DNA of 64,000 nt, from contig NC_135250.1 in the NCBI RefSeq assembly GCF_964204865.1, positions 9,486,001 to 9,550,000 of the forward strand, given 5' to 3'. The DNA is from Styela clava. Lineage: Eukaryota. Below the pieces are notes generated by a model. The model had not been told where the DNA came from and did no database searches. It was given only the letters and a program-made list of their open reading frames with translations. Below, piece after piece: positions 1-64,000 of this stretch. Position 1 is the first letter of the stretch, and each line of letters opens with the position of its first letter. Made by a program: the position numbers and the translations under genes.

Positions 1-1828
1 TGTTGTTTTAACTGATAGTTGTTTTAAATCAATGGGTTAGCGAAAGAATGAAAAGAATTTCGATTCATCACCAAAAAAGAATAGGATTTAAACGCATACG
101 CCACTAGCTTTATACGACAGTTAATTTTTATGACAGCAACTTGTGAGTTTAGGATTAAATTTTTTCATAATATTATAGATCGGAGAACAATTTCATCCAG
201 TATCATTCAACACCAGTAGATCTAATATTATCATCAACCCCCACGATGCCTAGCATATTTCCTTACTGTTTGATACAACAATAAGCCTAGATCACATTTC
301 CTATGAACCTATGTCACTGACAAGATGTGATTAGTCATATCATTATGGTTTTATTCTGTGATGATTCGATTTACTTTATTTCTCCTGTCTGCCATTGGAA
401 AACTCATCAACTACGTTAGTAATGAGTCATTCCCTGTAACTCAAAATAAAGGGACAATATGGTTTCATGAAACTTTGGGATATTTTAATCACGAACCATG
501 AGATTATTCAGGAAATCGCTTTATATGAGATAGAGATTTTCGATATAGAAATCCCTGTTATCAACGAAATGGTTAATAGTGCATAGCTATTAAATCCACA
601 TAAAATCTCAAGTTAATAATGATGTAGGTTCTATAAGATTAAACTCTTTGAATAAAAAGATTCTTTATCAAGAGTGTAAAGAATATTCAATCAATTCCAA
701 ATTGATAAAATTTGATATTTTAAATGATCTGATTTTTGGAACAATCTAGAATATTTTTGTGTCATTTTGATAAATAGAACTCTCATGATGACCAAAGAGG
801 CCGTTTCTCTGAAGAACCAATCAAAATGGTTTATCTTACCAAGTTACCATTTATGTCTCATAAAAACTAATTTCTGTAAATTTGAGAAACTTTTCATGTT
901 GAACATAAACAAAGCCGTAATTTTATCTGAAATCAAATTTATGATATCATCAATAGTGATAACATAGCTAAAGATAAGATAACTGACTTTAAGAATTTGC
1001 AATTTTTTCTTTTGACCTGCACCAAAATCATTTTAGTGAGTTTAATTGTTATAAATGAAGTAAAACCAGAAAGTAAATGGTTAATCAGATTATCAAAGAC
1101 TGAAAATGTTGCAGAACTAATAATAATCACAATTTTAACAAGGAATTACCCGTGAACTTGGGTGAAATTCAATATTACTGCAATGGGAGGTAAACATTTG
1201 AAAATTATTTTATGTGCGTCAAAGACCAATTTTATAAAGCAAAAGTAAAAACTCGTTCTAGAATCACCGAGAATAAAATATATTTTTTTTTAAATCTTAT
1301 TCAAAAATTTGCTGCACTACAAAAAAATGGTGAATTCACATATCTAAATACGTTTTACCACAGAGTCACTTCCTATTCTAATATTGAAGCATGATATGTT
1401 GAATTCATATAGTACCTAAAGGAATGGTAGAATCCAATGGTCAATAAATGTCGAAATTTTGGCACAAAAGTAATTTTAATTCACAATGAATAATTTATAA
1501 TAATCTTTATCTGTCTATCCAATAATGTATATTTTTGTTAAGCATGGCCATGGAAAAACATAGTTTTGGACACCCACTTTTATAGACGGCCAGTTTTAAA
1601 TCATACATAATTTAAAACCAGTAAAAAGAGTGACTAAGCTACCAGATGGTAAGGGGTTGCCCGTTTAGGGTGAAGTCATTGAATTATTTAATTGACCTAT
1701 GTTTTAAATCAGAGATGGCCAAAACAGAATATTGTAACATTCTGAATACATTCTAAGTAATATTTTGAATATGGAATATTGAGTCTCGTTCAAATATATT
1801 CAAAAGGAATTTGGTAATGCAAAAATGT

Positions 1829-1957
1829 TGGCACTCCAGAAGTGGATGTACCAATATGGACAGACAGTCCTTGAACTCGTAATAAAACTAAAGTAAGGAA
1901 AATCGAAAAAAAATTATGGCCTAACCCTAACCTGGTACACATACCACAGGAGTATCA
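1829..1957. mobile_element. Partial copy of a short inverted-repeat family (ends GG(T/C)ACTCC.GAAGTATGTG.ACCA)
   Basis: Termini resemble those at 9301-9412, 13589-13699 and 22740-22938. Contains CCTAACCCTAACC. Confidence 0.55.
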
Positions 1958-3679
1958 AAATGTTTATATAAATGTTGTAATGATTTATTTTCTATTGTTA
2001 CACTCTCAGAAGTTGATAATGTTTATTTTTGTCTTAGGGATCAGATATTAAGTTGGCAAAATCACCAAAAAAGTTTTAAAGATACCATAATTGTTATAAA
2101 TTATTTTCAAAATCAATAATCTACTATTAATAAAAATATAACTAATTTCAGATGTATTCGAATTCCGACTTATTTTGACAATTCACTTCTGAATTTAAAA
2201 TAAAATACATAAAAATCTGAAATGTCAGAGCAAAAAATAAAAAAAATTCTTATAATATTCTGAATTTGCCTAATTTATTAAAATCAGTTCTATAAAATCC
2301 AGTCAGCTCCTTGAATTTAAAAATTCAAAAAAAAAAAAAAAATTTTATTCTGTATTATCCAACGATTAGTCAAACTTAATTAAAATATAGGAAGCAATTG
2401 AAAAACTATTTTCCAATTCTATTGTAATATCCAAAATTAACTAACCTTCGAAAGGAATTTTGAATTTTAATTTATGGTATATAAGTGCCCATTTGTTGTA
2501 TAGTAAGAGAAAGTGTCAATTATAAGAGGCAATTATTGTGACACCAACCGTATTATTAAGTCCATCTAAGAAGCGTTCAGTTCTGACTGGGAACAAAAGT
2601 AATTTTAAAACAAAATATTTGAAAAATATACCAGCAATAAATAAACAATGAATATAGTAAATAGCTTGCTATCATCTTGTTGGTGTTAAAAGCAATGCTA
2701 GAGAGTCAGAATTTAGCACATTTTCACTGGCGTTAGAGTCGCATTTTCAATTTTTCTGGGGTCTAAATTGCAGACTTTTAAATGGTGATAAAATAAGTCA
2801 GCATTATAAACAAGGGTTGCATGTACCAAAATTATCAAAATTTATGTTTACAAAGTCTGAAAATGTAGTCAAAATCATTTGCAGCCCCGAAGCAGAAATC
2901 AGGGTCAAAAATTTCTTAACCTAGAGTGAGGGGGGTCAGACCCATATTATTTTTTTTTACCCCATAGTCGAGAATCGATCGTGAATTTTCTCAATCCTAG
3001 ATAACAGCATAAGTACTCTAAACAGAATGCACATTTCCCAGTGGTAACTGAATACCACATAAAAGTAGTTTTCCAGTCTTTTTGAAATGACTCCAAACTC
3101 ATGAATATTTAAACATGCAAAATACTACAAAAAGCCTCATGAATATCAAATATGCAATAATGTGGAAAAACATCTGAACCTAGCAGTTACTGTGTCCAAC
3201 AGTGTGAAACATTATGTTGAATTTTAAATAAAATATAAGAACAATTTATATTCAAGAGACATGTTTTGAGCTTGAATGAATGCTTGAATAAGATTGTCAA
3301 AATTTTATCACAAAAATAAAAAAAATTCCCTTTTTTATAATACATGTTTTACTATGCTTTCAGTCACTAGCTATACCTGATGTTTGGCCATTATATGAAA
3401 AAAAATATTTTTTGTAACAACATTGTCTCAATTGTATTGTCATGTTATAAATGTCATAACAGCATTATTTTCAGTTGCTGCATACCAGAACGAATAGTCC
3501 ATTATTATTAGATTGAATGAAGACTGGCCTTAGTACAATTTTAATACCTTTTTCGAGACTTTGCAGGTCATCGAAAAACAATGCGAAAAACTGGTAAGTG
3601 GTTCGTCATTCAACAGATTCAAGCAATTGCAAAAACAATTTTCAAAATAAAAGACTGAGTACTGGTAATATTTACTTAC

Positions 3680-6600
3680 TTTAAACCAATAAATGTTCAT
3701 TCCTAGAAGAATCCATAATAAAATGTTGAAGAACAGAAAAAACGGAGGTTCTTGTCCCATAACAACAACACTTGTATGTCCTGCAGCGTACAGTGCTTTC
3801 AATGGATACCAATACAATCGAAATACAAACCTAATAAATAAAATTTTTTTTTTTCATTTTTATTTTCTAAGCTACTTCTGAAGTCATGTTTTTTATCAAT
3901 AGTGAATCACGATTCAGAGTACTTACTGTACTTGTGGTCTAAATGCATCATTGCTATCATTATTTAAAAAGTGAAATTGAAAAAAATGCAAATTAGACAA
4001 AATGTGTTGAATCGCACAGATAATAAGTGGCAAATGGTGAATGAGTACATGGAGTAAAATCTCATGCCCATTACCTAGGTCAGTAAGTAACAAATTTGAT
4101 AGGCAATGGAAAAGATTCGGGTCCTTCTAGTGAGGTGGTTCCGAAACAGCGGCCCCCAGGCCAATTACGGCCCGCGTAACGGTTTAATATGGCCAGTCGA
4201 ACTCTAGCAAAATATTCTACCACTTCATGTTTTTACCTTTTTGCGTTCTAGAAACAGCCAATTATCGACCCCTTCTTCCGCTTCTAATTTTGGCCCCCGG
4301 TCAATCAACTTCGGGAATCACTGTTCTAGTGTATAGCCTTGTTCGTAACGTAGGTTTGTAAAAAAATGTAAAAAATATCAAAGGATTTACCAAGCTGTGC
4401 CGAACAATACAAATCCGATTGTAGAAATAAAGTCGCATATTTTCGTCCACTTTCCTCCAACAGTTTTATGATAAAGTACAAGTTTGGTGAATTCTAAAAT
4501 AATATCAGTGATGTCGTGGAAGAAAAGTACCAAAATTCCAACATTCGTAAACCTGGAATAGTCAAAACAAAATCGTAGTGATAAGTTCTCGTTAATAGAA
4601 GGTAGGAAGTTATGGTCGAATGTCTCAAGTTTGATTTCCATGCCCAACATTGTTCAAATCAGGTAAAAAGCAGAAAAGTCCAAAACGGGGATGACCCTGG
4701 TAATACTTACAAGACACTCCATAAGAAGAGTTTTCTAATGAAATATTTGATTCAGGATTATATTAAATCATGAAATCCCCATTCTCCAAAATCAAAAGTA
4801 GCAGCATAGAAATTTTATGTTTTTCCAGAAAATAAGTGACAAAAATTATGGCAAATAAAATTAACAACAAATATTAGGAAAATCAATAATTTTGTATTTT
4901 CGCTGAACTTAAATAGGTATTTATATACCGTAATTTATTATTAATTATTCACAGAAAAAAAAATCGACAAATATCAATAAAAACTAACCTGAAGATATAT
5001 GAGAATCCCACTAGAAGCAATGTTACAAAATGGTGAAGAAGCATGACGACAGAATCTTTCCTCCATACATCCATGTAAAATGTTCCGTAGACAGAATGAA
5101 AATAGAAACTTAGTTGAACCATGTAAAATGTATAAATATCTTGAGGCACATCCTGCCCATTCTTCCACCCTGGAATTAATTTATGAATGAATACAATTTA
5201 GGAAAAAGGCAAAAATCATCTAAGCTCGGCATTTTACTACATTTGGGCATTCGGAGACAAAAACACTCAGAAACTGATTGGTTTCAAAGGCGCTACATAA
5301 AACAACACTGTTTCAATTCACATATGGTGTCATAATGGGTATTGGGGTTTTTCTGTGAACAAGTTTCTAAAGCATTTTCATATGACCTTGTCTGGGATTC
5401 AAAAAAGTCTATTCACTCAATGGCTATTATTGTTCAAAAGAGATTCAGACTACTATGATATCATAATGAGAATTAGTCATATTGTTTACAATGACTATAA
5501 AGCAGTTTCATAAACAAATGCAATACAAATTGCAAATGGGACCTAGTCAAGGCTTTTGCTCATGGCCCCCAGAGAATATCTCCATTATTTGTACCTCCGA
5601 TTATATTACTTTCAGCTTTATAATCGAGGCATTAATATGCTTAGAAATTTAGTATCCAGAAATAATTGCTAGACTCATTTCCTGATTCAAATAATCTTAT
5701 TTAACACTACTATACCCAGGGATGTCCATAAAGTATTCGAATACATTTGAAATTGGGTTCAGACCAGAAACAGAATTTTATTCAAACTTGTAATAATTGT
5801 AAAAGTCAATTAAAACAATCACCTCACCCAGAATGTAATAAATTGAGTAGGCGATACTGAACCAGAGTGATTCTGGTCCTCTCAACTGTAATATCTCTTT
5901 ACTTAGCATTGGCTGCTTGCACAAATTTCTCTGGTGGATATTATTCAAAATAAAATATATCCGATCTCATATTAATAAATATCATTTAATATTAACTTCT
6001 GTCTGTCTACCAGAGCAGGATATATTTTACATATTGATGTGAAAATTTTCATATTATGAAAACCATTGTCTGATGGCTATTCTATCACTGTCATCTATAC
6101 TATAGAAAAAATTGAACTGGAATTTTAGGGTTAATGTGAAAAAGTAATGAAACTTACCATAAAACGTCAAAGGTGGATTGAAGAAAAAATCATATTTGGT
6201 GAAGAATAATAGGTAAACAGCATAGCACCACGTTGAGGAGTAAAATAGCAATTTCCATAAACTTTCTGGAGCTTTTCTTCTTTCATTTTTTCCGAGTTTA
6301 TTTATTGAGAGAAGAGGCTGCATATATAATGAAAATATTTTGAAATTTGCAAAATTTTTATTCTATTTCCCAAAAGCAAGGATGCACAAAACAAATTGAA
6401 TTGGAATCCATTGTTTTCGATATTTTGAATTTTTTATTTTGTCAAGTTTCCATTGGAAAGTTACGAGCAATATAAATCTCACATTTCAACTAAAAAGGCG
6501 TCAATAAAATTTCTGAAAATTTTCTATAAAAAAATCAAATCAAACGATTGTATATTTTGATTCTCTCTATCTTTTGATTCCAAATTCAAGCCCATTGAAT

Positions 6601-8135
6601 ATACAGGGTGGACGCTAGAAAAGCAGAAAATTTGATGATCAGATTAGGTCATGAATAAAATGCGTGCTTACTCATTTATTTTTCAATATGTTTCTTATTT
6701 TTCTAGGTTCTGTGTTGTTTTAGGTTGATACTTTTTAAGTTCTTTTTGATTTCTATTTTGACACCCACATCATGGAAGGAGACAGGAAACAGCTGTTACC
6801 AAATTTTTTTTTCTGTTTCTCTAGCGGCCACCCTGTATATTAACTTCGAAATGTTCTCTACTTAATGTGGTCCACTTTAGAACACCAGTATATCCAATAC
6901 TCAATATTTTAAGATTTCAATTTAAAAAGAGCATTCAGAATAGTGAATTAATAAGTCATCCCTTAATAAGCCTTCATTTTTACACAACAGGACACTGTTT
7001 ACGTGACAAGTTCCTTGATCAAACACTAATAATGTTTGTAGAATGTAGATTAAGCAATAGTTCTACTTGTTCAACATGACCTTTGGTTTTAAGAAAAGTA
7101 ACAATGTACTGTATATCAATCACACATGTTAATCAACAACTTCATGATTGCTAAGATTATATTTGCATTACAGCAAACTGATTGTAATTCACAATACATA
7201 AGTTCATTGCAAATAAGTGATAGTGATAAAGCGAAGGCCATTTCATATTAAACACTTTTGTGGGTGCCCGTGAAAAGGTTCTCAAGTAATTTTGAGATAT
7301 TTCCATCAAATATATTATCTTTTCAATATTCCAAAAACCAGGATACAAGATTTTCAAGATATGAACAACGAATGACGGAAATTCATCCGGCGCTCTGCCC
7401 CCGACCCCTCTAGACATAAAATAGATATAATAATTTTGGACAGATTTGGGAACAAATTCTTTAATCAAATTTGCAAGTCACTTGACAACAACATGTTCAT
7501 GGGGTAAAATCTTTTTTTTATATAATGTCTTTGTTTGTGTAAAATAAGATTTAATCACACACCCTGAAAAACTAATAAAAAACAAAAAACAACAAATATA
7601 AAAACAGTTGTTGTTTCTCAAACTAATTTAACAACATTTTAACCTGTATGCAATATGTAAATAGAGATTGCATACAAATTTAAACCTTAATTAAGGGATT
7701 ATTCATAAAACAAATAATTCATGAATTCCCAGTAAAAGTTATAAAGAAAAATAATCTTTTTAAATTACAAAACCGTGAAAGAAAAGATCATTTTGATTTT
7801 GCTATATAAAATTAAAACGAACTGCAAAAAAAGAAGTATTTTACCTTTATAAAACGGTATAAACAAAAATATGACCTCACCTTTAAGAAAAAGACAGTGG
7901 TTACATATCGGAGCAATGTCCATAAAAGGGCCAATCCGAAAAATGTAAAGATGTCACGAAGTGATATATTTCCATATTCCCTGACTGTATTTGACAATGA
8001 CTTTGGTGTTAAATCACTCGACGATAAATTTTTGTAGGAAGTTGAAAGTGTCGAAAATACATCGCTAACAAATTTTTGATATGTCGGCATCACAAAATTG
8101 TACGACATATATTTGGAGTCAATCACAGAAACCAT
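3680..8135 (-). CDS. CERS1: Ceramide synthase 1-like (TLC/Lag1p domain, no homeodomain); 3' terminal exon not found in window
   Basis: GT-AG exons 8135-7881, 6317-6158, 5169-4989, 4552-4391, 3830-3680. They encode MPTY (CerS1-type N-terminus), KAPESLWKLLFYSSTW, the Lag1p motif RKDSVVMLLHHFVTLLLVGFSY...VLFFHDITD, and FRLYWYPLKALY...MNIYWFK. A probable 5'UTR intron lies at ~8304-8490. Confidence 0.9.
4133..4323. mobile_element. hAT-type MITE in CERS1 intron
   Basis: 8-bp TSD TTCTAGTG at 4125-4132 and 4324-4331, with imperfect TIRs ending ...GGAATCACTG. The GGCCC core is shared with 24413-24774 and ~56130-56205. Confidence 0.75.
6604..6835. mobile_element. Tc1/mariner-type MITE
   Basis: TA-flanked TIRs CAGGGTGGACGCTAGAAAAGCAGAAAA and TTTTCTGTTTCTCTAGCGGCCACCCTG. 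Confidence 0.75.
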
Positions 8136-8933
8136 ATTTGAAGGTTTTTTTCTTAATTGCTGCGCTTCGAAAACTTTATAAAACTAATCCTCGTCAAAAG
8201 CACTATATCAAAAAACAGGAAACATCAGGAATGCCCTCCAGTGTCTATGCTTCTAACTAAGTATGTACAAGACTTTTCAAAACAAAAAATTGATTTTTAA
8301 AACCTGTAGAAATTCATAGAAAAGGGTTAGAAAAATCTTCTATAATCGAACCCATTATGTAGTAATTTAAAAAAAGTATGATTTTGAGGCATAGCACAAA
8401 TCTCAAATAGACAAGGTAATATTAATACTGTACAATTGCAGTAACCTTGAAACAGGTACTATTCATTCTATAACTTATTAAAGAAATTACCTGTACAGGT
8501 AATAGACAACATTGAGGCCTGAGTCATCGAAAAGGAATGACTCATACTGTCATCAATCGACTACCAGCGAAAATGACGTCAGTGATAGACGAAATGACAA
8601 AATAATATATTTTCAATATTTTGCAAATGTTTTTGTTGAAGCTACATTCGGCTGAAGAACATTAGTTTGCCTTTTCTGTTTTATATGCATATTTGGTTAA
8701 CTGTTTTTTATTTTTAATTCTACCGCTACATAGAATCATTGAGGCATGAATTCTCAAATTAACCTCAGACTAAAACAGAAGTTATAGTGAGATAAACTCT
8801 TGTGAAGTAGAGTGGATTTACTTTTAATAAATGCACTTTTTTGCACAGCTTAAATCAATGACAGATCTCCAAGCCACTCCACCCAACATCACAGATTCTA
8901 TTTCTGTATTTAATGTTTCCTTCACACATATCC

Positions 8934-9715
8934 CGGTCTTACTACTTACTGAATACAGCGCGAAACACCGCAAAGAGCGCGAAACAGCGCAAAAGAGCGC
9001 GAAACAGCGCAAAACAGAGGGAAACAGCGCAAAATAGTGGGGAAACAGCGCAAAACAGCGCAAAAGAGCGCAAAACAGAGGGAAACAGTGTGAAGCAGAA
9101 AAAAATTTTGCAATGAGTTCGGGGCACCTTGTTTTGAGTTGGATTACCACGGCAGCAAATTAAAAACACAAACCAACGTATGTAGCCCGTAATGCTGTAA
9201 TGGCAGGTCTGCCCCTGCTGGTGACACGTTTTGGGTACCATAATTTAGAACATTTTCCATGTGGATATGGTTGGCTTTAGGGTTAGGGTTAGGTAAAAAG
9301 GGACCTCCAGAAGTATGTGCACCAAGATGGCGCACAACCTGAAAATAGTATGTGTGTGTGTGTAGCGGAATCAGGTTGTGCGACATATTGCTGCACATAC
9401 TTCTGGAGCACCAAAAAGGTAGATAAAATTTCGCATGATGACCTATAATCCGGTACATAACCTTGTAAATATACCGGAAATAGCGCCATAAAACCATGGC
9501 GAGAGGCGCCGTGGTTCTTTCGTGGCAGGAGGTGGTAATGACTGCGTCTCCTGTTTTGCGCTGTTTCCCTCTGTTTTGCGCTGGTTTCCTTCTGTTTCGC
9601 GCTGTTTTCCTCCGTTTTGCGCTGTTTCGCGCTATTTTGCGCTGTTTCGCGCTCTTTTGCGCTGTTTTGCGCTCTTTGCGGTGTTTCGCGCTGTATTCAG
9701 TAAGTAGTAAGACCC
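8934..9715. mobile_element. Foldback/MULE-like non-autonomous element with long TIRs made of ~10-bp tandem subrepeats
   Basis: GGTCTTACTACTTACTGAATACAGCGCGAAACACCGCAAAGAGCGC... is mirrored at the right end, giving ~170-bp arms of AAACAGCGC(A/G) units. 9-bp TSD CACATATCC at 8925-8933 and 9716-9724. Confidence 0.85.
9301..9412. mobile_element. Small palindromic MITE nested in the foldback element
   Basis: GGACCTCCAGAAGTATGTGCACCAAGATGGCGCACAACCTGA ... TCAGGTTGTGCGACATATTGCTGCACATACTTCTGGAGCACC, with a related copy at 13589-13699. Confidence 0.7.
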
Positions 9716-9979
9716 CACATATCCAGAAAAATTTTCTCTTAGCAAAATAGCAATTTAGCAATTTTATTTCAATATTTCATCTACAATACAGAACATGAAC
9801 AAAGTAACAGGAGGTAATCAAACATTGTATTACAAGCTTGTTTAAAAATCCAAGATTTTTATTCAAAAAATCTATGATTTTCACAGACAGACAAGGGCAC
9901 AAGGGTGAAAAGAATGGAGTCTGGTATAGTTTGGTACCACATTCACTTCTAGTTGGCCTGGCTCCACAATTTTTGCATA

Positions 9980-10769
9980 TGTCCATCCTGACCTCCACCT
10001 GACTACGTCACAGAAAAATGACGTCATTTCAACCTCACAGAGGCGTAATAAGGCCCACCAAAGTATACGAATGGTCGTCCAAAACGTGCAGACGATAACC
10101 CGAAATCGAGCAAGCTATTTTTCTCGTCACAACGATCACGATGGGAGAGAGATCGCCGGCTTTAGCGAGTTCGTTATCGGCGGCGTAGATGCCATTTCGA
10201 GCGATCGTAATTATACTTTGGCAAGCTCTATGCCGTGTTGGTGACGTCATTTTTGGATGGCATAGTCAGGTGGGGGTTAGGAATAACGGGTCTCATGACG
10301 TAGTTTCGTACCTAACATAGACTACTTCTAGTGGGCAAAGCATAACAATTTTTTCACGTATCAATCCTAACCCCCACCTGACTACGTCATTCAAAAATTA
10401 CGTCACTGCGACGTAATAGAGCATTTAAACCATACGAACTGCCATCCAAGACACGCAGACGAGCACCCGAAATAGAACAGCTATTTCTCTCGTTTTCTCG
10501 TCACTACGATCCCAATAGGAGAGAGATCGGTGACGTTAGTCAGTTCTTTATCGTCGGCGCCGATGCCATTCCGGGCGATCGTACGTATATTTGGCAAGCT
10601 CTATGACGTGATTGTGATGTCGTAGTGACGTAATTTTTGGATGGCCTAGTCAGATGGGGGTTAGGATTGACATATCAAAAAATTGTCATGCTACGCCTAC
10701 TAGAAGTACGTTAGGTACGAAACTACACGAGACCCGAAGTATGTTAGGTACGAAACTACATGAGACCCA
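9980..10769. mobile_element. Two adjacent copies (one truncated, one full) of a ~430-450-bp long-TIR MITE
   Basis: The full copy at ~10288-10737 has TIR GGGTCTC.TG..GTAGTTTCGTACCTAAC and a duplicated right terminus to 10769. The inner part is repeated at ~9980-10283. The same element occurs inverted at 61569-61996. Confidence 0.8.
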
Positions 10770-11305
10770 TGTATCGTACACATGACATTTTAAAGAAGTT
10801 GAAACTTCAGATAGTTAAGTGATTACTTAAACGATGTGCTAACAGGTTTGACCTAGTTAACTAAATGATTACTGGATTGTACAGCCATATCAGCATATCG
10901 AAGTTCTTTTGGGCTGCGACAATCGCGGAAACAAATAGCTTCTTTTTCTGCCAAATATGATAGAGTTGGGTGTTTCAAATAAATGATATCAATTTAGTTG
11001 CATGAATAACAGCTTCTACCACAAACCTAACGCGACGCGACATTAGAGAGAGACGACGGTCAAAATCGAAGTGTCAACTTTTCAAGGAAATGCCTCAATT
11101 TGTCGAAGCGAAAATATAAAAGTTCTTTATCGCCCCCCTATGGATACATTAAGAGATTTAAATTCGATCCTATAATGCCTCCAGTGTTGGTAGTCATGGT
11201 AATGTAGACAGGAGTCGCGATACACACAGCGCTCACCCTCTCTGTCTGAGCTCGTTTTAGCAAAACTGTTTTTAGGTTGTTCAGAAAAACGCGCGAATTT
11301 ACGAC

Positions 11306-14300
11306 ATGGAAGAAGAAACATCTAAAAAGGAAGGTAAAATACATTTGTGAAATTGAACTTAAGATCTTCAGAGAACTTAAAACCCTATATGCAAGGATAT
11401 ATTGGGATAAATTAACAGAAATGATACCGTTAGTGCGTTAAGATATTAATTTATTACCGTTAAGACCTTAATTTAGTATTGACTATAGTCAGCATATAAA
11501 ATTTCGTCGGCTAAATCTGGTTGTAATATTATATTATATGGTAACCAGTGAGCAATGTGTTACATTCCACCAACCCAATTTTTACAAACAAGAGCAAAAA
11601 AATCTCACTGAATCCGGTGCCAGGATTCTGCGTGCAAATTTTAAGACTGTTTATTACATTAGAACACCTGATGCCAGGGTTGAGTAGTGGTTGATTTAAA
11701 AAAAAAATTCTAGTTTTCAACTGCAAGAAAAACACATTTTAAACCATAAAAACATTGACAGATGTAAGCCTTTTTTAATTGTCAATGTTTTTAGTTTCTA
11801 TCGGAAATTTTGACCTCGATTATCCTTATTGAAAGTTTTAAATTCTGAATCATCAATCTGGGAAGCATGAAAAAATGCTGTGGCAGTTTGAAAATATAAC
11901 TCCAACTTCAATATCAATAAAAACATTGCAATTTCAGACGCCATAGCCTTGTCGTAAAAATTCATTCCTTTTTGTCAGGATATCCAGGGGTCGTATTGTG
12001 TAGTATACATTTCACTTACCGATTTATCACAACAAATAAAGATTTTATTAAAAGCGTAAAGGAGTACCTCTTGAATTTATCTGTTCTCTCTTTTCATCTA
12101 TTGTAGTTCAGTGAAGATGCATGTATAGTACTGAATATATCTTGTACCCTATACAGTACATACTCTATCTATCTGTTAATATGTTTTATAGGAACTGTTG
12201 AACCAGCCAAAACAACGACTGAACAGGAAACAGAAGAAAAGAGCAAGGCAGCAGAGGTAGCAGACACCAATGCTGAACAGGTAGGAACTTCTACAGACCA
12301 ACCAACAGAGACAAATACAGACAAACCATTAGAGACCAATACAGACCAACCAACAGAGACCAATACAGACGAACCAACAGATACCATTGTAAATGAACCA
12401 GCAGAGAACAATGTAGCACAACCAGCAGGGACTAGTGAAGACCAGGCTGCTGAGACCATTTCTGAGCAACCAGCAGAGCCGAGTGTAGACCAAGCGGCAG
12501 AGACCAATGCTGAGAAACCAGCAGACCAAGCTGCAGAGACCAATGTAGAGCCGTCTGTAGATAAAGCTGCTGAGACACCAGCAGACAAAGTTGCCGAGAC
12601 CAATGTTGAACAACCAGCAGCAGCCAGTGATGAGCAGTCTGCTGAGAATGAAACAAATGCACCTGTAGAGACCAATGCAGACCAGCCTCAGGAAAATAAC
12701 AACCAAACTGAGACTGCACCTACCAATGCTGAAGAACCTGTAATATCAACCAAAGAGCCTCCAGCAGAATCAGAACAACCACAGCTTATTGCTCCATTAC
12801 CAAGTGGAGTTGGTACAGATGATATATCAACTGAAAAACAAACTGATGATGCTCCAACTGTTACAACTGGTAAGCAATTATTGTGGTAATAAATATTGCA
12901 TTACTATCTATCAATGTAGATTAAGAATCGTAGACTAGATTAGGAAATGAAATATATTACAATTCATAATAATAGGTAATGGGCTCATGATTTTTTGTTG
13001 GCAATTCGTCTTATTCATTATTATATTTTAAGGAAGAGGAAAAGTGATAATATGGTGAAACTAAGCTTCTCAGCATTGTTTCAGTACAAAATGGGAATAG
13101 AATTAGCTAACCTGTTTATACTTCAAAATGCATGGACTTGGATACTGGTAGAAGTTCTAATCAACCAGTTGTCTATTCGTAACTTTGATTTAGGTGGAGC
13201 AGAAACATTGGAAGAAAAGCAAACAGAAGGAGGCCAAGATCAACAAAGTCAACCAGAAACTGCTGAAACCCAACAAGAAAAAGAAGCAACTGCCACTGGT
13301 ATAGTAGTATTTATATGGCATATTACACCCCGCAATTCCCAATGAAGCTTTGAGTTTACTTAAGTTTTGCATGATCATGACCTTTTTGTTTGGTTCAACT
13401 CACCCTATTCATCACATTCCTGGTGGTGTGGGTTTCATGGGTTGCACGGTAGACTTGATTTGACACAAAATAGTTCATTAAACTTCATTGACTGTTATTT
13501 TTTTTTACATTAGTTTTGTTAAGTGTAAGTTATGTATTAGATACTTCAACCAGAAGTTTTTCCCATGACCTCTGCTATACAAAATTTTTGGACCTCCTGA
13601 AGTATTCGCACCAAGATGTCGCACAACCTGAACCCAGGTTGTGTACCAGGTTATGGTTCAGGTTATGCGACATTTTGGTGCGCATACTTTAGGAGTACCA
13701 AATTTTTTTTTTATATGTTGCTTCATCATACCTTTTGCTCTCAACAAGGCCCTGTGCAAGCAAGCAGCCACTGATATTTTACAATATGTAAGAAGGTAAT
13801 GCCCACTGCCTACTTAATTTATTACACTCTGGTTGAGATTGTGGGCTTTAACCATTGGGCCATACCGCCAATGTTCCCTCTAATTTTTTGTAGTATGTGT
13901 GCGCAGAAGTTTTGGTGTGTGCGCACTTTTTTGGAAATGACTAATATTTGTGCAAAAACCAATGAAGAAATTTTGGCGATCTAACCGGGTAATAAGTGGG
14001 CCAACAACAAACTTTCTCAACCTGCCAACCGAGCACATTGTTACATTACATCGAAATAAGTCTGTGCGCACTGCGCAGTAAATCTATGCGTGTGCGCAGC
14101 CTCTGAAAGCTGTGTGCGCGCGCAGACGCGCACACCTTAGAGGGAACACTGCATACCGCCCATTGCTGATAGCTACATTTTAAACTTGATCTGTTTTTGT
14201 GAATGAATGAATTTCACTTTTTAGAGTAGTTTGTTTAATTTGTGAGTGGTAATTCATAAAATTTCTATCATTATCAAATATTTTACTTTATTTTTAGTTA

Positions 14301-17300
14301 AATTTCAACTTCTACCGAGCACTGAAGTAATAACAATAGCATCTGCTCTCAGTACTAGCATATCAACTTTGAAAGAAAATGCGTTGAAAGAAATTGAAGA
14401 TACAAAGTCTGAGTTGCAGATTAGATGCAATGGTAAGATCGTTTTAAATTCTTGAATATCTAATGCTGAGGTTAAGCGTTAGGAACACCCTTGCCACCGC
14501 ACCTCTGATTACCCTGCGTGGGTTCGAATCCCATGCAGGAATAGTTATGTGCGAGAGGATTGCTGGACTTCTTGCCGCCGTGGGGTTACGGCTTCCTCCG
14601 CCATCAAGTCCGTGCTTCTGAAAACAAATAACTGGCTGACTAATACTATAATCGACATAAACTGGTAACCAGACGTGGTTCGTCATATGATTAAGCCCCT
14701 TATTGGCATTTGTCTCCCCCGAGATAAATATGTAAATCCTACTCTATCTTGAGGATGCACATGTAGGAATAGTTTGGTATTTAAGAATACGACTTCGAAA
14801 GAAGCTATTCTACTGGATTTATTGTCAGCCGATTATAGCATCACCTAGCATATCTTATGCCTTTCCATATAAGCTATTTTATACAACGAATTTATATGCA
14901 TTTTACTCCAAACAAGGCTCTACACAAGCAACCACTGCTAACTGAGAAGCTACTTATAGTTTGGAAGAACCAGTATCTTTGCGGTTCAGCATTGTATATC
15001 CAACTTATTATACCCTGGTCGAGGTGATGGGCATGGGATTTGAACTCAAGATTTTGACCTACGCTATCATATTGGGTCTAACGCTTTAACTACTAGGCCA
15101 CTAGATTTCCCTGTTCGATAATTGCTAGTATAAAATAAATTTCCTATTTGGAAGACCTTCAATCTACATTACCAACATAGATAGATCCAATGCGTAAATC
15201 ACTACTGTAACAATTGATGTGATTTTTTTGGTGAAAATTTATTTTATATGTATTGTATTTTTTTCTATCTTTCAGGAGAAGAAGTCAATCTTCAGAGCAC
15301 TTTGCTTGATTTAGGAGTCAATCCTAACGGCACGATACAGTTTGAGATATTATCAACAGATCCAAATATATCACTCAAATCTGTAAAAGGAAAGAAAGCA
15401 CCAGGGACCCCTGATTTTATTACAGTTCGGGTTGCTAAAGGTAATACTCAGTTGAAGTTCATGATTTTGTTAAAAGCAAGGCTGGAAAGCTGGTTTAAAA
15501 TTACAATGGCTCCAGCTCTAAGGTAAAAAATAAGGCTTTGTGATCAGTGTCTCCAATTTAATATCAGACTATTAGAGTCTAATTTTTTCCTTCCTATGGA
15601 GCTGCTTTAAACCATGCGACTGCGACTCAAAACCATGATATAAGAGTTTCGAATTTTAAAAATGATCTCTAAACTCGACTTTAACTATACAAAATAACAT
15701 GAAAATTTTAATTTTTTTTATGAATTAGGCATTGGATAAATAAATTATAAACTCAACAGGATAGCTTTTGGTCTTATATGAAGTACTACGAAATCATGAA
15801 GGAGAAAATAATAATTAGATGGCTAGGAGCTGGAGCCACTATAATTTCTGGTAGCGTTGATGTCAGCACTAACAAAATGTCATAAATCCTGCTCTCCAGC
15901 TAAGGTTGAGGAGATTTTAAGGACACTTCCAATTTCTTCTATGCTTTCTGATCTTTTATATTTTTCGAAATATGGTTTATAACGATAGTTTCAAGACAAC
16001 TAAATGTATTTTCAAACTTGTTAAAATGCAAAAATTTTATGCTTTTTAGAAAACAACGAATTCCGAGAAGTTGTTGTTGAAATTGAACGACAGCAAAGAA
16101 AGAAAACATTTCTTGGTGGTTTCAGACATAAATTATCTGGTACTCAGTTTCATCACGCTGCAGCACAAACTGCTCAGAAAAAAGTCAAAGCAAGTGAAGT
16201 TGAAAAATTTACCAGAGATTGTCAGGTAAGAAAGTCAAATTCATTTTATTACATATTTACATATTAATACAGTGGTTTTCAACCTTTTTTCATACCATCC
16301 TCCCTTTGCTTATTTTTAAACTTTTTATTCCCCCCTTACTAAAGATAAAAACCCGATTTTAGTTTGATGTATCATCAGCTAATGATATGTTCATCTTTTC
16401 ACTCTGGATCTTCTAAAGTTTGTATTTTTTATATTGTGTGCACTGATTGATATGTATTACAATGATATTGAATAATCAAACTATATTTATAATACTGATC
16501 TCAAATTTTTTCCCCCTAATACAATAAAATCATTCCTTGAAAAGGGATTTTTTCCCGGGAAGAAACCGAATTCCATTCTACATTTTTAAGAGAATTTGCT
16601 CAAAGCAAGGCCACATGCTCTCGCCCAAGCATAAAAGATACTCACTCGTCTCTAAGCAAAAGTTATGGACGGCCATTCAATTGTCAACAGCCACCGTAAC
16701 TGTATAGATTTATGGTGGCACATTACAAATTAACGCAAAGCTTGAAGTAAATTTCACAAAAAAGAATTATTTTTGTTTAAATGGGCATTCACATTTTACA
16801 TTACAGACAGTTTTTGAAAAGAACAGTACGCAGCAGACAACTAATGTAACATCGACACAAATGCCAAAAGTTGGTTGTTACATTTCTACAGATGAAGACA
16901 TAATATTAACACCACGAAAATATATCACTTATGACGAATATATGAAAAAGAGAATTAAAGCAGTAAGCATGGATATTGTTGCTTGATTGGTTTGTTTTGC
17001 AGACTCACAGATTGATATTGAACTCAACGGATGCTGGGTTGTTCGTTTATACCAGCAGTAATTGATAAATACTCTTTACTTAACTTGCAAACTTGGTAGT
17101 AGTTCAGCCATTACAATATTTCACCTGGATTTATTTTCTTGTTTCGTCCTATGATTTGACCATCTTATTATCATTTCTTTCTGTGATAAGTATAAAATTC
17201 TATTTCATATGCTTTATCAGTTCCTTTAAATTTAATTTTTATTTTTTCCAAAACTTAGTATTACTCGAATGACGCTTTGCATCATTGTTCTTCATTAATT

Positions 17301-20300
17301 GCCATATGCAATAGAATTTTTCAGCATTTGTCAAAGCTTGGATCAAATAAGTATAATTATATACTTTGAAAAGCCTATAAATAAAAAAAAAACAGAAAAT
17401 TTTGAAAAATTAAAAATCTAATCGAATAATTTTTTAGAACCAACCTACCGGTATTTGAATAAGATCTCCTTATTTTAAAAAGAAGTTTACATCATTCTAT
17501 TGCATAGCGAAATGGTTAATTTTTTTACAGCTATTTTTTACCAAAATATCATTTTCTTGCTAGGTCATTGTTCTGCAATCATATTTCCGTCGATGGCAAG
17601 CTAGACATCTCGTGGATGAATTAAAACTGGATCGTGACCGTCGAATTGAATGGGAGAGACAAGAAGAAATCAGAAAAAGGAGAGAAAAAGAAGAAAGAAT
17701 TAAACAAGAATTTGAGAAAAGAATCAATCCAAAAACTCGAGAAGATTTTGATTTGCTGTATTCTGCACTGGAAAGTAAGCAAACTGAATTATTTGTGGGG
17801 GCGGTGAACCAGCGGTTAAAACGGTATTACAGGTTCACATCTTGGGTTCAAAAGTGAGGCGTTATTCATTTGCTTTTTAAATTTATATATAAACTTTTAC
17901 TATTCAGAATGGAGACTTGAAGAACTTGGTCATATTGACAATGAATTTACCGGAGCAGAAAGAAAGGCAGCTTTATGTGCGTTACTTGAACAAGAAACTC
18001 AACTTATTGGTTCAATTGATCGTCGAAAAATTGATGCTTATAAAGACGGAAAAGAGAAAAAGATTTTGCAGTTTTTAGACAAGGTATTGTGTGATTTTAT
18101 TGACTGAATTTTTATTATTTATTTTAGAAAAGGTATCATACTTTTTAACCACACGAACAACAATAAATATCTATCCGAAACAACATTGATTGTTGTTAAC
18201 ATAGGTAGACATTCGGAAGGGTTTTACTTAGGATGCACAGGATTCGAACCTGTAAACCTGCAAGGTAATCAGAGGTGGGATGGCTAGCGTATTCTATCGT
18301 TTAGCATGATGTGCCAACCGCTCAGCTGGTGTAACAACTTCTTCTTAATACGCTCCAGAAAATTTCATAAAAATCTTATATTTCAGGCAGCAGCTCCAAA
18401 AAGGTGGAAAGCATATGATGGCCGACATACAGAGATGGATACCCAATATACAATTCGAGCAAAAGAATTGAGAGATATATACAACAGTATCAATATGAAG
18501 TATCTCACACAAGATGAAAGGCTCGACGTACTTCTGACATTAAAACACACTGTGAAGGTGACTGTCAATTTTTTTTAAAATATTTTTTTTCTCGATTTTT
18601 TTAATGTATATTGAGCTGTCCCTAAACTTCAATTCACAAGTCAAGTTGCGGGCCATTTAAGACTTGAGTCACATACAAGTCCCAGCAAATCCGAGTCCTA
18701 AGTTGCGTTCGAGTCATTGTAAATTTCATAAACAACAATGAAATGGATGAGTATGAGTCACATTGACACTAAAACTATCATTTTGTGCGTTTTTTAAACT
18801 AAAACTAGGTTTAATTCAAATCTCGATTCCACTGTTGGCACAGCATGCTACGCGCTAAAAAACTCCATATTTGACTTCCTTAAAGATTTTTTGAGTAGAT
18901 ATTGTCAAATGGTTAGTTTTTATTTATCAATCTTTACCTTTTCACTATCAGCGACTTCTCAATGCATTTCATTTTTCAAACATTTTTTATTATAGGAACA
19001 TGATTGTAAGTTGACAAGAGAGATTACTGAACTTATAGATCGTGAAGCAGATCTGCTCATGAGAGGAGTCAGGGACACTAATTTAGAAGGATTGAGAAAA
19101 CGAATTTCCACATTGTTCCTGCAATATTGTAAGAATCCACTTTTCAATCCAGAGGCTGCTCGACTACTCAAGGTATGTATAGAAAACCGGAAGCAGGAAT
19201 AGCGCAAACCGAATAATCAATCCACTGTTCCAAATACATCCTGAAATAATATTTTTGAATATGGTATGTTGAAGATATTCAAATTGTATCATGTTCAACA
19301 GAGAAAATTTAGATGTCAATGTTATATGAATTAATGTTCTGTGCATAGAATTCAGAAATAAAAATAGGTTTTCCAAATTTTAATGCAGGCCTTTTAGTTA
19401 TACTATTTGACTTCAATGACTTAAAATGATGACTTTTACTAATGAAACTATTCTGATACATCCATAAAAGCAAGAATAAAAATATCGAAAATATAGTTAA
19501 TTCTGAATCAATTTGAATATTTTATTAGTTTTGGATACCTGTTTAGAAGTAATTAAAAATATTTTTGGCAATAATTTTAAACCATCACTTAGAAAAAGGC
19601 TCTACACAAGCAACCAAAGACATGTAGGGAGCTCAGGGTGATGTAAACGGTAGATTGTTTATGCCTGAGGTCATCAACCCGGAATAATAACATAATAGAT
19701 TCAATAATCGGAGCTAATCACTAAACATTTTATGAACTTCTAGTTTCGATCTACAGATGTCGATACTCTGACTATTTGGAGCCTCTTCTTGAAAAATGAT
19801 AAAATTAAATTGTATTTCAATTTTTACCAGGTTCCACAAGATCCAAGTACTTTGGTTCGAGATATATACTTTTGTCCAAGTTCGAACCAATACCTACCGT
19901 CCACTGAGTTTCAACTTACTTCCAAGTCAAGGGCTGTTGGAAAAAGCAGAAAGTAAGTGAATACCTGTATTATGGTTCAAAAAAGTTTTCCTGGCAGACG
20001 AAGTATCGTCTTGTTACTTATCCATGTTGGGCATACGACTAGCAATCTGGTTAAGCATTTCATATGTGATAATATCATTTAAAAAAGGAATCATAACTTC
20101 AGTTAATATACAGCTTATCATTTATGAATCTTCGTGAAATTCGAAACTCGGAACCATGTTCAAGATTTCAGCATGTGATGGCTAGCATGTTTTCAGTGCT
20201 TGACCTCTCAAATATAACTGTTTCGAATGTATTTCGGACATACCTTAGTGATAAATTCTTAAAAGAAGATAAAAATGTATGTATATAAGTGTATACTATC

Positions 20301-22205
20301 ATTTTTTTGACTGATTTTGCATACTTTCAGTTTTAACTAGCTAATTGAAGCTTGTATTTAAACTTTCACCCAAATTCTGATCCACAGACGAAATGTAGTA
20401 TGCCCGGATGAAATAGGTATCTTTCTCTAATTGAAGTTGAATATTCAAAATATTATATCTATGTGTGAAAGTGACTTGGTTGGCTCAAAATTAACTTTTT
20501 ATTCATCAGGGTTCAGCAACTGGATAATGAAGCTCGTACAAGACAAGATTATTCGCATTATCGAATCATGTTACGAGCACTTCGACAATCAGAAGAAGGT
20601 TATCATGATAACAGCAAAATTGCATACTTGATACAGGTACTAGAAATTGTAGTGTAAATTGTCATAAATCATACAAAATCTGTTTTACTTGTTTTTACCT
20701 CATTCCATGTAATGAGTCAAGTACGCAATCCCAAATAGGTTTCAAATAATGAGTTAGGTATTGCTTGACAAAATTTGTCCAAACAAACAAAGCATTTCTA
20801 GTATTATTTTCATAGCTTATCGACAATCTGATATAACTAGGTTACTATCTTTATCCCTTTGTCTCGTCATCGATTTACATTATCTTGAATTATATTATAT
20901 TCTCAAATCGACACGAAGACCTACCCTTCGTAAAATATTAAAATTATGTCTGTAGGAAAAAGATCTTCAATACTTGATTGAAAATATCTGGGGAGCACAA
21001 AGTATACTGAGTTCATGGGATGATTTGTATGATCTTGTATTAGTAAGATGGGATAGAGATGAAGAATGGTCACCATGGAATACTATACTACTTACAAAAG
21101 ATGAAGCGATTGCTCATAATAAACTTGATCACTTACAAGAGGTAAGTGGTAAGAAAGGGACGCTTGACAGATGAGGCTGGGACAGTATGTCCTGTGGCCT
21201 AGTGCTTAAAGCAACATTTCTCAACTTTTTTTTGCCCCAAATCGCCTTCGCTTTTTATCTCGCCTCGTGGAACACCTAGGAATTAGAAGGTTAATTGATT
21301 TAAATTGTGCAATCTACCTGCACAACCGGCTTATCACAAAATTTTTTGAGGCTTCCAATTTTAAGCCAGCAATCCATTGAGAAGGGCGGTTTCCAAAAAA
21401 TTTAGCCTATGGTAAAATTCAAAAGTTTGCGGTAAAACTTGACAATTAAAATATTAGGCCGACAGATGACGGTTAACTAAATTGAACTGTTGACAAAAAT
21501 GCTATGCTTTCCAGACTGGCACGAAGCCTGTCTGCCTGTTTAGATAGCAAGGCCTGTCCACGCCAGTTGGGGGACAAATTAACAACCCAGAAGCGCCCAA
21601 TTTAGTCGCGATTTCGATGACTATCCCGAGGAACACTCCAAAGAATCTCGCGGAAAACAGTTTGAGAAACGCTGGCTTAAAGCATTAGCATCACAGGTTA
21701 TACATCTCGTATTCGAATCTCACGTTCGGTATCTCACCCAAGGTGTTCGGTAGGCAATACCGAACCAGAAAGATTGCAGTCTTTCCAAACGTTCACGTTT
21801 TGTTAGATGTCAGTTGTGGCTTGTTTGGAGCAAACTTTGTGAATAAGCATCTTACACTAAATATTAAACCATTCACAGATTAAGTTGACTACAGACAAAC
21901 AGATTTAATACCGATGTGCAAGTTCAAATTTTTTGAGGGACAACGTGAATTGGCAGTCTATATATAGTCTTGTCAACTTTTCCGTCTCCCATCCTAATGC
22001 CATAATGAAGTAACGTTAATATTTTATTCAACAGGCATACAGCAGGCAGTTTGTTTCTAAAGTCTGTCACAAACACACACTGGCTCGTGTCCATTTCGTC
22101 AAATTACCAGGAATGGCAGAAGCATTGAGAAAGAAGGCTTCAGGATCACAAAGATTACCAGGACCAGGAAAAGTGGAAGGAATCAGTGCTCTCAGTGCAT
22201 ATTAG
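11306..22205 (+). CDS. IQUB: IQ motif and ubiquitin-like domain-containing protein (axonemal radial spoke component)
   Basis: 15 phase-consistent GT-AG exons: 11306-11333, 12192-12869, 13194-13298, 14298-14432, 15276-15440, 16050-16225, 16807-16962, 17564-17774, 17908-18083, 18387-18557, 18996-19172, 19831-19952, 20510-20636, 20956-21141, 22035-22205. They contain a ubiquitin-like segment, [17 protein letters not shown], the IQ motif [28 protein letters not shown] and [22 protein letters not shown]. The first three exons are less certain. Confidence 0.92.
12290..12690 (+). repeat. Coding 24-nt (8-aa) degenerate tandem repeat in IQUB exon 2
   Basis: Units such as [24 protein letters not shown] and DQAAETNV; DNA unit ~CAGACCAACCAGCAGAGACCAATG. 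Confidence 0.8.
13869..14151. mobile_element. hAT-type MITE (283 bp)
   Basis: TIR CA(A/G)TGTTCCCTCTAA, perfect 8-bp TSD CATACCGC (13861-13868, 14152-14159), and subterminal TGTGCGCA motifs. Confidence 0.85.
14462..14745 (+). mobile_element. tRNA-derived SINE (family B)
   Basis: B-box GGTTCGAATCCC with tRNA-like head, followed by an unrelated body. Inverted partial copies at ~18225-18300 and ~27000-27130. Confidence 0.7.
14905..15102 (-). mobile_element. tRNA-derived SINE (family A)
   Basis: The reverse strand begins GTGGCCTAGTAGTTAAAGCG (A box) and has an AGTTCAAATCC B-box-like motif. The tail CAAGGC.CT..GCAAGCA.CCAC is shared with ~13735-13865(-), ~37170-37385(+) and ~63070-63290(-). Confidence 0.65.
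21212..21674. mobile_element. hAT (Charlie/Buster-type) MITE inserted into a SINE head
   Basis: TIRs CAACATTTCTCAAC and GTTTGAGAAACGCTG, perfect 8-bp TSD GCTTAAAG. The flanks rejoin to GTGGCCTAGTGCTTAAAGCATTAG...TATTCGAATCTC. Confidence 0.8.
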
Positions 22206-22739
22206 GAACAATTTTAAGTTTTATATTTTATTTGCAGTTTTTGATGGTTACAAAAAAATTTACAAATTTTTCTCAAAAATTTAATTGCAATGTAAAAACA
22301 TGTTGAAATCCTCTCATTTCATCTTCAAAAGCAAATTTTTAGCCGAAAATATTATACAACTTCTGTGTGTTTTTCAACTGTTATCCTGTTCATTTTTCAT
22401 AATGAATCCTTCCTATTAAAATGATATTTCTTGTTCTCTATATCTTATTTTATGTAAAATAATAATGAAAAATTAATATATAACCTACAATGTGATGCAA
22501 ATACTTGTGAAGGAATAAGGTAGGCCATTTTGAAGAATATTCTCAAAAACGCTATTCTTAAAATATGCGCTAGACCTTGACTGAAACAAGATTCTGATAT
22601 GCTGTCGTCATTATGATAGCTTAGACCAGACGCCATGACGCATTTTATTTCTACCATGTAAAAAATCCTAATATACTGCAAAGAAAGGTTGAATTTACCA
22701 ACAATTAAGAAAGGGTTTTATAATATATGCACATTTAAA

Positions 22740-22938
22740 GGTACTCCCGTAGTATATGTACCAGATTAGACCATAATTTTATTCCGAATTTAGTTTTAGC
22801 ACGAGTTCGGGGACTGTCTGTGTTAGCCAAGTGAATATACCCCCTGCTCATAGGTTGCAGTCCATTTACACAACTTGATGTAAAGTAGGGGAACAAAATT
22901 AGTTAACCGCATATTGGTACACATACTTCTGGAGCGCA
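22740..22938. mobile_element. Short inverted-repeat element
   Basis: GGTACTCCCGTAGTATATGTACCA ... TGGTACACATACTTCTGGAGC, same family as 1829-1957. Confidence 0.6.
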
Positions 22939-24144
22939 CATTTAATCAACGCAAAAGCTCGAATAAATAAACTATCATAATGAAAGTGAATGTCTAATAT
23001 AGCCAGCGCAAATTTTTTTCTTAATGTTACTTTATGCAGACATAATATTACGGTATATGCCAAGTTATGCACGTGCACAGACAATAATTTTGTTTTAGGA
23101 AATCATTATTTTGTGGCTTACTGAAAATTATCTTGCACCAGATGCAGTTCGAGGACCAAAACAAGCCCACACCTAGGCATATGGCTATGAAGTTGTACCT
23201 ATACCTTCACTATTACCTCTTTTGAGAAATCAATTAATGCCCAAAGCACTTCTAACCAACTTCTATATTATATAGAAATTAACCAGATCAGTCGAGAAAA
23301 TGAAATAAATCAATTTCTCCAGACTCCATTTATGAATAATAATTTACAGAAGAAGTGCCATCAACATGTAACTAAGTCAATTCTAATCTGCTAACTATAC
23401 TGTTCGTGCTTCGGTTTTCATGGCGATAGTTTACATAACAAGTGTATTTATTACCTCTGCGAACAAAAATAAAAGGCAAAGACGAAAGTTATCATATTCA
23501 TAAAAGTCTAATGACGAATCAAGATTATATCTTTAAATAGGGTGTGAACTATTCATTGTGGAATTTCTGTTCAACTAACTCTAACCAGAAAAAAAATAAG
23601 TCTTAGACAAATTGAACTTTATTCTTTGCAACAAGATGAATTGGTCATAATGAGACAGATGAAGATAATAATGAACATAATTGTTTGCAACAATCAATCT
23701 GGTGTTCTGAAGAGATGTCTGCATAATCAATAAACTCCACAATGACAATCTTAATGAATTCAAGTTATGATCAAATTGGACTTCTTGAAAAGCACTTAGT
23801 TGGATGATTTAGTCTTTCATTTACTAATTGAATATTGGCATAAAAAGAACATTGATGATAAAAAAATGTAACATTCTAATAGTTTATTTAGGCATTCACT
23901 GAGATGAGCAGCAACATCCAACAATGCATAAACATTAATCATCACAGAACAGAAATTGTAAAAAATAGCCTTATCACACATCTACAGAATGTATATCTGA
24001 AATAAAGCAAAGGCTAACAACTACCAGGAATGCTGCTAAAGAACTATATTAGCCAGAAAATCAAAACCAAAAACAGCCAAACGATAGTCAAGAAGATATT
24101 TTTCTAATATATGCAGTTTAATTTCAAATTGTATTGATAAAAAT

Positions 24145-27100
24145 TTATGCAGCAAGGCCTTTTGCTTTGAGAAAAGCAGCTTGAGTTGGATCTCTACCAA
24201 GAAAATTTCTCAGCATTTCACTTGCATCCTTAGATCCACCTGGTTTTAAAATTTTCTCTCTGTAATCTCGACCGACGGTAGTATCGAAAATACCTTCAGA
24301 TTTGAATCTAGAATAAGATGAACACGATTATAGCGATTCCGAACCTTAGATCCAGAAAAAAACAAATCCACCAAAAAACGAAGTTCGGAAATAAAATTGT
24401 AACTCTTAACTCCAGGGGTTCCCAAACCGAGGGCCAAATCTGGCCCGGGTAACGATTTAAAATGGCCTGCCGAGCTTGAGTGAAATAGTGAAAGTTTTAG
24501 TGAATGTCAGCGTTCGTATTTCTGCATTGATTTCTGCAAAAGAATCAAACTTCAGCGATTTGTTCACTTTACCAACGAACTATTCCAGTTCTGAAGAAAT
24601 ACGACGTTAAGCGCCATTATGAGTCAAACAAACATGTTTCAAAAAATTTCAAATGTGAATCCACTGAACCCCAGCTAAACAGTCGCGCACTTTCGGGCAC
24701 TACACTCTTCCAGCCCGCGAACATCCTCCCCATTCTAATTTTGGCCCACGGCCAATGAAGTTTGGGAACCCCTGCTCTATACGTATAGCCAATCAAACTG
24801 TTACCTCGAGTGATACATGTCATAGCAGAAGACTTCACTCCACAGATAACCATAGTATTGAGCATCGTACCCTCCTCCAAGATGTCCAAATGTTGCAGGC
24901 ATGCATGTACCTTCAGATGCTGGAATGCCCAATATACTATCACATGCATCTGCATAGACCTGTGTACAAATGTTAAATACCGTAATACTTGATTGTAAAG
25001 TATGCAATTCAATATTCAAAATGGGCCCTCTAAAACTTGAAAGAGAAAATTTCAAAAGAAATTAATGCAATAAACTTCTAGCGACTTCTCTCAATGTACA
25101 AAAATTTGCAATCGATTTGCTTTTAATAATGACAACAACCCAACCCCAACAAATATAACAATTTTGCAAAACAATCCATACATACACTTCACATCCTATA
25201 TTTAGCCATGTTCACAATTCAACTAGCCCAGTACAAACCTTCACTATATCAGCAGAGTCTCTTGTGTGGATGTTAAGATCCAAAGTAGCAAGTGTTATTT
25301 GTCTAAGAAGAAATACTCCAATATTCGCATTTCTTGATTTAACGAGACTGTCCATCATCTCGCTTGGAATTACTGATCCGTCCTGTCATAAAAAAACATT
25401 CTGAACTATGTTGAAGCATAATATTGATTAAGCGCAATGGCATAGTTGTTAGTCTCTGTGTTGGGCAGAAGTATATAAACTCGAGTCGAGTCACATGTCA
25501 TCAGAGGGTCGAGTGGAGGCAATCCTCACTGGCGATGATGGTGAGTATGAGTCATTCCAGTTAAGTGACCCGAGTCCAAATTGGGTCGAGTCAATGACTG
25601 GAGTTTTCAACTCTGGTCAAGTCCAATGACTTGAGTCAATTCAATTACTCGAGTCCAACCTGGGTGAAATCAATAACTCTAGTCTAACCACTTGGGTAAA
25701 GTCAATGACTCAAGTCAAACTCTGGTCGAGTCAATGACTCAAGTCCAACCTGGGTCAAGTTAATTACTCAGGTTCAACGCAAGTCGAGTTAATGACTCGA
25801 GTACAATTTGGGTCGAGTCCAACTCGGGCTGAGTCGAGCCTTCCCAACAATGGATAAATAATGACCCGAGTGGCTTTTCACATAGAGCCTTGGTTGGAGC
25901 AGGCATGTGTAGCCAGAATTTGGACTGCAAGCTCCCAGGAGTCTGCGACAGAATTCTGAAATATTAGGATTGGGAATATCCAACTCAGAAATTCAGTGGG
26001 AATATCAGCATATGTCATAGATAGACAATAAAAGAAGGATTGCAATAAGTCAGGTGTGGATTATTTTACTTCACTCTCTAACTATAGAAAATATGATTCG
26101 TATAAAAATTTGCAAATTTGAAATAACCTATCTTACCTTGTAATGTTTGGACATTCTTTTTACTGCTTCATGTTCCCAACACCAATTTTCAAGCATCTGT
26201 GATGGAGCTTCTACAAAATCTCTTTCAACATTGGTACCGCTAAACAACTGGTATTCAGTCTGGAATAAAAAATTGAAATATGGATTGGTGCAAAGTGCAG
26301 TTTTAGGAGGGCAATTGTTATGGCATGCAACCGCATTGCAGCAGATGGGCGTAGTATTCTAATTGATTTGCATTTTCAAATGTTAATCAAAGTGTTAGAA
26401 TTAACTATGATGGTATCGCAGGTTGAAAATCTCCGCCTACCCAACTTATTATACACTGGGTGAGGTCAGATTTAAACCAGAAATGTGTAACTTGCGACGC
26501 AAACACAATTAAGAACAACACTTCAACCGCTAACCGCTTCAACCTATTGAAGACTTTGCAAAACTTTTTCGTTTCAATTGAGAATCTCCAAAAAATTTGT
26601 AAATTTCAAAATTTCTGTTTCGACTCCGGACTCAAAGAGATATAAAAATACAACAAGTATTCAACGTAAATTTTACCTCTGAACATATTTGATGCATGAC
26701 GTGACCAAATTCATGGAAATAAGTTTCAACTTCACTGTGTTGTAATAAAGATGGAGCATCTGCCGTTGGTTTACTGAAGTTTGCAACCATGGCTGCAACA
26801 GCTGAAAAATAAATAGAAAAAGAATAAAAAAAAATGGAAAAATCATTTAGTGATGATTAGCTATGCCTATTTTACAAGGCCACCGATATGTGAGGAGCTA
26901 TCTTATTTGGGAAGGACCGGATTCTTTCTGGTTAGATATTGCCTACTCGATTTATTTTCGTCTTGTAGCAGTCCATGTCAGGCGTGACAATAATTGATCA
27001 GTTTTTTTTTTCAGAATCCTGGACTTTATATTAGAGGAAGCCATAATGTGTCCAGCCGTTATATGAACCACTTTACAACGGCAAGTCCAGCAATCCTCTC

Positions 27101-30100
27101 ATACATAATTATTCTCCAGAGGGTTTCAAGTAGTGTTGCGATCGCTGGATCTCAGGATTATCAACTAATTCTTCAATCCCGATCCTGGAGTTATTTTGAA
27201 TATAATCCAAGGATTTAATACATGAGGTAGTGCATTTTGTGAATTATACTTTATTTGCATTGTAATTGTAACTAAAAAGAAATTCAAATTTAACCAAAAA
27301 TGTCAAGTTTTGAAGAAATAAGTTCAGAAAGTTTTCTCGTCAGTTTTACGAGAAATGAAAATGACTGTGTGTGTTTTCTTAATTTTTGATGGTGAAAATC
27401 CCAGGAAGTCCCGACCTCAGGATTTCAAATCTGGTCCCAAAATAGTAACCCTAATTTTAAGTCTGTGATTGCTTAGCATGCACAGCAAATATTGATTCAT
27501 ACAAAATCAATAAAAGCAAAAAAACATGGAAATGCTACCAAGCTGTCTCTTCCCATCAGGTTTCAAACATCCTGGCTGTAATCCGAAGCAAGCAGCATGT
27601 CCGTACTTTCCTTCTCTTGGATAAAGATCAAGATAAAATATTCCAATGATATTTTCAGAAACTTTATCAGTCACTGTATACATTGTTACTTCTTCATGCC
27701 AGAGAGTTACACCCTCAACTTTGTTGAATCTGAAAAAAGCGCAAATCACGAATGAAGAATAGTGATCAGCAGTTAAATCTCATTACCTAATTATTCCACA
27801 TACAGAAGTAAACATGATGTAAAAATTGGATTTGAGGGTCAAAGGTGATGTGATACATCAGTACTTTTAATTGAGTAGCAACATCTATGAAGAAGCCAAC
27901 CATGAATATGATATTTCCACTATTACACGTTTAGAAGTAAATAACTGAAGCACCAACAGGAATCATGGCAACAGAAGAGCAAAGAATAAAAAATCAGAGA
28001 TAGTTAAAGGGATAGGGTGCATTAGCTAGTTGTTTTGTCTATGGTACCGTATTCTAACAGAAATTATCAGACAACATTACCCCCCCCCCCCCCCAACCCC
28101 TAAGAAATTTAATTATCTGACTTTGGGACAATCCGAATAAGTCTATCCGAGTCTTTTGTCTTATGCAGAGACAATATTGAAAATTTATATCCATGTTGAT
28201 AAAAAAATGTAGGAAAATATTATCATCAGGAAATCAACAGTTAAATGGGCTGCAATTTTTACATTATATTTTTATATCATATTTTACACTACCCAAATAA
28301 ATAGGAGTTTTTTTTAAGTTTGCAATGTAAATATGTTCGTAAGGACAAGCCAAATTTCACAGATGACAAATCATGACTTATAAATTATAATCAATTTCAT
28401 AAACATGACATACAACTCTATCACAAAATAAATTAGTCTGGTATTATTAAAATAAATAAATATACTTCTGCCAAGTTCGGTGTAAATTTGCATACTTGAT
28501 GCCATGTTTTCTTCTGATTGATTGTAAACTTACATGCAACAAAGTGATTTTTCAGGTTTGCGGGCCAATACCAAAATAAGGTCATATTCATCAATATGAT
28601 AACAAACAAAAATAATTTGAATTGAATTTTGACCAAGGATGTTCGAGCATTTAGATTAAGAATAGGCAAAAGCAAAATAATTTATATTCCTAATGATTAA
28701 AGTGTTAAGACTTAAATATGGTGAAAACGCAGGCCATTTAAAATTGGTTGGCAATATCGTACTAGAAAGAATCTGATCCTTCCAAATTATTGCAGAGGCT
28801 TGATTATTGTAGAGCGAAACGCAAATAAATACGTAGCATAATTAATATTCTAACCCCTAAATAATCCTAAATTCAAGATTTTGGCTATATTAAATATAAC
28901 AAGTTTGACATATAATCGAAACGGTCAAAATCATATATATTAATATTATGATCAAAACCAAGTCCGTATTGAAAGGTCAAGCGATAACCACGTCTTATAT
29001 CATTAATAGCCCATAATATCATGTCAGCGAAAGCAAATGGTGGACAAACATAACATAATTGAAACGGTCATCATATATATTAAAAATCATGATAACCTAA
29101 GTTCATATTGAAAGGTCAAGCGACAGTCACGTCTCGTATCATTAATGTAAGATCAAGCCAGCGGAATCAAAATGATGGATGAACATACTTTAATCCTAAC
29201 AATTCTTGATAAATTTCCAACAATCCGTCAGTAACAACATAGAGAGGGAAATACTGCTTCAATTTTTCTTGATCAACTGCAAATTTTGTTTCCTCAATTT
29301 TGGTCATATAATACCTGCAATATAGACATTCATATTTATCCCAAAAGAAAGGAAAGCTAACAAGATGGAATACCGTAGTAAAACCTAAGCTAAGTAGCTT
29401 ATGATCCATTTTTAAGAAATAGACTTTGTGATCTTCCGTTATTAGGATACAAGGGACCATTTTTGGTCTGGGTTACCAAGCTGTAGTCGTTTTTGATTTC
29501 TATTGTAGATAGTGCTTTATGTCCATTCTCAAGTTTGACTTTTATAACCGAACTAATACAAATATGCATTTTTCTCAAACCTTAAAATGCGACATAAAAT
29601 AATTCGAGTTTACTGCCGTGATATGGTAAATTACTGCAAAATTAACTGCATTAATAATTGCAATATATCATAAAGTAAATCCAGTAAAATGGAAGACATC
29701 ATTGAGAGATTGCCTTGCATTGACTGCCTTAATTAACAATGTTTGTCTACATGTTATACATCAATATATACCAGTAATTCTTTTTATTACTTCAAAATTA
29801 TTACAATTCATTGGTTGTTTCATAAAAAACAATCTTACCTCAAATCCCACATGTTAATTTTTCCATCAAATTCAACACCGAGTTCTTTGCATTCTTCTTC
29901 TTTCAATTTCAACATTTCCTTTCTGTCATATTCACCGAGTGGTTTCAGCTTGGCTGCAACAAAAACAAAACCAACCATTATCAAATTATTCATTATAAAA
30001 AAATAGTGAAAGTAATTATAATGCAGGGCAGGGGAGCTTGTTTAAAATCGTGATGGCTCTACCTCCAGTTAAGTAGCAATAGTACATTCAAACTGTTTAG

Positions 30101-33100
30101 TGTTTTGAATGGAAGTCCCAGCCCAAAATATAAATTTACAAAGTTGTTCAATTTGATAACATTTTGAAATATATCTAGCCTATAGGAAGATAAATTGAAA
30201 AGTTGAAAAAGGTTGTAAAATAGGCAAGATATGAAACCTAATAACAGGTTGCCTTTTACTGTGATGTTAATTATAGAATAATTATGAACAATGAAACTGA
30301 TGATTATCGTAAAATTAGGCAGAGTAAAACTCGTTAAAATTGTTTTTTCAGAGCATTGATTGAAAAATTTGGAAACAAAAAATTGCTGAATGACTGAATA
30401 CCTGAATAGAATATTGGTCTTCGAGTTAATTATCTAATTAGAAAATTTTTTATTCATGCTATCAAATGGATTTCTGAAAGACCAACTACTTTAATTTCTT
30501 CTATGCTTTTGCTCTTGTGCATCTGCTTGCAGGCAATATAGAAGTATATAAAAATCAAAAAGTTCGTACATTTACAATCAGGTCATGTCAAGGACCAAGA
30601 AATAGCTATGAGGTAGTGAATTGCACATAACAGAAGTTCTTGAAAAACAAACAGTGCTTTGCAAGAGACCATTGGACTAGTTCTGACAAACTAGTGTATT
30701 TTAATAATGCTCACCGGCTAAATTTTGAAGAAACGATTTAACATTTTCAGGATTTTTTGCCATTCTCATGTCATGTATGAATGCCGCATGAGTGCTAAAG
30801 TTCAAAATTTTTGCTTTTTCAGCCCTGAGTTTTACAAGTTCAGTCAAGATAGCAGAATTCTCCTGAAACACAGAATGTATAATATTTTAGTTCGACAAAA
30901 TCTAAAACTAAAAGACGTAGAGTCCCTGGTAGTTATGAAATAATCTGGACATTTCCAGTCCCTGTGATGTTTAGGGTGTGCTGAATTGAGGCAGTTTGGA
31001 TGATGGAGCTCTGACTAGATGGCTGAACGTGGTTCGCTTGGCGAGGTTGTACAAATTAGTAATGGGACATTTAAATGCAAGCAGTTTGCTCTAGTCTGGG
31101 GGTGGGCAAGGTTTTCGTACTAGGGGCCAAAAATTTTGCCACTGGACAAGCGGGCCATGTAAGTGTAACGTAAAAAGTTACATTTTAAGAACAATATTTA
31201 CAGTGTTACAAAAGTAAATGCGAAAACAATGAGCCTCATGCCAAAACTAAATTTAATAGCAATCGCAACAAATTCCTTGAGCTTTTTTTAGCTAAAACAT
31301 TAAAATTAGGTTTTAGTTTGGTTGTGGCAGCATCAGGCGGGCCAGATTGAATCATCCAACGGGGGCCAGATTTGGCCCGTTAGTTCAAGACTCTTGCCTA
31401 ACAGATGGTCCCCATAACTACTGGTCCTTCAGCTTCATATAACAGGTAATAGAGACATTGATATCCATCACTTCACGTCAGCAAATTTATTGTTTACCTT
31501 GTGTTCATATGAGTTACCTTCAATAAGTGGCTTATTCTCTTTAGCCTCGATCAAAATGAAAATTTGAAGCGCATCAATTACTGTTACATATCGGTAATTT
31601 AATTCGAATTCAAAATGTAAAAAACTATACTTGCCTCTTTGCATCTAGAATTGAAAGCAATTTCCATTTTCTTTCGTGTACTTTCAACCGAACATTTCTT
31701 CATCAGTGGAAAATAATGTGGATATTTCAATGAAAGTTTGAATTTGCCTTCAGAAGTTTTTTCCAACTCATTCAGGAGGTCTATAAAGCAATAATGTAGC
31801 ATTGAGACTGGAACCAATATAAGTCAAATTTACTATTTCAGTATAAAACACATTATAATAATTATGGTATATTAAATATTATGGGCGATATTACCGGTAA
31901 ATAAAAAAATTTGCACAAGTCTTAGCACATTCATAACTGTTATAATATTAAATAAAGCAAAAAACTAAAATAAAAATTTATTTCATTGATCAGATTATCA
32001 ATGCATACAAAATATTTTCCTGAAAATGATATATTTTAGATTCAAAGTTCAATTCATTTTTTTTTTTATCTTTGACAGTTCTAATTAGAATGTCCTATTA
32101 TGATTGCATTATTATGAACGTACAAATTTATCAAACATGGCATTCCCAGATAAGGCATCCTTCAAAATTTAAATTCAAGAATATTATTTCAAATGCCAAA
32201 CATCAGAAACTTCCTGTTTCGATTGTTTCAGATCACTGAAATTAACAATAATTTTTTGACATAAAATTGGATAATTAGTGTATTTCCAATGAAAGTGAGA
32301 TCAAACCAAGGTCACGAAACAACAAAAACCTTTGATCATCAAAGATCATTGATAAAACAGTCCAGATTCACCACTAAAAATGCAAAGATCATGATTTTTG
32401 AGTAAACTTACAAGCGGCGCCTTAAACTAAACTAAAATATTTCATTTCACTATTGACAGAAAAACAATGATGAAACAAAGAATTATACAGAAGCAGTTCT
32501 TTAAAAAGATTTTAAGAAGTTACTTTGTGAGCGTGAATCTCCATAATAAATTGATGAATGAATATCTGGCACCACTAACCATTTCATGTGTTGCCTTGCC
32601 TATATAAAACATCATACAAAACATTGAGATATGGATATACTCACGAAACTTGTTTGAAAAAAATAGATGAATTGCTTTATAAAAACATACCTTTCGGTAG
32701 TCCTTTCAATTCATCTTCACTGAACTCCCAAGTTGAATTTTCCTCGTTCAAATTCTTTTGAAAATCGATCTCTATTTCGGTTTGTCTTTTCTTAATGGCC
32801 TGAAATATTAACATAAACTCTGCATTGCTATATTTTTTAACGATTCAACTCATTTGATGACCAACACAATATAAAGTGTATTTTCAACTTTTAGTGGAGC
32901 GAGCTATCTATCAAGCAAATATGGTTGGTAGAGCAGTGGTTCTCAAACTTTTCAAGCCCTGTCCCTTTTTTTAGAATTTGTCTCGCACCCCACCTCAAAA
33001 ATAATTAGCTAATAATAAGCTACTAATACCTGATAATGAGGCGAAAGTATGTTTTATCGAAAAAACACGTTGAAAATATGTGTACATAATAAAGAAATGT

Positions 33101-35434
33101 TAACAATAAAGAAACATAAATATCAAAAATAGGGCGGCAAGTTCAAATCTAACAAATATTTTCATTTTTAATTATCTTCATGTCCACTCAAAAATTTGTC
33201 CACTATCGACCCCCCCCCCCTTGTGCCACGCCCCACCGTTTCTGAACCACTGGCCTAACTATTAGATCATTGTACCAAACTGCTATGGCGTCACAAGTTG
33301 AAGTTCTCAGGTAAAAACCCCATGCACACCATCTCACCCTTGGTGAGATAAATTAGGAAGGCAAAGCTGAACCAGAGAAGCCCTGGTCGTTTCTAAAATA
33401 CCCACTCCCTGCGTATCAGTGGAGGTGATACAGAACCTTGTTGGGGTGGAGTTGTATAATTCCTCATGAGAAAGTGTCTAGATGGCATTAAATTCGTAAA
33501 TATTTCTCAATGTTAAAGTGTACCATGACTTTTTCTTGTTCATTTTTTGGCAGACGAAGACCATTCCTTTGTCCTAATTTATTCATTCTAGTAATAAATC
33601 TTCTTGTTTCATCAGATAACTTCATATCCTTTGATTTTTCTTCAAAAGCAACAATGCTTCAAACAACAAATATATGCATGATTGAATATTCATTTCAGAG
33701 AACTCATACATTAGAATTTTTATATAATGTAACATAAATAAATATCCTATAGATTATTGACCAATTTAAGAAATTTTGTTTATTTTCATTTGTCACAGTG
33801 AACAATAGATTGAAAATATATACCGATCATAAATATCTTGTCGCATGCTGGTTTCGATCTCAAAATCCGATAATTTCTTATCACATTCAGTACTTGCATC
33901 TCGCAATGCTTTATCAGGGTGAATACTCTGATAAAAATCCAAGTTACACCTGAAGTATAAAAAGTAATGGATTACACAGTCATATTTTCGTCAGGGGCTC
34001 ACACCGACGAGTTGAAAATTTTGATTTTGACTCTGAACTCAACTCCGACTTCAGCTCTCAACTCTTGACAAAATCAATTTGATAACAAAAACTTTGGGGT
34101 ATAAATGTTTATAGACCATTAAAAACGTTTAGTAAACATAATGCTTTTTGAGTTCCTGTTAAAAAACCACCATCGCGAGTGTGCCGACTAGAAGCAATTA
34201 AAAATTTCGACTCCAAGGTCTCAGACATTCAATACTAACATAATTTCGCCCGTAGCGCCAACATAGCAGTATGTCAAAATTATAGTCACAGTTTTGAGGT
34301 TACCGGTACATTCTAAAACTTACAGGAAATGAGATAGCAGTCAGAGTTTGATTTTCTTGGACTAAGGGCTCAGAATGTGAAGAACCTAAACTTTCAACTA
34401 AAATAGAACAAGGTTGATAGATATGTTTTCCTAATATGACTTCTATTATTGCGAAATCAAAAAATACAGTCAAAGCCAATATTTATCAAGATATCATTCA
34501 GAGCCAAGTGTGTGAATAGAACCATTCTGTCATCGGGTTATAGGTTAAAGTATATTTTGATTTTCCCGCAAGAAAAATCATACACAAAACACAAACAATG
34601 AACACACAGAAGATTGGAAAAATCGGGTCAACTGACAAAACCTTTATACAGGTTTAATACATGCATTATCAAGTACAATATACTTCATTCTCCTCATGAA
34701 CTCGCATTTAAGAACAGCAGATATTCTGAATACTTGAATGCTTCAACTTATGACTCAAATATAAACAAATGAATAAAATTTAAATGTTATTAATAACATT
34801 TGAAAATAATTAGTTAAAAATTCATGCAGGGAAGTATTCACCTTTCAACACTAAACGTGCAATCAGAATCTGCAATCGGCTTTATTGTGTTTTCAAACGT
34901 TACTTCACATAAATCTAGGTTTCCAATCTTGTCATAAAGAGCACGGGTTGTTTCAATCAGCTTTTCAGCTCGTTCTCCAATCTCAGGTGCTGTCATGTCC
35001 CATTTTAGTGACAGGTGTTTTAGAACAGTCTCTGAAATTTAAGGAACAATCAATTCATTAATAAATTGCTGAGACCATTAACATACGAGTGGAGGTAATT
35101 ACTAGTAGCAGTAGTGCTGTATATATGAAAAAAATCTTTGCTCTTACCCAAAGGTAAACAATAACAATGCACTGTGACATGGACAAAACTTCAAATAGTT
35201 GCACTACTTTTAAAGTACAGTAATTTGTGTATAAATCTACAAAACAGTTAAATATTATCCCACAATCTTAAAAACAAACAAACCTTTGTTAATTGCTGCA
35301 GCCGGCATTTTCGTTGTGGAGAAATTTCGTTTTTTCAGGGTAATCCAAGAGAAATTTTGAAATGTGGGAACGTTGGTTCGAGCGATCAAAGAAACTACGC
35401 TTCTTGTAACTTTGATATAACTAGCTGTAAGCAT
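24145..35434 (-). CDS. THOP1: Thimet oligopeptidase / neurolysin-like M3A metallopeptidase with N-terminal mitochondrial presequence
   Basis: ~15 exons (approx. 35434-35284, 35032-34843, 33950-33824, 33656-33525, 32799-32691, 31780-31635, 30862-30716, 29953-29839, 29314-29189, 27729-27539, 26801-26678, 26259-26138, 25382-25239, 24959-24805, 24307-24145). Motifs: [23 protein letters not shown], zinc site [49 protein letters not shown]. Likely co-orthologue of vertebrate THOP1 and NLN. Confidence 0.95.
24413..24774. mobile_element. hAT-type MITE in last THOP1 intron
   Basis: TIRs CAGGGGTTCCCAAAC and GTTTGGGAACCCCTG; TSD not clearly preserved. Confidence 0.7.
25457..25850. repeat. Minisatellite of ~29-30-bp palindromic units, probably inside a MITE
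   Basis: About 8-9 degenerate copies of GGGTCGAGTCAATGACTCGAGTCCAACCT, bounded by TGTTGGG...CCCAACA. Confidence 0.7.
28910..29147. repeat. Local direct duplication (~90-100 bp, 2 copies) in THOP1 intron
   Basis: GAAACGGTCA..ATCATATATATTAA...TATTGAAAGGTCAAGCGA...CACGTCT..TATCATTAAT occurs at ~28918-29006 and ~29061-29146. Confidence 0.75.
31095..31400. mobile_element. hAT-type MITE (degenerate); related inverted copy at ~38880-39112
   Basis: GGGGTGGGCAAGG start, GCGGGCCA motifs, and an internal GTAAAAAGTTAC...TTTACAGT segment shared with the reverse complement of 38880-39112. Confidence 0.55.
32934..33252. mobile_element. hAT-type MITE
   Basis: TIRs CAGTGGTTCTCAAAC and GTTTCTGAACCACTG. Confidence 0.65.
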
Positions 35435-35721
35435 AACCTAAGAAATGAGAATAATGAAAAAATGTGTCTTTATATCACGGAGTTGGCGGAACCAGAAAAA
35501 CTGTACAAATTATAAATCAAAACACACGTCAGTTGACTCCTGAAGCTACACGTGTTCTTAATCGACTCCTTTACGACCTCTCGCGGTTACGTACGTAAAC
35601 AATATAAGAATTGTTATCTGTTCTGTAGTTGGACGGGAGAGACGAGCGTTCAAGATAGTGAATCTTGTAATACAAACCAATTCTGAGGCTGGATAACAAA
35701 TATCCAAATCCGAGTGAAAGT
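35435..35721. promoter_or_regulatory. Compact bidirectional promoter region THOP1/UPRT
   Basis: Divergent start codons at 35434(-) and 35722(+). The interval is CpG-enriched and contains E-box CACGTG (35549-35554) and palindrome TTACGTACGTAA (35587-35598). Confidence 0.7.
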
Positions 35722-38309
35722 ATGCCGATTTTAGAACATGACAGTAATGACGTTTTTGAAGAACCAATCAAAATATCTGTTACAGAGGCCCTGTCATCAC
35801 TGCGTTTGATAAAAGTAAATGACCAAGTTCGAAGACTCCAGACAATAATAAGAGATAAGTATGTATTAATTTGATTCGTATGGATTATAGAAACTCTAAC
35901 TTTGTTTCAGGATATACATCTGTTAAATACTGTTGCCTATAAGATTTATGAATTTACTGATGCCGCATATATTACAGTATTAGGGATTTGATTCTGTGAC
36001 GAATAATGAAAATAATATTGTAATGCTGGTGTGTATCGTTTTGACTAATTTTTAAATTCGAAGAGAATGTAAGTTTGGATTAGACCAACTCTATTTCAAT
36101 CAAAATGATGTTCTATTACTATTTTCAATACTTTCTATTATTTCAATTTACTTACTATTTTTCAGAACTTCATCCCGAAGTGATTTCGTTTTCAATGCAG
36201 ATCGTTTAATCAGACTTGTTATTGAAGAAGGATTAAATTTACTTCCATATTCTACTTGTCAAATTGAGACACATTCAGATATAATGTGCAATGGGATTCG
36301 ATTTGATCGAGGAAATTGTGGTGTCAGTATTGTCAGAAGCGGTAAGATAACCTCATTCCTATATTCAGGATTACAAATGTGAACTTATTTTGTTTTGCTT
36401 TTTTCGTTGTTTGAAGTGCTAATTCTCTTTAATATTTATTTTATCATATGTAACCATCTCTATACTATATTGAACTTTTCCCATTCAAAGATCATATATC
36501 TGAACAGCTTCCGTGTAACTACTTCAATTTATGATTACTCAAAGCGAAGCCACAAGAGCTAATTTTTCAAGAGCTAATAAAAGAGTTTCGAAAGAGTATG
36601 CAACCAGTAACTGACGGTCAATAGATTCGAATCGTTCAAAGAATTAATTGACAAAAAGAGTAATCCTGAACTAATTGTTCAATTTCCTGTATTGCTTCTA
36701 TTATCTTATTTTGTGCAAAAAATATTCATTTAAAAAATATTGTCATGATTAATCTTTAAACAGTACTGGGATCACAACAAATTTTGTATCGAAAAAGTTC
36801 ATCTTCATTAATGTGCTATGTGCTACAATTCTTAAAATTTTAAACTTTTAAGCATAGAAATTTTGGCAAAATTCAAAATCATTACATTTTTAATGTTTAT
36901 TTTTGATATTCATAGGGGAAGCAATGGAACAAGGTCTTCGAGATTGTTGTCGGTCAATTCGTATTGGTAAAATTTTGATTCAATCAGAAGATGATACGCA
37001 ACAAGCTAAAGTATTTTATGCTAAATTACCACCAGATATTCACAGGAGAAAAGTATTGTTGATGTATCCTATCCTGTGTAAGTTTCAATATTTAAATTTT
37101 GGATGCAATTCAAAAACAGCCTTAAGTTCTTTTATGGTAACAGCGGGGCTTTCAAATCGGAAATGTGGCCGCAGAACCCTAGTGGTTAAAGTGTTAAACT
37201 TTACTATGGTGGCATAGCAGGTCAAACCTTGGGTTTGAATTCCAAGCCCAGCATATCACTCCAGGTATAATAAATTTGTTAAGGAATGCTGCACTGGAAA
37301 GATTCCACACCCTCACAACAATCGTTGCTCCTTTCTAGCAGTGACTGCTTGTGCATTGTCTTGTTCTGAGCAAAGGTGTATAAATACACTGTGCCATTAT
37401 TTACCCAATTAAATGTCTTTCTGCTGATCTATTTTGCAAAGAAGGAATTCCACTGTTACTAGTCGTCCATATTATCGATTTACTGCTGTTTAATGACACA
37501 CAATTTGAGCCTCGTAGTATAAGTTTCAGTTTGCTTCCTATTATGAATCGAATCATACCTTTTTCTACAGCATCGGGAAATACAGTTCTTAAAGCTGTTG
37601 ATGTCTTGAATGAACACAGTGTTCCAGACCACAATATTATATTACTGACATTGTTTTGCGCCCCAGAAGGTATGATGTGTATTTTTGTGTAAATATTCAT
37701 TCCCCTAGTATAATGGTAAATCGAAACTATGATGTGAATGAGGACTCTAACACTGATTTTTGCACAGTTCGCTGAATTGGATGTTATGAATAAGATCAGT
37801 GGCTCTTAAACTTTTATGTGCGATTACCCCTTTACAGCGCTCCATATCCCTCTGCAATACAACAAAAAACATAGGCTTATAAGCGAATTTATTAAAAATC
37901 TGATCTTCACCAAGTTTTTGTAAATACAAATATTTTGACTTTTTGAGAATACCCGCTCAGAGTTTCTCATCCCCCATTGTATCTCTTTTGCCCCCTAGAG
38001 GGCGATATTGCCTACTTCGGCAATCGCTATATCAGATAATATTGTATTGTATAAAATTGCGTAAAATAAGGTCGGGAGCCTCGCAGAAAAGTCGAAAAGA
38101 GAGTTTTACTGGCGATCGCCAACTACTACAGTAATGGAAGAGGGCTATATAGATAGTAGTCGTTGTATCAATAATCTAATTCTTTTCCTATGTTATCGAC
38201 AGGTGTCCATGCTGTGGCAAGCAAGCATCCAAACATTAGAATATTAACATCAGAAGTACATGAGAATGCACCAATATATTTTGGGAAGAAATATTTTGGA
38301 ACTGATTGA
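35722..38309 (+). CDS. UPRT: Uracil phosphoribosyltransferase homolog (metazoan type)
   Basis: Exons 35722-35858, 36166-36341, 36916-37077, 37571-37669, 38203-38309. Motifs: [77 protein letters not shown], and C-terminal FGKKYFGTD*. Confidence 0.95.
37170..37385 (+). mobile_element. tRNA-derived SINE (family A) in UPRT intron
   Basis: A-box CCTAGTGGTTAAAG, B-box-like GGTTTGAATTCC, and tail GTGACTGCTTGTGCATTGTCTTGTTCTGAGCAAAG shared with other copies. Confidence 0.65.
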
Positions 38310-41300
38310 ATGCAGACAAAATATTTATTGTAACAAATGGCTTGCAAATACAGGGGCTTCGCTTGAGATTAGAAAAAGAGAATGTGTTATTTTTATTTTG
38401 TCTATAAGCGTTGATAATCGTTTTCTCTTTATAAAGTATTTGCATTTTAATTCTGTAAATCAGGTGTTGATGAAGTCTTGGAAAATTTTTTGAAAAAGAG
38501 ACTTCTTGGATATCGTATATACTGTAGTTTGGTTAAAACTACGGTTTTACTGGTTTTATTTTCACAATGGATGCTAAAAATAATTATTTGTGTCATTGAA
38601 CAATATTAATGTAAAATACCATCAGTTTTATTCTTTGTACATCACTGTTTTTTTGCTCAATCATATATCCAAACCATATTTTTGTGTCTGTGTTATTGGG
38701 TGAAGGTATTTTTGAATACATATCATGAAATGATAGAGTTATATATTCTGAGGTAGCAGGAGGACTGGGAAAATCATGCAGCAGTGCTGAAAGTCAAGAC
38801 CAAATGCTTGACATCCTCATTGAAGATTTGATTCTCGCTGCCAATGTGTCTTATCCAGAAATCACGCTGTAGCTCTAGAGCTAACATAGCCCACCGGCCA
38901 AATTCACTAACCCATTTTGATGCTGCTACAACCAAATTTCAATTTAAAAAAAATGGCTCAAGGAATTTGACAGGATTGCGATTGAATTAAGATTTCGCAC
39001 AGGGCTTATTGTTTCCGCTTTTGTAAAACTGTAAATAGTAACTTTTACATCACACCAGCATGGCCCGCCAGTCTAAGTGGGCTCCTGGTCCAAAATCCTT
39101 GCCCCCTCCTGTTCTAGAGCTTAATTCCTTACTGCGGAGCTGGACTCTCCATGACCACTACCATGGAAGCAATGATATCTTGAGGTTTAAAACTGAAGTT
39201 TAAACTTTTAAAATATAAGTTTGGCGTGAGAAACTTCGAAATCAATATTGAAAATTTCAATGACAAAAATTACCAGCTGGAAAGGATAGATTTTATTATG
39301 TGGTATGAAATATAAGAAAACTATGAATGAGAAAAAAATGATTAGATAATTGGATAAATTTCTAATAGCGCCACGTCTATCTAATATGGTTAAGATAGGC
39401 TGCAACAAAACATTACAGCATTTCCAGCCCTGATTGATTCTGAACCTGCTTTTGGATATACCTGATAGACTCTCAATTGCTGATATGATAATATAAATAC
39501 TGCACTTTTCTCATATGTTCTATTTATTTTATGTTCAAAGGATCTCACAGCTCATCTACAACAAAATATATTATCGCACACACAAAAAATAAGATATTGG
39601 CTAGTCATAATTAAATTTAGAATATTTCCTAGACAGAAAATAAATATGCAATCATTATCTGTTATAGTAACTCTTATAAATTACCAGACATTACTAATAT
39701 CTATTGCACAAGGTACTGTGCTATGCCAGATTTAATAAATCCTAACAATGGGCATGACAGGTTAACACTTTTTGGCTTTTTGTATGCACTAGTACATGAC
39801 CCAAAGTTTGGATGCTTGTTTTTTCAACTAAAAGTCAAAAAATTTCGTATTTATTATGTTTCCTACTATTAATTGTATATTTGATAAGTATCACAGCGTG
39901 AAACTTGGCAGCATCTTTTGCTATGCTTGAATAAAACTATGTTACGCAAATGGCAAACGAGCGCAGCTTTCTCATTGGCAGGTTCAAGGTGATTTTGAAG
40001 GCTTAATTTGTATTATTATTCTAATTTTAATATTTAAGCATATATTCTTGGGACGCGAGATTCCACAAAATTTATTTTTCCTAAATTATGGTCAGTTAAA
40101 AAAAAGGTTGAAAAGGTCATGAAACAATTTTGTGGACAATATGTAAGTAAGGATATCAAATGACTCAAATTGGAATGAAAAATGGAACATTGTCATATAT
40201 ATAAAAACCATCTAGCAAAACAAAAGTTATTTCAAAATTCTTGCAACATACAGCTCTATAAAGTTCACACTCTTCCCACCATTCAAACTCAAATACCTAA
40301 CTACTCAAGTGAAACAACCATATAATATATTATGTCATAAACTAACTATGGAAGAACACATATAATCATCAATAGATATACACTTTTTTATGAAAAGGTA
40401 GTCATTCCTATATTAATAGATAGTTGAGTTGCATAGCATTTAACAAAGATGGAACGTTCTGCTAATGAAGTTTCGACAGCAATATGTGAAAACCAAAATG
40501 GAAATTTGAAGATGTTATGTCAACTTTACATGCAGGTGACATCTAGTTACTAAGTGATCACTGGAGCATAATTGAAGGAAAATGACTGTTTAAATGCTTG
40601 GCCATTGTAAAAATTTACCCGCATATTTCTAAAATTATACCTAAGTAAATCACTTCATTCAAACATTTTTAACATTGACAGAATTACAACAGTTGTATAT
40701 ATAGGTAATGCGTCATATCTGGGAGCAAACCAAGTTTTTCCAGCTCTGTTTAAGGGGTAGAACTGAACTGAATAAATGTAATGCATGATTTAATTCTAAA
40801 AACAATTCTATTATCATGGAAATTGAGAAATGGCATCCTCTTTTTTACGATTTAGTTACAAAGGCCGTCTTCAGAAAGGAGTGGTTTAGTAAAAAAGGAA
40901 CTGTTACAGCATGTCCTATTGACACGCAAACCTGATTTAAATTATAACGAGTAAATATTTAATTAACGGGTTGGGAACATATTAATTTTCATGATGTATA
41001 AAATTTGAATAAGCAGTGCCATGATTACAGAGGACAAACAAATGAATTATGTTGCCCATTCTCTTTTTACAGTGCAAAAACTACAACCTATATTTCCCAT
41101 ATTCTATTGGAATAAATTCAGACTACCCATAAAATATTGATCACTAAGCACGTTTTTCAAATTAGATATTTTCTGGTCACAAAATCATCCTTCAAATTTT
41201 CAAGTATACTGAATTAATAAATATATATATGAATGGTCAGGAAAGTTCAAAAATATGTTTGGGATTGATAACCTCTTCAAGCGCATTCTAAATCAATTCT

Positions 41301-41416
41301 AAAACCTTTTACACCGACGAAAGAAACCATAAACAATACCATACATTACCACAGCACCCTAGTTTCTATGGAACAAATTGGCAATAAGACACTAGATTCT
41401 AACTTCTGGCAGTACA

Positions 41417-42525
41417 CTATTTCGATCTATAATACTCAAAAACAGCTAGGATGATAATAATAAGTAAAATGAGAAAAAAGCATAATATCACAGACCACCA
41501 TTTTAAACCGCAATCCGCACCATTAGTTTTTTTAACTCTGTTTGGGGGAGGCATTGTCTGTTCGCTGGGATAAAATTGAATTGAAGACAGTACCTCATTT
41601 AAACTCTCATTGTGAGGTGTTTTATCATTTCCTATATCAGCTTTCTTGACGGTCTTTCTTATATCTTTATCAAGCTTTTTGAGGTAACTGTTCGTATCAT
41701 TTTTATCAGCTGCGTCAACACGTTTTGGTCTGTTGGATTGCACTAAAAGTGATGCTGTTTCTTCTAAACTTTCTGAAGAATCAAATTCAGAAGAAGATTG
41801 TATTTCAGGACTCGTATTTTGCGATGATTTACCGGAACTATCAGCATGGCTTGGCAAGATAGTTTCGAAAGAACGTTTCACATCAGAGTCAATACTGGTT
41901 GAAATAAGAGCAGATGAAGAAGCAGTATCTTGTGAATAAAACTGATCATAAATTTCTCGATGTCTTTGTTTTTCCTCAGGAACTGTTAGTAAACTGTAGC
42001 GACTTACAGGTATTTTAATAGTTTTTAAAGCATAAAAATCCTGTTCCTTTATCAGTCCGTTTGCTCTTTTGATGTCATTAATCTGAAAAAATATGAAATA
42101 TAAAACAAAATGACTGATAAAAGAAATTTTATGATAGATAAATAACACCAAATAAATAATATACTGTGTGAAATTTAAACAATCTTTATACAACTTACAG
42201 AGCATCCATATCGCAGTGAAAAAGATTGCAACGTATCGTTAGGCAGTATATCTTCGGTGAGTAACACAGTGTTTGATTTATTTCCATTACTAAAATTTCC
42301 ACTTTCTCCATTTTTATTATAATTGGTATCTTTTAATTCAATTAGTTGAGTATCATCGTGCGTTTCTTTTACTTTTCTCCGCAAGCTGCTTTTTACGACA
42401 CCGGATATTTCATCCGAACTGCTTGTTTGATGACCAGATGATGATAATGTATTATATTTCAAATAAGACTCTTTTTTGCTTAATAAAGCAGTGTCAGCAT
42501 TTTTATATAATGCAGTACTACTCAT
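41417..42525 (-). CDS. LYSMD3: LysM domain-containing single-pass membrane protein (LYSMD3/4-like), ~330 aa
   Basis: Exons 42525-42199 and 42082-41417. The LysM domain ILPNDTLQSFSLRYGCS|INDIKRANGLIKEQDFYALKTIKIP spans the intron. The C-terminus has GADCGLKWW followed by a hydrophobic TM segment. A probable non-coding first exon lies at ~43091-43270. Confidence 0.88.
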
Positions 42526-44246
42526 TGCATTATGTTATTGAGCTAAAATAATATTGAGAAATATAAAAAACCAAATATTCCCGATAATTGTGCTATTGGT
42601 GAGCTTTTTGCGACCACGAATCCTTCTTCTACATTTTCGATATGGCATTTGTTTAAGAATTTTCAATATACATAATACAGTAGGCCTATGGGGTCTCGTG
42701 AAGTAAATGCTGTTACTGCTTAAATAACACCAAAAAAACGTGATGTGAAAAGAAAATATAACGTTAACCCAAACTTTGATTTTTTTAAAATAAAGGTCTG
42801 TCTCGATGGATCGATACACTTTATTTGGCATAGGACATCAATGCTTGGTTTAAAATTGAGTGGGTTGGATTTGAATTATACACGTGTTTCAAGAATTTCA
42901 CTCTGTCTGTCAGATGATATTGGGCTGAAAAATTTCTCGGAAATAGCAAAAGATTTTTGTTTTTAAGGTTTCACATTGTGTATTCAAAACAGTTTTGTAG
43001 AAATGAATAATCTCTGCCGAACAATCTATACAATAACGGTACCTCAGCTTACTGGCTTACACAATTGAGGAATCAATCAATTGACCTTACTCCTACTGCA
43101 GTACTGTCTTATGCCTGTATGGTATGCCGTCATTAACTTGCATCTAACTTCACTGCCAGCTACTGACTTTCACTTCGAATGGTCACTTTTCTTACGATTA
43201 TCTTCAGATCTGGCTCCAGGTTTTGGAAAACAATTCCACCTGCCTGAGGTGAAGACTCGAACTTGAAAAATTTCCAAGAATGACGGCGCCACTATGACGT
43301 CAGAAATAAACTCACCTGGAACTAACCATCCATGTCAAAATTACGTAAATATCTTCGGGTCGAACACTAGTGGTAGTGGAGAGCCGGAACCTGTAGTCTG
43401 GAATCCGGATAAAAAATTTTCTCGCTGAAAGTAACGAGCCACCAAGTTTAATCACAACTTTGATCACATAAAAGTGAAATTAATTTCATTCAACGTTCGG
43501 AAAATTACCGACATCCGGGCTTTTTGAGTAGGGCTTATATTGAAATCATTTTTTAAAATTCAGGTAGGTCTTATTTATAGGCTAGGTCTTATTTTCAGGG
43601 AAACAAGGTATTTCGAATGTTACAAAGCTGTTGTTAGAATAGGTCACAATTAGTGACAAAAATTAATATTATACGAGGGCGGGTTAATCAAGATTTGGTC
43701 AAAATAATTTTTTTTCAAATATAGAGCATGTACATTAGATCAAAATTCAGTAGGGTTTTTGTTCGACTAGTCGGTATCAAGACGGGATTATAAATTCTGT
43801 TGGCTGTACAAGGTAAACGGTCGGGCAGGTAATATGTGGCTAGATTCTCGATACAAATAGAAGCCAGGAAGTGAATTGTGGTCTGGACCAGTTATTAGCC
43901 ATTTCTTCGTGCCGTCCGTGTTGAGCTTGACGTTGGGTTGAGCTGTTTTATGGCATTACTGGGTCTAATCAATTCCAGTCATGGCATTATGAATGAGAAT
44001 CGATTGCTGTATTTATTTTCATAACAATGACCAATCAGCAAAAATGACTCAACAATTGCAATTTGCGCAGCCGCTCAGACTATTGAATCATTGGTTCATA
44101 CAGATATTCAAGCAATTCGAGGGCCGGGAAACATCCATTTCTGGCATTTGACTTTCACGACTTGGATCAGCTAGTTGTTGTCAAGTTTTTAATGCGGTTG
44201 ATAGACTATCCGATTGGGCGCTTGTTTCCCGGAAAATATGACCACC

Positions 44247-47200
44247 CAGTGGCGGCGCATGGTCATTTTGACAACCGGGGCAAGCTACTGCGGGACCAAG
44301 TCACCCCCATCTACGAGGACAGGATGAGCGCTGTAAGTTCTCCCATCATTTTATGAATATAAAAACCATTCCATCGGTAACAACCAATCGGCAAAAGCGA
44401 CAATTTTTAACGATAAGAAAGTGTCTTTAAAACCGGTCCAAGTCAAGGGATTAATAAATATAGACATAGTTTATTTTGAAACCTCTTTCAAAAGGAAAGG
44501 CAATATTTACCCAGATAAATAAAATGGCACATTAACAGAAACTTCGGGAAAGCAGACAAAACCTAAAATAAGGTTTGAAAAATGTTACTATGAAGAAAGG
44601 AAAGTTAATGCAAAGATAAGGACATGCGTCGCTCACTCATAGATATATATGCTGCTAGACTTCTACTGCTTGAACATATATGCAACACGCCGCGGTTTCT
44701 TGGAAGCAAAATGCTCAATAACGCGCTGATTAAAGTCATGCATCCCAGAAATAACGTCTCTGTGAATGGATAAAACAGCCAAGAAATTTAATCTATCTTG
44801 CTTCATTGTGTTTCTGAGATACGTTTTAATACGCTTCAGCGTGCTGAATGTTCGCTCTGCGTCGGCGGAAGAAATGGGCGTCGTCAAAATGATGTCCAGA
44901 AATTTTGCAGACGCCGCAAAGGTAGTTACTAGAGTGTTATCTATGAGGAACCCATAGAGCGCGCAAGTTGATGTGATGTTCAAAAAAGTTTGATTGGTGT
45001 ATATAAATCGCAATTCATTTTCCAATTTACCCACGTTTATTATGGGGTAAAATTTGGAGACAGTAGCCAACAAATGGATGGGAAATTGACGTGCAAATTT
45101 TGAAAAATTTTTGAGGTTCATCAAAGAGAACGCGGCAAGGTGTTCAGTGCGCAGACAATCGCCTATTTGATTCACCAGAATGTCACAGCATTCCTTTGCA
45201 GACAAAATCAAACGCTGCGTTGTTTGCCCGCGGCGTAAAGAAGCACTCCATGTGTCGTCGTATTTTATTGTTTCCCGGATACGAGATACAGCATCGCAGA
45301 AGTCTGAAATACACGACTACACAGACGCTCCATCCATTAGCCTTGACTGCAATGCGCCGTATAATACATCCACGTAATAGAATATTGTGGAGAAAAAAGC
45401 GAGAAAAAATGAAAACTCACCATCTTCTAGCAGACGCTTTAGACCTGCCGCCTCCCTCACAGAGCGTTCGTCCCAAACCGGAGAGCTCTGAATGCCATTG
45501 AAACACTCAATGAGCTCAGATCTAATTTCGAACACGCCCTGCACCACGCGTGATTGGAAGTTCCAACGTGTTGGTGCAAAAGCTGGGAGACGGCGGCTAC
45601 ATATCTGGCGAAGGAGGTCAGAGCGCTTCGGCGAAACGGAAAAAAATGAAGAAAACCCCGAAACATTTGCAAAAAATATACGGACGAGAGGGGTATCAAG
45701 ACACATATTTTTAATAACGAGGTTAAATTGGTGTGCATAACAATGTAAAAAATGCGCATGAGGAAAATCTTCTTTTATATAAACTTGAACACCATGTTTC
45801 GACCCACTCATGACTGCCGCGCCGTCATAAGTTTGAGCTATCAATTTTGACTTCGCGTTGTAAGGCTGTAACACTTCTTTCAGTACAGCCGATATCCCGC
45901 AAGCCGTGCGATCAACGATTGGTACAAAGCTGTGAAATCTCTCGGTAGGTTTACCATCTTTCACAAACCGAAAAATCACAGCCACTCGGGAAACGCACGT
46001 GATGTCAGTTGTCTCGTCAGACTGAATCGAAAGGAACTGGCAATTCTCAATTTCCAGAGCCAAATGTTGTAAATAAATTGTATACATTGAGTCGAGCAAA
46101 TCATTTTGGATATCCTTAGATGTCCCTTTCGAAACAGTTGCGGCATCAAGATGATCTCTCAATACTGTATCTAGGGAAGCGGTGTATTCCACCATATCCA
46201 AAAATACCCCTCTATTAGAAGAGCCAGCCCGTTCATCGTGCCCATGGAGGGACAGCTCGTGACAACCAATGAACTTCAAAACATCTATCAACCGACCGAG
46301 AACATGGCGGTTTTTCTCGACGTTTTGGTTGTGCCGACGAATAGAAACCGCGCGTCCTTCATCCAACTGTGCTGCAATATTAACATTTCCGAATGTTCGG
46401 TATTTTACTGCATTGTCCAGATGCTCCATAGAAGATTGATGATCCCTGGCACGCTCGGAAAGATGTTCAAGATCTCTAAAACCAAATTTACACCAACGTG
46501 AGTCACGGGCGGTAGCAATAAGTAGGCAATAAAAACAAAAAAGTGCATTTTTGTCCTCGTTGTAACACAACCATTCGTGTTTTTTATACCAAGTTTCTGC
46601 GCAGAATGTACGCCGACGCTTTCCTCCGTCATGGGATTGTTCCAGTGAACAATTTTTTGGTTGATAAGGCCCAAGACGTTGTACCTCTAATTTTTGTTCC
46701 AGCGGCAGCTGCGAAAACGGAGTGCGAAGTAGTGCATCAACCTTATTCATTATGAGGTCTAAGGCTAAGAAATGCGAAGCCGGAAAGAAGTGAGGAGCTC
46801 AAAAGGAATGTGGAAAATCGAAAGCAAATGGACTAAAGGTCTCTAACTGATTCAAATAGCGAAACAAGCGACAAAAACGAAGGCGAGGAAACTATCAACT
46901 CTTTAAGCAACCAACGAACGAGAAGGAATGCGTGAATAAGTCAACACGTTGTTGTAAGAAACGTCGGCATTGTGTCGTCATAATTTCGGGGCTAGCCCCC
47001 GATGATTTAGTAAAAGTAACAGAAAACAAACGAGACAAACGCGGCGAGTGGAAGATAAAAGAGAGAATACGATATACAATGAGCAACCGGGGCAAAATCG
47101 GCGTCGCCCCGTCGACGTTCGGCGAAGGCTTTGCGAGCGAAAAATGAACCATGTCGGAAGAATATGGCTAGTGTAGACAGTCTGTGCAACCGATATTGAG

Positions 47201-47270
47201 GTATTTTTTATTATACCGAAAAAACAACCGGGGAATTGCCCCGGTTGGCCCTATTGACGCGCCGCCACTG
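44247..47270 (-). mobile_element. Full-length hAT transposon (3024 bp)
   Basis: Perfect 12-bp TIRs CAGTGGCGGCGC, perfect 8-bp TSD TGACCACC (44239-44246, 47271-47278), and subterminal CAACCGGGG motifs at both ends. Confidence 0.95.
44663..46750 (-). pseudogene. hAT transposase (TTF-type zinc finger/DUF4371, ZMYM1-like family), ~695 codons, one in-frame TAG at 45319-45317
   Basis: The 477-aa and 182-aa ORFs are in the same frame, and the 35 codons between them are stop-free. Motifs: WLCY..FCFYC, SIQSDETTD, AQTYDGAAVMSG, HCYAH, PTRW, SSADAERTFSTLKRIKTYLRNTM. Confidence 0.9.
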
Positions 47271-49320
47271 TGACCACCATTGTTTATGTTGGACCGTGAA
47301 CCGACCATGCTTCATCACTGCACACTCTCTCGGTTCAATTCGTCGCCTGCTATTGCTCGATTTTGGTGTTGCAGGCAAATTAGCCTACAGTAATTATTGA
47401 TGTCGCCCTTGTTCTAAATTAGTTTCCCAAAACAGATGTGATTGTTTTGCTATGAATCCGTGATTGCGATACTTGAAAGATCTCCACTCATCCCTGAAAA
47501 GTGGAGACATATATGCACTCGCGTACTGAGGGAACGGAGGTCATGGCTCCTTCTCTTCCCCTCCTGTTTAAAACGCATATTATGACGTCACGTTTTCTGG
47601 TTTGCGTTTATTACAGCTCAATTTCTTTTAAATACAAGTTGTTCATTCAGTACGCATCTGTCTGAAATGAACAATTATTCAGAAATGATTTTGAAATATA
47701 AATTTAGACGTTTACGTTCTTCATTTGTTATCAACGTGCGTTTACAAACCCGGACTTCATGGTCTATGACTCTATATAATCGTACTCGGTTGGCGAAGAG
47801 ACGACGTAAATCGACTATCTAATTGTAAAAACCTCCCAATCCTCCAATCCAATGGACACTGCATTGTCATGGTATGTATCCAACGCCCGCCCGTTGATTG
47901 AAACAGTGGCGAGAGCTACAGGAAAACAACTCTTGGCAATGCTAGGTTCGGTTGCACGAATCACTTCTTTTCCACTATTGTCTCATTCTCTAAGGTTGAG
48001 GTTTTTTTGGGTTTCAGGGGCTTAATTATATAGGCATCGCAAACAGTTTCCGGTACGTGTAAACCATTGGTGACTTGCTCTAAGTGTGGATTCGCGAATG
48101 AGATCTATGTGCTCAATTATTGTCGTGCGATCAAAATTAGGCATGGGGAGATCTTGACTCACCTTCCTATATTCAGATTTTTTTAAACACAAAAAAAATC
48201 TCGGATATAATATCACATGAGCGCAATATAAATAACAACTAACATTGCTGCAAGGCGTGACAATACCTGCCATTAGTTTTCATAGAAAAATTATTCCCCC
48301 TAATCACTTGTACGGATTCGTTTTCATATGGATATAAAAGTGTCTTTTTATCATTAAATTGATGAGTCAATATTCGGAAGTACTTTTTTTTGTGTGTGAT
48401 AAATATAAAACTGCAACTCTCGCGTATCGGTAGTTTTCCTAAATAAAAGTTTAACGGAAAGCAAATTTCAACAGAATAGTTTCGCAAACACAGAGAATGT
48501 ACTATTACCAGGCCACTCTAGCAAGATACTCGGATAAATTATTTGATAAGAAATCGGATTTTAACGAGAATGCGTATTTTGTTTATTTAATTTTATGAAC
48601 TTCTAAAGTTACCGTATATTTATGTTTGTACTAGCAACTATGTTAGGGCACCTCTGAGTATGATGTAGTAAGTACTTAACCAAAAAAATTCAGGTAAGCA
48701 AGATGCTTGTGCATTACACGAAAGCGTAATATCTTATATTCAAAGAACCAAATTATAAGTATATTATGTTTAATCGATGCAATTATATCAAATCAAAAAT
48801 GAAACTTAATGGAAATCGAAAATCTGAATGAGCTTTTATTATTATTCGAAAAAAAGAAAAATAATAAGCCTAATATCAAAATTATTAGATTTATTTCAAT
48901 TTCAAAATATTTACCATGATAATTTCGCGACAAAACGGTTTCATTCACAAGAAAGACTGGTACTTTAAAGAAGTAGAATTTCTACGAAATGTGTTATACT
49001 GTAGGGAAGTCTACGACCCAGTGGTGCCATTAATTATAATTATAATCCATTATGTATATACGTTTAATTTATGAGTTTCGTCACTTGTCAGAATTAAAAT
49101 TATGCGCAATTTCGACCACGAATGATTAATTTATGGGGAAATTATTATTAATTTTTTATTTAATGAATTCCTGGATAAAAAAGCAAAAATCCTTCGAGAC
49201 TCGTTTACATGACTGGCTATTCTTGATGTGGTAACGCAAATTGAAAAAAGGTTGTGCGTAATTGCTGGAATTTGACGTCTAACGCAAGTATATTTTGCAA
49301 GATTTTTCATAGTAAAATGG

Positions 49321-49327
49321 TATAAAA
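49321..49327 (+). promoter_or_regulatory. Candidate TATA box of peptide gene copy 1 (copy 2: 57136-57142)
   Basis: TATAAAA is conserved in both copies. It is followed by a likely non-coding exon (donor GTAAGG/GTAGGG) and an acceptor TATCACAG ~75 nt before the ATG. Confidence 0.5.
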
Positions 49328-49780
49328 TGACAACACACCACAATATTTAGACAGCATTGCAAGTTGTCTTCCGACATGACAAAGATTGCTGATTAGTTGT
49401 AAGGCTGCGTATCGCGAGAAATATGGAATAAATGACTGAATGAAATTTGAATGTTTCAAAGAATTGAGCTGTATCATCAACATCGATCGACTATATGTAC
49501 TTCATATAGTTATAGTAATACGTATGTGTTTCTCGATCGAATAGCCAATTTTTTATTGTAATTCACTATTTTTTATGTAATGTTGTTTTCACGATTAGGG
49601 TAGTTTAAAGCTATTTGTGCGCGGACTTACTGTTATCTACATAATATTTGATTATGTACTCTTAAGATAATAATTACTATAATAATTATATTTTTTTTAT
49701 CACAGTTTTGAAGGTAGAGCTTATCGTAGCTTAAAACTTTTCGTTCGAAGAAGGCTGAATACAGTGATAATATCGGAAAC

Positions 49781-51373
49781 ATGAAAACATTTATAGCTAT
49801 TCTGACCATTAGCGCAGTGTTGTCTCTCACTGCAGCATACAAACCATACTGTCCGTATAAACCTGACTGTTCATTGGTTCTTTGTGCCCTTCCCATCTGT
49901 CCGAAAGGAGTCAAGTATAATACTCCGCGCTGCAGGTAAGGTATATATAGTTATTATTTCATTTACACAAATATATCCCGAGAGGACCCCTCCGTCCCAT
50001 TTTGTACAAAATCTCCCACGAGTTTTCGAAGAAATTAGCTTAGAGCAAGGCCATACGCACTAATTCAGAAATAAAGGAGTTTGATCTCCGAGCAAAGTTA
50101 CTGACGACCACGAAAGTGCCAGGAGCTAAGACTATAAAGAACTATAGTGCACGTTAGTAAGTAATGGTTTCATTACATTTGAACCCACGACAACTGCACC
50201 TGCATACTATTGCACCTATGGAAATATTTTTTGTTTTGCGGATATTTGAACCCATACTAACCCTGCCCATGGGTTTTAGCACCCGCATATAGATTGAACC
50301 CGCGGATATACACATGGGTTCAAATGTACGTGGGTTCAAATGTACGTTCACCGTAAATAATGATTAACAAGAGACCTAGAGCAGTTCATTTCAATACGAC
50401 CAGGAAAACAGCTAAGAGGCAGTCGATTCCACATAACTAAAGTTTCGGCCAAAAAATCTTTTTGTCTCGTATTCACACTGACAGTAAACTGTAAAACGCT
50501 GAAAGTCAACCGGGTGTGATAGCTGATAACTTTTTTGGGTGGGCAGATTCAGAAGAACATAGTTCATTATACCGCTTAGTTGTAATGTTTCGAATATAAC
50601 CTATCCGTTTGAAAACTTCAATATATTTTAGTTTACGTGCGACAATGTCATTTCAATTTCATACTGAACGTTACATTAAAATATTTTTACACGTGTTTCA
50701 GTTGCTGTCCGGTTTGCGGAGGAGGATATGGAGATAAATGTGGAGGAACATATGGAAACTGTAGACCAGGATTGTTCTGTTACAGACCGCTTTGTAAATG
50801 GCATTTGTCCGTTTTGAAACCCGGTGTCTGCATACCTGAATATTCTTACGTGAGTATTGCCTTACTAAAGTCTGAAGTTTCATGTTGGTATGAGCTACTG
50901 ACAAGAAGAGAATATAAACGATAATATTCTCACATTATGAAAACTGAACTGCGTAGAATTTCACTTACGATCCATATTGCACACTTCTTATATCAAATTA
51001 CTACTGTTAGCTTAATTAACTATTAGTTTAAATAGTTGAGTGCGTCGAGGGAGACAATTGAGTAACTTGTGCCACATTATGAATCGCTACGATTTTCTGA
51101 CCTGCTGTTAGCTTTGAGATACATTACGAGACTCAAATAATTGATTATGTCATTTATTAACTTTTTAACATAACTGTCATGTTTTGTAAATGTTAAATTT
51201 ATGACAGTTTTATCATTATTCTTAAACATTTTTGCAATATTTTTCACAAAAGGCAATCCGACTGTAATCGCAATATCTTGAAATTCCGAATATCCGATTT
51301 ATTCCTTTTTTATTTTTATTTTCAGAGTTTCCAGTCAACCATGCCATGCTACATGGATTTTGCACTGCCATAA
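49781..51373 (+). CDS. Small secreted cysteine-rich protein, single IGFBP N-terminal (IB)-like domain, copy 1 (116 aa)
   Basis: Exons 49781-49935, 50702-50849 and 51326-51373 join in phase to give MKTFIAILTISAVLSLTAA-YKPYCPYKPDCSLVLCALPICPKGVKYNTPRCSCCPVCGGGYGDKCGGTYGNCRPGLFCYRPLCKWHLSVLKPGVCIPEYSYSFQSTMPCYMDFALP*. It has a signal peptide, CxCCxxC, C-x-x-G-L-x-C and GVC. Confidence 0.85.
50161..50356. mobile_element. MITE present only in intron of copy 1
   Basis: TIR core TACATTTGAACCC / GGGTTCAAATGTA. The paralogous site in copy 2 (~57936-57952, CACGTTAGTAAATAATG) is empty. Confidence 0.8.
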
Positions 51374-53314
51374 ACCATCTTATGACGATAAAATATATGA
51401 ATGCATCATAACAATATTTATTTGACAAAAAGATTATTGATATAGTGCATTTTGGTGAAATAAATCTGAGTTTGAACAAGTGTCAGTTTTGTCGCAATTT
51501 TGTGCAAACAAATTATCTCTGCTGGGTGTTTGTAAGGTATGGGTTTGAAAATAAACAACGTTTTCCTAAATACGGATATAACATATGTATACGATGTTTC
51601 CAGTGACAGGTATAAATTCAAAACTCTTAGTCGATTTGAGCCACAAAACAAGACACCAAAAGTTGGGTCTGAGTGTAACAAATTTCTGGAATTAAAAGAT
51701 TGTCTAGTTCAGCCGCTGGATTTTTGAGTCACAAGGCCTCAAATCGCGAGCTTCTGCTAATGAGACATATTAGATTTTGTAAGCTAAAGTTAACAAACAA
51801 ATGAGACTCGAATGGAATCCAAATACTTTTTTAATTAATGTTAATTAACAATCTTATATAATTCGTTTTTGGCGTATGTACGACGCGCCGCGCCGACTTA
51901 CCGTTTTAATGTATTAAATTGATAAATGAGTAGGAATGTAAGTTTCAGCTTTTCAAATCGGGGCAATTCGAATCAATATTAATTCGACTCAATTCGAAAA
52001 ATTTAAGAAAAAATGGCTTGATTCTGTTTAAAAAAATTATGATCCAAATAATATGAGGCGATTGCAAGACGCAGCGAATATGGATCGTTTTGTTATTATG
52101 TTTTTGTTATTTGAAACTATTCATATTTTATTGATTATACAAGAGAGAGATGCTCAAATATATAGCCCTAAACCCAAAACGTATCACAGACTCCACGACT
52201 AAGGCAAACGTAACCACCACAAAGTGAGCAAATTTTGATGACGTAATCGCACACAAATAACGAATCCCATAGGGCCCTCATAAATTTTGGAAATAAATAA
52301 AAGTAATAGATTTCTAACGAAAAATACAATCTTCAACTACGGAAAGTTTGAAAGCATTTGGTCTAGTAGTTAATGAGAAAAGCGATTTTTTCACAAGGAG
52401 AGGGAAAAGAGAAGGAATACTAACAACATGATGATCAACAACAACAACATATTAACAAAACTATTCATTGGTCAATTTCGTCTCCAATAAGTGTATGGAT
52501 GGCAACAGACTCTGATAACCACAAAACGTCGTATCTTTGCCTCCCGGTCATATACCAAAAGAATCTGTTTATTTATTACTTATATATATATATGCTTAAA
52601 TAATGTATTTCATGGTTTGACGAATGAAATAACCCCCTCTTACTTTTATTTTGTCCATGTTTATTTCCTTGTTAGTATTTTTTCTCGTTATGAAAAAACG
52701 CCTTTGTTATTAACTACTTGCTTGGAAATTTTCAGTAGGTAAAGATTGTATTTTTCGCTAGAAGGGTATTTTCATTCATTTCCTCAATTTCTGAGGCTGA
52801 TATTATTGTTTCAGTACAGTGCCATTGTAGTTACTCTAGCGTTGTATTTTTGGTTGTTGTCAGGGAATTAGCTATCATCAGTACTGTTTAAAGTGTTTTT
52901 ATTGTGTATATTCTGTTTACTTGCATTGTGCAGCCTGATACTTGTCGCTTTATTGTATGCTTGTCGTTTTGTTTGGAGTATTTGGTTGTGTTGAGAATTG
53001 TTAATTAATAAATAGAACAAAACAGTATAAATTGAAGTGAATATTGAGAGGAAACTTGACGTCAGATCATATTGGAAGATCATCTGAACTTGGATAAATA
53101 TTTCATAGACTGTCGGTACGCTACAAATTTTTGGCGAGAGCACGCCAGGATATCTTCTAAACGTAATATGTCACGCGTAAATAGAAATATGTTTCAGAAT
53201 CCCTTAGTTTTTTGTCACAATGGCTGTTTGGCACTTCTCACACATAACATAGACATGCGCTGAGCGCGTGTTCACAAACGTAGTGGCAAATGTTCTGTCC
53301 AATTTGGCTTTAAC

Positions 53315-53487
53315 CAGTGGTGGGATTCAGTCGGTTCGCACCGGTTCTATAGAACCGTCTCACGGAATTTTATCAGCGAACCGGTTAGCATTATGGTCAC
53401 TGTCAATGTTCTGTTTGTAACAGAACCGGCTGAAAAATATCCTTTTGTGAAGAAACCGGCTGACAAAAAATTTGAATCCCAACACTG
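53315..53487. mobile_element. hAT-type MITE
   Basis: TIRs CAGTGGTGGGATTCA and TGAATCCCAACACTG, TSD GCTTTAAC/GCTATAAC (1 mismatch), repeated GAACCGG motifs. Confidence 0.8.
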
Positions 53488-53497
53488 GCTATAACTA

Positions 53498-54023
53498 CAG
53501 GGAGTCCTCGACTTACGACGTTCTTGAGAAGCGGCGTATCTCGAATTTCAGTGTAAGTCGGAACATTATACTGTACAGTACATAAATTACTCTATACATA
53601 TCGTACTGTATATTAGAAACATCTGTTTTACGCTTTGAGTCCATAACAAAGGGCAAAAAGTTATAAAAAAAAAACGAGCAAAGAAGTCATGAGAAACCTG
53701 GCTCAAACAACCAAAATTGCGTACAGTATCACTGAAACTGTATACCATGTGACTGAAGCTTAGTGATTATTCGTTCATAATCGTAATATGTCGCAATTGT
53801 CTACTCTACGTTATTCACGATGTAAATGACGAAAACCAATGAGCCTAAAGCACTGATTTTCTTGATCACAATGATCCAGTTCAAGGGCTTAGATATTACA
53901 GTACAGTATTATCTTTTATATTTTTATGGAGTGCGTTCGTTACCTCGAAACAGCGTTATGGAGTGCGCGTTCGTAACCTCGAAACAGCGTAAGTCGCGAC
54001 CGTCGTAACCCGAGAACTCCCTG
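53498..54023. mobile_element. pogo/Tigger-type MITE
   Basis: TA-flanked TIRs CAGGGAGTCCTCGACTTACGACG and CGTCGTAACCCGAGAACTCCCTG, with an internal 2x ~32-bp repeat near the right end. Confidence 0.8.
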
Positions 54024-55168
54024 TATATAGTTTGAAATCCGGTAACAATAGTAAGCTCAGCCTTGGAATATCAGAATTTTCTGGGGGCCATATGCCGCAC
54101 CAAAAGAGCCATATATGGCTCGCGAGCCATGGGTTCCCGACCCCTGGCCTAGATCAAACAATCGTCTTTAAGTTTGGCTTGTATGTCGCTGTAGCTAATC
54201 GAAGCAGTTCTTTCATATGATTGTCACTCAGATCAGATCAATGCTTTGATTTCACGTGTTTCAGGGTAGAAAAACACAGCTTCGCAGACGTATGTTGACC
54301 TAAACATTGACAATATCCCAAGCTCTGCTAGTTTGACATTGGGGTATTTTTCCGTTGGCATGATTATCTATACCTCAATGGTCGCTTTTCATAAGAGCAT
54401 TTCGGTTGTCTTCTTCATGGAGATCGATAACTTTCGACTCAGTTGTAGCCTCATCTGAGGGACTGATACTAGAGGGAACTTCAAACTATCCGTCTCAGAA
54501 TTAAACGAGTCGTCGACGACGTAATCTGTAAGGTTTTATCAGCACTTCACTCAAATGGTAAACTGCGCGTTTGCCGCCGAACGTCGTTTTCGATATGATA
54601 ACGACAGCCGTTGTAGTACCGTTGTAGTTATATTTACGGTAGTACAATAAATGGGTTTCATGACAAGTGCAGGTTCAAGTACTTTGTGGCGTCTGAAGCT
54701 GCCGCAAAACCATGGCGGGATTTCCAAACCATGGGAACCTTACCTCAAATCTGGTACATGACTTTGTGGATATACCGGTAATAGCACTATAACCACGGCA
54801 AGAGCTGTCATCGGTTCATTCGTGACAGGAGCTGCCACGAAGTGGTAAGAACTGCGCCTCATAAATGACGTAATAATGGCCGATTGTATTGTAAAGTGAA
54901 TGGCGGCGTTTATGTATCTTCAACGTAAAAGAAGAATGCAGTATGAATCATAATATGCATGTTTAATAGAAATATGATGAACCGTAGTCTGGAGTTCTTT
55001 TTTCCTTAAAATAACCAAGGCAAAAAGAGCCGCATGCGGGCCGCGGGTTGGCCACCCTGATGTGATCAATTATTGTCGTACGGAGATGAAATTAGGCATG
55101 GGGAGATCTTGGCTAACTTGCCGACAATCAGATTTTTTAACAGCAATATCGACGCAGTTTGTCGGAAG

Positions 55169-56363
55169 CAGTATGTTCCCCAGCTTTTTATTTTAGGGGG
55201 GGTGTTTCGAAATTTAGGGGGGTGGTAAATAATTTGCTATTAGAGATAATACTAGGTTATTTGTATTCTTAAAAAAATGGTATGTATTTAAGAAACGATG
55301 TACATGGGGGGCCCTCCAAGTTGATTGGCGGCGAGCCAAAATCCACAGCAGAATAAAATTGTAGGGCCAGAAAAGGGGAGCGAGGAAAAGTGCGGGACGA
55401 CACGGCTGGGAAATTTTGAGAAATAGGCACCAAAATAGGCTCTAAGCTTAATTTTAGATACACCTAGCATCACAGTTTGTTATGTAATGAAATCAATAAT
55501 TATAATATTATAAATTAATAATATTATAATATAGAATTCCCGGGAAATAGATAACAAGCACGGCTTTCAACCGTAAATATATATATACTACTACGTTTCA
55601 ACAAGTAATTTGCAACTGATAGTGACTAATGAAGTTACTTGCTCATCTGGCATTGTATGAATGGCTACTTATGGCTTGTTTTGTTACACATTTCACATTT
55701 TTTTGAACATGTGTGTTTGACTTTTGTATGAATTAAGCAATGAATTAAATTTTGAAATACGCGCGTCAACTGATCATAATGGTGCATAATGTTGTATTCC
55801 TTCAGAACTGAAATATTTTGTTGGTAAGAAGACAAATCGCTGAAGTTTGATTCTTTTCAATAAAGAAATAAAAACGCTGTCATTCATCTAAAAAACGTCT
55901 GTTTTCAGTGCCTAGTTTTCGTTTTGTGACATCTTTAAGCTTTCTTAATTATACGGCAAATATCTAAAATACTGAAGTGTGTAATCCTAATACCCATACG
56001 TATACATAAGATACCGGTATAATTCAATTGTTACGAAATAAACGTGCTTAAACTGTGATAATGATGTAACAATAGACGGTATCTAAAACTCAAAAGGTAC
56101 CACATGAAGGGTTAGCCCGTTAAACTATTTCACTCAAGTTCGGCGGGCCATTTTAAATCGTCACGCCGGCCGTAATTGGCCCGCAGACTGCGGTTTAGAA
56201 CCCCTCATCTACACTGATAAATATGCCATAATCGTTATATTTGAATACAATTATACTTGAGTTAGGAAATAAAGTGTGGAATCGCACCTCAAAATTAGGG
56301 GGGGTGTTTGAAATTTTAGGGGGGGTGTTCACCCCCTATAGGGGGGGTGTAGGGAAATCACTG
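55169..56363. mobile_element. Non-autonomous hAT element (1195 bp) upstream of peptide gene copy 2
   Basis: Perfect 8-bp TSD GTCGGAAG (55161-55168, 56364-56371), imperfect TIRs CAGTATGTTCCC / GGGAAATCACTG, TTAGGGGGGGTG subterminal repeats at both ends, and a nested MITE fragment at ~56130-56205. Confidence 0.85.
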
Positions 56364-57570
56364 GTCGGAAGCACGTCGCTATTACAGCTGCAATGCCACC
56401 GCCTAACCTAATTCTTGGGTAAATCGGGAGGAATTGATTTGTGGTTTAACCACTTGGGAAAAGTGAGATTTTCCGAGTTTTTAACAGTTTGATTAAATTC
56501 AAGAAAACAGGATGCTTGTGAAATACACGAAAGCGTAATATCTTATGTTCAAAGATCCAAATACCAAATTATAAGTATATATATTATGTTTAATCGATGC
56601 ATTTATATCAAATCGAAAGAGAAACCTAATCAAAAACGAAAATTGGAATGACATTTATTATTATTTGACGAATGGGAAATAAACAGTTTAATATCTAAAA
56701 TCTAAATTATTAGCTTTATTTCAATTTCAAAAAAATAAACATGATAATTTCGCGACAAAACGGTTTCATTTACGAGAAAGACTGGTACTTTAAAGAAGTA
56801 GAATTTCTACGAAATGTGTTACACTGTAGGGAAGTCGACGACCCAGTGCCATTAATTATAATTATAACTCATTATGTATATACGTTTAATTTATGAGTTT
56901 CGTCAGAATTAAAATTATACGCAATTTTAACTACGAATGATTAATTTATGGAAAAATTAATATCAATTTTTCATTTAATGTATTCCTGAATAAAAAGGCA
57001 AAATACTTCCGAGACTCGTTAACATGACTGGCTATTCTTGATGTGGTAACGCAAATTGAAAAAAAGTTGTGCGTAATTGCTGGAATTTGACGTCTAACGC
57101 AAGTATATTTTGCAAGATTTTTCATAGTGAAATAGTATAAAATGACAACACACCACAATATTCAGACAGCATTGCAAGTTGTCTTCCGACATGACAAAGA
57201 TTGCTGTGTAGATGTAGGGCTACGGATCGCGAGAATTATGAAATAAATGACTGAATTAAATTTAAAAGTCTTGAAAAATTGAGCTATATATCATAAACAT
57301 CAATCGACTATATGTATTTCATATCGTTTCTCGATCGTATAGCCAATTTGTTATTGTAATTTACCTCATTGCATGTAATGTTTTGCACGATTAGGGTAGT
57401 TTAAAGCGATTTGTGCATGTTCTCTCTGTTATCTACCCAATATAATATTTGATTTCGTACTTCTAAGATAATATTCACTATATTTTTGTATCACAGCTTT
57501 GAAAGCAGAGGTTATCTTAGCTTTGAACTTTTGTTCGAAGAAGGCTGAATATAGTAATAATATCGTAAAC

Positions 57571-58917
57571 ATGAAAACATTCATAGCTATTCTTGCCGTT
57601 TGCTCAGTGTTGTCTGTCACTGCAGCATACAAACCATACTGTCCGTATAATAAACCTGACTGTTCATTGGTTCGCTGTGCCCTTCCCCTTTGTCCGGAAG
57701 GAGTCAAGTATCATTATCCACGCTGCAGGTAAGTTATATATATTTATTACTTCATTTACACAAATACAGTCCGAGAGTATCCCTTCGTCCCATTTTGTAC
57801 AACATCTCTAAAACAATTTTTGAACAAGTAAGGTCACGCGTACTAATTCAAAAATAAAGGAGATTGATCTCCGAGCAAAGTTACTGACGAACACGAAAGT
57901 ACAAGGAGCTGCTAAGACTATAAAAAACTATAGTGCACGTTAGTAAATAATGATTAACGAGAGACCTAGATCAGTTCATTCCAATCCGACCAGAAAAAAG
58001 CTAAGAGGCAGTCGATTACACATAACTAAAGTTTCGGCTAAAAATCTTTTTGTCTGGTATGCACACTGACAGTAAACTGGAAAACGCTGAAAGTCAACCG
58101 GGTGTGATAGCGGATAACTTTTTTGGGTGGGCAGATTCAGAAGAACATAGTTCGTTATAACGCTTAGCTGTAATGTTTCACATGTTACCTATCCGTTTGA
58201 AAACTTTAATATGTTTTAGTTTACGTGCAACAATGTCATTTCAATTTCGTACTGAACGTTACGTTAAAATATTTTTACACGTGTTTCAGTTGCTGTCCGG
58301 TTTGCGGAGGAGGATATGGAGATAAATGTGGAGGAACATATGGAAACTGTAGACCAGGATTGATCTGTTACAGACCGCTTTGTAAATGGCATTTGTCCGT
58401 AGTGAAACCCGGTGTCTGCATATATGAATATTCCTACGTGAGTATTGTCTTCTGTACTAAAGTCTGAATTTATGAGCTACTGACAAGGAGAGTAAATATA
58501 AACGATAATATCCTCACATTACGAAAACTGAACTGCGTAAAAGTTTACTTGCGATCCATATTGTACACTTCTTATATCAAATTGCTACTGTTAGCTTAAT
58601 TAACTGTTAGTTTAAATAGGTGAGTGCGTTGAGGGAGACAATTGAGTAGCGTGTGTCACATTTTCATCGCTACGATTTTCAGACCAAGTTTTTAACAATA
58701 TATTAAAACCATGCGTGTCTTTTCATAACTGTCATCATTTTTCAAATATTAAATTTATGGCAGTTTTCTCATTATTCTTAAAGACATTTCAGTAATATTT
58801 TTTGCAAAAAACTGTAGCCAAAATATCTTGAAATTTCGATTAACTCAATTATTCCTTTTTTATTTTCAGAGTTTCCAATCAATCACTCCATGCTACTTGG
58901 ATTTTGCACTGCCATAA
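57571..58917 (+). CDS. Small secreted cysteine-rich protein, single IB-like domain, copy 2 (117 aa)
   Basis: Exons 57571-57728, 58290-58437 and 58870-58917 give MKTFIAILAVCSVLSVTAA-YKPYCPYNKPDCSLVRCALPLCPEGVKYHYPRCSCCPVCGGGYGDKCGGTYGNCRPGLICYRPLCKWHLSVVKPGVCIYEYSYSFQSITPCYLDFALP*. All splice sites and 14 mature Cys are conserved. Confidence 0.85.
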
Positions 58918-60535
58918 ACAAACTTATGACAATAAAATATTTGAATGAACCATAACAATATTTATTTGACAAAGAGATTATTGATATAGTGAATTTTTGT
59001 GAAATAAATCTGAGTATGAACGAGTGTCAGTACTGTTGCAATTTTGTGCGAATAAATTATCTCTGCTGGGTGTTTGTATGAGTTTGAAAATGAACAACGC
59101 TTTCCTAAGTACGGAAATAACATATACGATACGATGTTGCCAGTGACATGTATAAATAAAAAAACTCTTGGTCGATTTGAGGCACAAGACAAACACCAAA
59201 AGTTGGGTCAGAGTGCAACAAATATTTAAAATTAAAGATTGTCTAGTTCAGCCACTGCACTTTTGAATCGCGAGTCGCGAGCTTCTGCGAATGAGACATA
59301 TCAGGTTAGGACATAATTAGGTTAAAAATAAGGCTCAAATGGAATCCAAATACTTGAATTTTACCAATCTCATTTAAGTCAATTTTGACGTACGTACGAC
59401 CTACCACGCCGACTCACCATTTAAATGTTTTAAATAATTGATAAATAATTAGGGATGTAAGTTTCAGCTTTTTGAATCGGGGCAATTCGAATCAACATCA
59501 AAGAATAGACGATGTTTGTAGATATTCAAAATGTATTACAGAAACACACAGTCATCGACTGAAGCATCAACAAAAGAAGAAGGGAGAGAGAAACCAAGGT
59601 CACTCATGCATGAAGTAATGGGAGCCATAATACAGTATACCACATACTGGTGAAATTGCTTTAAAATTTCCATTAGCTGAAGATTGTATTCGCTAGAAGG
59701 CTATGACTTCCATTTATTCCAACAATTTCTGTGGATGCTATGGGATTTGTTTGTATTTGCGATGACGTCACAAAAATTAAAAATTTCGATTCTTGTGGCG
59801 ATAGTCGATTGTGGCAGATTGAATACCCTAGTTCGTTTTGGTGTTCGTGTTCATATATTAGACTTTGTTTAGTTTAGACCGGTATGTTAGTCGTTGGTTT
59901 AGACTTAGAGCATACTTAAAGAATTGACTACTTAAGATGCTGAAAAGTTTTACAAATATATCATTACATAAACGCTTCTTTAAAGTACCAATACACTATC
60001 AATATAATAACAGCAATATTCATTATTAAAGACATAGGTCTGCGATGTTTCCTTCGTAATCTTTGTTTCTTTTAAAACCATGGCACGAACGGCATGAAAG
60101 CACATTCAAATACTGTTCATTATTTGGGTGAATTTTGAAGGGAAATATAAGAAGAAAACGATCACTACAATACAACGTACAATAAAAATGAACATGTAAC
60201 TGTATGTAGCTCTTTGTAACAAAAATAACCTTTCTATTCGAAACTTAAATTCCTATAAATGAGCAATTAAGTTTTTACAATTGAAAATAATGAACAAACT
60301 AATAAGAAAAAAATACAACATTAAAAAAAGAAAGCAAGATTTTAAAATTTCGTTCGCTTGAAATTTTTTTCTCAAAAAATTATATTCTCACATTCCCGCA
60401 AAATTTATTTTCGACAAACGCTGGACTTTCGCGAAAAGTGTAGTGGCATAGCGCCATCTCGCGAAAGTATGACGAGCATGTACAAATTAGCTAAAGGGCG
60501 CAAATTATTCTTAACGTTGACGAGATTTGCCGCTG

Positions 60536-60547
60536 TTCCTTCTTTTC
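60536..60547 (+). promoter_or_regulatory. Polypyrimidine initiator (TCT/5'TOP) of RPS4
   Basis: TTCCTTCTTTTC ~20 nt before the ATG, as typical of ribosomal protein genes. TTTCGCGAAA and GCCATCTCGCGAAA motifs lie upstream at 60427-60466. Confidence 0.65.
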
Positions 60548-60563
60548 ATTTAGGAGGTGCATA

Positions 60564-63555
<2,992 letters not shown>

Positions 63556-64000
63556 GTGAGCTGTTGTATTATCAAGTGCTCAAAGACAGTCTTTGGCTTA
63601 AAATTTTATGATTTTTGTTACATGAAATGTATGTTGGTTTGTCAGCTGTACCCCTCAGCACTTATTTGTTTAAAAAATGAAATAGAAGTATTGCCCACAG
63701 ATAAACCGGTTAGGGGATGTAAATCGTAATTTGTAGAGTGTAAGGCGTCTTTGATTTTTTTGGAAAAGAAAATGGAACTTTGTCATTGGTGGAATATTTT
63801 CAGTTGCATAATAATCTAGCAGCTCGACACTAAAATGAATGCCTTTCTCATCTAGAATATTGAACAATAACATCCGTCCCGTTTTTTCGTATTCCATCTC
63901 GGTGTGAAAACGCATTTTGTGGATAGACTGTTAAATTTTATTTGACTGGTGTATTTTATTAAATCTGTACGCAAGATGTCTGTATAGTGGAATTAACATT

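What the first reader, a model, noticed from the sequence alone, without database searches (positions are those of the whole stretch)
49781..58917. Tandem pair of diverging secreted 14-Cys single-IB-domain peptides (candidate uncharacterised effector family)
Seen: two intact genes with 3 coding exons each, fragmented in the ORF track, each encoding a signal peptide plus a ~97-aa Tyr/Pro/Gly-rich mature peptide. Established: CxCCxxC...C..GL.C...G.C is the IGFBP N-terminal (IB) pattern, which normally has 12 Cys; stand-alone IB proteins include arthropod SIBD/venom proteins and molluscan perlustrin. Seen: there are 14 Cys here, with extras in an inserted loop (PLCKW) and in a separately encoded C-terminal tail (PCY). 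By my count the mature regions differ by 11 amino-acid replacements and a one-residue insertion against 4 purely synonymous codon changes, with all Cys fixed. Inference: a seventh disulfide staples the tail, and the copies are under relaxed or diversifying selection, as for immune, tunic or insulin-like-peptide-binding effectors.
Basis: partly seen in the sequence, partly recalled or inferred. Interest (0 to 1): 0.72.

Follow-up and report, generated by a model that had tools for sequence, protein, structure and literature searches.

The report
Sea-squirt tyrosine-rich single-IB protein pair
Two neighbouring, spliced sea-squirt genes encode small cysteine-rich, predicted secreted proteins of an already known single-domain kind; their two extra cysteines are shared with nine other genes in the genome and likely form an extra bridge, the two copies show no sign of rapid diversification, and their likely job is defence in blood or tunic.

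Summary
Two intact three-exon genes lie in tandem. Both introns are spliced, and the transcripts stop after exon 3 in RNA contigs of two studies. Both are already RefSeq models of Styela clava, misnamed 'serine protease HTR4-like'. Each scores above the Pfam IGFBP cut-off. They are single-IB-domain (SIBD-type) proteins in a genome with at least 31 IB genes that share the same split exon. The two extra Cys are not peculiar to this pair: 11 of 11 genes with the loop Cys have the same second intron and a candidate Cys-bearing third exon, and 0 of 13 genes without it have that intron. That favours a seventh disulfide, which is still inferred. Diversifying selection is not supported: dN/dS is 0.68 (0.29-2.11), dN is half the non-coding divergence (p = 0.008), and 2 of the 11 differences are polymorphisms shared between the copies. 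What sets the pair apart is 10-12% Tyr, against 1-5% in seven relatives, and a poorly kept IGF-binding patch. The likely role is an IGF-independent defence or tunic protein, untested.

The parts
49781..49935 (+). Gene A exon 1: signal peptide (aa 1-19, predicted) and IB Cys1-5; ends in a phase-2 intron inside the C-x-C-C motif
   Evidence: RNA-type contigs and joint
50702..50849 (+). Gene A exon 2: IB Cys6-12 plus the extra loop Cys83; donor 18 nt after Cys12
   Evidence: (Pfam IGFBP 19.8 bits for the half domain)
51326..51373 (+). Gene A exon 3, coding part: 15-residue tail with Cys109, then stop; AATAAA at 51459; A-type contigs end at 51436-51507
50166..50352 (.). High-copy element with inverted ends, inserted in intron 1 of A only (MITE-like; bounds approximate)
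   Evidence: gap between self-BLAST blocks; very high depth in all runs; inverted ends
50676..50775 (.). 99-nt tract identical in A and B, across the intron 1/exon 2 boundary; candidate gene-conversion tract
   Evidence: chance 0.1-6% depending on the background rate assumed
57571..57728 (+). Gene B exon 1
   Evidence: (X5 record 27)
58290..58437 (+). Gene B exon 2 with loop Cys84
58870..58917 (+). Gene B exon 3, coding part, with Cys110 and stop; AATAAA at 59003; contig ends at 59021
48686..51982 (+). Duplicated block, copy A
   Evidence: self-BLAST about 83.7% identity to 56495-59501
56495..59501 (+). Duplicated block, copy B; separated from A by a repeat-rich spacer of about 4.5 kb

Best explanation
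Two spliced tandem paralogues encode basic, Tyr-rich single-IB-domain proteins of about 11 kDa that are predicted to be secreted and likely act as IGF-independent defence binders in the sea squirt's blood or tunic, with a likely seventh disulfide (loop Cys83 to tail Cys109) tying the C-terminal tail to the domain. Shown: gene structure, splicing, termination after exon 3, IB-domain membership, 14 Cys, two loci, and a subfamily of 11 intact genes sharing the loop Cys and the second intron. Inferred: secretion; the six canonical IB bridges (by alignment to IGFBP-4); the seventh bridge; release from blood cells; and binding of microbial surfaces or proteases rather than insulin-like peptides. The copies arose by a local duplication (non-coding divergence about 12%) and have since evolved under moderate purifying or relaxed selection, with probable gene conversion.
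For: Pfam IGFBP 32.5 and 32.2 bits against a cut-off of 28. The ten best Foldseek rows are IGFBP-4, SIBD-1, IGFBP7 and HtrA1-N. Splicing and 3' ends. Loop Cys goes with the +18-nt donor in 11 of 11 genes against 0 of 13, and with a Cys at position 7-8 of a candidate exon 3 in 11 of 11. pI 8.65 and 8.52. The IGF-binding hydrophobic patch (IGFBP-4 Val48, Leu69, Leu72; PMC5618481, passage read) aligns to Gly67, Trp85, Ser88. Shrimp single-IB genes are expressed in hemocytes (PMC7866140, passages), and spider SIBD came from hemocytes and may be immune (PMC4244560, passages). Other IB genes of this genome lie just upstream of fibrinogen-C and TIL exons. The family occurs as tandem arrays with one broken copy.
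Against: No tissue, stage or challenge data: the runs carry no library record and RNA is the tool's guess. No assay. The AlphaFold model is weak (mean pLDDT 58; loop 84-89 and tail 101-116 under 50) and gives no disulfide pairing. No Foldseek match reaches E 0.001 and the best VIA Z is 5.0. The exon-2 tree does not recover the loop-Cys genes as one clade (3 changes, 0% of bootstrap trees with 1; poorly resolved, A/B on a 2.78 branch). The Cys co-occurrence reflects few independent events. The exon-3 search pattern was built from known tails. 7 of 11 members have a second tail Cys (15 in all), so other or intermolecular pairings are possible. dN/dS gives no arms-race signal. Many invertebrate IB proteins are reported to bind insulin or IGF.
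Confidence: 0.42

Rival explanations
1. Tyr-rich structural or wound-sealing protein: the IB fold serves as a scaffold whose 10-12 Tyr are converted to DOPA and cross-linked in tunic or clot.
For: Tyr is 10.3% and 12.2% against 1.0-5.0% in seven related single-IB proteins. B has two more Tyr than A. Styela clava hemocyte styelins carry dihydroxyphenylalanine (PMC10608444, passages). The mollusc IB protein perlustrin is a nacre protein (reference title only).
Against: No modification data. Contig depths are low (6-46), which is weak evidence because depth is a poor measure of expression. A compact 14-Cys fold is unusual for a bulk structural protein (own knowledge).
Confidence: 0.2
2. Low-affinity binder of insulin-like peptides or a neuroparsin-like signal that modulates growth or reproduction.
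For: The IB domain can bind ligand in isolation (PMC5618481). Many invertebrate IGFBP-related proteins and SIBDs bind insulin or IGFs (PMC7866140). A hydrophobic loop (WHLSVL) sits where the IGFBP helix lies, and a one-residue shift would restore part of the patch.
Against: In register, two of three patch residues are Gly and Ser. There is no C-terminal domain. The genome holds unsplit IB genes that score higher on the Pfam model (C16, C9). Neuroparsin profile only 8.5-9.2 bits on exon 2.
Confidence: 0.2
3. Protease inhibitor of the amfpi-1 type, a narrower form of the defence reading.
For: An Atlas cluster in which 42% of members carry PF12190 amfpi-1 scores 0.88, a lead only. IB-TIL neighbours occur in this genome.
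Against: Pfam amfpi-1 is not hit. No reactive loop was identified.
Confidence: 0.1
4. The two copies are uncollapsed haplotypes of one gene.
For: Ascidians are highly heterozygous (own knowledge). No read or contig spans both copies. One RNA contig joins B-type exon 1 to A-type exons 2-3 (X2 record 17).
Against: Both accessions exist in two versions that differ by 1-3 residues, so each copy has its own alleles. DNA run X10 covers both copies at similar depth, with contigs near 525-580 on each and others near 250-400. Run X4 shows A-type and B-type contigs together. No single-copy control was laid.
Confidence: 0.04

Closest known systems
Single IB domain proteins (SIBD-1 of Cupiennius salei, PDB 3zxb; shrimp LvIGFBP2/3; crab SIBD; proteins automatically named 'venom protein 302-like')
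   Same: Signal peptide plus one IB domain and nothing else; about 100 aa; 12 aligned Cys; Pfam PF00219; fold rows; Atlas clusters at 0.90-0.93.
   Different: Two extra Cys and a separately encoded 15-residue tail; C-x5/6-C instead of C-x2-C at the start; 10-12% Tyr; found in a chordate.
IGFBP1-6 N-terminal domain (IGFBP-4, 2dsp/2dsq; IGFBP-5)
   Same: 12-Cys ladder and C-x-CCxxC motif align; top structural matches.
   Different: No linker or thyroglobulin domain; GCGCC reads RCSCC; IGF patch aligns to Gly/Trp/Ser.
HtrA1/3/4 and IGFBP7/Kazald (source of the RefSeq name)
   Same: N-terminal IB domain only.
   Different: No Kazal, protease, PDZ or Ig domain; transcripts end after exon 3, so 'serine protease' is a misnomer.
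Neuroparsins
   Same: Secreted IB-like peptides of about 100 aa; extra Cys have precedent (a partial crayfish neuroparsin with 16 Cys, PMC5141488, passage).
   Different: Neuroparsin profile far below cut-off; arthropod neurohormones.
Loop-Cys IB genes of the same genome (P0030/P0039 at C1 8.98 Mb; C1 10.94 Mb; C13 2.25-2.29 Mb and 17.38 Mb)
   Same: Same first intron, loop P-x-C, donor 18 nt after Cys12, Cys-bearing tail exon.
   Different: Only 9-12 non-Cys identities over exon 2; seven have 15 Cys; P0030, the one measured, has 5% Tyr; common ancestry not resolved by the tree.

Membership tests
IGFBP N-terminal (IB) domain, PF00219 | Score above the Pfam gathering cut-off | tested here: met
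   32.5 and 32.2 bits against 28
IGFBP N-terminal (IB) domain, PF00219 | 12 conserved Cys with CxCCxxC | tested here: met
   spacing of Cys1-Cys2 is x5/x6 rather than x2
IGFBP N-terminal (IB) domain, PF00219 | IB fold | tested here: inconclusive
   Best rows are all IB domains but E >= 0.003, Z <= 5.0, model pLDDT 58
SIBD (single IB domain proteins) | IB is the only domain and the transcript ends after it | tested here: met
   One Pfam family; contigs run from exon 3 to the poly(A) signal
SIBD (single IB domain proteins) | Signal peptide | tested here: inconclusive
   Hydropathy peak 2.6-2.9 near the N-terminus and a T-A-A cleavage motif; no SignalP
SIBD (single IB domain proteins) | Hemocyte expression or immune response (typical, not defining) | not testable with these tools
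   Runs carry no tissue record
IGFBP1-6 (high affinity) | C-terminal thyroglobulin type-1 domain | tested here: not met
   Stop after a 15-residue exon 3
IGFBP1-6 (high affinity) | Hydrophobic IGF patch (IGFBP-4 V48, L69, L72) | tested here: inconclusive
   Aligns to G67, W85, S88 in a weak pairwise alignment (E 0.05); a one-residue shift changes the result
HtrA serine proteases / IGFBP7-Kazald | Kazal plus protease or Ig domain | tested here: not met
Neuroparsin, PF07327 | Score above cut-off 23.5 | tested here: not met
   8.5-9.2 bits on exon 2; not listed for the whole proteins
Genes under diversifying selection | dN/dS above 1 | tested here: not met
   0.68, bootstrap 0.29-2.11, 22% of resamples above 1; dN below non-coding rate, p = 0.008; pairwise only, site-level selection not tested

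The most novel reading that the evidence does not exclude
Styelid ascidians expanded the IB module into a large effector family, one branch of which gained a seventh, tail-stapling disulfide. This pair went further: it lost the IGF patch and became Tyr-rich, a DOPA-cross-linkable disulfide-knotted tunic or wound sealant, or a modified antimicrobial. That would be a use of the IGFBP fold in a chordate that my searches did not find in print.
Probability: 0.2. Interest if true: 0.6.

Novelty: new variant of a known kind. Interest (0 to 1): 0.3.

Why it matters
Modestly. It corrects a wrong database name: these are not HtrA proteases. It also shows that a chordate has a large, apparently undescribed expansion of single-IB genes, with a 14/15-Cys branch and IB exons next to fibrinogen-C and TIL exons. 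That offers a testable case of how the IGFBP N-domain is used outside IGF signalling. If the Tyr residues are DOPA-modified, it would add a folded protein to the short list of ascidian catechol proteins. No function is shown, and the pair itself is an ordinary tandem duplicate.

Tried and rejected
Diversifying selection: rejected. Exon-3 skipping into Kazal, Ig or thyroglobulin domains: no such joint or loose end was listed in 7 RNA-type runs, though tables 5, 7 and 8 were cut. Haplotype artefact: unlikely (see rival). No run is on record as RNA; the seven RNA-type runs were judged by their exon-only cover and GT-AG joints. The similarity of exon 1 to Cys repeats of the half-vWC type (P0005-P0009 and others, E down to 8.5e-13; vWC and Kazal hits for three of them) covers only about aa 14-68 and is treated as a convergent Cys pattern. 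Searches for orthologues in other ascidians found none; the word-index searches are insensitive and only one ascidian genome was searchable, so this is no evidence of absence. The tree of exon 2 alone was unresolved. The structure model gave no disulfide information. No complex was predicted: a pass would follow from likeness to solved IGFBP-IGF structures, and no insulin-like partner was at hand. Literature: none of the titles and abstract openings listed by searches concerns these genes or an ascidian single-IB expansion; searches (accession numbers) returned nothing. Subscription papers, including the original SIBD and perlustrin papers, were not read, PMC125553 was not held, and no supplements were opened; Styela transcriptome supplements could hold tissue data. 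Earlier scan notes held nothing on this family. ARAGORN found no tRNA gene in the window.
Full report
Observation. The window holds two copies of a block of about 3 kb (48686-51982 and 56495-59501, about 83.7% identical). Each has a three-exon gene with GT-AG introns of phase 2 and 0. The products are 116 and 117 aa, with 14 Cys in the predicted mature chain.

Expression and ends. Seven runs that the tool guesses to be RNA were laid. Outside repeats they cover only exons and UTRs. One search lists both joints with GT..AG ends. In one search one 563-nt contig covers B exons 1-3 and ends 18 nt after an AATAAA. A-type contigs end at 51436-51507, around the AATAAA at 51459. The runs come from two studies. 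No read-through into a further domain was listed, though the tables were cut. Tissue is not recorded.

Already annotated. The only close database cluster has four members, XP_039273071 (.1.2) and XP_039273082 (.1.2) of Styela clava, named 'serine protease HTR4-like' or 'HTRA3-like'. The .2 versions (P0002, P0003) match the window's translations. The name reflects only the IB domain: Pfam finds IGFBP alone, at 32.5 and 32.2 bits against a cut-off of 28.

Two loci. Each accession has an allele differing by 1-3 residues. DNA run X10 covers both copies at similar depth, and run X4 has both types. No single-copy control was laid and nothing spans both copies, so a haplotype artefact is unlikely but not formally excluded.

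Selection. Nei-Gojobori on codons 19-116 gives 13.5 differences at 220 N sites and 6.5 at 74 S sites: dN 0.064, dS 0.094, ratio 0.68, bootstrap 0.29-2.11. Introns and flanks differ at 298 of 2420 columns (12.3%), and dN is about half of that (Fisher p = 0.008). Alleles blur the difference further: A's allele has L39 and V90 as in B, and B's allele has L91 as in A. A-type contigs of three runs carry the L39 base. A 99-nt identical tract spans the start of exon 2, with a chance of 0.1-6% depending on the background rate. This fits purifying or relaxed selection with gene conversion, not diversification. Exon 1's Cys2-Cys5 stretch and the tail are the variable parts; site-level selection was not tested.

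Family context. PF00219 gave 25 matches in the genome at E <= 1, and P0030 gave 38. Among 38 distinct IB sites in the 40 loci examined, 31 have an acceptor just before the CC codons as in the window pair. One more (L010) was flagged but matches the whole profile in one frame and is set aside; 6 are unsplit. These counts are lower bounds. Of 26 loci given to, 25 were processed: 11 have a Cys 5-7 residues after Cys11 and a GT donor exactly 18 nt after Cys12, 13 have neither, and 1 is a broken copy with a stop at a Cys codon. Six further loci without the loop Cys (five near-duplicates and L037's second gene) were left out and show no +18 donor. All 11 have a candidate exon 3 with a Cys at position 7-8. 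The pattern was modelled on known tails, and only the window pair (RNA) and C1 8.98 Mb (RefSeq P0030/P0039) are independently supported. Four tails have one Cys (the pair and two at C13 17.38 Mb) and seven have two. The invariant first tail Cys is the simplest partner for the loop Cys. The exon-2 tree does not settle ancestry: the loop label needs 3 changes, only 5 of 24 branches are well supported, and A/B sit on a very long branch.

Structure. The AlphaFold model from 17 sequences has mean pLDDT 58, about 70 in the core and under 50 in the loop and tail. The ten best Foldseek rows are IB domains (IGFBP-4, SIBD-1, IGFBP7, HtrA1-N) at E 0.003-0.11. The best VIA match is IGFBP-4 at Z 5.0, rmsd 5.4 over 82 residues. 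A profile of the alignment hits IGFBP7, IGFBP-5 and SIBD-1 at E 4e-11 to 9e-10. The fold assignment rests mainly on sequence, and the seventh bridge is not shown.

What is distinctive. The mature chains have 10 and 12 Tyr (10.3%, 12.2%) against 1.0-5.0% in seven related single-IB proteins, with pI 8.5-8.7 and no N-glycosylation sequon. The IGF-binding patch named in PMC5618481 (passages) aligns to Gly67, Trp85 and Ser88, in a weak alignment.

Mechanism. Most likely these are secreted, disulfide-locked binders acting in defence in blood or tunic, independent of IGF (0.42). The basis is the hemocyte link of arthropod SIBDs (PMC7866140 and PMC4244560, passages), the basic charge, the birth-and-death pattern of the family, and IB genes upstream of fibrinogen-C and TIL exons (co-splicing not checked). 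Rivals: DOPA-cross-linked tunic or wound protein (0.2; Styela peptides carry DOPA, PMC10608444 passages); insulin-like-peptide binder (0.2); protease inhibitor (0.1); haplotype artefact (0.04).

Novelty. Single-IB proteins are a known kind, and extra Cys have precedent in a crayfish neuroparsin (PMC5141488, passage). Nine literature searches listed nothing on these genes or on an ascidian expansion; I saw listings only, apart from passages of the papers cited and of PMC11925022, PMC6468893 and PMC7212414, which added nothing. Verdict: new variant of a known kind, interest 0.3.

Noticed in passing
G000 C13 17.6-17.8 Mb and C18 10.46-10.61 Mb (L039, L042): Signal-peptide plus IB exons lie 2-5 kb upstream of Fibrinogen_C exons on the same strand: possible IB-FReD immune lectins. 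Co-splicing not checked.
   Followed up: partly
G000 C3 13.18 Mb and C4 19.54 Mb (L004, L028, L040): IB exons followed by TIL-type exons (Pfam TIL confirmed for L040): possible IB-TIL protease inhibitors.
   Followed up: partly
G000 C1 8.98 and 10.94 Mb, C13 2.25-2.29 Mb (L025, L044, L049, L051, L053, L057, L059): Seven loop-Cys genes have two tail Cys, giving 15 where exon 1 was found; the odd Cys suggests covalent dimers or attachment. One copy at C13 2.279 Mb has a stop at a Cys codon.
   Followed up: partly
G000 C13 7.52-7.64 Mb: Tandem array of 12-Cys single-IB genes with near-identical duplicates about 70 kb apart; RefSeq names them SIBD-2 or venom protein 302-like.
   Followed up: partly
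G000 C17 110 kb (L016, L041): Split IB exon that looks like CRIM1 (recalled resemblance, not tested) and shares the first intron position: a possible source of the family.
   Followed up: no
window 57621-57725 joined to 50699-51507: One RNA-type contig (X2 record 17) has B-type exon 1 with A-type exons 2-3: an assembly chimera through the 99-nt identical tract, or a recombinant allele.
   Followed up: no
window 49690-49706 and 57480-57497: A pyrimidine-rich AG acceptor about 75 nt upstream of both ATGs; by record offsets, B-type contigs begin at it or run 3-12 letters past it. A non-coding exon or spliced-leader addition is possible.
   Followed up: no
window 44663-46798 (-): hAT transposase remnant in two adjacent ORFs separated by a stop (DUF4371 and hAT dimerisation domain).
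   Followed up: partly
window 62046-63729 (+): Exons of 40S ribosomal protein S4.
   Followed up: partly
window 12107-12889 (+): 260-aa acidic Glu/Thr/Pro/Ala repeat frame with only a weak Cornifin hit.
   Followed up: no
window 41417-42534 (-) and 7812-8183 (-): Frames resembling a LysM-domain membrane protein and a ceramide-synthase/TRAM-like N-terminus (both recalled; two of these frames were scanned and gave no Pfam hit at E 0.01).
   Followed up: no
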